Numbered from the stretch's first letter, positions 1-64,000 are shown. The stretch: 64,000 nucleotides of DNA from an uncultured Alphaproteobacteria bacterium (GCA_944389535.1 CALXMS010000001.1:3390-67389), one strand, 5' to 3'. Program-made: numbers and translations. The notes: generated by a model from the letters alone, not told the origin.

Positions 1-2524
1 CACTTTCTCGACGAGCATCTAATAAATTTTGCTCCTGTATTTCAGCAACTCTTTCCCCTAAATTTACATAATCTTGCATTCTTTGTTCTTCTAGCTCTGC
101 ATATTTATTATAATAATTATCCATAGCCTTTTTTATCGAAGACGATGCAATTAATGCACGCATTTGTTTGGTCAGACTAGGAAAACGAGCACTTGATTCA
201 TTTCTGGAAACAATATTTCTTCCACCTATTCCGTCTATATCGCGACCAGTCATACAAAACTGAACCTGTGGATTTGATTCAATTGCGCTTATCGCATTAT
301 CTATTGAGTTTTGTAATACACCTAATTCTGACTTTATATCTTCAAGATATGCAGAATCTGATATTTTACTTTCATCAACTATCAATTTACCAGTTTCTTC
401 ATTAAAAGAAACTGCATCCCAAGGAATTTCTCCTTCTATGACAATAGCGAATTTTGATCCATTAGTTGCGTTTACATACATAGCATCTTTTATACTATCT
501 GTAACGTTTTCACCGCTAGATTGGGTTGACGTTAAAGGATCTCTACCTAACTCTTCATCTGTAATTTGGGAAATATTAGTATAACAAGAATTATAATCTA
601 TTCCTGTACTATCAGAATAATTTATTACATTACAGATTTTATATTCAAGTGTATTAGAACCAATATAACTATCAATTGTCATATTGTCACAATTTTCTGT
701 ATCGCCACAAACTGTTATCATCGCCTCATCTGCAATATTTCTACATTCTTCTAATAAGTTATTATCTATATTAAGAATAATTCCTTGAACCCATGGTTCA
801 AGTTGGGCATAAAAATCTTCTTCCGCATTACCGGTTTTTGAAATGGAATTCCCTGTTGAATAATTTTGACAACCGACAAGTAATTCTTCCGGACACATTC
901 TAATGATTGTATCTGTATCTAAACCTATGCACTGGGTATAATCAGATCCACATCTATCTTCTGATTGAAGGCATTCTTTGATCTGCGTCGTACAAGAATT
1001 TACACGCATAGACGCTAACCTTGCCACCACAAAATCCCATATCTCTGAATCCTGCGCCTTAGAAGCACTTGATGTGTCCACACCACATGCATTTAACGGT
1101 ACTTGACACAAATTCAACATGCTCTCTGGCCTTGTTAAACATAAATCATATGAACCTTCCGGATCTTTCGGATCCATCGTATCTTTACATGCTTTTTGGA
1201 AGCACGAAGAGATGTTTCCAATGCAATTCTGACGAGCATTATCTTCTGCTATTAACTCTGCAGATTTTACCTGAGGGGCAACTTCTTTTAAAAACGTATC
1301 CCATACTTGATCTGCTACTGCTTGACACTGCTTAGTTACTGTGTCACATAATGGTTTCTTGGATAGCAATATATCATACGTTGATGCTTGTATCTCTATA
1401 CTCGTTACGTTCCCCTGTATTTCATATGTCGACGCATTCTTGTTCCCTCGGGTACTCGTAGAATCAAATGCCGCTATCGAGGCACATCCAGAAAAGTCTT
1501 CCCCACAACCTCCTGTCGATATCATACAATCTTTAAACGCTACGGTACATTGACCTAAATCATATGCGTTCGCTGTCTGATATTGTTCCAATGCCGCTTC
1601 ACGCAACGCCTGTTCTGCAACATATAATTTTTGAGCACTTGCATTCTTTTGCTGCTTTAAACTATTCTCATATGCCGTACAATCGCTTCTTATTTGCTGT
1701 GCGTACATCAACTGAAGCATAGATAATTCCGATTCGCATTCTGGCATCTGTTCTATACAAATTTGATGAGAAGCTTGATATAAAGCATCCCCTTCTTTTC
1801 CTTCAATTGGATTTTGCGTAACACCGGTATCAGCAAAAATATCGTCTACGGTAAAATCAACTGGTGACAACCAAGATGTTAAATCTAAAGTTCTTTCTTC
1901 TTCCTCGTTATTAGCGTCTATAATAGAAAGAGCAACTGCATTCGCATTCGCAATCGCCGCATCCGCAGCGTCACCCATCTCTATTCTTTCGACTCCGTAC
2001 GTAGCCATTTGATAAGATTGTTGGTCTAATTGTTCTATCTGAGCCAATATATCATCATATTCTGCGTTCTTATCACTACATATACAACGACCGCCACTGT
2101 CATTGTCCAACATACAAAATGAATCCATACAACCATAATATTTCTGACGACATGCTTCACTTACTATCACGTTCTCGTTCGCTGACGCAACTGTCGTTCC
2201 ACTGTTTAAAACTTTTTGCGTAGAACCTGCTCTTGCCGTTACAACACCACTACGAGATGTATTCGTATTCGATGGCGTTGTCGTATTACGACTTACCGTC
2301 GTGCGACCACTTGTCGCACTGCGGGTGCTAGAAGATGGAGTTACAGCAGAACTACGCGTGTTTATCGTCGCACTGCGCGCAGAACTACTTACAGAACGAG
2401 TCGAAGAAGATGGCGCAGACGTATCTCCAGAAGAACCACTACCCCTTGGATTATTTGCTGTCGCGCCTTCTGCGTTAACTACACAAAATGAAAATAAAGC
2501 GAATATTATCGCGAATTTCTTCAT
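1..2524 (-). CDS. Large secreted cysteine-rich protein, C-terminal part cut by the window edge (at least 841 codons seen)
   Basis: Absent from the ORF track because it runs off the left edge. Hand translation from the ATG at 2524-2522 gives MKKFAIIFALFSFCVVNAEG (signal peptide), then a Ser/Thr/Arg-rich stretch. A Cys-rich body follows (..CRQKYYGCMDSFCMLDNDSGGRCICS.., ..VCGDTENCDNM..), then a coiled-coil-like part (..AELEEQRMQDYVNLGERVAEIQEQNLLDARRES at nt 1). I met no stop codon in the hand translation. Confidence 0.75.
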   Translation of the reverse strand, partial: MKKFAIIFALFSFCVVNAEGATANNPRGSGSSGDTSAPSSSTRSVSSSARSATINTRSSAVTPSSSTRSATSGRTTVSRNTTTPSNTNTSRSGVVTARAGSTQKVLNSGTTVASANENVIVSEACRQKYYGCMDSFCMLDNDSGGRCICSDKNAEYDDILAQIEQLDQQSYQMATYGVERIEMGDAADAAIANANAVALSIIDANNEEEERTLDLTSWLSPVDFTVDDIFADTGVTQNPIEGKEGDALYQASHQICIEQMPECESELSMLQLMYAQQIRSDCTAYENSLKQQKNASAQKLYVAEQALREAALEQYQTANAYDLGQCTVAFKDCMISTGGCGEDFSGCASIAAFDSTSTRGNKNASTYEIQGNVTSIEIQASTYDILLSKKPLCDTVTKQCQAVADQVWDTFLKEVAPQVKSAELIAEDNARQNCIGNISSCFQKACKDTMDPKDPEGSYDLCLTRPESMLNLCQVPLNACGVDTSSASKAQDSEIWDFVVARLASMRVNSCTTQIKECLQSEDRCGSDYTQCIGLDTDTIIRMCPEELLVGCQNYSTGNSISKTGNAEEDFYAQLEPWVQGIILNIDNNLLEECRNIADEAMITVCGDTENCDNMTIDSYIGSNTLEYKICNVINYSDSTGIDYNSCYTNISQITDEELGRDPLTSTQSSGENVTDSIKDAMYVNATNGSKFAIVIEGEIPWDAVSFNEETGKLIVDESKISDSAYLEDIKSELGVLQNSIDNAISAIESNPQVQFCMTGRDIDGIGGRNIVSRNESSARFPSLTKQMRALIASSSIKKAMDNYYNKYAELEEQRMQDYVNLGERVAEIQEQNLLDARRES

Positions 2525-2629
2525 AAAAAATCCCTTTCCTATTTTTATAATTTTATCATATTTACAGAATTTATTAAAAGTGTTTTTTACTCAAAAAAAC
2601 TCTTTATACATAAAAAAAACTACAATATA

Positions 2630-2659
2630 TTGACAATTTTATATTTCGTACTATATAAT
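2630..2659 (+). promoter_or_regulatory. Sigma70-like promoter for the 2683 gene
   Basis: TTGACA at 2630-2635, then a 16-18 nt spacer and TATATAAT at 2652-2659. The RBS AAGGGAAAAGAGAGG lies before the ATG at 2683. Confidence 0.5.
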
Positions 2660-2682
2660 TAAGGGAAAAGAGAGGTTTTTAT

Positions 2683-3540
2683 ATGAAAATAAAAATACAA
2701 ACATTAAATGTACAAAACGCGAAAGACGAATATAAAAATTTTGGTGGGCGCGTTATTCACAAACCAGATTTAGTTTTTTCGTGTTATTCACCATCTTATG
2801 TGCTGACTAACGAAGACATTCGCTGGGTATCAGAATTAACTAAAAACGAAGCAAAACGCGTTTTAACTGTTGCGGGAAGCGGTGACCAGCCTTTGTTTTA
2901 CGCGATGAACGGGGCAAAAAACATTGATACCTTTGATATTTCTTTTTGTTCAAAGGTTGTAATGGATATAAAATCTGCTGCCATAAAAAAGCTGACACGC
3001 GAAGAATATATAAACATGATATTCGGCCTTTATAATTCTACCAGCATATCCAATATCCCCGAAGTTTCTAAAATAATAAGTGATATTCCACGTAATACTG
3101 CTTACTTTATAAAAGAAATGGCCGGATATCCAATATGCGGAAATGGGCTTAACCCGGAATATTACAAAGATATAATTCCAACTGCCGAAGAATATGAAAT
3201 TATGCGTCACAATATATCAGCACCGTTTAAATTCATATGGTCAGATATAGAAAATTTACACACTCAGTTACATAATGAATACGACGTTATAAATTTATCA
3301 AATATATTTGAGTATATGACACCAAAACAAATGCATAATACTTTAATTTCTTTACGCAATTACGTTAAACCAAAAGGTTATATAATCGCACAAACGGGTA
3401 GTTTAGGTATAGCCACTAACAATAAGGCTTTTTACGAAGCGTCGCAGAAATTTAAAAGATGGGCAAGAATGGGTCACTTAAAAAAAGATGAAACAAACGC
3501 AAATTCTGAAGAAATTGCCGTTTTACAAAGGACAAGATAA
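2683..3540 (+). CDS. SAM-dependent methyltransferase-like protein (resembles the DUF3419/BtaA-like family)
   Basis: 285-aa ORF. VLTVAGSGDQPLFYAMNGAKNIDTFDIS looks like a Rossmann motif I, and there is a late ..DVINLSNIFEYM.. motif. It has its own promoter and terminator. The family assignment is from memory only. Confidence 0.55.
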   Translation: MKIKIQTLNVQNAKDEYKNFGGRVIHKPDLVFSCYSPSYVLTNEDIRWVSELTKNEAKRVLTVAGSGDQPLFYAMNGAKNIDTFDISFCSKVVMDIKSAAIKKLTREEYINMIFGLYNSTSISNIPEVSKIISDIPRNTAYFIKEMAGYPICGNGLNPEYYKDIIPTAEEYEIMRHNISAPFKFIWSDIENLHTQLHNEYDVINLSNIFEYMTPKQMHNTLISLRNYVKPKGYIIAQTGSLGIATNNKAFYEASQKFKRWARMGHLKKDETNANSEEIAVLQRTR

Positions 3541-3570
3541 AAAAAAATCGCCCAAAAGGGCGATTTTTTT
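3541..3570. terminator. Bidirectional rho-independent terminator (2683 gene / rplQ)
   Basis: AAAAAAA-TCGCCC-aaaa-GGGCGA-TTTTTTT, a hairpin flanked by A and T runs between convergent genes. Confidence 0.8.
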
Positions 3571-4129
3571 ATTTACTTGCTGTACGACGTTTTGCGGTCG
3601 CAGTTTTTTTTGCATTTTTTTCTTTTACTTCTTCTGACGCTTCGGCATCGACTTTTTTCGCAGCAGATTTAGATGTCTTTTCTTTCTTTTCTGCTTTATC
3701 TGTTGATTTATCGGTTGCTTTTTCTTCAGCAGTTGCAGCTGGTTTTACAACTTTCTTGGCATTTACATCACGATCAACCAACTCAATTATTGCCATAGGG
3801 GCCGCATCACCATAACGGAAACCAGCCTTTAATACACGTGTATACCCCCCCGGACGATTTGCATAACGAGGGCCCAGAACTGTGAATAATTTTTTCACTG
3901 TCGCAGAAGAATTATTACCCAGTTCACTTGCAATTAAACGACGATTGGCAACCGTGTCGACTTTTGCGCGAGTAATCAATTTTTCAACGACACCGCGTAA
4001 ATCTTTTGCCTTTGGCAAAGTCGTTTTAATTTGTTCTTTTTCAATTAAGTTTTTCGCCAAGCCAATAAACAACGCTTTGCGAGCATTTGTATCGCGATTA
4101 AATGTGCGACCTGCTTTCATATGTCTCAT
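3569..4129 (-). CDS. rplQ: 50S ribosomal protein L17 with a long Lys/Ala/Glu-rich C-terminal tail
   Basis: [21 protein letters not shown]..; it follows rpoA as in the alpha operon. 186 aa, with an extra ..[27 protein letters not shown].. tail. Confidence 0.95.
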
Positions 4130-4219
4130 TGATTACTCCTTTTTGTTTCCGCCCCTATAAAAATATGGGGATCTTTGTGAGACACCACGTCCTAAAATTT
4201 CTTTCAGCAGCGTGGAATG

Positions 4220-4250
4220 TTGCCATGCGATCTATAATACCGCATGGCAA
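4220..4250 (-). promoter_or_regulatory. Perfect 10-bp intercistronic hairpin between rpoA and rplQ
   Basis: TTGCCATGCG-11 nt-CGCATGGCAA, with no U-tract after it on the minus strand. Confidence 0.5.
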
Positions 4251-4261
4251 ATTTAGTAAGT

Positions 4262-5290
4262 TTATTTGTACGGATCTTCGTACTTTTTAGCCAATTCTGC
4301 AATGTTTTCTGGTGGCCACCCTGGTACTTCCATACCCAAGCTTAAACCCATTGCTTCCAATTGAACTTTTATTTCGTTCAAAGACTTACGACCAAAGTTT
4401 GGCGTTTTCAACATATCTGTTTCTGTCTTTTGAACCAATTCACCCAACCAATTAATCTTATCGTTCTTTAAGCAATTATTTGCACGAACTGATAATTCAA
4501 GTTCATCAACATGTTTCAACAATTTTGGATCAAATGGTAACGCATCTTTCGCTTTTTCTTCTTCAGCAGGTGCATTTATCTGTGCAGGATCTTCAAAGTT
4601 AATGAATACCACCAACTGATCCGTTAAAATGCGCGCCGCCAAAGCTATCGCATCTTCCGGAGAAACAGAACCATTTGTCTTAACAGTCATTTCTAATTTA
4701 TCGTAATCTGTACTTTGACCTACACGCGTTTCAGAAACTTCCGTCGCAACATTCAAAATTGGTGAAAAGATTGAATCAACTGGGATAACACCCAAAGGTA
4801 ATCCATCAGCATGTGCAGACGCAGGAACATAACCACGACCTGTTGATAAAGTTATTTCCATATCTAAGTTTGCACCATTATCCAAAGTACAAATTTCTGC
4901 GTCTTTGTTCATAACCTCAACGCCACCAGATGTTTCAATCATACCAGCCGTAACAACTGCTGGACCTTTTACTTTCAAAGTCGCTTTATGTTGTCCCTCA
5001 GTCAACGCTTTGAAATAAACACCCTTCAGATTTAAAATAATATCAGTGACATCTTCACGAACACCGGAAATACTAGAAAATTCGTGCTGTACACCATCTA
5101 TTTTAATATAAATCGGGGCACAACCCTGCAGCGAAGACAAAAGAACACGGCGTAATGCAGTACCCAATGTCAAACCGAAACCTTTTTCCAGCGGTTCGGC
5201 AATCAAAGTTGCTTGGTTTGGATTATGTTCGTCAATTTTAATATTTAGTTTTTTGGGTTTAATCAAAGTAACCCAGTTTTTTTCAATCAT
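4262..5290 (-). CDS. rpoA: DNA-directed RNA polymerase alpha subunit
   Basis: [61 protein letters not shown]. The start was moved to the ATG at 5290, which gives the canonical MI.KNW N-terminus. Confidence 0.95.
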
Positions 5291-5449
5291 AAAATCCTCC
5301 ATTCGGCTTAGTTTATCATTTTCGCCAATGCGGCCACGTCAGAATTATCTCTAACGAGCCCGCAAATTTTATAACACAAATCCCAGAAAGTCAAACAAAT
5401 ATTAATGTTAATATCAAAAACAAATATAGGATTTGTATCGGCAAAAATA

Positions 5450-5478
5450 TTGACAACCAAAAAATATTGTACTAATGT
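5450..5478 (+). promoter_or_regulatory. Sigma70-like promoter for the 5506 gene
   Basis: TTGACA (5450-5455), 17 nt, TAATGT (5473-5478). The RBS AAAGGA lies before the ATG at 5506. Confidence 0.45.
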
Positions 5479-5505
5479 CTAGATAACGCAATAAAAGGAT
5501 TATTT

Positions 5506-5919
5506 ATGAAAAAAATATTTTTAGCATGTCTTTTAGCATGTACTTTCGGTTTTTGCATAAGCGCATACGCTGATGGTTACGTTGAAACAGAAACCGTAAC
5601 AACGTGTGAAAAAATATCTATCGACACAGTAAAATACTATGAAGGTGATTACGTTGCACATGCACCGAAACCAACGCCAAAACCGGTAAAAAAAACGACT
5701 CCATGTCGTCACGCCACGTCACTAGATGTTTCTCGTAAATGTGACTGCATTAAATCGACAGCAAAGAAACCGGCCCCTGTTCGCGTAAAAACCTATACAG
5801 AAGTAATCGATCATTATCAAGTATACGAACCTGTTGTAACCTATAAACCAGCTGGAACTTATACGACTCGTCGTTTAATAGATGTACCAAAACCACAATG
5901 TGGAAAATGTGTAAGATAA
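5506..5919 (+). CDS. Small secreted or lipoprotein-like Cys/Pro/Lys-rich protein of unknown function
   Basis: MKKIFLACLLACTFGFCISAYADG (signal peptide, possible LLAC lipobox) and an ..APKPTPKPVKKTTPC.. stretch. It has its own promoter and terminator and lies opposite in strand to the surrounding ribosomal genes. Confidence 0.7.
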   Translation: MKKIFLACLLACTFGFCISAYADGYVETETVTTCEKISIDTVKYYEGDYVAHAPKPTPKPVKKTTPCRHATSLDVSRKCDCIKSTAKKPAPVRVKTYTEVIDHYQVYEPVVTYKPAGTYTTRRLIDVPKPQCGKCVR

Positions 5920-5957
5920 AAAATTAAACGCCTTTACAAGTGGTGTTTAAATATAAG

Positions 5958-5987
5958 TAAAAAATCTGCCGAGTGGCAGATTTTTTA
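5958..5987. terminator. Bidirectional terminator (5506 gene / rpsK)
   Basis: AAAAA-ATCTGCC-gagt-GGCAGAT-TTTTT. Confidence 0.8.
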
Positions 5988-5992
5988 TATGA

Positions 5993-6376
5993 TTAAACAC
6001 GACGTACTTTTTTCGGACGGCAGCCGTTATGTGGAATGCGTGTCGTATCAGTAATAGACTGTACAATTAAACCGGCATTTGCCAACCCGCGGACAGCAGA
6101 TTCACGACCCTGTCCAATACCACGCATCAAAACGTCAACTGTCTTCATTCCCATTTCTGCGACTTTCTTTCCTACAGCATCAGCAACAACAGTTGCCGCA
6201 TATGGGGTGGACTTTTTTGCACCCTTAAAATTATTAGCCCCAGCCGTTGCCCATGTCAAAACGGCACCAGACTGATCCGTGATTGTAATACGTGTATTGT
6301 TATTTGTCGCGACCACGTGTGCTATGCCATGTGATACTTTTTTTACGACTTTCTTTTTAGCTTTTGTAACTGCCAT
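5993..6376 (-). CDS. rpsK: 30S ribosomal protein S11
   Basis: ..GIAHVVATNNNTRITITDQSG..ATAGANNFKGAKKSTPYAA... The track start is TTG; the ATG at 6376 (MAVTKAKKK) has an AAGG RBS. Confidence 0.95.
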   Translation of the reverse strand: MAVTKAKKKVVKKVSHGIAHVVATNNNTRITITDQSGAVLTWATAGANNFKGAKKSTPYAATVVADAVGKKVAEMGMKTVDVLMRGIGQGRESAVRGLANAGLIVQSITDTTRIPHNGCRPKKVRRV

Positions 6377-6436
6377 TATTTTTACCTTTTTAGATGTCTT
6401 CAATTAACTATAGTGTTAATCTCTACCTTTGTTAAA

Positions 6437-6814
6437 TTATTTACCCTTAACTGCTGATCCCGCAACGACCACGCGCTTACCCTTACGAGTACGAGCATTA
6501 GTCTGTGTACGCTGACCGCGAACAGGTAAACGGTTACGATGACGAATACCGCGATACGTTTTTAAATCTTGTAAACGTTTAATATTCATCGCGACTTCAC
6601 GACGAACGTCACCTTCTACTTTAAAGTTTTGTTCGATATAATTCGAAATTTTAATAACATCCTCGTCAGTCAAATCTTTTGCGCGCAAACCGTCTTTCAA
6701 TTTCAGGGCTTGGCAAACCTGAGCCGCTTTGGCTGGACCGATACCATGAATATATTGCAACGCGATTTCAATGCGCTTTTCTGTCGGAATGTTAACACCT
6801 GCTATACGTGCCAT
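6437..6814 (-). CDS. rpsM: 30S ribosomal protein S13
   Basis: [30 protein letters not shown]... Confidence 0.97.
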
Positions 6815-6986
6815 TTTTCATTTTCCTTTTTATTTATTGCGATCTACCGATAAAGAGACCGATTAAACGTTTCTTCGTCCTACCCAGATTTAGAAACGTA
6901 TTTTTATTTTGCCGCATTATTTTATAAAAAACGCAACAAAAGTCAAATTTTTGTTTTGTTTCTCATTAATAAATTTTAACATATCT

Positions 6987-8303
6987 TTAACGGAAACGTC
7001 CTTTTTTCTGTGCTTTTTTGATGACGCTTCTATACTGTTTAGCCACCAAATAAGACTGTACTTGATTCATCGTATCCAGTACTACACCCGCAACGATCAG
7101 CACGCTTGTACCGCCAATCGTTAACGGCATTCCCATATGAGAATTCAAAATAATAGGAACCACACAGACAACGACCAAATACACTACACCTATGGCCGTA
7201 GTACGAGAAACTACATTATCTAAGAAATGCATCGTCTGTTCACCTGGACGAACGCCTGGTATATAACCGCCTGCATTTTTAAGATTATTTGAAGTTTCTT
7301 CTGAATTGAATATAACAGCCGTCTGGAAGTATGCGAAGAAAGCTATTAATATCGTATAAGTAATTATATAAGACCATGTACCGTAAGTAAAGAATCCCAT
7401 AACAGATTGAACAATTGGGTTTTCACTTTGTACGAAACGTTGTACGAATGCCGGCAGCATCATTATACTTGCCGCAAAAACAGGTCCCATAACGCCAGAC
7501 ATATTTACCTTAATCGGAAGGTAAGAAGCATTGGTATTCATAACGCCGTTTGCCATAACTTGACGAGGGTATAAAATTTGAATACGACGCTGAGCCTGTT
7601 CAAAAAATGCGATTAATGCGATAATACCTACAACGAAGGCGACAATTAACGCAAGCATTGCCGGGGAAATCTGTCCCACCGATCCCAATGAGAACAATTG
7701 AGCAACGCCGCTTGGTACCTGTGCAATAATTCCGGCAAAGATAAGCAGCGAAGCACCTTGACCTATACCACGGGCAGTAATTTGTTCTGCCAACCACATA
7801 ACAAAGACCGTACCACCAACCAGCGCAATTATAGCGGTTAATTCAAAAGTAAAACCAGGGTTTACAACAGCGGCTACGCCATTTACCGGTGCCATTGCTT
7901 CTAATCCACGAACAACCGCCCAACCTTGGACTACTGCTAAGAATACTGCTAAATAACGAGTATACTGATTAATTTTGATACGTCCTGATTCGCCTTCTTT
8001 ACGTAATTCATTTAAAGACTTACTAGTCGCTGTTAACAGCTGTAAAACAATGGATGCAGAAATGTACGGGAATATGTTAAGAGCCAGCACAGACATACGA
8101 GACAAAGACCCACCGGCGAACATATCAAACATCCCCATCATACCACTGCCCTCGCCCGTAAATAAATGTAGAACGGCAGAAGCGTTTACCCCCGGTAATG
8201 GAATAAAAGAACCGATACGATATACAACAAGCGCCCCCAGCGTAAACAGGATGCGTTTCTGTAAATCGGACATATTTCCAAAAAATTCTCTCAAAAATTT
8301 CAT
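6987..8303 (-). CDS. secY: Preprotein translocase subunit SecY
   Basis: A 438-aa polytopic membrane protein at the end of the spc operon, after rplO. Confidence 0.95.
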   Translation of the reverse strand: MKFLREFFGNMSDLQKRILFTLGALVVYRIGSFIPLPGVNASAVLHLFTGEGSGMMGMFDMFAGGSLSRMSVLALNIFPYISASIVLQLLTATSKSLNELRKEGESGRIKINQYTRYLAVFLAVVQGWAVVRGLEAMAPVNGVAAVVNPGFTFELTAIIALVGGTVFVMWLAEQITARGIGQGASLLIFAGIIAQVPSGVAQLFSLGSVGQISPAMLALIVAFVVGIIALIAFFEQAQRRIQILYPRQVMANGVMNTNASYLPIKVNMSGVMGPVFAASIMMLPAFVQRFVQSENPIVQSVMGFFTYGTWSYIITYTILIAFFAYFQTAVIFNSEETSNNLKNAGGYIPGVRPGEQTMHFLDNVVSRTTAIGVVYLVVVCVVPIILNSHMGMPLTIGGTSVLIVAGVVLDTMNQVQSYLVAKQYRSVIKKAQKKGRFR

Positions 8304-8324
8304 ACGTACGAACTTTTAATTAGT

Positions 8325-8352
8325 TTTGCATCCGACGCATATCGGATGCAAA
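8325..8352 (-). promoter_or_regulatory. Perfect 11-bp intercistronic hairpin between rplO and secY
   Basis: TTTGCATCCGA-cgcata-TCGGATGCAAA. Confidence 0.45.
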
Positions 8353-8360
8353 TAAATTGA

Positions 8361-8819
8361 TTACTTGTTTTTTATTGAACCGCCCGCTTTAACGATTGCT
8401 TCTTCTGCGGATTTAGACCATTTTTCAGCTATGACATTAACAGCTGTTTTTATTTCGCCTTTTGCCAATACTTTCAAGCCATCTTTTTTACGGTTCACAA
8501 TTTTGGCGTTCAACAAAGAATCAATCGTAATTGGTGATTTAGCGTCAATTTTTCCTGCAGCGATAAACTTTTCAATATCACCCAAATTAATTGTTACATA
8601 TTCTTTTGCGAATGGGTTATTGAAACCAAATTTTGGGAAACGACGTAAAATCGGCATCTGTCCACCTTGGAAAGTAGCCTGTTTACGAGAACCGCTACGA
8701 GACTTCTGACCTTTATTACCACGTCCGGAAGTTTTACCCATACCGCTTCCCATGCCACGACCAACGCGTTTAGCATTTGCACGAGCACCAAAATTATCCA
8801 TCAAAGCATTAAGTTTCAT
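8361..8819 (-). CDS. rplO: 50S ribosomal protein L15
   Basis: MKLNALMDNFGARANAKRVGRGMGSGMGKTSGRGNKGQKSRSG... Confidence 0.96.
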   Translation of the reverse strand: MKLNALMDNFGARANAKRVGRGMGSGMGKTSGRGNKGQKSRSGSRKQATFQGGQMPILRRFPKFGFNNPFAKEYVTINLGDIEKFIAAGKIDAKSPITIDSLLNAKIVNRKKDGLKVLAKGEIKTAVNVIAEKWSKSAEEAIVKAGGSIKNK

Positions 8820-8903
8820 TTCATATTTCCTTTTTCCTGCGAACTATAATTATATCATAGTTCTATGCGCACACCAAAATTAGTGTACTCGGTTTTACCA
8901 TTT

Positions 8904-9083
8904 TTATTTTTCAACGATTTCGACCAAATGAGCAACCTTCGCAACCATACCACGTACTGCAGGTGTATCTTCTAACTCTTTGGTTTTACCGATGCGTCCC
9001 AACCCCAGTGCAGCAACAACTTTACGTTGCGTTTCTGGACGGCCAACTATACTTTTATACTGTCTAACAATTATTTTTGCCAT
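8904..9083 (-). CDS. rpmD: 50S ribosomal protein L30 (59 aa, below the ORF-track cutoff)
   Basis: Hand translation gives MAKIIVRQYKSIVGRPETQRKVVAALGLGRIGKTKELEDTPAVRGMVAKVAHLVEIVEK. It sits in the expected slot between rpsE and rplO. Confidence 0.9.
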   Translation of the reverse strand: MAKIIVRQYKSIVGRPETQRKVVAALGLGRIGKTKELEDTPAVRGMVAKVAHLVEIVEK

Positions 9084-9118
9084 GATACTTTCTCCGTTTT
9101 TATTGGCGCGGGTCCAAA

Positions 9119-9679
9119 TTATTTTTCTTCTGCCGCTTCGTTATTCTCTATTTTTTTACCGTCACGACCTGCGATAATTTCTGCAACTGTTTTTCCGCGA
9201 CGCGCAGCAACTGTTTTCGGTGAATTCATTTTAGCAAACGCCATAAACACTGCACGAATCATATTATTTGGATTATTGGAACCTTGTGACTTAACAACGA
9301 TGTCTTGAACGCCCAAGCATTCAAATACCGCACGCAAAGCACCACCTGCGATTATACCTGTACCAGGAACAGCGCTGCGAACGACTAATTTACTTGCACC
9401 ATATTTAGCGGAAGTATCGTGGTGTAACGTACGACCTTCTTTTAAAGGTACGCGAATCATTTTTGCCTTAGCAGCTTTTGTTGCTTTTTGTACTGCACTT
9501 TGAACTTCCAAGGCCTTACCTTTACCGAAACCAACGCGTCCTGCCTTATCACCGACCACAACCAAGGCCGAGAAAGACATATTACGTCCACCTTTTACAG
9601 TTTTAGAAACGCGGTTGATAGAAACTAATTTATCTACCAAATTATCCGTCTGTAATTTTTTATCATCAAAACGTGCCAT
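9119..9679 (-). CDS. rpsE: 30S ribosomal protein S5
   Basis: ..[27 protein letters not shown].. Confidence 0.96.
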
Positions 9680-9711
9680 TTATAAACTCCGTATATTCTC
9701 AGAAAACCCGA

Positions 9712-10068
9712 TTAAATTCTAACCCCACCTGCGCGGATAGCTTCGCACAGAGCCTTTACACGACCGTGATAGCGATAACCGCCACGGTCAAAATAACAAT
9801 TATCCGCTATTTTGGCCTTAACAGCGCGTTCTGCGAACGCCTTACCTACCATTTCCGCCCCAGCGACGTTCCAGCCTTTTCCTTTGAAATCTTTTTCTTT
9901 TGACGACGCAGCGCAGATTGTATGACCTTTTGTATCGTCAATAGCCTGTATTTCAATATGACGACCAGAACGGAAAACCGACAAGCGAATTTTACCTGGG
10001 TTCTTTCTTTTTAGCGCACTACGATTTGCCAAAGTGCGTCTTTCTTCTGTAGACAAATGTTTCAACAT
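9712..10068 (-). CDS. rplR: 50S ribosomal protein L18
   Basis: ..[35 protein letters not shown].. Confidence 0.96.
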
Positions 10069-10088
10069 TTTTGTTTCCTTTTTTCCGA

Positions 10089-10106
10089 TCCCCGTAACAG
10101 CGGAGA
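10089..10106 (-). promoter_or_regulatory. Hairpin TCTCCG-CTGTTA-CGGGGA just upstream of the rplR RBS (one copy of a shared motif)
   Basis: On the minus strand the loop CTGTTA and the CCG/CGG stem core are identical to the hairpin at 12062-12081. Confidence 0.45.
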
Positions 10107-10123
10107 CTCACTTTTTTTATTTA

Positions 10124-10675
10124 TTATTTCTTTTTACCTTCCTTACGACGGATTCTTTCGCCTTTATAGAATATGCCCTTACCTTTATAAGGGTCGGCTT
10201 TACGAACCTTATGAATTTTATCGGCGAATTGACCAACCAAGCATTTATCTATACCTTTAACGGCAAATTCTGTCGGCGTTTCACCCATCTGAACTGTTAA
10301 ACCAGCTGGAATTTCCATGATGACGTCATGCGAATACCCTGCAACCAGAACTAATTTATTTCCGCTGACAGATGCCTTATAACCGACGCCCTTCATATAC
10401 ATTTCTTTGGTAAAGCCTTTGGTAACACCTTCGACCGCAGCACGAACGTTACGTGTCATTGTACCCCACATAGCACGAGAAGTTTTATCTTCTGCATCTT
10501 TTGGTGTAACGACAACCTGATCAGCTTCAACAACGACGTCGACCAAACCAGAATGCTTTGTATCCATTGGGACTTTTATTTCACCCTTAGGGCCCTTAAC
10601 TGTCAAGACGCCATCAGCAACAACCGCCGATACGCCTTCTTTCAATTTAACTGGATGTTTTCCTGCACGAGACAT
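10124..10675 (-). CDS. rplF: 50S ribosomal protein L6
   Basis: MSRAGKHPVKLKEGVSAVVADGVLTVKGPKGE.. Confidence 0.96.
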   Translation of the reverse strand: MSRAGKHPVKLKEGVSAVVADGVLTVKGPKGEIKVPMDTKHSGLVDVVVEADQVVVTPKDAEDKTSRAMWGTMTRNVRAAVEGVTKGFTKEMYMKGVGYKASVSGNKLVLVAGYSHDVIMEIPAGLTVQMGETPTEFAVKGIDKCLVGQFADKIHKVRKADPYKGKGIFYKGERIRRKEGKKK

Positions 10676-10695
10676 AATTCAATCCTCACTTAATA

Positions 10696-11094
10696 TTAGA
10701 TAACCTTGCACAACACTTCACCGCCGACATTCATCAGGCGAGCTTTGTGATCTGTCATAACACCGTTTGGCGTAGAGACAATTGCTATACCTAAGCCATT
10801 CAAAACCCTTGGCATTTTTGCGCTACCAGAATACACGCGACGTCCTGGTTTTGAAACAACTGTTATTTCTTGGATTGCCCCGTTTCCACCGACATATTTT
10901 AATTCGATGACCAAATTAGCACGATGTTCGTCTATTTGTTCTTTGCGGAAATCAGTAATGAAACCTTCGTCCTTTAATACAGACAATACTGCAGCGCGCA
11001 GTTTGCTGTTTGGGACAGTTACAAATTCTTTACCGGCATTCTGACCGTTACGAATACGGGTCAGCATATCTCCGATTGGGTGTGATAATGACAT
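10696..11094 (-). CDS. rpsH: 30S ribosomal protein S8
   Basis: MSLSHPIGDMLTRIRNGQNAGKEFV.. Confidence 0.96.
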   Translation of the reverse strand: MSLSHPIGDMLTRIRNGQNAGKEFVTVPNSKLRAAVLSVLKDEGFITDFRKEQIDEHRANLVIELKYVGGNGAIQEITVVSKPGRRVYSGSAKMPRVLNGLGIAIVSTPNGVMTDHKARLMNVGGEVLCKVI

Positions 11095-11176
11095 CTATTT
11101 TACTCCTTGTTACACAGCCAGTTTACCCAGCTGAAACCAGTTGCATTGTCCACAACTGGGGTTTATTAAATATATT

Positions 11177-11479
11177 TTACCAGCTTGATTTACGAACGCC
11201 TGGTAATTTACCTTCGGAAGCCATCGTACGCAATTGCTGACGGCACAAACCGAACATACGAGAAAAACCGCGAGCACGTCCCGTAACCGAACAACGATTA
11301 TGCAGGCGAGTCGGATTTGCATTACGTGGCAATTTTGCCAGTTTTTTCATCGCTTCCATACGTTCATCAGGCGTCGCATTCACAGACATTTTTGCCTTGA
11401 TTGTTTCGCGCTTTTTTGCGTATTGTGCGACCAATTTCTCACGTCTTTTTTGTTTATTTATCAACGCTAATTTAGCCAT
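11177..11479 (-). CDS. rpsN: 30S ribosomal protein S14 (long, 100-aa form)
   Basis: MAKLALINKQKRREKLVAQYAKKR.. ..LPGVRKSSW. Confidence 0.96.
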   Translation of the reverse strand: MAKLALINKQKRREKLVAQYAKKRETIKAKMSVNATPDERMEAMKKLAKLPRNANPTRLHNRCSVTGRARGFSRMFGLCRQQLRTMASEGKLPGVRKSSW

Positions 11480-11494
11480 TTTTATTACCTTTTA

Positions 11495-12040
11495 TTATTT
11501 CAAAACCAGCGGCAGACCGATTTTAGTCAGCAATGCGCGCGCCTCGTCATCTGTTTTCGCAGTTGTTGCAATCACGATATCCATACCGCGAATAGCATCA
11601 ATTTTATCAACAGAAATTTCTGGGAATATCAAATGTTCTTTAATACCAAAAGCATAGTTACCACGACCGTCAAATTTAGACTTTGATAACCCACGAAAGT
11701 CTTTAACACGTGGCAACGCAATGACAATCAATTTATCCAAGAAATCATACATTCTTTTACCACGTAAAGTAACCTTTGTTCCAATCGGCTGACCTTCACG
11801 CAAACGATACGTTGCGATAGACTTTTTTGCACGTGTAACGACCGGTTTCTGTGCTGCAATTGCCGTCAAATCAGCAACTGCGGAATCCAATTTCTTTTTA
11901 TCAGAAACGGCTTCACCCACCCCCATATTCAAAACTATCTTTGTAAGTTTTGGAACTTCTAATTTATTTTTGTACCCGAATTCTTTAATTAATTCAGGAA
12001 CAATCTGCTTTTCATAAATTTCACGCAATCTGCTTTGCAT
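11495..12040 (-). CDS. rplE: 50S ribosomal protein L5
   Basis: [25 protein letters not shown]... The start was moved to the ATG at 12040 (AAGGAA RBS). The track's longer N-terminus runs through an intercistronic hairpin. Confidence 0.95.
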
Positions 12041-12061
12041 TTTTTTATTCCTTAACGTTTT

Positions 12062-12081
12062 GCCTCCGTAACAGCGGAAGC
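12062..12081 (-). promoter_or_regulatory. Hairpin GCTTCCG-CTGTTA-CGGAGGC just upstream of the rplE RBS (candidate r-protein operator)
   Basis: 7-bp stem with a 6-nt CTGTTA loop on the minus strand. This is the same motif as at 10089-10106. Confidence 0.45.
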
Positions 12082-12090
12082 CAGTTTTCA

Positions 12091-12393
12091 TTATAATTCC
12101 GCACCGGATTTTTTTGCAATGCGAACTTTTTTATCGCCGTCTACTTTGTAACCAACGCGAGTTGCTTTTTTAGTTTTAGGATCAACCAACGCAACGTTAG
12201 AAACGTGTATAGGTGCTTCACGGTCAACAATATGACCTGGTTGTTCTTGTGTTGGTTTAACGTGCCATTTATGACGATTGACACCTTCTACCACCACACG
12301 GGATTCCGTTGGACGTGCTTCCAGAACTTTTCCTTTGACGCCCTTATATTTTCCCGAAATAACTACGACTTCATCACCTTTCTTAATTTTCAT
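12091..12393 (-). CDS. rplX: 50S ribosomal protein L24
   Basis: [24 protein letters not shown].. Confidence 0.96.
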
Positions 12394-12429
12394 TTCATTA
12401 ACCTTTTGTCTTTTATATTTAGTTCGGTA

Positions 12430-12804
12430 TTATATAACTTCTGGTGCCAAAGATACAATTTTCTGAACATCATATTTGCGACGAACTTCACGCGCAATCG
12501 GTCCAAAAATACGTGTACCAATCGGTTCAAAATTATTTTTATTTATCAGAACAACCGCATTGTCATCAAAGCGAATTATTGAACCATCTGGACGTTTCAC
12601 AGGGAACTTTGTACGAACGATGATTGCACGTTGTACCGTACCCTTTTGAACCTTACCGCGTGGAATTGCTTCTTTAATGGCAACGACGATTTTGTCACCA
12701 ACCGTCGCATAGCGACGATGAGAACCGCCAAGAACCTTAATGCACATAGCTTTACGCGCACCAGAGTTATCAGCGACTGTCATAACTGTTTCGTTTTGTA
12801 TCAT
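12430..12804 (-). CDS. rplN: 50S ribosomal protein L14
   Basis: [28 protein letters not shown].. Confidence 0.96.
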
Positions 12805-12903
12805 AACTTTTCACCTTTTTCCTGCAAGCGAGGCAATCCCTCACTGCTTTGTTATAGGTTCCGACTGCGCAAAGCGCCTCAAAGAACCTGTTTGTGACAC
12901 TAT

Positions 12904-13173
12904 TTAATCGGCTACTTCAACCGTTTCGTCCTTAGAAACGCCGACGCGCCCCTTTACAACCCAAGACTTAGTCTTGGAAATTGGACGATGTTCTTCAATG
13001 GCAACAATATCACCAACTTTATATTCGTTGTTTTCATCGTGTGCCTTGTATTTTTTATTCTGCTTTACGAACTTACCATACAAAGGATGACGGAAACGGC
13101 GTTCTACTTCTACAACGACTGTTTTGTCATTTGCTGTACTTGTTACTGTTCCTTGCAGTATACGTCTTGGCAT
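12904..13173 (-). CDS. rpsQ: 30S ribosomal protein S17
   Basis: [34 protein letters not shown].. Confidence 0.96.
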
Positions 13174-13304
13174 AACTTTTGTCCCTTATTACTTTTATAT
13201 TCGTACGTTCTTAATTTAACGAACGCACAAATTAACTACCCATTTACTCGATTTCGCATATGATATCTAAAAATTTAGAAATCTCAACAAAAATCGATAA
13301 TTTT

Positions 13305-13499
13305 TTATTTTTTCGCAGCGTTTAACTGTGTTTTAACGCGTGCGATCTTACGACGAGTCTGACGAATAACGTGAGTTTTCGGCAATTGACCCGCAGAATG
13401 CTGAAAGCGCAGATTCATCTGTTCTTTTTTCAGATTTTCTAATTCGCTTTGCAACGCTTCTTTCGTCAAAGATTCTTTTGCAACTTTCTTTTCTGCCAT
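13305..13499 (-). CDS. rpmC: 50S ribosomal protein L29
   Basis: ..[35 protein letters not shown].. Confidence 0.94.
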
Positions 13500-13547
13500 T
13501 TTTTTACCCTTTTGCCCTGCCCCGTTTAAACGGTGTGCAATTTATAA

Positions 13548-13961
13548 TTAATTGACCTTACGTTCAACAACCTTCGTTTTAACCGGCAATTTTGCCGCCG
13601 CCAAAGCAAATGCTTCGTATGCAACTTCCGGTTTTACACCGTCCAGTTCGAATAGAATACGTCCAGGTTTAACGCGACAAATCCAGTATTCAACTGCACC
13701 TTTACCTTTACCCATACGAACTTCGGCTGGTTTTTTAGTAACAGGAACGTCTGGGAACACACGAATCCATAATTTACCCATACGTCTCATATGACGCGTG
13801 ATTGCACGACGTGCAGCCTCAATCTGACGCGCAGTTACGCGTTCAGGCGTCATCGCTTTCAGCCCAAAAGACCCAAACGCTAATTCACTGCCACCTTTGG
13901 CAACACCGTGAATACGACCTTTGTGCTGTTTGCGAAATTTTGTTTTATTTGGCATTAACAT
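13548..13961 (-). CDS. rplP: 50S ribosomal protein L16
   Basis: [24 protein letters not shown].. Confidence 0.96.
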
Positions 13962-14028
13962 AATAACTACCTTTTAATTTCTTTGTTTAATTTTTGATTG
14001 CTCGACACCATATAGATGCCGTCAAAAA

Positions 14029-14730
14029 TTATTTGCTTTTTCTTTCGCTGCTGCCGGCATATTCAGTTGGGCGAGCCATTTCAGATGCCAGCTTTTCTTT
14101 ATTTACAACGTCACCCGTATAAATCCAAACTTTTACACCGATAACACCGTAAGTTGTTTTTGCCTGAATTGACGCATAGTCAATATCAGCACGCAATGTA
14201 TGTAGCGGTATACGACCCTCACGGATTTGTTCACTACGAGCAATTTCCGCACCGTTCAGACGACCCGAGCACATAACTTTAATACCCTGTGCACCCGCTT
14301 TTACAGCGTTCTGAACGGCTTTTTTCATTGCGCGTTTGAAGGAAACACGACCTTCGATTTGTTGCGCAATGCTTTGCGCAACCAATTGTGCGTTTAAGTC
14401 CGGACGACGAACTTCATAAATATTTACAACAACTTGATCGTTTTTAACTAACTTTTTAATGTCATTACGTAACGCTTCGATATCCGCACCGTTTTTACCG
14501 ATAATCATACCCGGACGAGATGTATGAATTGTAACGACTACTTTTTTAGCAAAACGTTCAATTACAACCTTTGCCAAACCTGCTTTTTTTAACTTCTTTT
14601 CAATGAATTTGCGGATTTTGATATCTTCTGCCAATAACGCAGCATAATCTTTTTTACCCGCTATCCAGCGTGAATCTGTTACTTTATTAATGAACTCACG
14701 CAATGAGATTGGTGATACTTTCTGTCCCAT
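14029..14730 (-). CDS. rpsC: 30S ribosomal protein S3
   Basis: [11 protein letters not shown].. with KH and S3-C domains in the expected position. Confidence 0.96.
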
Positions 14731-14826
14731 TTTATTTTTTCCTTACTGTTTTATGGCAAGCGTTCTTGAAGACCCGGCACAGATCTTTATTCAGGAAGTT
14801 CTCTTCCATACCGCCTGCCACTTTTG

Positions 14827-15258
14827 TTATTTTGCCTTTGCTTTTGTTTCTTTTTTAGCTGTTTTAGTTGCCTTTACAGTTTTCTTTGCAGGTGCCGCAC
14901 CAGATTCCAAAACAATTGTCAAATTAGAAAACGGTTTTAGAATAGGACGTGCACTTCCACGTGGACCTGGGAATATGCGCTTCATTGTCAAGGCTTTACC
15001 GCACCAAATTTCTTTGACGTACAGGCTTTCCACCGGCAGATTTTTATTATGTTCTGCGTTAGCGATGGCAGACAATAAAGTTTTCAAAACTTCACCAGAT
15101 ACGCGTTTTTTAGAAAACTTCAAGACATCAATTGCACGTTCAACTGGCAAACCACGTACCAAATCACAAACCAAATTTAACTTTTGGTGACTGATACGAA
15201 TCATCTTGTTGAAAGCGCGTACTTGATTATCTTTAATTCCATATCTTGTCGTTGTCAT
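14827..15258 (-). CDS. rplV: 50S ribosomal protein L22 (Lys/Ala-rich C-terminal tail)
   Basis: ..MIRISHQKLNLVCDLVRGLPVERAIDVLKFSKKR.., with the tail ..KKTVKATKTAKKETKAKAK. Confidence 0.95.
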   Translation of the reverse strand: MTTTRYGIKDNQVRAFNKMIRISHQKLNLVCDLVRGLPVERAIDVLKFSKKRVSGEVLKTLLSAIANAEHNKNLPVESLYVKEIWCGKALTMKRIFPGPRGSARPILKPFSNLTIVLESGAAPAKKTVKATKTAKKETKAKAK

Positions 15259-15303
15259 GACTGTTACCTTATTCTTTATATTCCAGTTAGCCGCTATAAT
15301 TTA

Positions 15304-15591
15304 TTATTTTTTAGCCGCCGCTGCTTTTTTATTTGCTGCGTGTCCTTTGAACGTACGCGTTGGTGCAAATTCACCCAATTTATGACCAATCATATCTTCA
15401 ACGATTGATACAGGTATAAACTTGTTACCATTGTGTACTTCAAACGTCAAACCAACCATAGGTGGTATGATGGTACTGCTGCGAGACCAAGTTTTAATTG
15501 GTTTATGATCATTTTTTTCATTAGCCGCCGCAACCTTTTTTAATACGGACGGATGAACATAAGGACCTTTCCATACTGAACGAGACATCAT
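15304..15591 (-). CDS. rpsS: 30S ribosomal protein S19
   Basis: [19 protein letters not shown].. Confidence 0.96.
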
Positions 15592-15607
15592 TTACTCCGT
15601 TTTTCTA

Positions 15608-16441
15608 TTATTTTTTCTTTGCCAAATGTCTGCTGCGAATAATCATCTTTGCAGTACGTTTATTGCTACGGGTACGATATCCCTTGGCTGGAATACCTGT
15701 ACGTGATACCGGTTCGTGGCCCTTAGAGTGACCATTACCACCACCCATTGGGTGATCAACAGGGTTCTGTGCCATACCGCGAACAGATGGGCGAATACCC
15801 AACCAGCGTGCGCGACCGGCCTTACCCAAGTTGACGTTACGTTGGTCAGGATTAGATACACTGCCAACTGTCGCCATACAATCGGAATGAACTTTGCGCA
15901 ACTCACCGCTGTTCATTTTTATCTGAGCATAGACACCGTCTTTACCCATCAACTGCGCATAACAACCTGCACTACGGGCCAACTGACCACCGGCACCAGG
16001 TTTCAATTCAACATTATGCACAATTGTACCGATTGGCATATTTTTCAAAGGCATTGCATTACCCGGTTTAATATCTTCACGTTCACCGGAAATAACAACG
16101 TCACCTGCTTTTAAATCACGGGGTGCCAAAATATATGAACGAGCACCATCCGTATATTCAATCAATGCGATGAACGCCGTACGATTCGGATCATATTCCA
16201 AACGAACAACCGTTGCCGGTACGCCCTTTTTCTTACGAGCAAAATCAATTAAACGATATTTACGTTTATGACCGCCACCTTGATGCATAACGGTTACGTG
16301 TCCGAAATTATTACGTCCACCTTTGGACTTCAAACCAACAGTCAACGCCTTTTCAGGTGCACCGCGATGCAAATCGCTGCGGTCAACTTGTGTCAAACCA
16401 CGAGTTCCCGCTGTTGTTGGCTTATAATGCTTTAATGCCAT
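15608..16441 (-). CDS. rplB: 50S ribosomal protein L2
   Basis: [15 protein letters not shown].. ..[13 protein letters not shown].. ..[12 protein letters not shown].. Confidence 0.97.
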
Positions 16442-16517
16442 TTTTTTCTTACCTTTGTTTATGTTCTGACACTAGCATCCTTATATATGGGTTCTCTGCC
16501 AGAACGTTTCATTTTAC

Positions 16518-16853
16518 TTATGCATTTGCCGCCGCAATATCTAATTTCGCATCAGCCGGCAAAGATACATATGCTTTCTTAACGGTACGTTGAACGCCTG
16601 TACCACGACCACGGAAAGATTTTTCTTTCCCTTTAACGACAACAATATTTACCTTTACAGGTTTTACATTGTAAATTGCCTGAATGGCACGTGCTACGTC
16701 TGCTTTGGTTGCGTTTGCGGCAACTTCAAAAGCAATACCGTTATTTTCAGACAGCTTTGCTGCCTTTTCCGAGATTATCGGACGACGCAGTATATCATAA
16801 ATACCGGCGGTCGCAACGATCTTTTTCTCTGCTTTAACTTTTTTTTCTGCCAT
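16518..16853 (-). CDS. rplW: 50S ribosomal protein L23
   Basis: ..YDILRRPIISEKAAKLSENNGIAFEV.. Confidence 0.95.
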   Translation of the reverse strand: MAEKKVKAEKKIVATAGIYDILRRPIISEKAAKLSENNGIAFEVAANATKADVARAIQAIYNVKPVKVNIVVVKGKEKSFRGRGTGVQRTVKKAYVSLPADAKLDIAAANA

Positions 16854-16892
16854 TTTTTAACCTTTTCGTCTTGCCTCAATAGCACAATATTA

Positions 16893-17522
16893 TTATGCCA
16901 ATCTAGCTTCTACCGCCTTGACCGCGTCTGCCGTCAAAACTAATTTGTCATGATTCAATATATCCAAAACATTCAAACCGATTGTCGGTAAAGCATCAAT
17001 GTTTGGAATGTTCGCTGCGGATTTCTTAAAGTTTGCATCTAATTCTGCGCCACCGACAAACAAGGCAGAGTTCAAATCCAATTTTTTCAATTGTTTTGCA
17101 AAAGCACCTGTTTTTGCAGATGACAGTTTTTCAGAATCAATTACAATTAAGTTACCGTCTTTCGCCTTAGAAGACAAAGCCATCTTTAAACCCAAACTAC
17201 GAATTTTCTTTGGCAGATCAATTGCATGATCACGAACGACTGGTCCATGAACTACGCCACCACCACGCATGTGAACGTTATATCTTTCACCCTGACGCGC
17301 GTTACCTGTTTTCTTCTGCTTAAAAGCCTTCTTACCGCTTCCGGCAACGTCAGATACTGTTTTTACCGCATGCGTACCCGCACGAGATTTTGCGCGCTGC
17401 CATGTAACAACGCGATGCAGAATATCTGCACGAGGTTCTAAGCCGAAAATCTGGTCTGCTAAATCAACTTTGCCGACCGCTTTGCCATCAAAATTTATAA
17501 CATCTATTTGCATTTTTTCCAC
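16893..17522 (-). CDS. rplD: 50S ribosomal protein L4
   Basis: ..VVTWQRAKSRAGTHAVKTVSDVAGSGKKAFKQKKTGNARQG.. Confidence 0.95.
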   Translation of the reverse strand: MEKMQIDVINFDGKAVGKVDLADQIFGLEPRADILHRVVTWQRAKSRAGTHAVKTVSDVAGSGKKAFKQKKTGNARQGERYNVHMRGGGVVHGPVVRDHAIDLPKKIRSLGLKMALSSKAKDGNLIVIDSEKLSSAKTGAFAKQLKKLDLNSALFVGGAELDANFKKSAANIPNIDALPTIGLNVLDILNHDKLVLTADAVKAVEARLA

Positions 17523-17550
17523 CTTACTCTATCTGTTGCCCTTTTTATAA

Positions 17551-18300
17551 TTATTCCGCAACAGCTTCTGTTTCGGTTTCTGCTGCTGGTTGTTCTACGG
17601 ATTCTGTTGCCTCCGCCGCTGATTCAGCAACCTTCATTTTTGTCGGAACCGGTAAATCTTTCTGTTCCTTTTTGATTGCATCAACAACCAATACGAATGT
17701 GCCATTTGCACCAGGAACTGCGCCTTCAACAAAAATTAAGTTTTCTGCTTCATCAATGCCAAATACTTTCAAATTCTGAACAGTGACAGTTTCATTACCC
17801 ATCTGCCCTGCCATCTTTTTACCTTTCAGAACGCGACCAGGCCATTCACGCATACCTGTACCACCGATAGAACGATGTGCTTTCAAAACACCATGAGTCG
17901 CTTCTTTACCACCAAAGTTATGGCGTTTCATTGCCCCTTGGAATCCCTTACCTTTACTAGTCGCTTGAACATCGACGAATTGTCCGGCAACAAAATGAGA
18001 CGCAGATAGTGCAGTCCCCGCTGGAATCACGCAATCATCGGAAACGCGAAATTCTACGACCTTACGATAAGGTTTCATACCCGCTTTTTCCGCAGCCACT
18101 GCCTGAGGTTTTGCAACATGTTTTGCTTTTGCCTCACGCATACCTAATACATTTGCGACATAACCATTTTTTTCCATCGTACGATTACCAATTACCGCGC
18201 AATCCCCAACAGACAAAACCGTTACAGGATGTGCGACGCCACCGTCATCGTATAGACGGGTCATTCCTATTTTAGTTGTTATTAAACCACTACGTTTCAT
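17551..18300 (-). CDS. rplC: 50S ribosomal protein L3 (acidic C-terminal extension)
   Basis: MKRSGLITTKIGMTRLYDDGG..PVTVL.., with the tail ..ESAAEATESVEQPAAETETEAVAE. Confidence 0.95.
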   Translation of the reverse strand: MKRSGLITTKIGMTRLYDDGGVAHPVTVLSVGDCAVIGNRTMEKNGYVANVLGMREAKAKHVAKPQAVAAEKAGMKPYRKVVEFRVSDDCVIPAGTALSASHFVAGQFVDVQATSKGKGFQGAMKRHNFGGKEATHGVLKAHRSIGGTGMREWPGRVLKGKKMAGQMGNETVTVQNLKVFGIDEAENLIFVEGAVPGANGTFVLVVDAIKKEQKDLPVPTKMKVAESAAEATESVEQPAAETETEAVAE

Positions 18301-18372
18301 TTTTTTGCCTCTATTCGTTAGTAGGTTGGTTGGTTGTACACACCATATTTACGCCCGACCAACACAAACTTT

Positions 18373-18684
18373 TTACAATTTAATTTTTACATCTACACCG
18401 GACGCCAAATCCAACTTCATCAATGCATCTACTGTCTGAGGGGTTGGATTAACAATATCAACAACCGCTTTATGATTGCGAATTTCGAACTGTTCACGAG
18501 ATTTTTTATCAACGTGAGGAGAACGGTTTACAGTAAATTTCTTAATCAATGTCGGCAAGCGAACCGGTCCAACTACATCTGCGCCAGTGCGCTTTGCAGT
18601 TTTGACAATTTCCTCTACAGATTCCATCAAGACTCTGTGATCAAACGCCGTCAATTTGATGCGAATTTTAGATGCTGGTACCAT
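18373..18684 (-). CDS. rpsJ: 30S ribosomal protein S10
   Basis: [27 protein letters not shown]... The start was moved to the ATG at 18684 (AAGGAAAA RBS). Confidence 0.95.
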
Positions 18685-18764
18685 TTGTTCGTTTTCCTTA
18701 TCGTTACTCGGGCCGGTAATCACTGGCGTTTTTATCCAGTTACACCGACCCGTTTTACCATTAG

Positions 18765-19952
18765 TTATTTAATGATCTTTGATACAACCCCTGCGCCAAC
18801 TGTGCGTCCGCCTTCACGGATAGCAAAGCGACGACCTTCGTCCATAGCAATAGGTGCAATCAATTGCACTGTGATACGAACGTTATCACCTGGCAGAACC
18901 ATTTCTTTGTCTGCAGGCAAGGTAATTGTACCTGTTACGTCTGTCGTGCTGAAGTAGAACTGAGGACGATAGTTGCTGAAGAACGCTGTGTGACGTCCAC
19001 CTTCTTCTTTCGTCAAAATATAAACTTCAGCTTCAAATTCTGTGTGTGGTGTGATGGAACCTGGTTTGCAGATAATCTGACCACGTTCTACATCTTCTTT
19101 CTTTGTACCACGCAACAGCAAACCTACGTTATCACCGGCTTCACCTTGATCCAACAATTTGCGGAACATTTCTACGCCAGTAACAGTTGTTTTCTGTGTT
19201 GGACGCAAACCAACGATTTCGCATTCGTCACCGACTTTAACCGTACCAGATTCAATACGACCTGTAACAACGGTGCCACGACCTGTGATAGAGAATACGT
19301 CTTCAATTGGCATCAAGAAAGGTTTATCAACCGGACGTTCTGGTAATGGGATGTATTCATCGCAAGCTTTCAACAAAGCATCAATAGATTCTTTGCCCAA
19401 ACCGTCGTTTTTACCTTCCAAAGCAGAAACAGCGGAACCACGAATAATTGGTGCATTCTCACCATCAAAGTCGTTGGCAGACAACAATTCACGGATTTCC
19501 ATTTCAACCAATTCCAACAATTCTGGGTCGTTCGCCAAATCGCATTTATTCAAATAAACTACGATTTTTGGAATACCTACCTGACGAGCCAACAGAATAT
19601 GTTCACGTGTCTGAGGCATAGGACCGTCTGTTGCAGCAACAACCAAAATTGCACCGTCCATCTGCGCAGCACCGGTAATCATGTTTTTAACATAGTCCGC
19701 GTGTCCTGGGCAGTCAACGTGAGCATAGTGACGATTTTCTGTTTCGTATTCAACGTGAGCTGTATTAATTGTTATACCACGTGCACGTTCTTCTGGTGCA
19801 TTATCAATCTGATCAACGCCCTTGCCTTGATCAGCACCAACACCATAGTAGTGAACGATAGCAGCAGTCAATGTTGTCTTACCGTGGTCAACGTGACCAA
19901 TAGTACCAATATTAACATGTGGCTTTGATCTTACATATTTTTCTTTTGCCAT
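18765..19952 (-). CDS. tuf: Elongation factor Tu
   Basis: [32 protein letters not shown].. Confidence 0.98.
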
Positions 19953-20056
19953 AGTTTTCTCCTTAAGGCTTTGTTAATTTGATTTATGAAATCTGATTCC
20001 GATTCATCTGAACAAATCATAAACCAGAAATCAAAAATCACAATCTTTTTTTATTT

Positions 20057-22138
20057 TTATTTTGTCAGTTTTTTTATAACCTCATCTGCAACGTTTTGTG
20101 GCACTTCAGCATAATGTGACAATTCCATATACGGATTTGCACGCCCCTGTGACAACGAACGCAGAGTCTTGACATATCCGAACAAATTCGCCAATGGAAC
20201 GAATGCCGAAATCAACTGATTACCGAATTGCGTTTCGATACCATTGATTTGCCCACGACGACTGTTCAAGTCCCCGATGATGTCACCGACATATTCTTCC
20301 GGCGTATTGACCGAAAGCTTCATAATCGGTTCCAACAACTTCGGCGCAGCTTTCTTCATCGCTTCACGGAAGCATGCACGCGCCGCTATTTCAAAGCACA
20401 AAACATTAGAGTCAACTTCGTGATATTTACCATCTACCAATGTTGCCTTGAAATCCACTGTCGGATAGCCAATCAGAACACCAGTCTGCTGCGCTATCTT
20501 CAAACCTTTTTCTACACCAGGGATATATTCTTTTGGAATCGCCCCACCAACAATCTTGTTTTCAAATTCATAGCCTTTACCAGGTTCCAACGGTTCAAAT
20601 TCTATCTTTACCTGAGCGTACTGACCAGAACCACCAGATTGTTTCTTGTGCGTATATTCTTCTGTGACAGGTTTGCTAAACGCCTCACGATATGCAATAC
20701 GTGGTTCACCAACGTTTACATCAACCTTAAATTCACGCAACAAACGATCAACCAAAATTTCCAAGTGCAATTCACCAACACCTGCCAAAATTGTTTGACC
20801 GGATTCTTCGTCTACAGATACGCGGAAAGAAGGATCTTCTTTTGCCAACGCCTGCAAACCTAAAGACATCTTTTCAATATCGGCTTTCGTTTTCGGTTCA
20901 ACAGCGATACTCATAACAGGTTCTGGAACGTGAATGTTTTCCAAAATAATTGGATTCGCTTCATCACACAACGTATCACCTGTAATCGTTTCTTTCATAC
21001 CAACCAATGTGATAATGTCACCTGCTGACGCTTCTTTAATTTCTTCACGCTGATTAGAATGCATCAACAACATACGACCGACACGTTCACGCTTATCACG
21101 ATTAGAGTTATAAATGTATGAACCAGATACTAACTTACCAGAATAAATACGGATGAACATCAAGTTACCAACGAACGGATCATTTGCAACTTTAAACGCC
21201 AAAGCACTAAATGGTTCTTTTGGATCCGCATGACGTTCAATCACTGTTTCACCGTCTTTTGCTGTACCTTTAATAGCAGGAATATCCAACGGAGATGGTA
21301 AATAATCTACGATAGCATCCAACAGCGGCTGAACACCCTTATTCTTAAACGCTGTTCCACATAAAACAGGGTTAAAGTTTTGTGCGATTGTTCCTTTTCT
21401 GATTAATTTTTTAATGGTCGCGACATCTGGAATCTTACCTTCCATATACGCTTCCATAATATCATCGTCTAAGGTAACAACTTCTTCAATCAGCTTATTA
21501 TGAAGTTCTTCTGCTTTTTCTTTCAAATCTTCTGGGACTTCTATGATATGCGGATCTTTACCCAAATCGTCTTCCCAAACAATACCGCGCATTTCAACAA
21601 CATCAACAACACCGCGAAAATCAGATTCTGCACCGATTGGGAAATTAACGACCAAAGGATTTGCACCCAAACGTTCACGTATCATATCTACACAACGGAA
21701 GAAGTTACCACCGATACGATCCATCTTATTTACAAAGCAAATACGAGGAACGTTATAACGATCGGCCTGACGCCATACAGTTTCAGTCTGAGGCTGTACA
21801 CCAGATACAGATTCAAAAACCGCAACGGCACCGTCCAAAACACGCAAAGAACGTTCTACTTCCATTGTAAAATCCACGTGCCCCGGAGTATCAATCAAAT
21901 TGATACGATGATCACGCCAGAAACACGTCGTTGCAGCAGACGTAATGGTAATACCACGTTCCTGTTCTTGTTCCATCCAGTCCATGGTTGCACCACCATC
22001 GTGTACTTCACCAATTTTATACGTTTTACCTGTATAGAACAAAATACGTTCTGACGTAGTTGTCTTACCAGCGTCAATGTGGGCCATAATACCGATATTA
22101 CGATACATATGTAAAGGAGCAGTTTTTCCGACTGACAT
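20057..22138 (-). CDS. fusA: Elongation factor G
   Basis: ..[26 protein letters not shown]..; 693 aa, between rpsG and tuf. Confidence 0.98.
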
Positions 22139-22206
22139 ATTATTAGTTCCTTGTTTTTATTGTTTGTTTATCCTAGGTTCACTCATAATTATAATTTATG
22201 TACACA

Positions 22207-22680
22207 TTACCAACGGAAGTGAGCAAACGCTTTATTTGCCTCAGCCATCTTATGGGTATCAATCTTTTTCTTAAACGCACTACCCTGACCGTTCAAAGCA
22301 TCGCGTAATTCACCGAATAATCTGTCTTCCATAGAACGCTCACCACGTTTACGCGCAAACATAACCAACCAACGTAAAGCCAAAGTTTGCTGACGTGCCG
22401 GACGAACTTCTACAGGAACCTGATAAGTTGCACCACCAACACGGCGACCTTTTACTTCAACAGAAGGTTTCAACGCATCCACCGCTTCCAAGAAAGCCGC
22501 AAGTTCATCACCATCTTTTGCAATCTTTTTCAATTTATCCAATGCACCATAAACGATGTTTTCAGCAACTTCTTTTTTACCGTCCCACATAACAACATTT
22601 ATACATTTCGCAACAACCAGATTATTATATTTGGAATCTGGTAAAATTTCACGTTTAGTTGCGCTTTTACGTCTTGACAT
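22207..22680 (-). CDS. rpsG: 30S ribosomal protein S7
   Basis: [20 protein letters not shown].. Confidence 0.97.
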
Positions 22681-22747
22681 TTTATTTCCTTTTTTATTTC
22701 TTCATCTAGGCAAAACCTAAATTACTCACACAGTTAACCTGCGTGTA

Positions 22748-23119
22748 TTATTTACTTACCTTTGCGCCATACAATGAACGACCCTGCTTTCTGCTTTCTA
22801 CACCCTTTGTATCCAAAACACCGCGGATGATATGATATTTAACACCCGGCAAGTCTTTTACACGACCGCCACGAATCATAACGACGCTGTGTTCTTGCAG
22901 ATTATGTCCTTCACCTGGAATGTATGCCGTAACTTCACGCCCATTCGCAAGTTTAACACGCGCCACTTTACGTTGAGCAGAGTTAGGTTTCTTAGGCGTG
23001 GTCGTATACACACGAGTGCAAACACCACGTTTCTGCGGAGCTTCCATCATATCAGGTGCAGTCGACTTAACGACAACCTTTTTACGTGGTTTCCGAATCA
23101 GTTGATTTACTGTTGGCAT
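22748..23119 (-). CDS. rpsL: 30S ribosomal protein S12
   Basis: [14 protein letters not shown].. ..[17 protein letters not shown].. Confidence 0.98.
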
Positions 23120-23150
23120 TCAAAATCTCTTTGTTTTTTGTATCATTTTT

Positions 23151-23224
23151 ATCTGCATACAACATCGTACCGGACTTATCTCAACGGAACAACCGCGATT
23201 ATAAATCCGTCAGAACATGCAGAT
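23151..23224 (-). promoter_or_regulatory. Structured 5' leader of rpsL (8-bp closing stem enclosing smaller hairpins)
   Basis: ATCTGCAT (23151-23158) pairs with ATGCAGAT (23217-23224). An inner ACGGA/TCCGT stem lies between them. Confidence 0.35.
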
Positions 23225-23267
23225 TTCTGTGTTTTTTTCTTTCCTTATTTACACGGAAAGCGAATAT

Positions 23268-23296
23268 ACTATAACCACGAACATGTGTATTGTCAA
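23268..23296 (-). promoter_or_regulatory. Sigma70-like promoter of the str/S10/spc super-operon
   Basis: On the minus strand: TTGACA (23296-23291), 17 nt, TATAGT (23273-23268). Confidence 0.55.
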
Positions 23297-23318
23297 GCAG
23301 AAACTCGGACTTTTTATC

Positions 23319-23351
23319 AAAAAAATCCCTAGATTTTCGCAAAAATCTGGG
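23319..23351 (-). terminator. Rho-independent terminator after the 23418 OMP gene
   Basis: On the minus strand: CCCAGATTTT-tgcg-AAAATCTAGGG followed by ATTTTTTT. Confidence 0.65.
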
Positions 23352-23417
23352 AAGTTATACCCAAACCAAAAATGACAAAAATTTCATTAGTATTTAAATA
23401 ACAAAAAAACATAAGAA

Positions 23418-24185
23418 TCAAAATACGACAGAGAATTCTGCACCAACTTTCCAATAATCATCTGGCATAATTTCACTGTGTTCGCTATTCTTTGTTTTGA
23501 AATGGTATTCAATATACGGATGCACAGCCGCATTTTCAGACATATTATAGACGCCACCAAATTTTATTGACCTGTTATACAACGTCACCGGATTGTCTAT
23601 TTCTTTTAAACCAAAATGAAATTCTGCCTTTACCGCAAAGTTCATTGTAAAATAATACATACCTTCTAAAGTCAAACCGACATTCCAGAAATTTTTGGGT
23701 TCTGCAAAAACGAACGTTCCTGTCACTTTTGCCGCCCATTGGAATAAATCCCCCGCAATGCCATGAATACGAAACGCAGCATCTACGTTATTATTACCGA
23801 CGCGCTGATTAGTCTTGGCGTTTTTAGTCCACGCAATACCATAATCTGCAGATAAATCTAATTTAAAGCCCTTATTGGTTAAAACTTTATAACTTAACCC
23901 CACCTGAGAATCTGCATAATCATTACTTGTACTAAAAGAAACAGTCCAATCATCTAGAAATGTGTAGTCTATTTCCATTCCGACGTCATCTATATTTCCA
24001 GACTTAACATCATCGTGCCCTGTTCCGTCTTTATTGGCACCTGTTTTAAATTCTGCGCCAAATGTTGCAGAAAATTCCTTATCTTCGGTTAAACGGCTTA
24101 CATCAAATATACCGGCATGACTTAATAATGGGAAAAAACTTCCTAAGGAACTAATAAAAAAAATGTTTATTTTTTTCATCCGCAA
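23418..24185 (-). CDS. Small outer-membrane beta-barrel protein (OMP paralogue A)
   Basis: Signal peptide (..FFPLLSHA), alternating amphipathic strands, and a C-terminal ..AEFSVVF ending in Phe. Confidence 0.8.
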   Translation of the reverse strand: MRMKKINIFFISSLGSFFPLLSHAGIFDVSRLTEDKEFSATFGAEFKTGANKDGTGHDDVKSGNIDDVGMEIDYTFLDDWTVSFSTSNDYADSQVGLSYKVLTNKGFKLDLSADYGIAWTKNAKTNQRVGNNNVDAAFRIHGIAGDLFQWAAKVTGTFVFAEPKNFWNVGLTLEGMYYFTMNFAVKAEFHFGLKEIDNPVTLYNRSIKFGGVYNMSENAAVHPYIEYHFKTKNSEHSEIMPDDYWKVGAEFSVVF

Positions 24186-24249
24186 TTCCTAAATTCATAT
24201 AAAAATCTTGCCATACCAGCGCACAACAATTCCACAGGAAGCAATTCAC

Positions 24250-24288
24250 AAAAAAATACCCCGAACAAAAAGTTCAGGGTATTTTTTA
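24250..24288. terminator. Bidirectional-looking terminator after the 24301 OMP gene
   Basis: AAAAAAA-TACCCCGAAC-aaaaa-GTTCAGGGTA-TTTTTT (one mismatch in the stem). Confidence 0.7.
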
Positions 24289-24300
24289 TATGACTTGTAA

Positions 24301-24879
24301 TTAGAAGTTATACAAGAAACCGATTTGGAACGCACCAGTATCTAATACATTTGACGAGTCAGCAAATGCATTAAACGTCCAACCATCTTCTATACCCATT
24401 TTGTCATTTTCAAACGTATATCCCGCATTAACCCCTAAGAAGTTCAAATTAGCATACAATGTAAATGATTCGGAAACATCGTATGTTACCATTGGCGCAA
24501 CAGATAGCCTTAACATAGAAGCTGTTTCACCGTCCAACGCCTCATTTTCAGAAGCAAGTGTCACGAAACCAGCACCCACATCACCTCTTAACAGCAACTT
24601 AAAATCACCAAATTGCGCTATTTTATAACGAGCGAATACATCAACGCCATAAGAATAACGACCGTTATCAGCGTCATTCCGATTATAATTAATAGAGGCT
24701 CCTAAACCTAAATCCCAATTATCATTATATTTCCAACCAACTTCTGGTGAAATCCCCATTACATTAGAATGTGTTTCGTCCATGTTCAAAGATGCGCCAC
24801 CACCGACGAAGAAATCTGCTGCCTGAACACTGGAAACCGCAAAAACTGCCAATAAAGATGTTAAAAATATTTTTTTCAT
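24301..24879 (-). CDS. Small outer-membrane beta-barrel protein (OMP paralogue B)
   Basis: MKKIFLTSLLAVFAVSSVQAADFF.., with the C-terminus ..IGFLYNF. Confidence 0.85.
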   Translation of the reverse strand: MKKIFLTSLLAVFAVSSVQAADFFVGGGASLNMDETHSNVMGISPEVGWKYNDNWDLGLGASINYNRNDADNGRYSYGVDVFARYKIAQFGDFKLLLRGDVGAGFVTLASENEALDGETASMLRLSVAPMVTYDVSESFTLYANLNFLGVNAGYTFENDKMGIEDGWTFNAFADSSNVLDTGAFQIGFLYNF

Positions 24880-25006
24880 GATATATCCTTTCCTTTGTGT
24901 TATTGGGAACTAGACTTTTTTATCTAGTTATATTCATTGTATACTGTGAATAAAATCATTTGCAAGTTTAAAGATTTTTGCAAAATCGGCAGAAATATGC
25001 TATAAT
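24880..25006. promoter_or_regulatory. Duplicated upstream module, copy 1 (5' UTR and promoter region of OMP B)
   Basis: Shares these elements with 25846-25972: ATCCTTTCCTTTG..TTATTGGGAACTAGA..TTATCTAG, AATAAAAT..CAAGT.TAAAGATTTTTGCAAAA and AAATATGCTATAAT. On the plus strand, TTGCAA (24978-24983), 17 nt, TATAAT (25001-25006). Confidence 0.6.
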
Positions 25007-25028
25007 TTGGCAGATTTGCGATTCGATT

Positions 25029-25066
25029 AAAAAAAACAACCCGACGCTTTTGTCGGGTTGTTTTTG
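25029..25066. terminator. Bidirectional terminator after the 25078 OMP gene
   Basis: AAAAAAAA-CAACCCGAC-gctttt-GTCGGGTTG-TTTTTG. Confidence 0.8.
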
Positions 25067-25077
25067 TAAACATAAAT

Positions 25078-25845
25078 TTAGAACTGAATACCAAACTTGG
25101 CACCGTAACCGAACCCATCAGCAACAGTCCATTGACCAGGGTTTGTATGAGCCATATATTTTGCTAAGTAAATACCGACAAACATATTGTCGTCTATTAA
25201 ATAATTAGCACCGATTTTTCCTTCCCACTGACCAGCGTTTTCAACTCTGTCATCCATAATACCGGTATATTGTGCCCCAAGTGCCAAATCCCAGTCTTCG
25301 TTCAGTGCAACCAACAGGTCTGCACCCAAAGTTAAATAATGCCAACCATCATCGCCCCAGTTAAAAGATTCTGTATTAACATAATCAAAATCTATATATC
25401 CGGCAAGGGTCCATGCGTCTGTTACATAACCTGCACGCATACCGATGTTCCATGCATAGTTAGTTTCGTTTTCCTCCATAAAGCTTTTACCATAAGCCCA
25501 GACAGGATTTACACCATAGCTACCGTAAATATCAGCTTTCCACTTTTCCATATCCAACAAACGATAATTTACGCCTATGCCTAGTTGCCCCCATTCTGAT
25601 TGGTCAAACCAATTATTTTCAGCCATAGACATTGCGATGCCAACGGCCAACCTGTCGGTAATACCATATCCAAACTCTTCACCTAAATCTAGGCGAGTTG
25701 TAGAATTTGTATTAGATTCTAAATCTGTCATGCTGTAAAACATACCTTGGTCTGGACGGTATAGCGGATTGTCCAACATACCTGCAGCGTGTGCACCAGA
25801 CACTGCGAATACAGTCAACAAAGATGTTAAAACTAGTTTTTTCAT
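25078..25845 (-). CDS. Small outer-membrane beta-barrel protein (OMP paralogue C)
   Basis: MKKLVLTSLLTVFAVSGAHAAG.. (the signal peptide is nearly the same as in paralogue B), with the C-terminus ..AKFGIQF. Confidence 0.85.
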   Translation of the reverse strand: MKKLVLTSLLTVFAVSGAHAAGMLDNPLYRPDQGMFYSMTDLESNTNSTTRLDLGEEFGYGITDRLAVGIAMSMAENNWFDQSEWGQLGIGVNYRLLDMEKWKADIYGSYGVNPVWAYGKSFMEENETNYAWNIGMRAGYVTDAWTLAGYIDFDYVNTESFNWGDDGWHYLTLGADLLVALNEDWDLALGAQYTGIMDDRVENAGQWEGKIGANYLIDDNMFVGIYLAKYMAHTNPGQWTVADGFGYGAKFGIQF

Positions 25846-25972
25846 ACTTTATCCTTTCCTTTGAATTATTGGGAACTAGAAATCTTTATCTAGCTAGGAA
25901 TAATTTAAACCGCAAACAATAAAATTTTCAAGTCTAAAGATTTTTGCAAAACTAAAAAAAATATGCTATAAT
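25846..25972. promoter_or_regulatory. Duplicated upstream module, copy 2 (upstream of OMP C)
   Basis: Same conserved blocks as 24880-25006. On the plus strand, TTGCAA (25944-25949), 17 nt, TATAAT (25967-25972). Confidence 0.6.
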
Positions 25973-26111
25973 CAAGCACTTCCAAAACAAGGAATATGTT
26001 CTTATTGACAACAAAAAACACCGAAAAACTACGTTTTTTTATTACGAAAAAAAAGATTACTTTTTTTAAATGAATCGTTTATACGAAACAAATAGGAAAA
26101 GGTACTTATGA

Positions 26112-27125
26112 TTACTGATTTAATTCTTTCTTGATTTCACGCCAATCAGCATGATTTTTCATATGTTCTTCATAAGTACGTGCAAATTTATGTCCACCTT
26201 TACCATCAGCAACAAAAAACAAATAATTAGTATCCGCAGGTTGTAGTACAGCATGAATTGCGGCAATTCCTACGTTAGCTATAGGAGCCGGCGGCAACCC
26301 ATAATTTGTATAAGTGTTATAAGGACTTTCTATTTTTAAGTTATCACGCAGCAAAGGAGCACCACGCATATCCCCAAGTCTATTTGTCAAAGCATATACC
26401 ACCGTAGGATCTGCCTGAAGACGCATTTTATCACGCAGACGATTTAAATAAACGCTGGCTATAATAGGCATTTCCGATTCTTTTGAAGTTTCTTTTTGAA
26501 CAATGGAAGCCAGCGTAACAATTTCGTTCCAAGTTTTTAATGGACGTGGAGCTATACGACCTGTTTTTTCCCATTTAGTTTCTAAGTCTTCCATTTTCTT
26601 GCGCATTAAATCCAGTAATGCCAACCGCGAAGTCCCCCTGGCAACTTTATAAGTATCCGGGAACAAATCCCCATCTTGTAGATTACATACGGGCAAGTCA
26701 GTACCTGCCCCACATTCTACATCGCCAGTAAGTGAAGTATCCGCCATTAATTGTTCTTTAATTTGTTTTACAGTCAACCCTTCTGGTATAACAACGGTTG
26801 TGGTTGCAATATCCCCATTAGCGAACATATCTGCAATTCGCCAAACGCTGGTTCCACGTGGTATATCATATTGTCCAGATTGAATACGCCCACCATTTCC
26901 ACGAACAGCAATTTTAAATAATGTTATTGAATCGATTAAGTTCCGTTCTTGTAATTGAATAGCGACATCGGAAACATTAACACCCTTTGTAACGTTAAAC
27001 ACCACATCACGTTCAACTGTTGAACGAATTCCGAATATATAAAATAATACAGTTACTATTATAATTATTAAGAAACAAATAATATGTACATATTTCTTTG
27101 CTAATAGTTTTTTCTTCTTTTTCAT
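26112..27125 (-). CDS. mltG: Endolytic murein transglycosylase MltG (YceG family)
   Basis: N-terminal TM helix, ..ASVYLNRLRDKMRLQADPTVVYAL.. and ..YNTYTNYGLPPAPIANVG.. motifs. The start was moved to the ATG at 27125 (MKKKKKLL). Confidence 0.85.
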   Translation of the reverse strand: MKKKKKLLAKKYVHIICFLIIIIVTVLFYIFGIRSTVERDVVFNVTKGVNVSDVAIQLQERNLIDSITLFKIAVRGNGGRIQSGQYDIPRGTSVWRIADMFANGDIATTTVVIPEGLTVKQIKEQLMADTSLTGDVECGAGTDLPVCNLQDGDLFPDTYKVARGTSRLALLDLMRKKMEDLETKWEKTGRIAPRPLKTWNEIVTLASIVQKETSKESEMPIIASVYLNRLRDKMRLQADPTVVYALTNRLGDMRGAPLLRDNLKIESPYNTYTNYGLPPAPIANVGIAAIHAVLQPADTNYLFFVADGKGGHKFARTYEEHMKNHADWREIKKELNQ

Positions 27126-27213
27126 AACAGAAATATTATTACAAAAAAAAGGCGTTTGCAAACCAATATATTAAAACAAATCTCAACTGTAATTAAGTGC
27201 AATTAAACGACAC

Positions 27214-27243
27214 AAAAAAAGTGCCCGATTAAATGGGCACTTT
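27214..27243 (-). terminator. Terminator after the 27254 lipoprotein gene
   Basis: On the minus strand: GTGCCC-atttaatc-GGGCAC followed by TTTTTTT. Confidence 0.7.
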
Positions 27244-27253
27244 AATCTAAGTT

Positions 27254-27979
27254 TCAGTCAACATAAATACTTTCTGGTATATCCAGCCCTATTTTATGAC
27301 TTTCTTTATATTGTTTTAAACGATTCAAAGCTTCGCATGCATCCATTTCGTATTCTGAAATCCCATCTGTCCAATCATACAAATTAGGTGCCTCTGGATT
27401 CCAATTTTCAGTTATTGCGATTGCGTCTTCTGTTGGAATATTTACAAATTCTACTTTCATTTTACCCTCATTAGTCTCATAACCGCCGTCAGCGCTTGGT
27501 GTAAACGTGTAACTTTTTATTACGTTGATCGCAATATTTTTAAAATTACCGTTTTCATCCGTTATCGCCGTCGTAGATTTTGACAGTTCATATATGCACT
27601 TTTCTACGTCAGTTGGTTTATCATAGTCAGATTCAAAACGCCCAACCATGTCACATTTCATAGAATGACTAGAATCACCCATACCGTAATAAATGACCAT
27701 TCTTGTATCTATGTCAAAAATAACCCATAAAGCAATTTCTTCGTTTTCGTCATCATTTCCTACATACATACGCATTACTTGGGTTGGCGTTTCTTTTACT
27801 TCTTTTACTTTATTCAAGTTTATTTCATTTCCGTTTACATTTAATACGGCTTTATCATTATAAGCAACAAAATCGACTATATGGTTTTTCCCCGCGGTAC
27901 AATATAAAGTTCCGCTTGAAACCGGATTTTCACAAGCCGCCAAAAAAGCACACAAAAATAACATAAATATTTTTTTCAT
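27254..27979 (-). CDS. Lipoprotein of unknown function
   Basis: MKKIFMLFLCAFLAAC (lipobox LAAC). I recognised no family. An extended -10 (TGCTATAAT, minus strand, 28047-28039) lies upstream. Confidence 0.7.
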   Translation of the reverse strand: MKKIFMLFLCAFLAACENPVSSGTLYCTAGKNHIVDFVAYNDKAVLNVNGNEINLNKVKEVKETPTQVMRMYVGNDDENEEIALWVIFDIDTRMVIYYGMGDSSHSMKCDMVGRFESDYDKPTDVEKCIYELSKSTTAITDENGNFKNIAINVIKSYTFTPSADGGYETNEGKMKVEFVNIPTEDAIAITENWNPEAPNLYDWTDGISEYEMDACEALNRLKQYKESHKIGLDIPESIYVD

Positions 27980-28090
27980 ATAAAACTCCTCCCCTTATCG
28001 AATTATTTGTTAATAAACCGAATCATTATAATGAGGAAATTATAGCATATATAAAATGAAAAAGCTTGTAAAATGCAGATTTATAAAAGA

Positions 28091-28167
28091 TGGTCGGAGT
28101 GACTGGGTTCGAACCAGCGACCTCTACGTCCCGAACATAGCGCTCTACCAGGCTGAGCTACACTCCG
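28091..28167 (-). tRNA. tRNA-Pro (anticodon CGG)
   Basis: The reverse complement folds as a cloverleaf: CGGAGTG-TA-GCTC-AGCCTGGTA-GAGC-G-CTATG-TTCGGGA-CGTAG-AGGTC-GCTGG-TTCGAAC-CCAGT-CACTCCG-A-CCA. It is 77 nt, has G37, and encodes the CCA end. Confidence 0.92.
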
Positions 28168-28295
28168 AAAAAACTTTAAGCAGCCGGATTATGCAACCAT
28201 ACCGATAAAAAATCAACTTTTTTATTTGTTATTTTCCTTTTATTTATTATATTTTATTTGCAATACTTTCCCAAGTAAACCAAAAGGTTAATTAA

Positions 28296-29981
28296 ATGTT
28301 CGCGTTAAAGTTTTTGAAAAAAGATAAATTTGATAGTTATGATGATTATATTCAAAACGGCGCACCTATTGTTCCGGAAAATTTTAATTTTTCTTACGAT
28401 GTAATCGATGAACTGGCAAAAGAAACCCCTGATGCATTGGCTTTATTATGGACGAACGATTCGGGTGATGTAAAAAAGTTTACTTTTAAAGATCTGTCAC
28501 AGATGTCTAATTCCGTTGCAAATTTTTTAACTTCTCGCGGTTTGAAAAAGGGTGATACGACTCTTTTGTTTATGCGCCGTCGTTGGGAATATTGGATTCT
28601 GATGTTGGCAATGCATAAAGTAGGTGTCATACCGATTCCATCTACAAATCAACTAAAAGCCGAAGATATCGAATATCGAATTGAACAAGCAGAATCAAAA
28701 GCAATTTTTGCATTTGACGATGGTCATATCATAAATGAAATTCATACCGCAATCGGTGAACGAGACATTCCTATAATCTCAAACGAAGAAATTGCCGCTT
28801 CAATTGAAACTATGCCGTCTACCATTGAACGTGTACCGAATGAAAATACAGATACAATGGTAATTTACTTTACCAGCGGAACAACGGATATGCCGAAAAT
28901 GGTGGCCCATAATTTTACATATCCGCTTGGTCATATTAATACAGCAATGTTCTGGCAGAGGTTGCATGATAAAGACATACACTTTACATTATCTGAGTCT
29001 GGTTGGGCTAAATGTTCTTGGGGTAAGATGTACGGGCAATGGTTGTCTGGTGCCACAGTATTTGTTTTTGACTTTGCCGGCATAGCAACGGCTCATGATT
29101 TACTACACGCCATATCAGAACATCATATAACGTCATTTTGTGCCCCCCCGACGGTATACAAAATGTTAATACACGCTGATTTCAGTAAGTATGATTTATC
29201 TGCATTAGAAAAAGCAGACATTGCTGGCGAAGCACTAAACCCAGAAGTATACGAGAAATTTTTGGATTTAAGTGGCATAAAACTACATGAAGGTTACGGT
29301 CAGACGGAAACTTGTATCATGTTATTTACAAATCAATGGATAGAACCAAAACCTGGCAGTATGGGTATGCCATCTGCTGGTTGGGATGTTCAACTATTAG
29401 ATGAAGGCGGACGCCCTGTTCCGAACGGTACAGTCGGGGAAATTTGTGTATCTTTAAAAAATGGTCACCCTGTCGGGTTATTCCAGGGTTATCATAAAAA
29501 CGATAAATTAACCGCAAAAGTTTTTCGCGATGGTTTCTATCACACTGGTGACGTTGCATATCGCGACAACGATGGTTACTATTGGTTTGTCGGACGTAAT
29601 GATGATTTGATTAAAACGTCTGGTTATCGCGTCAGCCCATTTGAGGTCGAAAGTGTCTTACTAGAACATCCTGCTGTTCGTGAGGTCGCCGTAACAGGCA
29701 TTCCAGATCCATCACGTGGTATGGCAGTTAAAGCAACGATCGTTTTGAATAAATACTTTCAGGGTACGGATGTTTTGGTTCGTCAATTACAAGACCATGT
29801 ACGCAGTCGCACCGCATCATATAAATATCCACGTGTGATAGAATTCGTTGATAGTTTACCTATGACGATCAGCGGCAAAATTCGACGCGCATTGATAAGA
29901 ACACTAGACAGCGCAAAGAATACGATTATAGAACCAGTGAAAAGTGCGATTGGTTTAGATAGTAAAGAAGAAGAAAAATAA
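28296..29981 (+). CDS. AMP-forming acyl-CoA synthetase (medium-chain/aromatic acid-CoA ligase-like)
   Basis: Carries ..YFTSGTTDMPKMV.. (AMP-binding motif), ..EGYGQTET.., ..YHTGDVAYRDNDGYYWFVGRNDDLIKTSGYRVSPFEVE.. and ..ISGKIRR.. Confidence 0.9.
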   Translation: MFALKFLKKDKFDSYDDYIQNGAPIVPENFNFSYDVIDELAKETPDALALLWTNDSGDVKKFTFKDLSQMSNSVANFLTSRGLKKGDTTLLFMRRRWEYWILMLAMHKVGVIPIPSTNQLKAEDIEYRIEQAESKAIFAFDDGHIINEIHTAIGERDIPIISNEEIAASIETMPSTIERVPNENTDTMVIYFTSGTTDMPKMVAHNFTYPLGHINTAMFWQRLHDKDIHFTLSESGWAKCSWGKMYGQWLSGATVFVFDFAGIATAHDLLHAISEHHITSFCAPPTVYKMLIHADFSKYDLSALEKADIAGEALNPEVYEKFLDLSGIKLHEGYGQTETCIMLFTNQWIEPKPGSMGMPSAGWDVQLLDEGGRPVPNGTVGEICVSLKNGHPVGLFQGYHKNDKLTAKVFRDGFYHTGDVAYRDNDGYYWFVGRNDDLIKTSGYRVSPFEVESVLLEHPAVREVAVTGIPDPSRGMAVKATIVLNKYFQGTDVLVRQLQDHVRSRTASYKYPRVIEFVDSLPMTISGKIRRALIRTLDSAKNTIIEPVKSAIGLDSKEEEK

Positions 29982-30010
29982 AAAAAACCGCCACAACTGG
30001 CGGTTTTTTA
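29979..30010. terminator. Bidirectional terminator (acyl-CoA synthetase / fabF)
   Basis: AAAAAAA-ACCGCC-acaact-GGCGGT-TTTTT. Confidence 0.8.
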
Positions 30011-30029
30011 TTTTTGCGTTAATTAAATA

Positions 30030-31283
30030 TTATTTTTCAAATTTTTTCAGAACTAAACTTGCATTTGTACCGCCAAAACCGAAAGAGTTACTTAAAGCAA
30101 CCTTAACCTCTTTCTTTTGTGCTTTATTCGGTACCAAGTTGAAATCACCGACCTCTTCTTCTGGGTCTTGTAAATTAATTGTCGGTGGGACGATTCCGTC
30201 ACGTATCGCCAAAACGCTGAATATCGCTTCGACAGCCCCCGCAGCACCTAGCAAGTGTCCCGTCATAGACTTTGTTGAAGACATACAAACATTTGTACCT
30301 GCAAATAATGTTTTAACTGCGGCTAATTCACCAAGATCCCCTAAACCAGTCGATGTACCATGAGCATTAATATAATCAACGTCTGATGGTTGTAAACCGG
30401 CATCTTTTATTGCGGCCTGCATTGCGCGCATACCGCCTTCCCCATTTGGTGCCGGCGCGGTAATATGATACGCATCACCAGACAAACCATAACCCGCCAC
30501 TTCGGCATAAATTTTAGCACCACGGGCAACAGCATGTTCATATTCTTCTAAAACGAGAATACCTGCGCCTTCAGCCATAACGAAACCATCGCGTCCCTTA
30601 TCCCAAGGTCTTGAAGCACCTTCTGGGTCATCGTTACGCGTAGATAGCGCTTTCATAGCGCAGAAACCGGCAACACCGATTTTACCGACAGCGCCTTCTG
30701 CACCACCGGCCACCATAATATCCGCATCACCATGCTGAATTAGACGCACTGCTTCCCCAATAGAATGAGCCGACGAAGCACAGGCCGTTACAACAGAAAT
30801 GTTTGGTCCCTTTAACCCATACTTAATTGATATATTTCCTGCCGCCATATTTATAATTACTTTCGGTATAAAAAACGGACTGATATGACGAGGACCATTC
30901 GCATATAATTCTGCGCAATTATCATATATTGTATTTAATCCCCCGATACCAGCACCGACAGATACACCAAAACGATTTTTATCACCATCATAGTCAATCA
31001 AACCAGCATCACGCAAAGCTTCATCTGCGGCGACCATACCGTAAATAATAAACTTTTCTAATTTACGCTGTTCACGGGCATCAACAGCAACGTCTGGATT
31101 ATATTGTCCAGGTTCAGTTCCGACAACAGGCAGCCCTGCAATTTGTGAAGATAAATCCGACGCATCAAATGTATCTATTTTGCGCACACCAGAAACGCCG
31201 TTTACAATATTCTTCCATGCATATTCAACACCTGTTCCGACTGGTGATACAATTCCCATACCGGTAATGACTACTCTTTTCAT
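30030..31283 (-). CDS. fabF: 3-oxoacyl-ACP synthase II
   Basis: MKRVVITGMGIVSPVG.. ..VVTACASSAHSIGEA.. ..NAHGTSTGLGD.. ..SNSFGFGGTNASLV... The start was moved to the ATG at 31283. Confidence 0.95.
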   Translation of the reverse strand: MKRVVITGMGIVSPVGTGVEYAWKNIVNGVSGVRKIDTFDASDLSSQIAGLPVVGTEPGQYNPDVAVDAREQRKLEKFIIYGMVAADEALRDAGLIDYDGDKNRFGVSVGAGIGGLNTIYDNCAELYANGPRHISPFFIPKVIINMAAGNISIKYGLKGPNISVVTACASSAHSIGEAVRLIQHGDADIMVAGGAEGAVGKIGVAGFCAMKALSTRNDDPEGASRPWDKGRDGFVMAEGAGILVLEEYEHAVARGAKIYAEVAGYGLSGDAYHITAPAPNGEGGMRAMQAAIKDAGLQPSDVDYINAHGTSTGLGDLGELAAVKTLFAGTNVCMSSTKSMTGHLLGAAGAVEAIFSVLAIRDGIVPPTINLQDPEEEVGDFNLVPNKAQKKEVKVALSNSFGFGGTNASLVLKKFEK

Positions 31284-31353
31284 ACTTATCATCCTTTATA
31301 AGTTTTTACTTAAACACAATACCATAATAGCCTGTTTATAACCTTTCGTACAG

Positions 31354-31388
31354 AAAAAAATCCGTCGACAGACAAAATACGCGACGGA
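31354..31388 (-). terminator. Terminator/attenuator between acpP and fabF
   Basis: On the minus strand: TCCGTCG-14 nt-CGACGGA followed by TTTTTTT. Confidence 0.6.
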
Positions 31389-31418
31389 CTTTAATATAAC
31401 ATGGTACAAGCCACACAA

Positions 31419-31652
31419 TTATTTTTTATGAGCTTCGATATATTTAACAGCATCACCAACTGTTGTCAATTTTGCGGCTTCTTCATCTGGAATTGTGATA
31501 TCAAATTCTTTTTCTACTTCCATGACGAATTCTACAACGTCCAAAGAATCTGCACCCAAATCATTTACAAATGAGGATGTTTCTTCAATCTTAGCTTCTG
31601 CAACACCTAATTTATCAGCTACGATTTTTCTTACTTTTTCAAAAGTTGTCAT
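31419..31652 (-). CDS. acpP: Acyl carrier protein
   Basis: ..[19 protein letters not shown].. (phosphopantetheine Ser in the DSL motif). Confidence 0.96.
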
Positions 31653-31785
31653 TTTTTATCCTTTGTTTTTGTTAAATTTGTGGCCCAACTTTGGGCGTCA
31701 TTATTTAAAACTATCATTTTATGACATAAGTGTCAAGAAATTATAACAAACTATAACAAATGCTTGACATACTAAAAATATATGT

Positions 31786-32784
31786 TTATGGCATAAGCTC
31801 TGACAATACAGTATTCATATTTTCTCTTAAAAGCTCTTTATCAGAAGACCATATTAACTGTCGCATAATGAATTTATTAACATCATCCATTGTTAAATTA
31901 GGCATACCCGCTGCGATAGCCACACGTTTCCATGCGACACGAGGATCTGTCAAATGACTGCGACCGCGACCGGGAAATACCCATCTTCCGTTTTGAGGTA
32001 AATCTTGTAATAAAACAACCGCCATATCTGACAACGGCTTTTCACACCAAGTATAATGATTAAAATCTAAATCTCGCCACTGCATAGCAAATATACTAGC
32101 CTTAGAAGCAAAACCGTATATTAACATTAAAAATGCAGATTTTAATACAGGATCGGTTTCAGCGTTGATGACACGCGTCAAGCGATGAAAGCCCGATTTA
32201 TTTAAAGGTCTTATCCGACAATGTTGTTTTATCTTTGGAATGGCAAGAACCGGGTTTTGTTTAACATATCCTGTCTCTGTTGCATATTTAAAAACACTTT
32301 GTAAGAATTCTTGCATGCGACCGGCTATAGCTCTTCCAGGAATATTATCTATTACCTTCTTTATATCTTCTGTTGATATTTCATCAATATTGCTACCTAA
32401 AATCGCGGGGAAATGTCGATTTATTGCCCGTTCTAATTTATCACGAGACTGATTATTTCGACGCACCTTCTTTTCTATATATAACTTAAGAAATTTATTC
32501 AAAGTTATTTTGCGCTTATGGGTAACTTTTTTTTCTATAGCCGCAGATAAAATCTCTGATACCGCACCACGAGCAGTTTCTATATCTGTATCAGGATAAT
32601 TACCTATGATGATTCGTTTATCCTTTCCATGAATACGTTTTCTGACAAAAAAAGTTTTTACTCCGCGACTAGTTATATACATTCTTAACCGTGGCTCAGA
32701 AATATCTTGAACCACATCAAACCCTTTATCCGGCGCAGGTAAACTGTCCAATATATAAGGATTAAAAAAGAATTGATGCGCCAT
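31786..32784 (-). CDS. Tyrosine-recombinase (P4-type integrase)-like protein that appears to lack the catalytic residues
   Basis: The N-terminal arm is integrase-like (..LPAPDKGFDVVQDISEPRLRMYITSRGVKTFFVRKRIHGKDKRIIIGNYPDTDIETAR..), as is the core-binding part. Where G-x-R-x-x-E is expected the sequence reads YGFASKAS, and where H-x-x-R is expected it reads TMDDVNKF. The last 86 residues contain no Tyr. Confidence 0.65.
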   Translation of the reverse strand: MAHQFFFNPYILDSLPAPDKGFDVVQDISEPRLRMYITSRGVKTFFVRKRIHGKDKRIIIGNYPDTDIETARGAVSEILSAAIEKKVTHKRKITLNKFLKLYIEKKVRRNNQSRDKLERAINRHFPAILGSNIDEISTEDIKKVIDNIPGRAIAGRMQEFLQSVFKYATETGYVKQNPVLAIPKIKQHCRIRPLNKSGFHRLTRVINAETDPVLKSAFLMLIYGFASKASIFAMQWRDLDFNHYTWCEKPLSDMAVVLLQDLPQNGRWVFPGRGRSHLTDPRVAWKRVAIAAGMPNLTMDDVNKFIMRQLIWSSDKELLRENMNTVLSELMP

Positions 32785-32809
32785 AGCATATGCCTTTAAT
32801 TAATGTATA

Positions 32810-33223
32810 TTATCTTGCACGTAAAAATTTTTCGTGCCAAAACCTATCTCTTTTATCTAACCAAAATTTATATTTTTCTAAAACTTCACAATAATTATGA
32901 TTATCCTGGCTATACGGACAACTTTCTTTATGACATTTTGATAAATTATACTCTGAACAATCAGGAGAAAAATGCTGACAATATTCAACGCCGAAAGCAA
33001 TAGAAATTCCATCAGGATCATTAAAATTAAACTGATCTTTTATACCTGACCTAATACAAGATAAAGAAACGCCTTCTAAATCCTCGCACAATATGTAACC
33101 ACGTGCCGCAAAAACGCTTCGCTTTAATTCCTTACAATATTTTTTTAATTCTTTGTATTGCTCGCAGTCTTTACGAAATTTTTTCCAATTAGTCTGTTGA
33201 ATATAATTTAATACAGGTAACAT
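32810..33223 (-). CDS. Small Cys-motif protein, paralogue 1 of 3 (unknown family)
   Basis: The start was moved to the ATG at 33223 (AAAGGA RBS; the track start is TTG). It reads MLPVLNYIQQTNWKKF.. ..YCQHFSPDCSEYNLSKCHKESCPYSQDNHNY.. ..FWHEKF... Confidence 0.65.
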   Translation of the reverse strand: MLPVLNYIQQTNWKKFRKDCEQYKELKKYCKELKRSVFAARGYILCEDLEGVSLSCIRSGIKDQFNFNDPDGISIAFGVEYCQHFSPDCSEYNLSKCHKESCPYSQDNHNYCEVLEKYKFWLDKRDRFWHEKFLRAR

Positions 33224-33301
33224 ATAAAAATCCTTTTTGTCTTTAGTACGTATATTGTTTCGCTTCCCTCCCCTTTGTTTTCCTATAATCAAATATAAAA
33301 T

Positions 33302-33685
33302 CTATTTTGTAAGTGTAAATTTATTTATCCAAAATTTATTCTTTAAACTCCTTATACTTTTTCTCTTTTGTATCGCCTGAAAATATTCTTTATTCCGTAA
33401 ATAACACGGACAGTCACTATTTTTACAAGGTACTTTTGAGCTAAATGATTCACATTCATCAGATAACAAATGAGGCATCATATCTTCGTTATTTGAATCA
33501 ACGATGAATTCCCACCATTCTCTTAAACACGTTTGTGAGCTGCTATTATTTAATCTTTTTCTTGCTAAAATTTCTTCTTTTTCTGCTTCAAAATATTTAT
33601 GTCTGATGGCTTTATATTCTTCAAAATCCAAAGCAATTTTATTAAACGGTTCCTTAATCATGTATTTTATTACTTTAATTAACAT
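33302..33685 (-). CDS. Small Cys-motif protein, paralogue 2 of 3
   Basis: MLIKVIKYMIKEPFNKI.. ..ECESFSSKVPCKNSDCPCYLRNKEY.. ..KFWINKF.., preceded by an AAAGGAA RBS. Confidence 0.65.
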   Translation of the reverse strand: MLIKVIKYMIKEPFNKIALDFEEYKAIRHKYFEAEKEEILARKRLNNSSSQTCLREWWEFIVDSNNEDMMPHLLSDECESFSSKVPCKNSDCPCYLRNKEYFQAIQKRKSIRSLKNKFWINKFTLTK

Positions 33686-33709
33686 TTATATTCCTTTTAC
33701 ATAATCTTG

Positions 33710-34111
33710 TTATTTATGATTCTCAAACTTTCTTGCCCAGAAATTATTTTTTATTTTTAACATTCGCTCATAATCCCTATGCAACTGGTAGTATTTATTA
33801 TTTTGTACGACATACGGACAATCTCTACATTGACATTTTATTGGATCCGTCTCTAAACCAAAATGCAAACAATATTTATCATTTGCAAATAATGGGTTTT
33901 TATTTTTTGAACTTTTTTGTACTTTACGAATACATGCAAGCGGTTGCCCCATAGATTCAAATTTAGTTTCATCACAAATCAAATCTAATTTAACGATATC
34001 CGCCAGTTTATTTATAATATGTAAGTTTCTTTTTAACTGAATATAATATTGCCAATCTTTTTTTACCTCAGATAAATTAGTCTTTATAATATATTTAAAA
34101 ACAGAAAGCAT
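33710..34111 (-). CDS. Small Cys-motif protein, paralogue 3 of 3
   Basis: MLSVFKYIIKTNLSEV.. ..YCLHFGLETDPIKCQCRDCPYVVQNNKY.. ..NFWARKF... It starts 21 nt after the lepA stop codon. Confidence 0.65.
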   Translation of the reverse strand: MLSVFKYIIKTNLSEVKKDWQYYIQLKRNLHIINKLADIVKLDLICDETKFESMGQPLACIRKVQKSSKNKNPLFANDKYCLHFGLETDPIKCQCRDCPYVVQNNKYYQLHRDYERMLKIKNNFWARKFENHK

Positions 34112-34132
34112 ATTTTTAGCCTTTTTTTCTAA

Positions 34133-35926
34133 TTATACTTTTAGTGCATTTATGAACGCAGATTGCGGTATTTCTACGTTACCGAAAGTCCGCATCCGCT
34201 TTTTTCCCTCTTTCTGCTTCTCCAATAATTTTCTTTTACGCGTTATATCACCGCCATAGCATTTTGCTGTAACATCTTTTCGATATGCAGCGATTGTTTC
34301 GCGAGCTATTATTTTCCCTCCTATCGCAGCCTGTAAAGGAATTTTAAATTGATGACGAGGAATCAAATCTTTCAACCTTTCTACAATCTGCCTTCCTCTT
34401 TTTTCTGCCGCGCTGCGATGACACATAAACGATAAAGGTTCAACATTTTCATCGTTTACAAGAATAGAAACTTTTACCAGATCAGACGCTTGATATCCCT
34501 CCATAACATAATCAAACGACGCATAACCAGATGAAATTGATTTTACCCTGTCATAAAAGTCAAAAACTATTTCTGCCAGCGGTAAATGATATACCAGTAC
34601 GGCCCTGTTACCGACATAAGATATATTTTCTTGTACTCCGCGTCTTTCGGAACACAGTGACATAATCCCCCCCATATACTTATCCGGCATCATGATGGTT
34701 GCGCGAACCCATGGTTCTTCTATAGATGAAATTTTTGTTAAATCTGGCATATCGGCAGGATTTTCTAAATCAACGACGCTGCCGTCACGTAAATATACCT
34801 TATACAACACGCTTGGAACGGTATTTATCAAGTTCAAATTAAATTCGCGCCGTAATCGTTCACTTATAATTTCCATATGCAGCAAGCCTAAGAAACCACA
34901 CCGCAAACCAAATCCCAGCGCAGATGATTTTTCAGTTGTAAACATAAACGATGCGTCATTTAATGCCAGCTTTTCAGCACTATCACGAAGATTAGGATAG
35001 TCGTCTGCTTCGACAGGAAAGAAAGAAGAAAATACCACAGGTATTGACGGTTTAAATCCCGGCAAAGGTTCACCGCCGGCACTGTTTCTTGCATCGGTTA
35101 TCGTATCCCCAACTTTACAGTCATGAATCGTTTTCATACCAGTAATGATAAAACCTATTTCACCGGTTTCTAGAGAGTCTGCGTCAACCATCTTCGGGGT
35201 AAAGAAACCGATTTTTTCAATCACATATTCTGCACCAGTCGCCATAAATTTGATTTTCTGTCCCTTGGTTAATCTTCCGTCCACAACCCTAACTAAGATT
35301 ACGACTCCTAAATAAGAATCATACCAAGAATCCACCAATAAAGCCCTTGATGTAGCATTCTCATTTCCACGCGGCGCCGGTAATTTTTTGACGATTTCTT
35401 CCAATAATTCCGGCACCCCATCACCAGTTTTTCCAGAAACACATAACGCCTCTGCCGCATCTAAACCTATTACGTCAGCAATCTGTGCACGTGTTCCTTC
35501 GACATCACTTGACGGTAAATCAATTTTATTTAAAACCGGCAACATTTCTAAATCATTATCCAGTGCAAGATAAGCATTTGCCAACGTCTGTGCCTGTACA
35601 CCCTGTGTGGCATCAACTAAAATTAATGCACCTTCACATGCCGCTAAACTACGTGAAACCTCATAAGAAAAATCCACGTGACCTGGTGTGTCCATTAAAT
35701 TCAGCTGATATACCTGACCGTCTTTTGCTTTATAATTTAACCGCACAGTCTGAGCCTTAATGGTTATTCCACGTTCACGCTCAATATCCATAGAATCAAG
35801 AACCTGCGCTTTCATCTCACGCGATTGTAAACCACCCGTAAATTCAATCAACCTATCAGATAAAGTCGACTTCCCGTGGTCAATATGTGCAACGATTGCA
35901 AAGTTTCTTATATTCTTCTGATTCAT
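34133..35926 (-). CDS. lepA: Elongation factor 4 (LepA)
   Basis: [28 protein letters not shown]..; 597 aa, with the LepA C-terminal domain ..[22 protein letters not shown]... Confidence 0.96.
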
Positions 35927-36016
35927 ATAAAACTCTTGGTGACATCACTACTTATGCGGCAATGATACACCAGTATAATTAAACCTGCAACTATAAAATT
36001 TGGATTTTTTTATTTT

Positions 36017-36373
36017 CTACTTATCAAGTTTACTTAACAAAGAATCTATACGTTCTGCCCTATCCAAAGTGTCATCGTATTCAAATCTGATATCTGGAAC
36101 ATACTTCTGATTCATACGCGCAGCCAATTCATAACGGACTGTTTTCGTAATTTCTTCCAAACGGCGCTGAACAGCGGCAATATCGTCATTACGAGAATAA
36201 TAAAACAGACGTACGAACTGTAAACCACCATGAGCAACAGCACCGACTAAGGATACCCCCACCACCAATTTATCATCGGCATAATTATCACGTAATATTT
36301 CTGCTACCAGCGTTTGTACTTTACTTGCCACACGTTGGGCGCGATTAGAATTATTATTTTGTCGTTTCATCAT
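36017..36373 (-). CDS. rbfA: Ribosome-binding factor A
   Basis: ..RAQRVASKVQTLVAEILRD.. ..VRLFYY.. ..RYELAARMNQKYVPDIRFEYD... Confidence 0.85.
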   Translation of the reverse strand: MMKRQNNNSNRAQRVASKVQTLVAEILRDNYADDKLVVGVSLVGAVAHGGLQFVRLFYYSRNDDIAAVQRRLEEITKTVRYELAARMNQKYVPDIRFEYDDTLDRAERIDSLLSKLDK

Positions 36374-36465
36374 TTAATATATTCCTAGCATATAATATAT
36401 TGTAAATTATACAATATTAAATTACAATCAAGTAAATTTTCCGATAAAGATGGAGAGATTAAATA

Positions 36466-37041
36466 ATGAAATTTGCAGAATATATATTAAATAAATCAGA
36501 AAGTCGCGCATATTCATGGATTGTTTTTATTCTAACGATTTTTGAATCTATATTTCTTTTTATTCCTCCCGAAGTATTTATGACGCCTCCTATTATTGCT
36601 AATAAAAGGCGCGCGGTTCCGATTACCATTGCGACGGCGTTGGGTTCAATAGTTGGCGGTGCAATCGCTTATATGATTGGTGCATGGTTATGGGATTCGG
36701 TTGGAATGTGGCTAATAAATACTTTCTCTAATCCGGAACTGATAGAAAACGCTATAAAACCGATGTTCAGCAAATACGGTATTTTAATAATCGTTTTAAC
36801 CGCTGTAACGCCGATACCATATAAATTATTAGCTCTTTGGCTTGGTTTTATTGGATATCCAATATGGATATTCCTTGGCGTATCAGCGATATTCCGCACC
36901 GGTCGTTTTGTAACAGTTGCGGTTCTGTTATATTTTTTCCAAGAACAAGCAAACGCGATAGTAAAAAAATATTTCTGGCCATTAACTATCGGGGCCATAA
37001 TTGCCGCTGCCTTAGGGATATTTCTAGTATCGTTATTCTAA
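36466..37041 (+). CDS. YqaA/DedA-family inner-membrane protein
   Basis: Polytopic, with ..IFESIFLFIPPEVFMTPP.. resembling the YqaA-type motif. Confidence 0.65.
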   Translation: MKFAEYILNKSESRAYSWIVFILTIFESIFLFIPPEVFMTPPIIANKRRAVPITIATALGSIVGGAIAYMIGAWLWDSVGMWLINTFSNPELIENAIKPMFSKYGILIIVLTAVTPIPYKLLALWLGFIGYPIWIFLGVSAIFRTGRFVTVAVLLYFFQEQANAIVKKYFWPLTIGAIIAAALGIFLVSLF

Positions 37042-37045
37042 AAAT

Positions 37046-37079
37046 AAAAAAGTCACGCATTGCGTGACAAAATTTTTTA
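37046..37079. terminator. Bidirectional terminator (yqaA-like gene / fibre locus)
   Basis: AAAAAA-GTCACGCA-t-TGCGTGAC-AAAATTTTTT. Confidence 0.8.
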
Positions 37080-37089
37080 TTTCAAAGTT

Positions 37090-38070
37090 TTATTCAACCC
37101 AAATTGCTGCATACGTTGTTGCCGACGCACTGCCAACTGGTATTTGAACATTGCCTTTTGTAACAGTAACCTTACCATCTGTCTGAGAAACACCTGTAAC
37201 GACCGCTCCTGAACCAGAAGTTGCGCTGTCCAAAGCGTTAATTTCGGATTTTGTTGCATACGTAGATGTAATTACGTTACCACTGGCGTCTTGCGTTGCC
37301 TTTGTCGCACTGCCAGCAGTTGTTGCGCTATCTGCTGTTGCAGCATTATTAACAGTAACAACTCCGTCTGTTGAAACTGTAATATCACCACCACTTTTCA
37401 CCCCACCCAAAGCACCGGATGTTGCAGCTGGTAAAGTATAAGCGGTTGGAATAGTTGGTTTATTGGTTAAATCATTATAAGATCCTGACGTTGCAACGGT
37501 CGCCAAGTCATTTGTGTTTGCTTTGGCTGATAATTCTGTTTTTGTTGCGTACGTAGACGTAATTACATTACCGCTGGCGTCTTGGGTTGCTTTGGTCGCA
37601 CTGCCGGCGGTTGTAGCAGAATCTGCAGTTGTTGCGCTGTTAACTGTTACTACCCCATCTGTTGAAACAGTAATATCACCACCGCTTTTCACACCACCCA
37701 ACGCACCAGATGTCGCCGCAGGTAATTCATATTCAGCAACGTCACCGACATCTGCTTTTCCTGCTAATGCCGCTGCAACCGCCTTTTCTGATGGATAAGC
37801 AGTATCTGTTGCCGATGAAACATCTCTTACTGAGGTAACTTTGTTTTTAGTTTCTTCTGCTGTTATACCCTTTGTCGCAATAATGCTATCTCCACTTGCA
37901 GTAACACTGGTAACAACATTACCAGAACCACCAGTAGAACCGGTTATACCAGACAATCGTGTTTCTACTTGCTGATCAACATACCCCGTTGATGCAATAT
38001 CAGCAACCGCGTTTCCAACAACTAGAAACGACAATACAGAAACTGCAAAAATACCTTTAAATTTCATCAT
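37090..38070 (-). CDS. Secreted tail-fibre-like repeat protein 4 of 4 (326 aa)
   Basis: Signal peptide MMKFKGIFAVSVLSFLVVGNAVA followed by DIASTGYVDQQV. It also carries TAYPSEKAV, a 62-aa unit present twice (LPAATSGALGGVKSGGDITVSTDG..), and ATVATSGSYNDLTNKP. The C-terminus is ..TTYAAIWVE. Confidence 0.85.
   Translation of the reverse strand: MMKFKGIFAVSVLSFLVVGNAVADIASTGYVDQQVETRLSGITGSTGGSGNVVTSVTASGDSIIATKGITAEETKNKVTSVRDVSSATDTAYPSEKAVAAALAGKADVGDVAEYELPAATSGALGGVKSGGDITVSTDGVVTVNSATTADSATTAGSATKATQDASGNVITSTYATKTELSAKANTNDLATVATSGSYNDLTNKPTIPTAYTLPAATSGALGGVKSGGDITVSTDGVVTVNNAATADSATTAGSATKATQDASGNVITSTYATKSEINALDSATSGSGAVVTGVSQTDGKVTVTKGNVQIPVGSASATTYAAIWVE
37249..37434 (-). repeat. Coding repeat unit, copy 2 (62 aa) in the 37090 gene
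   Basis: Encodes LPAATSGALGGVKSGGDITVSTDGVVTVNNAATADSATTAGSATKATQDASGNVITSTYATK. Confidence 0.9.
37540..37725 (-). repeat. Coding repeat unit, copy 1 (62 aa) in the 37090 gene
   Basis: Same peptide as 37249-37434 except for 2 residues (..NSATTADS..). The period is 291 nt. Confidence 0.9.
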
Positions 38071-38139
38071 TATGTATTTTACCTAAAAATAACCCTTCTT
38101 GTCATTCTCAAAATAACATAAATGCAACTTTTTTACCTA

Positions 38140-38170
38140 TGTGCGGTATAAAAATTTATTATACCGCACA
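38140..38170 (-). promoter_or_regulatory. Perfect 12-bp hairpin between fibre genes 3 and 4
   Basis: TGTGCGGTATAA-7 nt-TTATACCGCACA. There is no clean U-tract on the minus strand. Confidence 0.5.
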
Positions 38171-38196
38171 CATTTTCAAAGCCTCTTCTTCATATA

Positions 38197-39309
38197 TTAC
38201 GGTTCTGTAACAGATGCACGTGTAATATCTTCCCAAGCATACTGTCCGTTATTATATGTCAAAACATATAAACCGTTAGAATTTACTTGTTCAGCACTTG
38301 GCGCTGGAATTGCTGCGTTAATTTTTTTTGCAATCGTCTGTTCCAACTTGGCTTCTGTTACATTTGCATTTGCAATTTTTTCTGATGTTACTGCATTGCT
38401 ATCAATTTGAGCGGCACCAACAGTATTCATTGTTGCCAAATTACCTAAACCACTGATTTTTGATACAGCGATTGCAGCTGTGTCAGATATATCAGCGTTT
38501 TTGATCGCACCTGCAGCTATATCACCAGCTGCAACTTGATCTTTTGCCGCCAGCGCACCTAACGTAGGCTTATTTTGTAAATCGTTATAAGAACCCGATG
38601 TCGCAACAGTTGCCAAACCACTGATCTTTGATGCAGCGATTGCCGCTGTGTCAGATATATTAGCGTTCGTTATCGCACCTGCAGCGATATCACCGGCTGC
38701 AACTTGATCTTTTGTTGATAATTTACCTAAACCACTAACTTGGGTATTAGCAATAGCTGCACTTGTTGTTATATTACCCGTTCCATCAGTTACTAAGATC
38801 TGATTTTTTGCACCAGGTATATTTTTATCCTGTTTTGCAGCAACGCCTTCCTTCAAAGTATCAATTTCACCTTCTGCAGCGGTTAAACGCTCACCCTGAC
38901 CTGTTACAGTTGCTTCCAAACTAGTCAAATCACCACTTACAGTTGCACTTGCTGCTTCTGCGATTGCATGTGCCGCGGCAACAGATGGGTATTTCGTTTC
39001 ACTGGCAGCATCTGTAACTACTGCATCTGCAGAACTAGAAATATTTGCCTGTGTTTGGAATTTTGCATCTGCAGCTGTCTGTGTATAAACGTCTGCAGAG
39101 TTTGCTTTCAAATAAACTGTATCTGATAAGCTTTCCAATGCAGATTGATCTGCTTTCGTATTTACAGTCTGTGTCAATGTAGTTACCTGACCTTCAACTG
39201 TGCCTACTTCTTGATCAACATATGCTGTTGATGCGATGTCCGCATTTGCCGCACCGACAGTAACAACTGTCAATAATGTTGCAAATATGCCTGCTGTTAG
39301 TTTTTTCAT
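38197..39309 (-). CDS. Secreted tail-fibre-like repeat protein 3 of 4 (370 aa)
   Basis: Signal peptide MKKLTAGIFATLLTVVTVGAANA followed by DIASTAYVDQEV. It carries TKYPSVAAA, coiled-coil-like stretches, a 33-aa unit present twice, ATVATSGSYNDLQNKP and I-x-x-x-A-V-T-x-x-K-I type repeats. The C-terminus is ..NGQYAWEDITRASVTEP. Confidence 0.85.
   Translation of the reverse strand: MKKLTAGIFATLLTVVTVGAANADIASTAYVDQEVGTVEGQVTTLTQTVNTKADQSALESLSDTVYLKANSADVYTQTAADAKFQTQANISSSADAVVTDAASETKYPSVAAAHAIAEAASATVSGDLTSLEATVTGQGERLTAAEGEIDTLKEGVAAKQDKNIPGAKNQILVTDGTGNITTSAAIANTQVSGLGKLSTKDQVAAGDIAAGAITNANISDTAAIAASKISGLATVATSGSYNDLQNKPTLGALAAKDQVAAGDIAAGAIKNADISDTAAIAVSKISGLGNLATMNTVGAAQIDSNAVTSEKIANANVTEAKLEQTIAKKINAAIPAPSAEQVNSNGLYVLTYNNGQYAWEDITRASVTEP
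38446..38544 (-). repeat. Coding repeat (33 aa), copy 2 in the 38197 gene
   Basis: Encodes KDQVAAGDIAAGAIKNADISDTAAIAVSKISGL. Confidence 0.85.
38614..38712 (-). repeat. Coding repeat (33 aa), copy 1 in the 38197 gene
   Basis: Encodes KDQVAAGDIAAGAITNANISDTAAIAASKISGL. The period is 168 nt. Confidence 0.85.
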
Positions 39310-39397
39310 TTTTCCTTCCTTTCTTTTTTTTTATTTTGAATTTGAGTGTTTTTCCTTCTTTTATACCTTTTATATCTTTACTTTTTTCCAATCTTTT

Positions 39398-40312
39398 TTA
39401 ATTAGTAGGCAAAGTTACATTTACCCATGTTAAATTATTATTTTTATCAATGGACAATACGCACAATCCCGAATCGGCTGTACACTCTGCGCTTGGGCGC
39501 TTAACTGCCAAGGTTATAATTTGCTCGTCTGTTTCTGACTTTGTATACACATCATTAGCATTAGCCTTACCTTCAATAGCAGTTTCTAAACCAGAAACAG
39601 CTTCTGCTGCTGTATTCGCAGTATTCACAGCGTTAGTAACTTTTGTGGCTAAACCATTTTCTGCGTTATGAATTTCATCACTTAATTCTTCTATACTACC
39701 AGAAACTTGATCTAATTCTGTGTTTGTCGCGTAATCACCGGCGTCTTGTTTTTCTGACAAAGCTTGATATATAACACTACCTTGCACAGGGTTAACACCG
39801 TCTGGTGTCAAGGTTGTGTCAACAACCACGCCCTCTGGGATGACAGGTTTATCTTCTAAGTCATTATAAGAACCAGTTGTCGCAACAGTTGCCAAAGAAT
39901 CTGTCTTTACATATCCCTGTAACTCGCTAGTATCAACCTTTGTATCTAACTCAGACTGAAACCCGGCAACCGCCGTCTGAGCTGCAGAGGCCGTACTTAC
40001 AGCCGTAGCAACGTCCTTTACCAAACCTGCCGTATCATCACCAACAGTTATTTCCAGTCTACCAACAGAAGTTGTCAAACTAGATACATCTGAGCTAGCT
40101 TGCTGCGCCATTGAAACAGCACTTGCAACGTCTGTTTGCATACTTTCAACAGAATCTTTTTTTGCATACGAAGAATCAACCGTTTCTAGTAATGCACTAT
40201 CCTGTCTATCTACGTAATCTTTACTGGGAATAACTGCAGCATCAGCAGTAACAACACTGAATAAAACAGCGGATAGAATACATCCAGAAAAAACTATTTT
40301 ATTTTTATTCAT
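39398..40312 (-). CDS. Secreted tail-fibre-like protein 2 of 4 (304 aa)
   Basis: Signal peptide ..ILSAVLFSVVTADA, then SKDYVDRQ, long Ala/Ser/Thr coiled-coil-like segments, ATVATTGSYNDLEDKP and NPVQGSVIYQAL. The C-terminus is ..CVLSIDKNNNLTWVNVTLPTN. Confidence 0.85.
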   Translation of the reverse strand: MNKNKIVFSGCILSAVLFSVVTADAAVIPSKDYVDRQDSALLETVDSSYAKKDSVESMQTDVASAVSMAQQASSDVSSLTTSVGRLEITVGDDTAGLVKDVATAVSTASAAQTAVAGFQSELDTKVDTSELQGYVKTDSLATVATTGSYNDLEDKPVIPEGVVVDTTLTPDGVNPVQGSVIYQALSEKQDAGDYATNTELDQVSGSIEELSDEIHNAENGLATKVTNAVNTANTAAEAVSGLETAIEGKANANDVYTKSETDEQIITLAVKRPSAECTADSGLCVLSIDKNNNLTWVNVTLPTN

Positions 40313-40329
40313 TCTTTCTTTTTCCCTTA

Positions 40330-42255
40330 TTACAACTCAATGTCGTACCAAACAGGATCACCGTTTGCGTCAGTTCCTAATATCTGATTTTTAGCGGCAC
40401 CTGCTGTGGTTAGTGCGCTGTTTATTTTATTTTGTACTTCTGAAGACAATTTCGCATCTGTTACGCTATCGTCTTCAATTTCATTTGTGCCAACTTGCGA
40501 AACATAAGCTAAAGCCCCAAGCTCATCAGCATTTACCTTGTTATCGATAATCGTAATGACTTCGTTACTTAATTTATCCGCCGTAACCGTACCATCTTTC
40601 AATTTAACCCCTTCTATAGAATTATCTTGAAAGTTATTAGGATTCACGGGGACCCCTTCTTCGGACAAACTCAAAATCTGCTCATTCGTCCAATCGACCA
40701 CAGCTTTAACTGACGGATAAGCATCTACAGACTTTTCATTTCCAACATCAATCAAAGTAACTTTTCTAGATACATCTTCAGGTGTATAAGTCAGTTTATC
40801 CTGCTTCGTAGCCAAACCTGCCACAGCCTCATCCGCAGCAGATTGCGCATTTGCGGCAGCTGTTTCTGCTTCTGCTGCCGAAGTCTGAGCTGATTCAGCT
40901 TTTGATACAGCGGACGCGATTTGTGCTGCTAAACCTACATCAGGCGTATTTATCGCCGCATCTAACAATGCTACATCTTCTGCAACACCTACAAGCTCTT
41001 CTGTATCGGCTTTCTGTTCTAAAGCGCCGTACACAGCAGCAGTTGAAGGATACTCTGTTTCACTATTTGTTATGGTCTGTACTTTATTTATTGAACTTTC
41101 TTTGCTATTTATATCTGCAACAATATCTGCGCTTAATTTACTTTCAGTTACAGTGCCATCCGTTAGCTTAGTTCCAGAAATGGCACCATCATCAATTTTA
41201 TCTGGATTTACCGGTAACCCCGTATTTTTTAAATCTGTTATTTGCTGACCAGTCCACTGAACAACAGCACCAACAGATGGATACGCCGTATTAGAAGCCT
41301 GATTTTCTGCAGTTATAGCCGTAGCTTTGTTTGTAGCTAACTCTCTGGTCTGCAAACCACGTTCCGTAAGTTCTTTATTGGCATAAGTGGCATCTGCCGC
41401 TTCTTTTGTTAAATATACATCCGCCAAACCAGATATTGCAGATTGTATTGCTGCATTCATTTGTTCCGTCGTAGAATACAAACTCATATCCGCAGAATCG
41501 CCCTTTTCACCTTTTTCACCCTGCGGTCCTTGCGGTCCTGTTATTTCAGATTTAGAAATCAAAACACGCCATTCACTATCACCTTCTCCGTTATAACGCC
41601 ATAACAAATCTGTATCATTATAACCCAACTCCACTTCACGACCATCTTGACCTGCAACCATATCTAATGATTCTTGCAACGCATCAACGTCAACAAAAAT
41701 TTCATTGGTATTATCATCAATTATTATATAACCGTCCTGAGCCGGAATCAAAACATCTTGTTTATCTAACAATTGATCGGAAACATTATCATTGGCCACA
41801 CGTAAATCATCCACATCTCTTTGAAGTTGATCAACTCTACTTGTCAATTCAGAAGCTAATTCTTGATCAAAAGAACCGTCACCCCCAGAAGAAGACCCAC
41901 CACTTGGGGTTTGTGGACGCAAAGAACTACCACCACTTACAGACGTAGTACCACCAAGATATTGTCCTATAGATAATCGCGGTGTTGTAGCTACACGTCC
42001 GCTTGTTGTTGTTCCTGCACTAACCGTTGTACTTGTACCAGAAACGCCAGACGAAGGCGTTACTCTTACAGAGCCACCACGCACAGAAGCCGTAGAACTT
42101 GATGCATTACTATTTGCTGCAGCTGCGCTGGACGCGCTAGAATATGTACCACTGCCCCCCAGAGACCTTACAGATGACGCACCATATGCCCCTGATACGA
42201 CTGTGCATAAAACACATACTATTGCTAATCTTGAAATTTTTAAATCGTTTTTCAT
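40330..42255 (-). CDS. Secreted mosaic tail-fibre-like protein 1 of 4 (641 aa from the ATG at 42255)
   Basis: MKNDLKISRLAIVCVLCTVVSGAYG, then a Ser/Thr/Gly/Arg-rich low-complexity region. It also carries ..LLWRYNGEGDSEWRVLISKSEITGPQGPQGEKGEKGD.. (a short collagen-like run at 41500-41538), three x-YPS-x-x-AV motifs and D-G-T-V-T-x-x-K-L repeats. The C-terminus is ..KNQILGTDANGDPVWYDIEL. Confidence 0.85.
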   Translation of the reverse strand: MKNDLKISRLAIVCVLCTVVSGAYGASSVRSLGGSGTYSSASSAAAANSNASSSTASVRGGSVRVTPSSGVSGTSTTVSAGTTTSGRVATTPRLSIGQYLGGTTSVSGGSSLRPQTPSGGSSSGGDGSFDQELASELTSRVDQLQRDVDDLRVANDNVSDQLLDKQDVLIPAQDGYIIIDDNTNEIFVDVDALQESLDMVAGQDGREVELGYNDTDLLWRYNGEGDSEWRVLISKSEITGPQGPQGEKGEKGDSADMSLYSTTEQMNAAIQSAISGLADVYLTKEAADATYANKELTERGLQTRELATNKATAITAENQASNTAYPSVGAVVQWTGQQITDLKNTGLPVNPDKIDDGAISGTKLTDGTVTESKLSADIVADINSKESSINKVQTITNSETEYPSTAAVYGALEQKADTEELVGVAEDVALLDAAINTPDVGLAAQIASAVSKAESAQTSAAEAETAAANAQSAADEAVAGLATKQDKLTYTPEDVSRKVTLIDVGNEKSVDAYPSVKAVVDWTNEQILSLSEEGVPVNPNNFQDNSIEGVKLKDGTVTADKLSNEVITIIDNKVNADELGALAYVSQVGTNEIEDDSVTDAKLSSEVQNKINSALTTAGAAKNQILGTDANGDPVWYDIEL

Positions 42256-42275
42256 CAATTCTCTCTGCCTATAAC

Positions 42276-42305
42276 ATAATATCATATTTCCACGAATCGG
42301 GTCAA
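42276..42305 (-). promoter_or_regulatory. Possible internal promoter for the first fibre gene
   Basis: On the minus strand: TTGACC (42305-42300), 18 nt, TATTAT (42281-42276). Confidence 0.35.
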
Positions 42306-42317
42306 CTGCTTTATGAG

Positions 42318-43043
42318 TTAAAATTCATATCTTATGCCAATTGATACAGAATTATCCAAAATGAAATCTATATCGTTTTGGAACCAATGTGTTCCCGTTT
42401 CTCCGTCCAAAACAATATCATTTATTCGCTGATCTAAACCGGTCATACCAGATAAACGATAACGAAAATCTAAAATTAAATTATCGTCTAGTTCATATGC
42501 ATAACCTAACATAACACCTGCCATTGGGGCAAAAGCATATTCTTTACGTTCACCACCATTAGAGAATATAGTATCTATTGTAGTAACCGGCATCGCAACA
42601 CCGACACCTGCACCAAGATAAAAACCGTTTACAAAATCATAATAACCATTCAACATTAAATAAGGTACCTGCAAAGAAAAAGAAGATTCCGCATCTTTAT
42701 CTTCAAAATAACCCATATAACCCGCTTCTAATTCAGCGCGCCAAAAATACGCTATTTTTGTACCACCAAAAATACTGCCACCAAAAACTGGTTCAAAAGA
42801 ATATTTATCACTGTTAAATTCTTCCGGAGCTTTCAACCCTTCGTCAACACTATACTTATTTTCCCAATTCATAAAATTTAAATCGGCACGTGCACCAATA
42901 TACCAACCAGTTTTAGCTTTATCGGTATAATCGTAAGTTACCCGATAACCACCGTTATTATCACGAGTCAGGTAACTTGGTGCTGCCATTGCACCCGTTG
43001 CAACAAAACCAGCTAAAACAAAAACTGATAATATTTTTTTCAT
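42318..43043 (-). CDS. Small outer-membrane beta-barrel protein (OmpA-barrel/Omp25-like), first gene of the fibre locus
   Basis: MKKILSVFVLAGFVATGAMA, Gly/aromatic-rich strands, and the C-terminus ..SIGIRYEF. Confidence 0.85.
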   Translation of the reverse strand: MKKILSVFVLAGFVATGAMAAPSYLTRDNNGGYRVTYDYTDKAKTGWYIGARADLNFMNWENKYSVDEGLKAPEEFNSDKYSFEPVFGGSIFGGTKIAYFWRAELEAGYMGYFEDKDAESSFSLQVPYLMLNGYYDFVNGFYLGAGVGVAMPVTTIDTIFSNGGERKEYAFAPMAGVMLGYAYELDDNLILDFRYRLSGMTGLDQRINDIVLDGETGTHWFQNDIDFILDNSVSIGIRYEF

Positions 43044-43070
43044 ATCATTCCTTCCTTTAACTTTTATCAG

Positions 43071-43099
43071 AGTATATCACAAAATACGCACTTAAACAA
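43071..43099 (-). promoter_or_regulatory. Possible promoter of the OMP/fibre locus
   Basis: On the minus strand: TTGTTT (43099-43094), 17 nt, TATACT (43076-43071), then the RBS AAAGGAAGGA. Confidence 0.4.
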
Positions 43100-43116
43100 A
43101 GAACAAAAAACATATA

Positions 43117-43146
43117 TTGACAACTTTTTATAAAATTTGCTAAATT
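43117..43146 (+). promoter_or_regulatory. Promoter of pal
   Basis: TTGACA (43117-43122), 18 nt, TAAATT (43141-43146), with TGC immediately upstream (extended -10 style). Confidence 0.5.
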
Positions 43147-43173
43147 TCATTTATAAAAAACAAAGGAAAGGTT

Positions 43174-43578
43174 ATGAAAAAGCTTATATTATTTGGATCT
43201 GTATTAGGACTTGCTGCATGTAGTGGCGTTCCAAGCAATATAAATGATGATAAAGTATTTTTTGCTTTTGATTCTGCTGTAATTTCAGATGAAGCACGTA
43301 CCAATCTAGAATCTCAGGCTTTGTACATGAAAAAACATCCAAACAAAAATGTTATACTAGAGGGACATTGTGACGAACGTGGTTCCACAGAATATAATTT
43401 AGCATTGGGTGCGTTACGTGCAGGAAATGCGGCACACGTTCTAATTTCTGAAGGAATAGAACCAGAAAGAATTAAAACTATTTCTTATGGTAAAGAACGC
43501 CCACAATATCCTGGTACAGGCGAAGAGGTTTGGGCAAAAAATAGAAACGCGACAACAAAAGTTGTTGATGCAGAATAA
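43174..43578 (+). CDS. pal: Peptidoglycan-associated lipoprotein
   Basis: Lipobox LGLAAC and an OmpA-C domain (..FFAFDSAVISDEAR.. ..ILEGHCDERGSTEYNLALGALRA.. ..SYGKERP..). Confidence 0.92.
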   Translation: MKKLILFGSVLGLAACSGVPSNINDDKVFFAFDSAVISDEARTNLESQALYMKKHPNKNVILEGHCDERGSTEYNLALGALRAGNAAHVLISEGIEPERIKTISYGKERPQYPGTGEEVWAKNRNATTKVVDAE

Positions 43579-43604
43579 AAAATGCGCCAATGGCGCATTT
43601 TTTA
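43577..43604 (+). terminator. Terminator/attenuator after pal
   Basis: AAAAA-ATGCGCCA-a-TGGCGCAT-TTTTT. It overlaps the track's upstream ATG for ftsE, which argues for the later ftsE start. Confidence 0.7.
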
Positions 43605-43650
43605 TTATGTATGCTTGACCATAAAATCTTTTTTTACTACTATTTTTCTC

Positions 43651-44442
43651 ATGGAAGACAATACAGCAATATCTTTTGCAAACGTAGGCGCGCGGTATGA
43701 TAACGCCCGAGAGGTTTTATCAGATGTTTCTTTTAATATCAGTTCTGGTGCATTTTACTTTTTATCTGGTGCTTCTGGTGCAGGAAAAACTACACTTTTA
43801 AGATTAATTTATCAGTTACACAAGCCGTCTCGGGGGCAAATCAAGTTATTCGGTCACGTTACTAATGACATGACACGCGATGAAATCGCAAATCTGCGTC
43901 ATAAAATGGCCATCGTATTTCAGGAATACTCACTACTATCTCATATGTCTGTGTTTGATAACGTTGCATTACCTCTACGCGTACGCGGATTATCAGAAGC
44001 CAAAATAAAAAAACTCGTTTTAAAAGTATTGGAATGGGTTGGTTTAGCCAAATATGCAGATGCAAATCCTAAGACATTATCTGGTGGTCAACAACAGCGT
44101 GTATCAGTTGCAAGGGCGATCATAATTCAACCGTCTATATTACTTGCCGACGAACCGACGGGAAATTTAGACGACGAAAACGCTTCGCGTCTTATGGAAT
44201 TGTTCGTCCAGATGAATAAAACATTTGGTACGACAATAATTCTGGCGACTCATAGTACTAAATTAATGGAAACATATAAATTTCCTGTAATTCACGTTGA
44301 AAATCATAAGGTTAATTTTATAGGCACTCATGGTTCTAAAACGCCGGAAGCCCCGAAAGTAACGAAAGTATGGAAAGGTCCGAAACCGCAAAACTATTTT
44401 TCAGAACTTTCTAAGCAATTTGAAGATATTGGAAACGCATAA
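43651..44442 (+). CDS. ftsE: Cell-division ABC ATPase FtsE
   Basis: Walker A GASGAGKTT, signature LSGGQQQR, Walker B LLADEPT. It is directly followed by the ftsX-like permease. Confidence 0.88.
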   Translation: MEDNTAISFANVGARYDNAREVLSDVSFNISSGAFYFLSGASGAGKTTLLRLIYQLHKPSRGQIKLFGHVTNDMTRDEIANLRHKMAIVFQEYSLLSHMSVFDNVALPLRVRGLSEAKIKKLVLKVLEWVGLAKYADANPKTLSGGQQQRVSVARAIIIQPSILLADEPTGNLDDENASRLMELFVQMNKTFGTTIILATHSTKLMETYKFPVIHVENHKVNFIGTHGSKTPEAPKVTKVWKGPKPQNYFSELSKQFEDIGNA

Positions 44443-45282
44443 ATGACAAAAAAACCGATTGTTTTTTCTCTCGTACGAGATCAGTCTATGTTTATGACGG
44501 CGATTATGTCACTGTTAACATTTTTGGCTGTCTTGGCTTTTGGCATTGCCCTATCTATCGGTACAGGCGTAATACGCTGGAATTCACAATGGGATCTTTT
44601 CGCAACTGTTCAAGTTATGCAAACAGATAATAGCGCAAAGGTAAAAAATATAATCGACGAAAACACCGAGAAAATTGCAAAAGTAACAGAAATAACTACG
44701 GAACAAATGCATGATTTGTTGGGACCGTGGATATCAGGTGGCAGCGCACTAGAAAATTATCTACCAAAAATGTATGAATTACAGTTTAACACGATTGACG
44801 ATTTAGAATATGTTGAAAAACAGATTTCCGAATATGCCAGATTCTTAACACATGCCCAGGCACTAAAAAGTTCAACTTCTGCCGGTTGGAAGATGATTTT
44901 AATTTCTTCTTTTGTATTATTACTGACTCTTGGTGCGATCGGCGTTTGTATTTCTTACATCGCTAGGAATACAGCTTTATTACACAGGCGTGAATTAGAA
45001 ATACTTAACCAGATTGGTGCCACAGATGCCTACGTTGCTCGCCAGATGCAAATAATAATTGCTAAGATTTGTGTCGCAGCGGGCGCAGCAGGTTTTGCTG
45101 TTGCTGTTCCATTTTTGCTACTTATTCTTGGGGCGGCTCATAGCGCAAGAGTCGGATTAATGGCAATGTTATCAATTTCTGGTTGGGGATGGTTCCTTTT
45201 ATTTCTTCTGCCGATTTTAATAATTATATTTGCAATATGGATTACTAAGCGTACTACGATAAATATTTTAAAGAATAGTTAA
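44443..45282 (+). CDS. ftsX: Cell-division permease FtsX-like
   Basis: Four-TM topology with a large loop after TM1. The ATG abuts the ftsE stop codon. Confidence 0.8.
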   Translation: MTKKPIVFSLVRDQSMFMTAIMSLLTFLAVLAFGIALSIGTGVIRWNSQWDLFATVQVMQTDNSAKVKNIIDENTEKIAKVTEITTEQMHDLLGPWISGGSALENYLPKMYELQFNTIDDLEYVEKQISEYARFLTHAQALKSSTSAGWKMILISSFVLLLTLGAIGVCISYIARNTALLHRRELEILNQIGATDAYVARQMQIIIAKICVAAGAAGFAVAVPFLLLILGAAHSARVGLMAMLSISGWGWFLLFLLPILIIIFAIWITKRTTINILKNS

Positions 45283-45791
45283 TGAAATTATTACCACCAT
45301 CTTTGTTACTAGTGACTATATTTGTTATCGGCGGTGCAGCATTCAAAATGACTTCTCCCCGTACATGCGAACGCATAAAAACTAACGATTCAATATTTGT
45401 ATTAACTGGTGATATGCGAAGGATACCTTTTGCTATGCGTCAATTACGTAAACATCCATATGCGGACTTATATATAATAGGCGCAGGAACTAATGGCAGT
45501 TTTGATAATACTAGACGAGTTACAATAGAATCCGATTCGAAATCAACTTATCAAAACGCACTTGCCATAAAGAAAATTGCTCAGAAAACTGGTCTTAATA
45601 GATTGGTAATAATTACTACTGAAGATCATATGAAACGAGCAACCTATTTGATAAGACAAGAACTGCCAGATACAGAAATTGTTACCTGCCCTGTACCACT
45701 TACAGATATGCCAGTTACAAAAAGACTTGAACGATGGTTTATAGAGTATATAAAATATATCGTTACATTATTAGGAATAAAAGAAGGATAA
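45282..45791 (+). CDS. DUF218/YdcF-family protein
   Basis: ..IFVLTGDMRR.. ..SKSTYQNALAIKKIA.. ..VIITTEDHMKRA... Its start overlaps the ftsX stop (TAATG). Confidence 0.7.
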   Translation: MKLLPPSLLLVTIFVIGGAAFKMTSPRTCERIKTNDSIFVLTGDMRRIPFAMRQLRKHPYADLYIIGAGTNGSFDNTRRVTIESDSKSTYQNALAIKKIAQKTGLNRLVIITTEDHMKRATYLIRQELPDTEIVTCPVPLTDMPVTKRLERWFIEYIKYIVTLLGIKEG

Positions 45792-45807
45792 AAATAAAGG
45801 AAGTAAA

Positions 45808-46515
45808 ATGTTCAGAACAGTTATGTTTAAAATATTATTAGCACTATATTTTATCTTATGGTCACCTCTACTTTTAATAGGATTGATATCAAAAAAACTA
45901 AATAGATTTTTTGTTTTAACATGTGCTGGCGGCGTTTTAGTTTTGGCGCGCATTATTGCCGGAATAAAATATCAAATACACTATCCACCAATTGAAGAAA
46001 ATGGTGTACCTGTTGCACCTAATGGAAATATAAGATTAGACGGCAAAGCGATAATTGCCGCCAAGCATATGTCCATATTAGAAATAGCGGTTTTATCAAA
46101 TTATGTTCCGAACTCATTTTTCATAATAAAGCGTGAACTATTATGGATTCCTATTTATGGTTGGGCTTTCTGGCGGATGGGTTTACAACCGGTAAATCGC
46201 GCAAGAGGTGCAACAAATATGAAAAAACTAACGCACAGCGTTGCAAAGAAAATCATGGATGGGCAAGTTCTTATTATTTTCCCAGAAGGAACCAGAGCCA
46301 AACCTGGTCAGAAAGTACAATTAAAACGTGGTCTATTATTTTTAGCTCACGAATTAAAATTACCGATATTACCTGTCGGTACAGACGCTGGTAAATATTG
46401 GCCAAAACATGGAAGAATGCATAGTGGTACCGCAAACATATGGTTTGAACCGATGTTACCATGCAATGCCTCATTGGATGAAATAAGCGAAGCTATCAAT
46501 CGCCATAGCGCATAA
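45808..46515 (+). CDS. plsC: 1-acyl-sn-glycerol-3-phosphate (lysophospholipid) acyltransferase
   Basis: ..AAKHMSILE.. (a variant of the HX4D box), ..IFPEGTRAKPG.., and an N-terminal TM helix. Confidence 0.8.
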   Translation: MFRTVMFKILLALYFILWSPLLLIGLISKKLNRFFVLTCAGGVLVLARIIAGIKYQIHYPPIEENGVPVAPNGNIRLDGKAIIAAKHMSILEIAVLSNYVPNSFFIIKRELLWIPIYGWAFWRMGLQPVNRARGATNMKKLTHSVAKKIMDGQVLIIFPEGTRAKPGQKVQLKRGLLFLAHELKLPILPVGTDAGKYWPKHGRMHSGTANIWFEPMLPCNASLDEISEAINRHSA

Positions 46516-46541
46516 AAAATCCTGCATTAAGCAGGATTTTT
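46514..46541. terminator. Bidirectional terminator (plsC / nuclease gene)
   Basis: AAAAA-ATCCTGC-attaa-GCAGGAT-TTTT. Confidence 0.75.
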
Positions 46542-46953
46542 ACTTACACCAGCTTTGTCGCTTTCCGCCATCATATTTTCTACCCAATTTTTCCGTAACC
46601 AAAATATTTGATAGATCACGACCATCAGCAAGCTTTACCCTGGCGTCTATTCTTCCTAAATATTTATCATCTTTAATATCCGATAAATCAACAACGGAAC
46701 CAATTGGTAATAATTGAGCAGCTCTATTAGTTGCTTTACGAGCCATATCAATTTCTTGTTTACACTGCCCGTTCATTTCTGGAGTATCAACATCTAAAAG
46801 TCTTACCCTAACTGTAATTTGTGTTTTATCTTCTAATTCTACACGCGCGGCAAAAGTATCTCCGTCTAAAACTCTGTCAACAACGGCAGGTATTGCAATT
46901 GCCCTGCTTACGACTAGTAACGAAGCCAAAAAAGCAAAGCCTAATTTTTTCAT
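46540..46953 (-). CDS. Secreted staphylococcal-nuclease-like (SNase/thermonuclease fold) protein
   Basis: MKKLGFAFLASLLVVSRAIA followed by ..VVDRVLDGDTFAARV.. ..VRLLDVDTPEM.. ..KYLGRIDARV... Its ATG at 46953 overlaps the tolB stop (TAATG). Confidence 0.75.
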   Translation of the reverse strand: MKKLGFAFLASLLVVSRAIAIPAVVDRVLDGDTFAARVELEDKTQITVRVRLLDVDTPEMNGQCKQEIDMARKATNRAAQLLPIGSVVDLSDIKDDKYLGRIDARVKLADGRDLSNILVTEKLGRKYDGGKRQSWCK

Positions 46954-48278
46954 TACGGTAATTTTGGTGACCAAGTTGGTTCTACTCCATTAACATTATC
47001 AGGTAATTCTATTTCATAAATATTTTGACCTGTAATATCAACGCTACGAATATGGCTTATACGTTCAATTCCATCCAAAGCCTTTTCCGTTTCATAGTAC
47101 ACCAAACGACGCGAACCTGGTGCCCAAGACGGAGCCTCCATATACCAACCGCCCGCCAAAATTTTCTCGTTACGTCCGCGCGGATCCATAATACCTATAT
47201 AGAATGTATCATCAGCCATTTTTGTAAACGCGATAAACTTTCCGTCTGGTGACCAAGCAGGCGTAGCGTATTTACCCGCACCATAAGTTATACGTTCTAC
47301 AGCGCCAGTTTCTAAATCAAGAATATAAATCTGTTGCTTACCGCTGCGATCGGAATTAAAAGCCATCTTTTTTCCATCTGGTGAATATGATGGACTGGTA
47401 TTTAAAGAATTACCGAACGTTAGTTGTCGTAAAGATTTTGATTCAATATCATATTCATATATATGAGTAATACCATTTTTAACCAGCGATAAAGCTATTT
47501 TCGTTCCATCCGGTGAAAACCGCGGAGCAAAATTCATGCCACCAAACTGCCCCAACCTACGCTGTTCACCAGTTTCCAAATCTAACGTCCATACCATAGG
47601 ATCGTTATCACGATAAGACAAGAAAACTATTGTCTGCATATTAGGAGAAAAATGAGGTGACATAACAAAAGTATCTTTATCTGATAAATACTTCAATCCA
47701 TAACCATCTTGATCCATTATAGCCATACGTTTAGTTCTGTCATGCACCGGACCAGTTTCGGCAATGAATACAATTTGAGTATCAAAATACCCGACTTCCC
47801 CAGTCAAACGTTCATATATAGCATCAGCCATTATATGAGCTAAGCGACGAGCAGATTTTTTTGATGCGACCAAACTTTGGGCCTCTATTTGTTCTTTTGC
47901 GTTTACATCCCAGACATAAAATTCTAAATTGTATCGCCCACCAGACTCTGCCGATAATTTTGCCTGTACCAATACTTGTGCTTTAACAGCGGCCCATAAT
48001 TGAAAATCTGGTAAATTTCCCATTTTAACAAATTCTGGCAACGCATCCCTAGAAACGATTCGGAATAGACCGGTAGATTTCAAATCAGCATCAACGACAT
48101 CTCTTATCATTTCGGCATCTTTTGAAGAAACGTTACCTTCAATTTCAAACTTTTGTACCGCAACAGAAATTGGTTCCAAAGCCCCTGCAATAATATCAAC
48201 TTTTAACTCTGCCCTGGCTGGTGCAACGAACATAAAAGCCGCTATAAAAAATCCCAGAATTTTCTTTATCATATGCAA
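46953..48278 (-). CDS. tolB: Tol-Pal system beta-propeller protein TolB
   Basis: Signal peptide, a TolB N-domain, and repeated ..P.WSPDG..IAF.. propeller blades (..PRFSPDGTKIALS.., ..PSYSPDGKKMAFNS.., ..PAWSPDGKFIAFT..). Confidence 0.92.
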   Translation of the reverse strand: MHMIKKILGFFIAAFMFVAPARAELKVDIIAGALEPISVAVQKFEIEGNVSSKDAEMIRDVVDADLKSTGLFRIVSRDALPEFVKMGNLPDFQLWAAVKAQVLVQAKLSAESGGRYNLEFYVWDVNAKEQIEAQSLVASKKSARRLAHIMADAIYERLTGEVGYFDTQIVFIAETGPVHDRTKRMAIMDQDGYGLKYLSDKDTFVMSPHFSPNMQTIVFLSYRDNDPMVWTLDLETGEQRRLGQFGGMNFAPRFSPDGTKIALSLVKNGITHIYEYDIESKSLRQLTFGNSLNTSPSYSPDGKKMAFNSDRSGKQQIYILDLETGAVERITYGAGKYATPAWSPDGKFIAFTKMADDTFYIGIMDPRGRNEKILAGGWYMEAPSWAPGSRRLVYYETEKALDGIERISHIRSVDITGQNIYEIELPDNVNGVEPTWSPKLP

Positions 48279-48442
48279 ATCCTTTCCCGTATATGAATTT
48301 ACGTAATTTTATACAGTTATAATAAAAAAAGCAAGAAAACCAACAAAGAAAACCTCCCTCTTTAAGCCCGCAACAAAAAAACAACACAAACGCCCCCACA
48401 ACAGTAAACACAGCAGTATTGATACCAGCGATTACAAATGTA

Positions 48443-48470
48443 TTGACAATTGCCAATACAATGATATAGT
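48443..48470 (+). promoter_or_regulatory. Extended -10 promoter with overlapping GTATTG/CAATAC repeats (candidate operator)
   Basis: TTGACA (48443-48448), 16 nt, TGATATAGT (48462-48470). GTATTG occurs at 48416, 48440 and 48488, and its inverse CAATAC at 48454. The hairpin ACGGCA-GTAT-TGCCGT lies at 48482-48497. Confidence 0.5.
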
Positions 48471-48515
48471 CGGTTGTAAGTACGGCAGTATTGCCGTCTG
48501 TATAGGAGTGGGTAT

Positions 48516-48743
48516 ATGCCAAATGTAATGCAACAATTATTTATAATGAACATAGAAGCGCTGCTTAAAGAATACGCAGCATATCGAGCGTTTAACAAAT
48601 CGGACAGCGTAATAAATATGCGCATACCACATCAAGTATTAGAACGCATAAAAAAGATGGCAGAAAAACAACACGTGCCATATCAATTATTAATATCGTC
48701 TGTTTTGTTTTCATTAGTTAGTGCAGAAGATAGCCAGCAATAA
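48516..48743 (+). CDS. CopG/BrnA-type antitoxin-like small DNA-binding protein
   Basis: ..SVINMRIPHQVLERIKKMAEKQHVPYQLLISSVL.. matches my memory of the CopG-antitoxin/BrnA motif (..i.Rlp..ll..lk..A...g.pYQ.li...L). The AGGAG RBS lies 7 nt upstream. Confidence 0.55.
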   Translation: MPNVMQQLFIMNIEALLKEYAAYRAFNKSDSVINMRIPHQVLERIKKMAEKQHVPYQLLISSVLFSLVSAEDSQQ

Positions 48744-48757
48744 AAGGTAAAATACAA

Positions 48758-49702
48758 ATGCCAAATACAAAAACAAAATATACTTTTGACTTTTTAAACA
48801 TGCACGTGCATCATGCAAACGAACAATACGTTAATGAATTACGTTTATATACAGACACAATATCATATGACAATAACGCGGAATATTGGTTATTTTCTGA
48901 CTTATATAATTTATTTGGCAAGCATTATATTGGCACCCATAATAATGCTATTGAAACGCTTGGATACGTAATAAACAAATCAGACTTTGAAAAATTACCT
49001 AAAACAAACAAAGAAAAAATTTTACGCGCGCCAAATTTTCGTACATTTTTTGAAGACCACGTAATATCAATAAAAAATAATTACAGTATAAAAGACGCGC
49101 AGAATATCAGCTTAACCAAACAAAACGCCCCCGACGCAAAAATAAGTCGTTACGCATGTTGGAAATTATTAAAACGTTGGCCAAATATGATATTTCCACA
49201 ATTATACTTTATAAGCCCGAACGCAAAATTAGACGAACTATACAAAGCAGCATATAAATTTTCTAGAATATATCATCGTAACAGACTGACAAAACTAGAA
49301 AAAATCGTTAATGGAATTGCCCATAAAAAAATGGACTTGCAGCGGTTCAATAGTTTTATGCATAAAGTATTCTTTTATAATGCGGATTTAGAAGCGATAA
49401 AATCTGCATACGGTATATCAGGAACGATATTTGATCATATGGGGGTTCGTTCTTTAATGGCGCGCTATAATGCATTAGATAAGTCTATAAATGCATATAA
49501 CATACGTCCTTCCATGACATTTGACGGATTTATAAACGTATTATATAACGAACTTGCAGAATCACGCATAGCAATGATGAATCAAACAGGCAGAACACCG
49601 GAACAAGATATATCACAAAAGTCAATCAGCAAAATATCAGGTGAATTAAAGAAACTGGAATCAGACTTTATAAATAAATACGCATTTCAAAAAATCCGTT
49701 AA
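48758..49702 (+). CDS. DinD-like (DNA-damage-inducible protein D family) protein
   Basis: ..AKISRYACWKLL.. (DinD has ..LSRYACYLV..) and ..IFDHMGVRSLMARYNAL.. (DinD has ..ILDHMGSTELAANLFRA..), with similar overall length and motif order. Confidence 0.5.
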   Translation: MPNTKTKYTFDFLNMHVHHANEQYVNELRLYTDTISYDNNAEYWLFSDLYNLFGKHYIGTHNNAIETLGYVINKSDFEKLPKTNKEKILRAPNFRTFFEDHVISIKNNYSIKDAQNISLTKQNAPDAKISRYACWKLLKRWPNMIFPQLYFISPNAKLDELYKAAYKFSRIYHRNRLTKLEKIVNGIAHKKMDLQRFNSFMHKVFFYNADLEAIKSAYGISGTIFDHMGVRSLMARYNALDKSINAYNIRPSMTFDGFINVLYNELAESRIAMMNQTGRTPEQDISQKSISKISGELKKLESDFINKYAFQKIR

Positions 49703-49729
49703 AAAAAGCGACCTTTCGGTCGCTTTTTT
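49701..49729. terminator. Bidirectional terminator (DinD-like / VirB2-like genes)
   Basis: AAAAAAA-GCGACC-tttc-GGTCGC-TTTTTT. Confidence 0.8.
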
Positions 49730-49735
49730 AAATCA

Positions 49736-50122
49736 TTAAAACATTCCCCAACCCTGAATCAGATTTTCACAGCCGATCAAACCCAAACCAGTGTTAGAAA
49801 ATACGAAGAATTGTAATACGATACCGATACTAAACAACAACACAAAACCAACCAACATACCGGTACCTTTTTTCTTAAGATCTTCCATTTCTACTTTACC
49901 AGAGGAAATAAAACCCCACGCCCATCCGGCAATAATGAAAGCAGCACCGACAAAAGCCAACGTACGTAAAATCTTAAACACACCGTACATTTGTCCTATT
50001 AACCCACATAAACCACTGGTATTTAAAGCACCTGCTTGACCGCCAACATCCGCCAATGCAACAGAAGCACCAGCCAGAACAATAATTCCTGCAAAACCAA
50101 GTTTTTTTAATAAACCTTTCAT
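49736..50122 (-). CDS. Small two-helix membrane protein with TrbC/VirB2 (type IV secretion pilin)-like architecture
   Basis: Long signal peptide ..IIVLAGASVALA, then ..SGLCGLIGQMYGVFKILRTLAFVGAAFIIAGWAWGF.., a charged loop, and ..GMLVGFVLLFSIGIVLQFF... The layout matches VirB2 (..NNICTFILGPFGQSLAVLGIVAIGISWMFG..). Confidence 0.4.
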   Translation of the reverse strand: MKGLLKKLGFAGIIVLAGASVALADVGGQAGALNTSGLCGLIGQMYGVFKILRTLAFVGAAFIIAGWAWGFISSGKVEMEDLKKKGTGMLVGFVLLFSIGIVLQFFVFSNTGLGLIGCENLIQGWGMF

Positions 50123-50147
50123 ATAAATCCCCTTTTCTTTTTATATA

Positions 50148-50176
50148 ATTTTATCATAAAAAATGGGCTTATTCAA
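50148..50176 (-). promoter_or_regulatory. Promoter of the VirB2-like gene
   Basis: On the minus strand: TTGAAT (50176-50171), 17 nt, TAAAAT (50153-50148), then the RBS AAAAGGGGA. Confidence 0.5.
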
Positions 50177-50189
50177 GCGAGATAAATAT

Positions 50190-50224
50190 AAAAAGACGCG
50201 GCGCTAAATTACTGACGCCGCGTC
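50190..50224 (-). terminator. Terminator after the 50242 gene
   Basis: On the minus strand: GACGCGGCG-12 nt-CGCCGCGTC followed by TTTTTAT. Confidence 0.7.
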
Positions 50225-50241
50225 CTTTATTCTATGTAATA

Positions 50242-50628
50242 TTACATAGCGGGAACGATAATATATCTGCGTTTTAAAACGGGTTGTGTCTTGCTGCAAG
50301 AATCACAAGAAACCTTTTCAACCTGTGTGCATGCATTACACGGTGTTACCTGTGCAGCCGGTACCAAGATTTGACGATCCTGACGCGGTGCCTGCCCAAA
50401 GTTATCCATAGCATACAAATCTTCGCAACGAGTATTACGATAAACGATTTTTTTACCGTTATCTATTCCGCGAATGTTACGAGAAAAATTACGACCATAT
50501 TCACCAGCGTAATAAATACAATCATCGCCGTCCTGAGTATATCTTACGCCACCCTTATAATAATCATAATATGCGCCGCAACCAACCAAAGAAGTTAATG
50601 CAATTACAGACATCAGAATTTTTTTCAT
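50242..50628 (-). CDS. Cys-rich lipoprotein of unknown function
   Basis: The start was moved to the ATG at 50628: MKKILMSVIALTSLVGC (lipobox). The C-terminal part carries ..CNACTQVEKVSCDSCSK... Confidence 0.65.
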   Translation of the reverse strand: MKKILMSVIALTSLVGCGAYYDYYKGGVRYTQDGDDCIYYAGEYGRNFSRNIRGIDNGKKIVYRNTRCEDLYAMDNFGQAPRQDRQILVPAAQVTPCNACTQVEKVSCDSCSKTQPVLKRRYIIVPAM

Positions 50629-50754
50629 ATTTCGTACCCTTAAACTAAAAAACGCATTCTCTTGCCTGCTCCCCGATTCGTAATTTAATTGTTGCACAAA
50701 AGTGCCCGTTGTCAAGTTATTGTTAAATTTGTTTATATGTATAGATAAAAATTA

Positions 50755-51972
50755 TTATGGATTATAAGAAATCTTACCGGTACCAGGTAAATAGAAACAA
50801 CCGTTATTATCACAAAATTGTGTTCCTTCTTCCCCACGAACCATATAACAATCTCCGACACTTGACGCGTTTTCTGGACTGGTTGTTCCTACAGGACAAT
50901 TATATTGAATATTATTACTGCAATAAGACCCACTTGGACAAATTCCAAAAACAGGTTTTAAATTAACCGTCTCTGCAACAACTGGAATATCACCACCGAC
51001 TTCTATATTACCACAAGAAGCGGTTTCACCGCTATCTGCGGTATACGAACATTCATAATATAAAAACAACTTTCCAGCACCCACACTTCCTGCATAACTT
51101 TGAGCTTTTAAACACTCTACTTCGCCTTGTTCGTTTACGTTATTTATATCACATTTTACTAAAGAGTATGTATTTTCTGAGTTATAATATCTTATCTCCA
51201 CAGTTACATCTTTCCAACAAGCATATAAAGTTATTTCTTTATTGCCATTTGCCTTTTCAATAAGTTTGGGCCATAAAGATTGGGTAAAAACACCTTGGTT
51301 ATTAAAAAACATTGTACCATCACATTTTTCTTTATCAAAATAACCATTAAACTTATTTTTAAATACACTTTCATTTTGTAAAGCGCCTGCAGGCAAACTT
51401 GCCGACCATCCTGTCGGATTATTTGTCGTGGCAAAACCTTCTTCATATTTTGCATACGCGGTTTTATTTTTTCCTATAATCCAATGAGCTTTTTTCAAAT
51501 CCAAAGTATACACATTTGGCACGCATACTTTTTCAAACGAACAGTTTCCATCATCTGTGTTGCCAGAACCTGTTACGGTACAATCAGTTCCTGTACCACT
51601 ATACCCGTTTCCACAAGAAACACACTTAAAACTGTTTGCGTCGTTTTCTGCATACGGGTTAAAATACTGCCCCGATTGACACGTAACAGTCCATGGACAA
51701 GTATTTGTGGTAAAACCCGAATATGCGGTTCCAGTTAAAAATTCGGCACCTGTGGGCTTTACTGTACAATCCGAACATTCGCCACTGCCCACCGTATTTT
51801 TATAAGTACCGGGCTTACATAAAGAACACTTATTACTACTAGAAGCAAAATAACACCCCGCAATACATGAATTATTTGCGCCAACATTGCCACAGTCCGT
51901 GGTCTGTTCGGCATTGGCAACGGTTACACAAAATAAAAAAATACCCAGTGCAGATAATATAATTTTTCTCAT
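50755..51972 (-). CDS. Secreted Cys-rich protein with ephrin-receptor-like (GCC2/GCC3-type) Cys repeats and a Listeria-Bacteroides-type repeat
   Basis: The start was moved to the ATG at 51972: MRKIILSALGIFLFCVTVANA. It carries ..CSLCKPGTYKNTVGSGECSDC.. and ..CPSGSYCSNNIQYNCPVGTTSPENASSVGDC... The middle reads ..FNGYFDKEKCDGTMFFNNQG.. ..ITLYACW... Confidence 0.7.
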   Translation of the reverse strand: MRKIILSALGIFLFCVTVANAEQTTDCGNVGANNSCIAGCYFASSSNKCSLCKPGTYKNTVGSGECSDCTVKPTGAEFLTGTAYSGFTTNTCPWTVTCQSGQYFNPYAENDANSFKCVSCGNGYSGTGTDCTVTGSGNTDDGNCSFEKVCVPNVYTLDLKKAHWIIGKNKTAYAKYEEGFATTNNPTGWSASLPAGALQNESVFKNKFNGYFDKEKCDGTMFFNNQGVFTQSLWPKLIEKANGNKEITLYACWKDVTVEIRYYNSENTYSLVKCDINNVNEQGEVECLKAQSYAGSVGAGKLFLYYECSYTADSGETASCGNIEVGGDIPVVAETVNLKPVFGICPSGSYCSNNIQYNCPVGTTSPENASSVGDCYMVRGEEGTQFCDNNGCFYLPGTGKISYNP

Positions 51973-52035
51973 CCGGAAAATCCCCCGCGATATAATTATA
52001 TTTTTACACGTTTTTAATCGGGCTGTCAATTTATT

Positions 52036-52061
52036 AAAAAACCGGCATTTGCCGGTTTTTT
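52036..52061. terminator. Bidirectional-type terminator after the 52060 gene
   Basis: AAAAA-ACCGGC-attt-GCCGGT-TTTTT. Confidence 0.8.
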
Positions 52062-52527
52062 AATGTTGCTTTTGTTGTTCTGTAAATCTTTTATTTATCG
52101 TCCAGCCATTTTGTACATACCATAAACTGTCCGCTGGGACCTTTGATGCCTCACCAACAGCAAAATCAAAATCACCCTTTCCGCGAAATTTCGGTGAATA
52201 ATTCAACATTTTTTCAAGCGTCACTTTACGAATGGCGGTAATATCATCCGCAAACATATTACACCAGGTTTCTTTTGGCACAATATATATTGTTCTGATT
52301 GTTGGGTCTTTTATATATTCCTGTGCCTTTTTACTGGGATAGCGCACACCATTTTCATCATAAAATAAATCCTCCCCATGTGCACTAGTAAAAGTTATCT
52401 CTACATCACGGGTTGGAACGATTTCTTCGTTCTTTTCACAACCGCCAATAAACATACTGGCACCCGCCAATCCCAACATCGGTATAACCCTTTTTATGCT
52501 GTAAGGTACTATCTTTTTTAATTTCAT
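52060..52527 (-). CDS. Lipoprotein of unknown function
   Basis: The start was moved to the ATG at 52527: MKLKKIVPYSIKRVIPMLGLAGASMFIGGC (lipobox). Confidence 0.65.
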   Translation of the reverse strand: MKLKKIVPYSIKRVIPMLGLAGASMFIGGCEKNEEIVPTRDVEITFTSAHGEDLFYDENGVRYPSKKAQEYIKDPTIRTIYIVPKETWCNMFADDITAIRKVTLEKMLNYSPKFRGKGDFDFAVGEASKVPADSLWYVQNGWTINKRFTEQQKQH

Positions 52528-52692
52528 ATCTGCCCCCTGTGTTGCTGCATGTATTATATAACATATATAGACGAAAAACACAACTTTGTCAAGTACTGCT
52601 TTGTATATAGGCGATTTTTCCTAATAAAAACTTGGGGCGTCACCACTCATATTATGCTATAATCATTTAATGATATAAAAAGGAATAATACT

Positions 52693-53637
52693 ATGGACTA
52701 TAAAGACTTTGGACTGGTAAATACTAAACGCATGTTTTCAGATGCATTGTCGCGTCATTATGCCATACCCGCGTTTAATTTTTATAATATGGAAACTTTG
52801 CGCGCCATAATCAGTGCGGCGCGTGATACTCGCAGCCCTGTAATTCTGGCGGTATCCGAATCCGCATTAAAATACATGGGCGAAGATTTATTACGGGGTA
52901 TGATTTGGGGACTGAATATAAAAGACACCGACGGCGTCGCACTGCATCTGGACCACGGTTCTTCGTTTGAATCCTGCGTAAATGCAATAAAACTAGGTTT
53001 TTCCAGCGTGATGATTGATGGTTCTAAACTACCATTCGACGCCAACGCCGCATTGGCAAAACAGGTTTCGGATTACGCACATCAATACGACGTCACAGTC
53101 GAAGCTGAATTGGGGGTGCTGTCCGGCATAGAAGACGAAAACACCAAATCAGAAAAGTCAAGTTATACAAACCCTGACGACGTTGTAAACTTTGTAAACG
53201 CAACTAATATAGATTCTTTGGCGATTGCAATCGGTACCAGTCACGGCGCATACAAACGAAAAAGTGATGACGAAGAATTGCGCTTTGATATTCTTGACGC
53301 GGTCGCTAAACAATTACCAGATTTTCCATTGGTTTTACATGGCGCGTCCAGCATACCTAAAACATTTATCAACAAAATAAACGAATTTGGTGGAAAAATG
53401 TCCAACGCACGGGGCATTGCCGTTAATCAATTAAAACAAGCCGTCAAAAAAAATATATGCAAAATAAATGTCGACAGTGATTCCAGACTGGCCTTTACCG
53501 CCGGTGTACGCGAAATACTGTCAACAAAACCCGATGATTTTAATCCGCGTGATTATTTAAGTCTGGGTCAGAAATACGTTTATGATAATTGCATAGATGA
53601 AATAAAAAATATTATGAATTCGGCAAACAAGTTATAA
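52693..53637 (+). CDS. fba: Class II fructose-/ketose-bisphosphate aldolase
   Basis: ..AIPAFNFYNMETLRAIISAA.. ..PVILAVSE.. ..ALHLDHG.. ..IGTSHGAYK.. ..LVLHGASS... Confidence 0.9.
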   Translation: MDYKDFGLVNTKRMFSDALSRHYAIPAFNFYNMETLRAIISAARDTRSPVILAVSESALKYMGEDLLRGMIWGLNIKDTDGVALHLDHGSSFESCVNAIKLGFSSVMIDGSKLPFDANAALAKQVSDYAHQYDVTVEAELGVLSGIEDENTKSEKSSYTNPDDVVNFVNATNIDSLAIAIGTSHGAYKRKSDDEELRFDILDAVAKQLPDFPLVLHGASSIPKTFINKINEFGGKMSNARGIAVNQLKQAVKKNICKINVDSDSRLAFTAGVREILSTKPDDFNPRDYLSLGQKYVYDNCIDEIKNIMNSANKL

Positions 53638-53669
53638 AAAAAATCGGCGACATTTTCGCCGATTTTTTA
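53636..53669. terminator. Bidirectional terminator (fba / efp)
   Basis: AAAAAAAA-ATCGGCGA-cattt-TCGCCGAT-TTTTT. Confidence 0.8.
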
Positions 53670-54236
53670 TTTTGCGCGCTCTACATATTCCAGCGTTTCG
53701 GTATTAACAACAATCTTTTCACCCTGTTCTATAAACAACGGAACTTGAACACGAACGCCGTTATCTAAGATTGCAGGTTTACCGCCGCTGCTGGAAACAG
53801 TCTGACCTTTTAAAGCCGGCTCTGTCTCTTCTACTGTGGCAACGACCGTCTTTGGCAAAGAAATTGATACTGGATTACCTTCAACAAAATTAGCCTTTAC
53901 CATCATTTCAGGTGCAAGAAATTTCATCTGTTCACCCATAGTCTCAACAGGCATTGTAAACTGCTCATAATTAGAAAGATTCATAAAATATGCATCCGTA
54001 CCGTCTGAATACAAAAACTGACAATCAAAATCTTCGACCATTAGTTTTTCAACTTTATCTTCCGCGCGCCAACGATCGTTCCCTTTATTTCCAGAATCAA
54101 TATCGCGCAATTCTGCCTGAACGAAAGCACCACCTTTACCAGGCTTTACTTTTGTTATGGACATTACAGAATAACGTTTACCATTGTGAGAGATAACCCA
54201 ACCCACACGCATATCATTTGCAATATATGATGCCAT
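53667..54236 (-). CDS. efp: Elongation factor P
   Basis: ..KVKPGKGGAFVQAELRDI.. and three OB/KOW-like domains; 189 aa. Confidence 0.93.
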   Translation of the reverse strand: MASYIANDMRVGWVISHNGKRYSVMSITKVKPGKGGAFVQAELRDIDSGNKGNDRWRAEDKVEKLMVEDFDCQFLYSDGTDAYFMNLSNYEQFTMPVETMGEQMKFLAPEMMVKANFVEGNPVSISLPKTVVATVEETEPALKGQTVSSSGGKPAILDNGVRVQVPLFIEQGEKIVVNTETLEYVERAK

Positions 54237-54275
54237 ACTAATACCTCTTATTTTTATTTGTTATTATAAAATTGC

Positions 54276-54818
54276 TTATTGCGCCGCCCTTTTATGTGCC
54301 CAATAACGATCTATACTTTCCATTATCAACCTATCGGCTGTTTCGCGATCTGCCCAACCTTTAACCTTTGACCAAGAATTCGGTTGTAAGTCTTTATAAT
54401 GTTGAAAGAAATATTCTATTTTAGACCGTAAAATTGACGGCAACTGCTCAATATATTCTGTTGTCGTGTAAAAAGGGTCAATATTATCGCGTGGAACGCA
54501 AATTATTTTTTCGTCACCACCCGCTTGATCTTCCATTAATAATGCCCCGATTGGTCGAACCTCTATCAATACACCCGGGCGCAGTGGCGCGTTACATACG
54601 ACAACACAATCCAACGGATCTCCGTCGTCGCCAAGTGTTCCGGGAAAATACCCATAGTTTGCAGGATATGCCATTGGCGTGTGTAAAATTCTATCTACTC
54701 GCAACAAACCTGTTTCTTTATTTATCTCATATTTTACATGACCGTTTTCGGGAACCTCTATAATAGCATTCATCTTTTTAGGTGGTTCTTTACCCGGTAT
54801 AATTTCTTCTAGTGTCAT
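54276..54818 (-). CDS. ppa: Inorganic pyrophosphatase (family I)
   Basis: MTLEEIIPGKEPPKKMNAIIEVPENGHVKYEINKETG.. ..YPANYGYFPGTLGDDGDPLDCVV... The start was moved to the ATG at 54818. Confidence 0.93.
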   Translation of the reverse strand: MTLEEIIPGKEPPKKMNAIIEVPENGHVKYEINKETGLLRVDRILHTPMAYPANYGYFPGTLGDDGDPLDCVVVCNAPLRPGVLIEVRPIGALLMEDQAGGDEKIICVPRDNIDPFYTTTEYIEQLPSILRSKIEYFFQHYKDLQPNSWSKVKGWADRETADRLIMESIDRYWAHKRAAQ

Positions 54819-54938
54819 AAAAAATCCTTTGTTTTCGGCGAATTTTACCACAAAAAATACGATTTGCAATTTTTTATCAATTAAAAATATAAAAAGCCCC
54901 TTTAAACCAAGGGCTTTATGACTTAGAAATCATTCGCG

Positions 54939-56057
54939 TTACATGCGCATAGGCATCAAAACGAACAAAGCATCCGTCTTTTTATCTGTTGATTTAATAA
55001 CGGTTGGTGATAATGGATCCTGCATTTCCATCTGGAATTTATCACCTTCTACCTGACCTGCAACGTCCATCAAAAACTTCACATTAAACACAACTGTGAA
55101 AGAACTGTCCCCATTGTATTCAACGTCTAATTCCTGCGTCGCGGTTCCTGCATCTGGGCTTGATGCATTAACAACCAACTTATTCATAGAGAAAGTTAAT
55201 TGAACAGATTTCGTTTTATCAACGCTGGCAACAGAAACCAAATCGACAGCGTTCAAGAAAGACTTTCTATCCAAAATTGCAATTTTATCGTTACCTTTCG
55301 GTATAACAACGCGATAATTCGGATATTGTGCATCAACCAATTTACTTGTTAATGTTGCCGCCCCAACTGTAAAACGCGCCTTTGTATCAGACAGTTCAAC
55401 TGTAACATCATCCACAGTTGCATCTTCTAATAATTTAGATAATTCACCTATTACACGACGCGGTAAAATTACAGCCGGCATTTCTGCACTGCCAACCGGT
55501 GCCGGCATTGCACACAATGCCATACGTTGCGCATCAGTTGCAACCGCCGTTAACATTTTTTCTTTGCCTTCGTCAGAAATATGGAAATAAATTCCGCCTA
55601 AATGATACCGAACATCATCAGTTGGTATCGCGAATTTGGTCTGATTTATTAAGTGCGCCAAATCCCCAGTCGTCATCTGGAATTTAGTTGTCAAGTTACT
55701 GCCAGCCATTACTGGAAAGTTTTCCGCTGGTAAAGTAGGCAAACGAAATACGGCGCGACCGCTAGATACAACCAGCTGATCACCAGTTTGCTTAAAAGAA
55801 ATTTCTGCGTCGTCCGGCAATTTACGAACAATATCGTATAGCATTTGAACAGGAACGGTTGTCGTCCCCCCCAAAGTAATGTCTGCCGCGACATGCTCAA
55901 CCAATTCTAAATCAACGTTGGTCGCAGATAAAATTAAATCATCCGCAACTTCAATCTTAACGTTTACTAATATCGGCAAGGTTGCACGCTTTTCCACGAT
56001 TGATTGCATATGCCCCAGCGCACGTATTAAAACCTGACGAAATACTGAAAATTCCAT
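54939..56057 (-). CDS. dnaN: DNA polymerase III beta sliding clamp
   Basis: MEFSVFRQVLIRALGHMQSIVEKRATLPILVNV..; 372 aa, ending ..LFVLMPMRM. Confidence 0.93.
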   Translation of the reverse strand: MEFSVFRQVLIRALGHMQSIVEKRATLPILVNVKIEVADDLILSATNVDLELVEHVAADITLGGTTTVPVQMLYDIVRKLPDDAEISFKQTGDQLVVSSGRAVFRLPTLPAENFPVMAGSNLTTKFQMTTGDLAHLINQTKFAIPTDDVRYHLGGIYFHISDEGKEKMLTAVATDAQRMALCAMPAPVGSAEMPAVILPRRVIGELSKLLEDATVDDVTVELSDTKARFTVGAATLTSKLVDAQYPNYRVVIPKGNDKIAILDRKSFLNAVDLVSVASVDKTKSVQLTFSMNKLVVNASSPDAGTATQELDVEYNGDSSFTVVFNVKFLMDVAGQVEGDKFQMEMQDPLSPTVIKSTDKKTDALFVLMPMRM

Positions 56058-56205
56058 AATTTGCTCCTGTTAAATCTATCTTCGTCCTACATTCCTTTTA
56101 GGTAAGTTTATCAAAAAAGCCCGATTCGGTGCAAGACTTATTCAACGTAAAAACAGCTGGACAAACTATGCATTCAGTCAAAGTTTAATGATGTAAATAA
56201 CCACA

Positions 56206-56964
56206 TTATTTATACATAACTTTTTCCAATTTAGCGCGTAATTTTTTCATATCATCATATTTAGTAAATTTACCTTTTTCGGCAATTGATATATCCCCGC
56301 TTTCTTCCGATACGACTAATACAGTTGCGCCTGACACTTCGGACATACCCAATGCGGCTCTATGTCTTGTCCCATACTTCCAATTTAAATTATTTTTAGA
56401 CAGCGGTAAAATTCCACCTGCATATGCAATACGATTTTTCTCTATTATTACAGCCCCATCATGTAACGGTGTCTTATTAAAAAATATCGTCAATAATAAT
56501 TCACTTGAAATATCAGCATTTACCGCAACCCCAGGTTTATCAATAACGCTTTCATCTAAGGAAGTGGTAAAAACTATTAATGCCCCGGTATGCTTTATCG
56601 ACATATATTCAACCGCAGACAGCAAAGCATCCAACGCTTTCGTATTACGTGTTATATCCTGATTATGTTTAAACAGACGCCGCCATTCTTTAATATTTCC
56701 CATCAAAGCCATAAATTTACGTAATTCTGGTTGAAATATAACAACAAGACTGATAGATAAAAACAAAGCCACCCAATGTAAAAAAGCCCCCAGCAAATCA
56801 AGATGGGCCCAAGAAAGAATAAAACTTACCCCCCATAATAACGCCAGCCCAAATAGTCCGCGAACCAAACGTTCCGATGAAGTATTTTGTATAAAACTTC
56901 TATAAAAAATATATAAAGTAACGAAAATAATGGCTATCTGAATTAATTCTACCCAACTAAACAT
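56206..56964 (-). CDS. cdaA: Membrane-anchored diadenylate cyclase (CdaA/DacA type)
   Basis: Three N-terminal TM helices plus a DAC domain: ..HTGALIVF.. ..PLHDGAVIIEKNRIAYAGGILPLS.. ..YGTRHRAALGMSEVSGATVLVVSEESGDISIA... Confidence 0.88.
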   Translation of the reverse strand: MFSWVELIQIAIIFVTLYIFYRSFIQNTSSERLVRGLFGLALLWGVSFILSWAHLDLLGAFLHWVALFLSISLVVIFQPELRKFMALMGNIKEWRRLFKHNQDITRNTKALDALLSAVEYMSIKHTGALIVFTTSLDESVIDKPGVAVNADISSELLLTIFFNKTPLHDGAVIIEKNRIAYAGGILPLSKNNLNWKYGTRHRAALGMSEVSGATVLVVSEESGDISIAEKGKFTKYDDMKKLRAKLEKVMYK

Positions 56965-56977
56965 TTTATTTAATCCC

Positions 56978-59047
56978 CTATTTGTTCAATATACTACTTG
57001 CAAGTTCTTTAACTGGCAAACTCATCCAATCGGGGTCATCTCTACGAATAGTAGCCCCTTTTTCCATAGCTGTTTCACAAGGATGATCATCCGCCAACCA
57101 ATTTTCTAACAAATCGCCTGCCAATAAACCGACACCTGCCCCAGCAACCAAACTAATTCCACCAGTAAAAGGAGCAAGTAATAAACCTATACCAGTTGCA
57201 GAAGCAACTTTACCCGCCACCGCGGCGCCACTAATCTGTAACGTCGGTTCGGCTAAATTACCTGTAATTTCTATAGAATTAACAACATTACCCGTTAACG
57301 ATAATTTTAATCCTCTTACAGGTACTGTTATCAAAGATAATTTAATTTTTTCTTTTCCTAAATCTAAATCTCCTGCTAAACGAAGGTTTATCGCATTTGT
57401 CTCAACAGCCACCCCGTGTTGAGTCTCAATTAAACCATTTCGTATCTTAGTATTTACAGATGCACATGATATTTTCATCTGATTATATTTTTTTTCGGAC
57501 CTAAATAAATCTTGAATGCTATGCCGCAACGTAGTCAAGAAATCACTGCCATACATATTTGCCACCAAAGTAGAATGGGCATATCCAGCTGCAGAAGAAT
57601 ACACTTGTACGGGTCCAGTAAGTGTCTGCATCCAATCAGATAAATTGTAACCATTTGCTTCAACATACATATCTAAATCCACTGGAAGATCCGAAATTAA
57701 ATTATCTACGTGTATTTGTCTTAATAATTCGCCAATTACGATGCCATGACCTGCACCACCCATTTTAACGTACATTAAACCGTCAGAATTAATCGTTATA
57801 TCAGACCCAATTTTTACGTCTCCACCGGCTATATTGGTGCCGACATCTACACGTGCAACCCCGTCTTTCAAATTTATTTTAACATCTGTATCTTTCAAAT
57901 TAAATTCACGATATACTATAAAATTATCCAGCTTTATATGAACATCTAAATTTGTTTTAGCAAAAATATCTCCAAACAATGGGATATCTTTAAAGACATT
58001 TAGTTCTCTATCTGGTCTTGTCCAATTTTTTTCATATGCTTCTGGAAACAATTCTACCAAATTAATTGATTTAGATTCTAAAGTTGCTTTTATGTTAGGT
58101 AATTTACCAGACCAGTCTATAGTTCCGGAAAAAGCCAATGTATTACCGCGTACTTTTATTGACGAATTACGAAGAGTTAACTTCTGCCAATCATATCCAC
58201 CAGAAATATTTACGCTTACTGTCGGCATAGGAATAAGTTTTAAATTGAAAACGTTTCCTACCTCCTCTATATCAGGAATATCACCCTTGATGATAAAATC
58301 TATTGGCGCTTTACTGGTCCCCTCTAAGGCGATATTTGCTATTAATGCATCTCCCCCTGTTGAAAAGGCAATTTGTACGGGATATACCTTGCGCTCTGCA
58401 TTATACTTAGAAAAAGATAATATAAAAGGGAATACATCAGAATGAGATTTTATCCAACCGCTATACTCTCTACTATCCTTATGAGGCATATATCTAACCT
58501 GGAAAGCATTTACTGAATATATCGCCCCCAAAATATCTACCTCTAAATTCTGTACCTCTAAACCACCTAAACCTGGGTCTATAAAAGGGAAATCAGATGG
58601 TGCGCTTTGTTTATTATCTTCTGTCTGATTTATATTTGGTATGACAGAATATTCTCCTTTTTCGTTTTGCTCAACACATACAGTTGCGTCATATATTTTT
58701 ACGTTTTGGATGGTCGGTCTATCACGAAACAAAGAAAACAAATCTAATGTAACGTCTATTTTTTCTGCGCTAAACGCATCTTTATGATTTGCCCAATCCG
58801 CATTTGGAACACGTACCTGATTTAATTCAATTTGTGGCCGCAAGGACAATTTCCAAGAAACGGCACCGTCTATTTCTACTGGTAACCCCGTAGAATCTCG
58901 TAATATATCTAAAACATCCCCACGTAAAGCCTCAAGATTTATTTGCGACAAAGCAATTACAACAGCAACAAGCAACCCCATAACAAACAGGCTTAAAACG
59001 CGCATAACCTTAAAAAAATTTTTTTCTTTTTTCTTCTTTTTGACCAT
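56978..59047 (-). CDS. AsmA-family outer-membrane biogenesis protein
   Basis: N-terminal TM anchor (..VLSLFVMGLLVAVVIAL..) followed by a long beta-rich periplasmic body; 689 aa. Confidence 0.65.
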   Translation of the reverse strand: MVKKKKKEKNFFKVMRVLSLFVMGLLVAVVIALSQINLEALRGDVLDILRDSTGLPVEIDGAVSWKLSLRPQIELNQVRVPNADWANHKDAFSAEKIDVTLDLFSLFRDRPTIQNVKIYDATVCVEQNEKGEYSVIPNINQTEDNKQSAPSDFPFIDPGLGGLEVQNLEVDILGAIYSVNAFQVRYMPHKDSREYSGWIKSHSDVFPFILSFSKYNAERKVYPVQIAFSTGGDALIANIALEGTSKAPIDFIIKGDIPDIEEVGNVFNLKLIPMPTVSVNISGGYDWQKLTLRNSSIKVRGNTLAFSGTIDWSGKLPNIKATLESKSINLVELFPEAYEKNWTRPDRELNVFKDIPLFGDIFAKTNLDVHIKLDNFIVYREFNLKDTDVKINLKDGVARVDVGTNIAGGDVKIGSDITINSDGLMYVKMGGAGHGIVIGELLRQIHVDNLISDLPVDLDMYVEANGYNLSDWMQTLTGPVQVYSSAAGYAHSTLVANMYGSDFLTTLRHSIQDLFRSEKKYNQMKISCASVNTKIRNGLIETQHGVAVETNAINLRLAGDLDLGKEKIKLSLITVPVRGLKLSLTGNVVNSIEITGNLAEPTLQISGAAVAGKVASATGIGLLLAPFTGGISLVAGAGVGLLAGDLLENWLADDHPCETAMEKGATIRRDDPDWMSLPVKELASSILNK

Positions 59048-59065
59048 CTAAGTCGCCGTAAGTAT

Positions 59066-60034
59066 TTATGGTAATTTAAATTCTAAGAACTTTATTACCG
59101 GTTGCATAAAATCTGGTATTGGTGCACGCATAGTCAGCATCTTACCGCTAGCCGGGTGTCTAAATGTTAACTTATACGCTAACAAAAACAAGTTATTTGT
59201 TTCAAACATAGAGCGTAAAGTTCCATCTAATTTTTTATCGGTCCCATATAATATATCACCAACTATGGGGGCATTTAAACACAATGCACTATGTATGCGT
59301 AACTGGTGTGTTCGCCCCGTCTTAGGAGAAAAAAGAACCCAAGATAAATGTCCGGCTTTAGACAATACCTCATATTCTGTAACCGCACGTTGAGGGCGTT
59401 GTCCTGTACCATTATTTAAACGTTTGGCATCTTCAAACACTTGCCCCTTTATAATATAATTATCTATAATACCCCGTAATGGATTAACTTCCCCGTTTAA
59501 AAGAGCTAAGTATTCTTTACGTGCAGTTTTATTTTGAAATTCGCTTGATAATATCTGAGCGGCTTTCTGATTTTTAGCGACAACTAATACGCCGCTTGTT
59601 TCTCTATCCAACCGATGAACCAATGATATTTTATCATATGGAAATAAAGCTGCCGCCATTTTATCAATAGATTTTCTAATACCTGTTCCACCTTGGACGG
59701 CTAGTCCAGCAGGTTTATTAAAGACGACAATATCTTCATCATTATGAATTATGCACTGACGAAGGAATTCTAAATCTTCTAAAGAAAACCTTGTTCCGCT
59801 TTCCGTCTTTTTTACGGGCAATACGGCATAACTATTTAACGTTGGTGGAATTCGTACAACGTCCCCATCACGCAAAATTTCTTGTCCCTTAGCTCGTGAA
59901 GAATTTACTCTTATCTGTCCCCCGCGACATAACTTATAAAATTCACGTTGTGGCATTGACGGATACCGACGCAGAAACCAACGCAACAATCGCGTTCCTT
60001 CTTCTGTTTTCGACACAGTTACCATTTCTGCCAT
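59066..60034 (-). CDS. RluA-family rRNA pseudouridine synthase with an S4 domain (RluC/RluD-like)
   Basis: ..HRLDRETSGVLVVAKN.. ..TGRTHQLRIH... Confidence 0.88.
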   Translation of the reverse strand: MAEMVTVSKTEEGTRLLRWFLRRYPSMPQREFYKLCRGGQIRVNSSRAKGQEILRDGDVVRIPPTLNSYAVLPVKKTESGTRFSLEDLEFLRQCIIHNDEDIVVFNKPAGLAVQGGTGIRKSIDKMAAALFPYDKISLVHRLDRETSGVLVVAKNQKAAQILSSEFQNKTARKEYLALLNGEVNPLRGIIDNYIIKGQVFEDAKRLNNGTGQRPQRAVTEYEVLSKAGHLSWVLFSPKTGRTHQLRIHSALCLNAPIVGDILYGTDKKLDGTLRSMFETNNLFLLAYKLTFRHPASGKMLTMRAPIPDFMQPVIKFLEFKLP

Positions 60035-60058
60035 TATATTACCCCAAAAGCGTCCAGA

Positions 60059-60523
60059 TCATTCACCGTAAGTTATTTGAACAACGTTTTCGCCGTTCGC
60101 ATTATTACAGTTCCCCGATGCACCGCTTTGGGTCCGTCCAGATAATTCATACCCAACAGAACCGTCCCATCCTTTTGTAACAAAATATTCACAATCTGAC
60201 TGAGATAAACCGTTTATAGATATTACAAACTGTCTAGAATCGGAAGGATTAACAGATATTTCATATGTCCCACCATATGGATTTTTATTAGACATTCCGA
60301 TCGCACCGAATATGGTGGCATTATTTATGTTTGAATAATCATCATATTCTGTAAACATCTGACGTACCTGCGTTACCATTTGTAACACTTCGTCATTAAC
60401 TGTATTACGTTTTTGCATACTCATCGCGCTTGATATTGCGGCTATGGCCCCTACGGTGATTACCCCCATAATTGCCAACACACCCATCATTTCAATCATA
60501 GAACGTCCAGATTCTTGTACCAT
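60059..60523 (-). CDS. Type IV pilin/pseudopilin-like protein (class III signal peptide)
   Basis: MVQESG|RSMIEMMGVLAIMGVITVGAIAAI: a short leader, Gly at -1, Glu at +5, a hydrophobic helix, and a C-terminal Cys pair (..SQSDCEYF.. ..SGNCNN..). The ATG at 60523 is preceded by a GGGGG RBS-like run. Confidence 0.7.
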   Translation of the reverse strand: MVQESGRSMIEMMGVLAIMGVITVGAIAAISSAMSMQKRNTVNDEVLQMVTQVRQMFTEYDDYSNINNATIFGAIGMSNKNPYGGTYEISVNPSDSRQFVISINGLSQSDCEYFVTKGWDGSVGYELSGRTQSGASGNCNNANGENVVQITYGE

Positions 60524-60574
60524 GTTTATAACCCCCATTTGCTATTTTGTTTTTTATATTTTATCATAAAAGGC

Positions 60575-61999
60575 ATGAATATTCAATTTTCTGATTTAAT
60601 TGAAAACAGTCCCAATGCTCCTGGCATATATAAAATGTATGACGCAGACGGTAACCTATTATATGTGGGTAAAGCAAAAAACTTATCAAACCGTTTAAAG
60701 CAATATTTGGATATATCAAAACTAGAACCTCATAAACAAGTTATGCGTACATTGGTTGCTCGCGTTGATTGGGATATAACGGCGACAGAATCAGACGCAT
60801 TGATACTTGAACAAAAGCTTATAAAAACGCTTAAACCTAAATATAATATAATGCTTACAGACGGGAAAATGTACCCTATGATTGCTCTTACTCAATCAGA
60901 ATATCCTCGTCTATTAAAATTTCGTGGAAAAATATCACAACGTCGCGATGTTTTCGGCCCGTATCCTTCAGTATCAGCTTTAAACGAAACCATTAAAACA
61001 ATTCAAAAGGTTTGCAAACTGCGTACATGTACCGATACATTCATGCGAAATCGTACAAGACCATGTCTATTGTATCAAATTGGTCGATGCAGTGCCCCTT
61101 GCACGATACCGCAAACTGACTATATGGAAAACGTACAACTTGCACGCAGAATCTTAACTGGTGACAGTGAACCTATTATTGCAGATTTAACGAAAGAAAT
61201 GAAAAAATTTTCTGACGCAATGGATTTTGAATCTGCCGCAAAGTGCAGAGATAAAATCACAGCTCTTACACAAACATCAAATCGCGGTATGCGCCAGAAT
61301 AATGCACATAGCACAAATTTGAATTGGTCAAATAGTGTAAAAGAATTAGAAAAATGGCTTGGTATAAAAATAGACTGCGCAGGTGTTTTTGATAATTCTC
61401 ATTTATTCGGAAAGAACCCCGTTGGTGCAATGATAACGTTCGGTCATGACGGTTTCATAAAAACAGGTTACAGACATTTCAAACTAAAAGATTCTACTCG
61501 TTCTGGAAACGACATTGCCATGATGGAAGAGTTTATATTACGAGCCATTAAAAGAGGACCTAAATTAGATTTAATAATAGTAGACGGTGGTCAGGCACAA
61601 TGGAACATTGCAAAAAAGACGGCACCAGAAACGCCAATCCTTGGTGTAACAAAAGGTGAAGTCAGGGATGGCGACGAACATTTTATTCTTCCAACAGGAA
61701 CTATTTGTCGTGATTTACCCAAAGATTCTAACCTATTTTTATTACTGCGTGCTGTTCGGGATGAAGCGCACAGATTTGCGATAACATTTCATCGTACAGT
61801 GCGATCAAAAAGCATGACAACCTCTGTTCTGGACGAAATAGAAGGCATCGGCCCCACACGGAAAAAGGCATTATTAACACATTTTGGTTCTGTAAAAGCA
61901 ATAACAGATGCTAGTTTAGAGGCATTAATAAAAGTTCCTGGTTTGGGTAAATATGCCGCCAAAAAAATATATGCCCATTTTCATTCTGAAGTGATATAA
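60575..61999 (+). CDS. uvrC: Excinuclease ABC subunit C (compact, about 474 aa)
   Basis: It has a GIY-YIG domain (..PGIYKMYDADGNLLYVGKAKNLSNRLKQY..), a Cys cluster (CKLRTC..RPCLLYQIGRCSAPC) and a UVR motif. The endonuclease part (..VFDNSHLFG..) and the HhH2 end (..IEGIGPTRKKALL.. ..VPGLGKYAAKKI..) follow. The start was moved to the ATG at 60575. Confidence 0.88.
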   Translation: MNIQFSDLIENSPNAPGIYKMYDADGNLLYVGKAKNLSNRLKQYLDISKLEPHKQVMRTLVARVDWDITATESDALILEQKLIKTLKPKYNIMLTDGKMYPMIALTQSEYPRLLKFRGKISQRRDVFGPYPSVSALNETIKTIQKVCKLRTCTDTFMRNRTRPCLLYQIGRCSAPCTIPQTDYMENVQLARRILTGDSEPIIADLTKEMKKFSDAMDFESAAKCRDKITALTQTSNRGMRQNNAHSTNLNWSNSVKELEKWLGIKIDCAGVFDNSHLFGKNPVGAMITFGHDGFIKTGYRHFKLKDSTRSGNDIAMMEEFILRAIKRGPKLDLIIVDGGQAQWNIAKKTAPETPILGVTKGEVRDGDEHFILPTGTICRDLPKDSNLFLLLRAVRDEAHRFAITFHRTVRSKSMTTSVLDEIEGIGPTRKKALLTHFGSVKAITDASLEALIKVPGLGKYAAKKIYAHFHSEVI

Positions 62000-62034
62000 T
62001 AAATATATTGATCATTTATAAAAGGAGAAACATT

Positions 62035-62670
62035 ATGAAATTCTTTGTTAACTTTTTGTCTGCTTTTCGCATTGCTGCGGCATTTGCAATTATTCTGACA
62101 TTAATGTTCGGTTGGTATTGGACAAGTTTTATACTATTTGTATTGGGTTCTATGTCAGATTGGTTTGACGGTTATTTAGCAAGAAAATATAACGTGTGTA
62201 CGAAACTTGGTGGCGTAATGGACCATATAGGAGATAAATTAATAGTTGTAAACACAATGATAATGCTATCGATTGTTCTTACATTGGTATTACCTATGTT
62301 AATGCCTGGTTTTCCAGTATGGATAATTATAATACCTGTAATAATTATGATTGCACGTGAACTATATATAAGTGGTCTGCGTGAATTTTTAGGCACTCAG
62401 AAAATTGAAATGCCGGTACCCAAAGCACGTTTTTCAATGGGTAAAATAAAAACCACACTTCAAATGATTTCTTTATGTGCGTTATTATTTATGATGTGTA
62501 TGCCAAGTTTGGCCATGTACCCCGCTTATGAAATGCTTGCGTCAAACATATTCGTTATAATGGCATATGTTGGTATAATAGTTTTATGGTTGGCTTTGGT
62601 TGCATCATTATGGTCAGCAACACAATACACATTTACTTTCATTGAAAAATTAAAACAAGTAAAAAAGTAA
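62035..62670 (+). CDS. pgsA: CDP-alcohol phosphatidyltransferase (phosphatidylglycerophosphate synthase-like)
   Basis: ..DWFDGYLARKYNVCTKLGGVMDHIGDKL.. matches the D-G-x2-A-R-x8-G-x3-D-x3-D motif. The ATG at 62035 has an AAGGAG RBS. Confidence 0.85.
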   Translation: MKFFVNFLSAFRIAAAFAIILTLMFGWYWTSFILFVLGSMSDWFDGYLARKYNVCTKLGGVMDHIGDKLIVVNTMIMLSIVLTLVLPMLMPGFPVWIIIIPVIIMIARELYISGLREFLGTQKIEMPVPKARFSMGKIKTTLQMISLCALLFMMCMPSLAMYPAYEMLASNIFVIMAYVGIIVLWLALVASLWSATQYTFTFIEKLKQVKK

Positions 62671-62703
62671 AAAAATCCCGTTAATTATAACGGGATTTTT
62701 TTT
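62669..62703. terminator. Bidirectional terminator (pgsA / dnaJ)
   Basis: AAAAAA-ATCCCGTTA-atta-TAACGGGAT-TTTTTTT. Confidence 0.8.
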
Positions 62704-62750
62704 GATTAATAAAATACGCTATATACTGTATTTCCTATGCATAGATAAAA

Positions 62751-63890
62751 TTAAAACCATCCTTTTTTAGCATTTTTTGTTTCTGCAAATTCTGCTAAAA
62801 TTTTCTTTTGTTTTTCTGTCAGTTTTGTTGGAACAGGCATATTTATATCAATGTATAAATCACCGAAAGTCCCTGCTCTACGTCCTGGCATACCATGTCC
62901 ACGAACGCGTAATTTTTCACCGACTTGCGTACCAGCAGGAACTTTAACAGACAACTTTTTATCATCTATCGTTTCAACTTCTATTTCACCACCCAGCGCA
63001 AGCGTCGTAAAAGGAATATCTACACGCGTTATCAAGTCACTTCCGTCACGCTCAAATCTTTTATCTGGTCTTACCCTGATATCCAAATAGAAATCACCAG
63101 CCGGAGCACCATTTTGACCTGCTTCACCCTGACCGGCCAACCGTAATCTTGTACCGTCTTCAACACCTGCTGGGATTTTTACATCCAAAGTTCTTGTTTT
63201 TCGGACTGTTCCAGCGCCGTCACAAACGGTGCATTTTTTATCAATTTTGTGTCCCAATCCGTTACAATCTGGGCATGGAGTTTCCATGGCGAAAAAACCG
63301 CGAGACGTTCTGACATATCCCGTTCCGCCACATCTTGAGCATACAGGTGCCTCTTTACCATCTGCAGTACCGAAACCATGACATTTATCACATTCCACAT
63401 TTGTAGTAAATTTTACGGTATGATTTTTACCGAAATAAGCATCTTTCAGGTCAATTACAACCTCATCCAATAAATCCCTGCCACGCCGTTGACTTTTTCC
63501 AGCACGTGCACCACCAGCAGCCCCCCCCATGTCAAAACCAAATCCGCGCATGGCTTCACGTAAAATATCCTCCATACCGGCGCCCCCCCCCATATCAAAA
63601 TGGAAAGCCCCGTTACCAAAAGGGTTACCGCCGGCCCCAAAAGGATTTGCCCCTGATGCGTTTCCACCTGCAAAAGCTGCGTCACCAAACCTATCATATG
63701 CCGCACGTTTTTGAGGATCTTTTAAAATATCAAACGCATTATTTACTTCCTTAAATTTTTCTTCGGCGCTTTTATCACCAGGATTTCTATCTGGATGATA
63801 TTTCATTACTAGCTTATGATACGCCTTTTTAATGTCATCTTCCGACGCGTCACGAGCCACCCCTAAAACTTCATAAGGATTTTTATTCAT
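62751..63890 (-). CDS. dnaJ: Chaperone DnaJ
   Basis: J domain (..YHPDRNPGD..), a Gly/Phe-rich linker, and four CxxCxGxG boxes ([32 protein letters not shown]). Confidence 0.96.
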
Positions 63891-64000
63891 TTTTTGTTTC
63901 CATACTTACTTTGTCCCAAAATATATAGTTAGAATAACATAAAAATCAAGGTCATAAATATTTTTCCTAGATTTTCAAGATTTGTACCATAAATAAGAAG

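What the first reader, a model, noticed from the sequence alone, without database searches (positions are those of the whole stretch)
37090..43043. OMP gene plus four tandem signal-peptide-bearing tail-fibre-like paralogues: candidate non-phage cell-surface fibre system
Seen in the sequence:
- Five co-directional minus-strand genes have gaps of 62, 17, 88 and 126 nt. The locus is closed by the bidirectional terminator at 37046-37079.
- Gene 1 (42318-43043) is a small beta-barrel OMP with a signal peptide and the C-terminus ..IRYEF.
- Genes 2-5 each begin with a Sec-type signal peptide (e.g. MKKLTAGIFATLLTVVTVGAANA, MMKFKGIFAVSVLSFLVVGNAVA). In genes 3-5 this is followed almost at once by a shared DIAST-x-YVDQ / SKDYVDR motif. 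In gene 2 a Ser/Thr/Gly/Arg-rich low-complexity region follows instead.
- Genes 2-5 are mosaics of modules I recognise from phage tail-fibre and receptor-binding proteins:
  - ATVAT(S/T)GSYNDLxxKP, in three of the four.
  - x-YPS-x-x-AV, five copies: TAYPSEKAV, TKYPSVAAA, TAYPSVGAV, TEYPSTAAV, DAYPSVKAV.
  - LPAATSGALGGVKSGGDITVSTDG.
  - D-x-(A/S)-(V/I)-T-x-x-K-(L/I) repeats.
  - NPVQGSVIYQAL.
  - A WRY-x-G..W..L unit followed by the collagen-like run GPQGPQGEKGEKG.
- All four end in a similar short Trp-containing C-terminus: ..GDPVWYDIEL, ..GQYAWEDITR.., ..NNLTWVNVTL.., ..TYAAIWVE.

Established knowledge: such modules normally occur in virion fibres. Those lack signal peptides and sit beside baseplate and tail genes.

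Here the flanks are yqaA-like/rbfA/lepA on one side and pal/ftsEX on the other. No capsid, terminase, tape-measure, baseplate, lysis or recombinase gene is adjacent.

Inference: the cell exports fibre-like, probably trimeric, proteins to its own envelope. They could act as an adhesin array, an S-layer-like coat or a phage decoy, perhaps anchored through the co-located barrel. I know of no described system with this architecture.
Basis: partly seen in the sequence, partly recalled or inferred. Interest (0 to 1): 0.82.

Follow-up and report, generated by a model that had tools for sequence, protein, structure and literature searches.

The report
Exported phage-fibre-like proteins of Enterousia
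An uncultured gut bacterium with a tiny genome (Candidatus Enterousia) keeps, at one fixed chromosomal site, a row of fast-diverging genes for exported fibre proteins built from pieces also found in phage fibres; they are probably its means of touching other cells, and nobody has described them.

Summary
Five co-directional minus-strand genes, an outer-membrane barrel and four fibre-like proteins with Sec-type signal peptides, lie between pal/ftsEX and yqaA/rbfA/lepA and end at a bidirectional terminator.

The window comes from Candidatus Enterousia (order Rs-D84, Alphaproteobacteria), a gut lineage with genomes under about 1 Mb that the literature infers to depend on partner cells.

The same locus sits at the same place in 43 species-level genomes, with 1-5 fibre genes by strict motif criteria (4 in 30 of 43; raw ORF lists of some divergent arrays suggest more) and no phage structural genes nearby.

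- **Not true paralogues.** The four proteins share only 19-31-residue modules. Each belongs to its own positional series with conserved ends and a shuffled, length-variable middle.
- **Phage links are module-sized.** Matches to crAss-like head fibres, jumbo-phage tail fibres and the P22-like tail needle gp26 are short or weak.
- **Evolution.** Fibres are 31-47% identical between species, against about 55-96% for the named flanking housekeeping genes. Within the species, two fibre genes carry ten-fold excess synonymous divergence with low pN/pS, which points to recombination under purifying selection.

Best reading: domesticated fibre shafts whose virion-attachment end was replaced by a signal peptide, displayed as probably trimeric surface fibres for cell contact. 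The closest precedent is the Bdellovibrio MAT fibres, but the feature that defines MAT is absent. Surface location, anchoring and function are inferred, not shown.

The parts
42318..43043 (-). Small outer-membrane beta-barrel protein (241 aa; signal peptide; ends IRYEF). It lies first in the co-directional row and diverges from pal.
   Evidence: ORF. Weak Pfam Opacity/OmpA_membrane and NCBIfam Rickettsia Adr hits; OMP_b-brl faint. Present next to the array in nearly all related loci at 36-79% identity. A link to the fibres rests on adjacency only.
40330..42255 (-). Fibre gene 1 ('slot 1', 641 aa). It has a signal peptide, a conserved Ser/Thr/Gly/Arg-rich N-terminal region, a coiled coil, a DGREVELG..LLWRY..W..LI unit, a short collagen-like run, a variable shaft with three YPS modules, and a C-terminal hairpin ..ILGTDANGDPVWYDIEL.
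   Evidence: Orthologues start at MKNDLKIS. The profile weakly matches the trimeric adhesin NadA stalk (4cjd, E 9e-4). There is no phage match at E<1e-3. The AF2 model is poor (pLDDT 47).
41386..42180 (-). Conserved N-terminal region of fibre 1 (residues 26-290), a candidate envelope tether. Motifs: SVR.LGG.GTY, SVRGGS.RV.P, GRVAT.PRLSIG.YLGG, SSLRP, then coiled coil and the WRY unit.
   Evidence: Many invariant columns in 39 sequences. 53-83% mean identity in the first 120 residues against 12-34% in the distal half. In a search of 1.84 billion representatives, most of the best hits (roughly 100 of the 150 listed) match from residue 1 of both proteins, so the region is always N-terminal. Residues 1-130 have no confident structure.
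39398..40312 (-). Fibre gene 2 ('slot 2', 304 aa). Signal peptide, IPSKDYVD, ATVATTGSYNDLEDKP, NPVQGSVIYQAL, and a C-terminal Cys-Cys loop plus hairpin ..SGLCVLSIDKNNNLTWVNVTLPTN. It starts 17 nt after gene 1.
   Evidence: weak DUF2730 and PHROG hits.
38197..39309 (-). Fibre gene 3 ('slot 3', 370 aa). Signal peptide MKKLTAGIFATLLTVVTVGAANA, DIASTAYVD, a mostly helical shaft with an internal 116-nt duplication, and a C-terminal hairpin ..GLYVLTYNNGQYAWEDITR.
   Evidence: More than 400 homologues have near-invariant ends and a 30-40%-identical middle of 257-583 aa. AF2 gives mostly helices, with strands at 348-353 and 356-361 at pLDDT 86-90. The profile matches the P22-like tail needle gp26 (4lin, E 8e-5).
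38227..38268 (-). C-terminal beta-hairpin of fibre 3 (residues 348-361) with the family-invariant V-L ... W-E. It is the proposed folding or trimerisation nucleus.
   Evidence: The analogous hairpin in fibre 1 is at residues 624-638.
37090..38070 (-). Fibre gene 4 ('slot 4', always last, 326 aa). Signal peptide, DIASTGYVD, two copies of a ~64-aa unit (LPAATSGALGGVKSGGDITVSTDG...ATKATQDASGNVITSTYATK), and the C-terminus KGNVQIPVGSASATTYAAIWVE.
   Evidence: Pfam Phage_head_fibr 27.4 bits (cut-off 24.6), partial. 66.7% identity over residues 175-225 to crAss-like 'head fiber protein', and 37% over 115-233 to a Burkholderia jumbo-phage tail fibre. The profile matches a cyanophage fibre (8i4m) and the crAss001 head fibre (7qof). 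The C-terminus is near-invariant in about 115 of 120 homologues.
37243..37725 (-). Intragenic direct duplication in fibre gene 4 (192 nt, two copies, 82% identical).
   Evidence: Family D1.
38431..38714 (-). Intragenic direct duplication in fibre gene 3 (116 nt, two copies, 86% identical).
   Evidence: Family D2.
37052..37068 (.). Bidirectional intrinsic terminator that closes the fibre row and the convergent yqaA-like gene.
   Evidence: 7-bp stem with 5 G-C pairs and T-runs on both strands.

Best explanation
The locus is a lineage-specific, chromosomally fixed set of genes for exported fibre proteins of Candidatus Enterousia (order Rs-D84).

**Anatomy.** Each protein is a phage-fibre-type shaft made of coiled-coil segments and short beta modules. 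The N-terminal domain that would attach a phage fibre to the virion is replaced by a Sec signal peptide. In three of the four proteins the mature chain starts at the joint motif I-A-S-x-x-Y-V-D, which sits internally in a phage fibre.

**Proposed mechanism.**
1. The chains are exported by Sec.
2. They fold from the conserved C-terminal Trp hairpin into elongated, probably trimeric, fibres.
3. They are held on the envelope through their conserved N-terminal ends. The Arg/Ser/Gly-rich N-terminal region of the first protein is the best candidate tether.
4. They project from the cell surface and make contact with partner cells or host surfaces.
5. The shafts diversify by module shuffling, internal duplication and allelic recombination between the conserved ends.

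Functionally this is analogous to the MAT fibres of Bdellovibrio.

**Shown:** gene structure, signal-peptide features, conserved position, mosaic make-up, recombination under purifying selection, module homology to phage fibres.

**Inferred:** trimer formation, crossing of the outer membrane, the tether, and the adhesive role.
For: **Organism and position.** Relatives are gut genomes named Candidatus Enterousia or uncultured Alphaproteobacteria/Rickettsiales, including a closed 958,618-bp chromosome. The order is described as genome-reduced, fermentative, non-flagellated and probably partner-dependent (PMC12306168). The order pal - barrel - fibre row - yqaA - rbfA - lepA recurs in 43 loci. By strict motif criteria they hold 1-5 fibre genes, and 30 of 43 hold four.

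**Export.** Tripartite signal peptides are present in all four proteins and in 157 of 164 orthologues.

**Fibre nature.**
- Fibre 3 is predicted mostly helical with a confident terminal hairpin.
- Profiles hit only trimeric fibres: tail needle gp26, crAss001 head fibre, a cyanophage fibre and the NadA stalk.
- Fibre 4 passes the Pfam Phage_head_fibr cut-off.
- It also has crAss-like and jumbo-phage matches.

**Replacement of the virion end.** An IMG/VR fibre without a signal peptide carries DIASKNYVD at residue 255, plus LATVATSGSYNDLT and KVLGVNSSGNTEWVN. Phage-type homologues P0185, P0243 and P0244 also lack signal peptides.

**Functional genes under selection and recombination.**
- Shine-Dalgarno-like sequences precede the genes.
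- Fibres are 31-47% identical between species, against about 55-96% for the named flanking housekeeping genes.
- DNA similarity between species survives mainly at gene ends.
- Within the species, flanks have pS about 0.01, while fibres 1 and 4 have pS 0.13 with pN/pS 0.06-0.07; fibre 3 has pN/pS 0.53.
- Chimeras with a slot-1 N-terminus and a slot-2 C-terminus exist.
Against: - Nothing shows the proteins cross the outer membrane. No secretion system or usher is encoded beside them, and none was seen in the window.
- No recognisable adhesive or receptor-binding tip domain is present.
- The most conserved parts are the ends, including the distal C-terminus. This is the opposite of MAT fibres and phage receptor-binding proteins, where the distal tip varies.
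- Structure models are monomeric and of low to moderate confidence (pLDDT 65 and 47). Foldseek found nothing.
- The PDB profile hits are weak and may reflect coiled-coil composition alone.
- The partner-dependent lifestyle of the organism is itself a literature inference from genome content.
Confidence: 0.5

Rival explanations
1. The fibres form a protective, variable surface nap (an S-layer-like or glycocalyx-like coat, variable antigen or phage decoy) rather than specific adhesins. They shield outer-membrane receptors from phages, host immunity or bile, and diversify under that pressure.
For: - The shaft is variable while both ends are conserved, and there is no tip domain.
- The closest phage relatives of fibre 4 are head fibres, which are decorations rather than receptor binders.
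- The proteins are Ser/Thr-rich, which is compatible with glycosylation.
- Recombinational exchange occurs within a species.
Against: - pN/pS is low (0.06-0.15) in three of the four genes within the species, which does not fit strong immune or phage-driven positive selection.
- There is no PADLOC defence match apart from one spurious weak hit.
- No S-layer anchoring domain was detected.
- This reading is not exclusive of adhesion.
Confidence: 0.22
2. The proteins stay in the periplasm as structural coiled-coil tethers or spacers of the envelope (Lpp- or CpoB-like), functionally tied to the neighbouring Tol-Pal and FtsEX genes.
For: - The genes lie next to pal, tolB and ftsEX.
- They carry Sec signal peptides but no known outer-membrane export device.
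- Coiled-coil content is high.
- There are faint TolA_bind_tri and Ala-zipper lipoprotein hits, E 0.01-0.15, all far below cut-off.
Against: - Lengths range from about 140 to 1468 aa within one positional series. A spacer that spans the periplasm should be length-constrained.
- The phage head- and tail-fibre modules, module shuffling and 31-47% interspecies identity are not expected of a housekeeping periplasmic protein.
- There is no lipobox.
Confidence: 0.12
3. The genes are remnants or working parts of a phage-derived particle (prophage, gene transfer agent or tailocin) whose other genes lie elsewhere in the genome.
For: - Module homology to phage fibres.
- An integrase-like gene lies 4.3 kb beyond lepA and is conserved in the clade.
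Against: - Every member has a signal peptide, which virion fibres lack.
- No structural, lysis or packaging gene is in the 64-kb window or in the flanks of 43 loci.
- GC content is not anomalous.
- The row is separated from the integrase-like gene by lepA, rbfA and yqaA, and that gene gave no catalytic-domain hit.
Confidence: 0.04

Closest known systems
Bdellovibrio bacteriovorus MAT (mosaic adhesive trimer) fibres (Caulton et al. 2024, PMC10769870)
   Same: Both are Sec signal peptide-bearing proteins with phage fibre features, encoded by the cell outside prophages in multiple copies. Both are mosaic, with one conserved end, and both occur in a bacterium that lives on other cells. The MAT authors showed surface display and glycan binding.
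   Different: [quoted passage not shown] Here the shaft motif or helices start at once (fibres 2-4), or a region predicted to be disordered follows (fibre 1).
- MAT tips vary (S74, TNF-like, lectin, beta-sandwich). Here the C-termini are short conserved hairpins, with no S74 hit.
- MATs are about 1000 aa with beta-helical shafts and are scattered over the genome. These are 300-650 aa, largely coiled coil, in one fixed tandem row.
- There was no sequence hit to the solved MAT tips in PDB searches.
Phage head and tail fibres (phi29 gp8.5-type and crAss-like head fibres, P22-like tail needle gp26, jumbo-phage tail fibres)
   Same: They share short modules: Y-x-LPAAT..LGGVK, LATVATSGSYNDL..KP, I-A-S-x-x-Y-V-D and V-L-G..G...W-V. 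They also share trimeric coiled-coil character.
   Different: Phage fibres have no signal peptide, have an N-terminal virion-attachment domain, and lie beside virion genes. The similarity here is limited to stretches of 20-120 residues, and fibre 1 has no phage match at all.
Trimeric autotransporter adhesins (type Vc; YadA, NadA, BadA)
   Same: They are exported trimeric coiled-coil surface fibres of Gram-negative bacteria with mosaic, repetitive, length-variable stalks. The fibre 1 profile weakly matches the NadA stalk.
   Different: No C-terminal YadA-like beta-barrel anchor was detected. The orientation is opposite: the conserved candidate tether here is N-terminal.
Collagen-like hair proteins of Gram-positive surfaces (BclA of the Bacillus exosporium, Scl of streptococci; comparison from memory)
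   Same: They are trimeric filaments that form a surface nap, with a conserved N-terminal attachment motif, a length-variable repetitive middle and a C-terminal trimerisation domain.
   Different: Only one 13-residue G-x-y run is present, in fibre 1. No C1q/TNF-like C-terminal domain was found. The envelope is diderm.

Membership tests
Bdellovibrio MAT superfamily | N-terminal Sec signal peptide | tested here: met
   Rule-based n/h/c-region test on all four proteins; 157 of 164 orthologues pass a cruder form of the test. SignalP was not available.
Bdellovibrio MAT superfamily | Conserved beta-rich domain of about 130 aa directly after the signal peptide (present in all 21 MATs; PMC10769870) | tested here: not met
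   Fibre 3 is helical from residue 28 (H28-52, H55-69; pLDDT 70-79 for residues 31-50). Fibres 2-4 begin with the shaft motif I[AP]S..YVD at residue 25-28. Fibre 1 residues 27-130 have no predicted strands and pLDDT below 40. No direct alignment to a MAT N-domain was possible because no MAT sequence was at hand.
Bdellovibrio MAT superfamily | Diversified C-terminal tip domain (S74 chaperone/protease or an adhesive fold) | tested here: not met
   No Peptidase_S74 or other tip domain was found in Pfam, NCBIfam or PHROGs. The C-termini are conserved hairpins of about 20 residues.
Bdellovibrio MAT superfamily | Homotrimeric fibre displayed on the cell surface | not testable with these tools
   Only monomer AF2 was available, and there are no experimental data. 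Indirect support: profile hits go only to trimeric fibres.
Trimeric autotransporter adhesins (type Vc) | C-terminal YadA-like membrane anchor barrel | tested here: not met
   No YadA_anchor or related hit at E<=1. The C-termini are short soluble hairpins.
Virion fibres of tailed phages | Sequence homology to fibre modules | tested here: met
   Fibre 4 scores 27.4 bits on PF11133 against a cut-off of 24.6, for profile positions 194-258 only. tblastn gives 66.7% over 51 aa and 37% over 119 aa. The IMG/VR fibre in L089 matches as well. Matches are module-sized only.
Virion fibres of tailed phages | No signal peptide; N-terminal virion-attachment domain; encoded beside virion genes | tested here: not met
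   Signal peptides are present. The flanks are housekeeping genes in 43 genomes.
Diversity-generating or shufflon-type variable surface loci | Template/variable repeat pair with a reverse transcriptase, or inverted repeats with silent cassettes | tested here: not met
   Only intragenic tandem duplications and one weak inverted repeat were found in 37000-43100. No copy of fibre DNA or protein lies elsewhere in the window. No reverse transcriptase was among the ORFs scanned. The nearby integrase-like gene gave no catalytic-domain hit.

The most novel reading that the evidence does not exclude
The row is the partner-attachment apparatus of an obligately cell-dependent gut alphaproteobacterium. 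Phage fibre shafts were domesticated by swapping the virion-binding end for a signal peptide. The resulting fibres are tethered by a new kind of N-terminal Arg/Ser/Gly-rich anchor, possibly to the adjacent barrel protein. The species-specific, recombining repertoire would decide which partner cell (bacterium, protist or host epithelium) each Enterousia species can live on. That would be a second, independently evolved counterpart of the Bdellovibrio MAT system.
Probability: 0.3. Interest if true: 0.8.

Novelty: new variant of a known kind. Interest (0 to 1): 0.62.

Why it matters
Enterousia and the wider Rs-D84 order are widespread in human (non-industrialised), poultry and ruminant guts. They have genomes under about 1 Mb and are thought to live off other cells, yet nothing is known about how they make contact.

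A conserved locus of about 6 kb, roughly 0.6% of the genome, devoted to exported, recombining fibre proteins is the most obvious candidate for that contact machinery. It gives concrete targets for antibodies, FISH-coupled imaging, metaproteomics and partner identification.

It also adds a second, structurally different case of cells re-using phage fibre parts for their own surface. Here the route is visible in the sequence: a signal peptide placed at an internal joint motif of a phage fibre. The strongly conserved ends flanking shuffled shafts make a natural system for studying how fibre proteins diversify by recombination.

Tried and rejected
- **Foldon homology of the C-terminal hairpin.** A 22-sequence profile of the hairpin found no fibritin or other fibre in the PDB (best E 0.11, P450-like proteins and hirudin). 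I keep it only as a structural analogy recalled from memory.
- **Foldseek of the fibre 3 model against the PDB.** No match with E<=0.001, as expected for a monomeric fibre model.
- **Structure of fibre 1.** pLDDT 47, so it was not used for fold search. No multimer prediction was available.
- **Phage database search with fibre 1.** No match.
- **Defence-system models (PADLOC).** Only a spurious weak restriction-enzyme hit.
- **Diversity-generating retroelement, shufflon or silent cassettes.** No suitable repeats and no extra copies in the window.
- **End-to-end assembly like the T4 long tail fibre.** I considered this to explain the conserved ends. Chimeras with a slot-1 N-terminus and a slot-2 C-terminus, and arrays reduced to slots 1 and 3, argue against fixed joints. 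It is not excluded.
- **The barrel as a dedicated anchor.** Adjacency only. At least three other candidate small barrel proteins are encoded in the window, and none is related to it.
- **Literature.** No paper found with 'Enterousia', 'Rs-D84' or MAT-related terms describes this locus. NCBI calls one orthologue 'hypothetical protein'.

Full report

Yes. The minus strand carries five consecutive ORFs: 42318-43043 (241 aa), 40330-42285, 39398-40312, 38197-39309 and 37090-38070. For the second gene, orthologues and public gene calls start at MKNDLKIS (window 42255, 641 aa) rather than at the upstream in-frame ATG. With that start the intergenic gaps are 62, 17, 88 and 126 nt, as reported.

The row ends at a 7-bp G+C-rich hairpin at 37052-37068 with T-runs on both strands. 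Shine-Dalgarno-like sequences precede the starts, for example AAGGAAGGAA before the barrel gene and fibre gene 3. G+C content (39-43%) is not out of line with the window.

The flanks are a VTT/YqaA-family protein, RbfA and LepA on one side, and Pal, FtsE, FtsX, DUF218, an acyltransferase, an SNase-like protein and TolB on the other. The window also holds the ribosomal-protein region and other core genes, and no capsid, terminase, tape-measure, baseplate or lysis gene.

Each fibre protein has a tripartite signal peptide by a rule-based test: 2-3 Lys/Arg, a 12-residue stretch of mean hydropathy 2.2-2.9, and small residues at -3/-1 near residue 23-25.

**2. Which organism, and is the locus conserved?**

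The 370-aa protein has more than 400 unnamed homologues from gut metagenomes. A scan of one genome per species returned 79 loci. These are labelled Candidatus Enterousia or uncultured Alphaproteobacteria/Rickettsiales from human, chicken, ruminant and other guts, and they include a closed 958,618-bp chromosome.

Enterousia belongs to the uncultured order Rs-D84. Its genomes are about 0.75-1.0 Mb. They lack a TCA cycle, respiration, flagella and standard transporters, and the authors infer an obligate symbiont or parasite lifestyle (PMC12306168).

In 43 loci that contain both anchor genes, the order pal - barrel - fibre row - yqaA - rbfA - lepA is kept. The interval between the barrel gene and yqaA ranges from 2.4 to 13.4 kb. 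By strict motif criteria, 30 of 43 loci have four fibre genes, with a range of 1-5. Raw ORF lists suggest more in some divergent arrays. Of 164 fibre ORFs, 157 pass a crude signal-peptide test. The exact window sequence is also present in a public 294,619-bp scaffold.

**3. Anatomy.**

The four proteins are not paralogues in the usual sense. BLASTP among them finds only modules of 19-31 residues, all around ATVAT[ST]GSYNDL..KP, and nothing between the 641-aa protein and the others. Instead, each gene belongs to a positional series ('slot') recognisable across species by its ends:

| Slot | Conserved N-terminus | Conserved C-terminus |
|---|---|---|
| 1 | MKN.LKIS.LAIVCVLC..SGAYGASSVRSLGGSGTY.. 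| ..LGTD..G.PVWYEI.. |
| 2 | MKK.NI.FSGFMAAIL.SAGAANA...IASKQYVD.. | ..C.....LCVLSV...G.L.WVNVT.P.. |
| 3 | MKKLTAGIFATLL......A.A.IAS..YVD.. | ..P.P...C.....KCVL.......Y.WE.I.R.. |
| 4 (always last) | M.K.KGIFAVS.IAM......A.A.IAS.GYVD.. | ..KGNV.IPVGS...T.YATIWVE |

Between these ends the sequence is a length-variable mosaic. In the listed homologues, slot 3 spans 257-583 aa, slot 4 spans 223-565 aa, and slot 1 spans 413-957 aa. Modules are gained, lost, duplicated and exchanged. The window itself has intragenic duplications of 192 nt at 82% identity and 116 nt at 86% identity.

Slot 1 differs from the rest. Its first ~290 residues are the conserved part (block identities). The Ser/Thr/Gly/Arg-rich stretch that looks like low complexity carries many invariant positions: SVR.LGG.GTY, SVRGGS.RV.P, GRVAT.PRLSIG.YLGG and SSLRP. 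A search of 1.84 billion representative proteins with these 290 residues found 966 hits. In most of the best hits, roughly 100 of the 150 listed, the match begins at residue 1 of both proteins. The remaining strong hits match only the DGREVELG..LLWRY..W..LI-plus-collagen unit, which occurs as tandem repeats in unrelated long proteins.

**4. Relation to phage fibres.**

The relation is real but module-sized.

- Fibre 4 passes the Pfam cut-off for Phage_head_fibr (27.4 against 24.6 bits), matching profile positions 194-258 only.
- The same motif aligns with the solved phi29 head fibre, though not significantly (3qc7, E 0.46).
- In GenBank phages, residues 175-225 are 66.7% identical to 'head fiber protein' of crAss-like Bacteroides phages. 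Residues 115-233 are 37% identical to a tail fibre or collar protein of Burkholderia jumbo phages.
- Fibre 1 has no phage match.
- Family profiles against PDB sequences hit only trimeric fibres, all weakly:
  - slot 3: P22-like tail needle gp26 (4lin, E 8e-5);
  - slot 4: a cyanophage fibre (8i4m, E 0.009) and the crAss001 head fibre (7qof, E 0.03);
  - slot 1: the stalk of the trimeric adhesin NadA (4cjd, E 9e-4).

An IMG/VR viral contig is the most informative comparison. It encodes a 942-aa fibre without a signal peptide that carries DIASKNYVD at residue 255, LATVATSGSY[NS]DLT twice and KVLGVNSSGNTEWVN. The motif that forms the mature N-terminus of Enterousia fibres 2-4 is therefore an internal joint in a phage fibre. 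The C-terminal hairpin motif also occurs there. A few database homologues of fibre 4 with phage-type N-termini likewise lack signal peptides (P0185, P0243, P0244).

I infer that the cellular genes derive from fibre shafts whose virion-attachment domain was replaced by a signal peptide.

**5. Structure.**

The AF2 monomer model of fibre 3 (81-sequence alignment) has mean pLDDT 65. It is mostly long helices, and the last 25 residues form a beta-hairpin (348-353 and 356-361) at pLDDT 86-90. Foldseek found nothing, as expected for a monomeric fibre model.

The fibre 1 model is poor (pLDDT 47). It again shows a coiled-coil helix (131-165), small beta units and a terminal hairpin (624-638). Residues 1-130 have no confident structure.

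The hairpin resembles the T4 fibritin foldon in outline. That is my recollection, and a profile search did not retrieve fibritin, so it remains an analogy.

**6. Evolution.**

Across species, the window's fibres are on average 31-47% identical to their slot orthologues, counting gaps as mismatches. By comparison, LepA is 88-96% identical, the other named flanking housekeeping genes (YqaA, RbfA, Pal, FtsE, FtsX, DUF218, PlsC, TolB) roughly 55-96%, the SNase-like protein 48-71%, and the barrel protein 36-79%. Nucleotide similarity between species survives mainly at gene ends: the 5' part of fibre 1, the 5' ends of fibres 3 and 4, and the 3' end of fibre 4.

Two other strains of the same species (L084, L085) have the same four genes intact. 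Against them, synonymous divergence is:

| Genes | pS | pN/pS |
|---|---|---|
| ftsX, ftsE, pal, lepA | about 0.005-0.013 | 0 |
| fibre 1, fibre 4 | 0.13 | 0.06-0.07 |
| yqaA | 0.08 | 0.03 |
| fibre 3 | 0.035 | 0.53 |
| fibre 2 | flank-like | 0.15 |

This is the signature of imported, recombined alleles that remain under purifying selection. It is not the signature of decaying genes or of a hypermutation device. Chimeras that join a slot-1 N-terminus to a slot-2 C-terminus exist (L065, 1468 aa; P0256). I found no template/variable repeat pairs, no inverted-repeat switch and no silent copies in the window.

**7. What it most likely is.**

The most likely reading is a set of Sec-exported, elongated, probably trimeric fibres that belong to the cell envelope of Enterousia.

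1. The conserved C-terminal Trp hairpin is the likely folding or trimerisation nucleus.
2. The conserved N-terminal ends are the likely site of retention on the envelope. The Arg/Ser/Gly-rich region of slot 1 is the best candidate.
3. The shuffled shaft is the exposed part.

Given the inferred partner-dependent lifestyle, I favour a role in contact with other cells or host surfaces, analogous to the Bdellovibrio MAT fibres (PMC10769870). A variable protective nap is almost as compatible and is not exclusive.

A periplasmic spacer role fits the location next to tol-pal. It is hard to reconcile with lengths from about 140 to 1468 aa and with the phage-fibre mosaicism. A particle-associated role is unlikely given universal signal peptides and the absence of structural genes.

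How the proteins would cross the outer membrane is unknown. Nothing links them to the adjacent barrel beyond adjacency, and the window encodes at least three other candidate small barrel proteins (two with weak OMP_b-brl matches) that are unrelated to it.

**8. Comparison with known systems and novelty.**

The MAT superfamily is the closest precedent in concept. Its defining ~130-aa beta-rich N-terminal domain and its diversified tips are absent here, so this is not a MAT member. Trimeric autotransporters are excluded by the lack of a C-terminal anchor barrel.

I found no paper describing this locus. The one named orthologue is 'hypothetical protein'.

I rate it a new variant of a known kind: cellular re-use of phage-fibre architecture for the cell's own surface. 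It has a distinct build (signal peptide fused at an internal fibre joint, conserved hairpin C-termini, a fixed tandem row with positional series) in an unstudied, widespread gut lineage.

**9. Limits.**

- No SignalP, multimer modelling or expression data were available.
- Structure models are of low to moderate confidence.
- PDB and phage similarities are short or weak and partly driven by composition.
- The genome survey was seeded with the fibre N-terminus, so it cannot say how many Rs-D84 genomes lack the locus.

Noticed in passing
window 31786-32784 (-): A 332-aa integrase-like protein (Arm-DNA-bind_3, Phage_int_M, PHROG_1 integrase at E 2e-25) gave no catalytic-domain (PF00589) hit. It sits at the same position beyond lepA in nearly all related species at 59-89% identity. 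It may be a domesticated or degenerate tyrosine recombinase.
   Followed up: partly
window 32810-34111 (-): Three small AT-rich ORFs (160, 127 and 133 aa; local GC 28.5%) lie between the integrase-like gene and lepA. They have no Pfam or PHROG match, are only 21-46% identical between species, and partly cross-match each other. This is a second fast-evolving islet near the fibre row.
   Followed up: partly
window 23418-25845 (-): A cluster of further candidate small outer-membrane beta-barrel proteins: two (23418-24185, 24301-24879) give weak OMP_b-brl matches, a third (25078-25845) only has a signal peptide and a C-terminal Phe. None is detectably related to the barrel beside the fibres.
   Followed up: partly
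window 60059-60538 (-): A 159-aa ORF has a prepilin-like N-terminus (..GRSMIEMMGVLAIMGVITVG..) but no family match. The published description of Rs-D84 does not report type IV pili in this order.
   Followed up: no
L084 9387-9929 and L085 7167-7721 (same species as the window): Two other strains carry an extra PAP2-family phosphatase gene between fibre gene 4 and yqaA. It is absent from the window, and the neighbouring yqaA shows raised synonymous divergence (pS 0.08).
   Followed up: partly
L065 4706-9112; protein P0256: Natural chimeras join a slot-1 N-terminus to a slot-2 C-terminus (1468 aa in L065). In L053, L054 and L056 the array is reduced to two genes (slots 1 and 3).
   Followed up: partly
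L089 6657-9485 (IMG/VR contig IMGVR_UViG_3300037400_001024): A 942-aa viral fibre without a signal peptide holds DIASKNYVD internally (residue 255), LATVATSGSY[NS]DLT twice and KVLGVNSSGNTEWVN. These are the same short modules that form the ends of the cellular fibres. The host of this virus is unknown.
   Followed up: partly
window 48758-49702 (+) and 50755-52029 (-): A 314-aa protein matches only a PHROG family of unknown function (phrog_8036, E 1e-15). A 424-aa protein has an Ephrin_rec_like Cys-rich repeat. Both are otherwise uncharacterised.
   Followed up: no
proteins P0389, P0425, P0458 (hits): The DG[RK].[IV]EL....T.[IL].W[RK]Y.G...W..L[IV] unit followed by a collagen-like run, single-copy in fibre 1, occurs as 5-16 tandem repeats in long unrelated proteins. 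It is a widespread repeat module that Pfam did not name in my scans.
   Followed up: no
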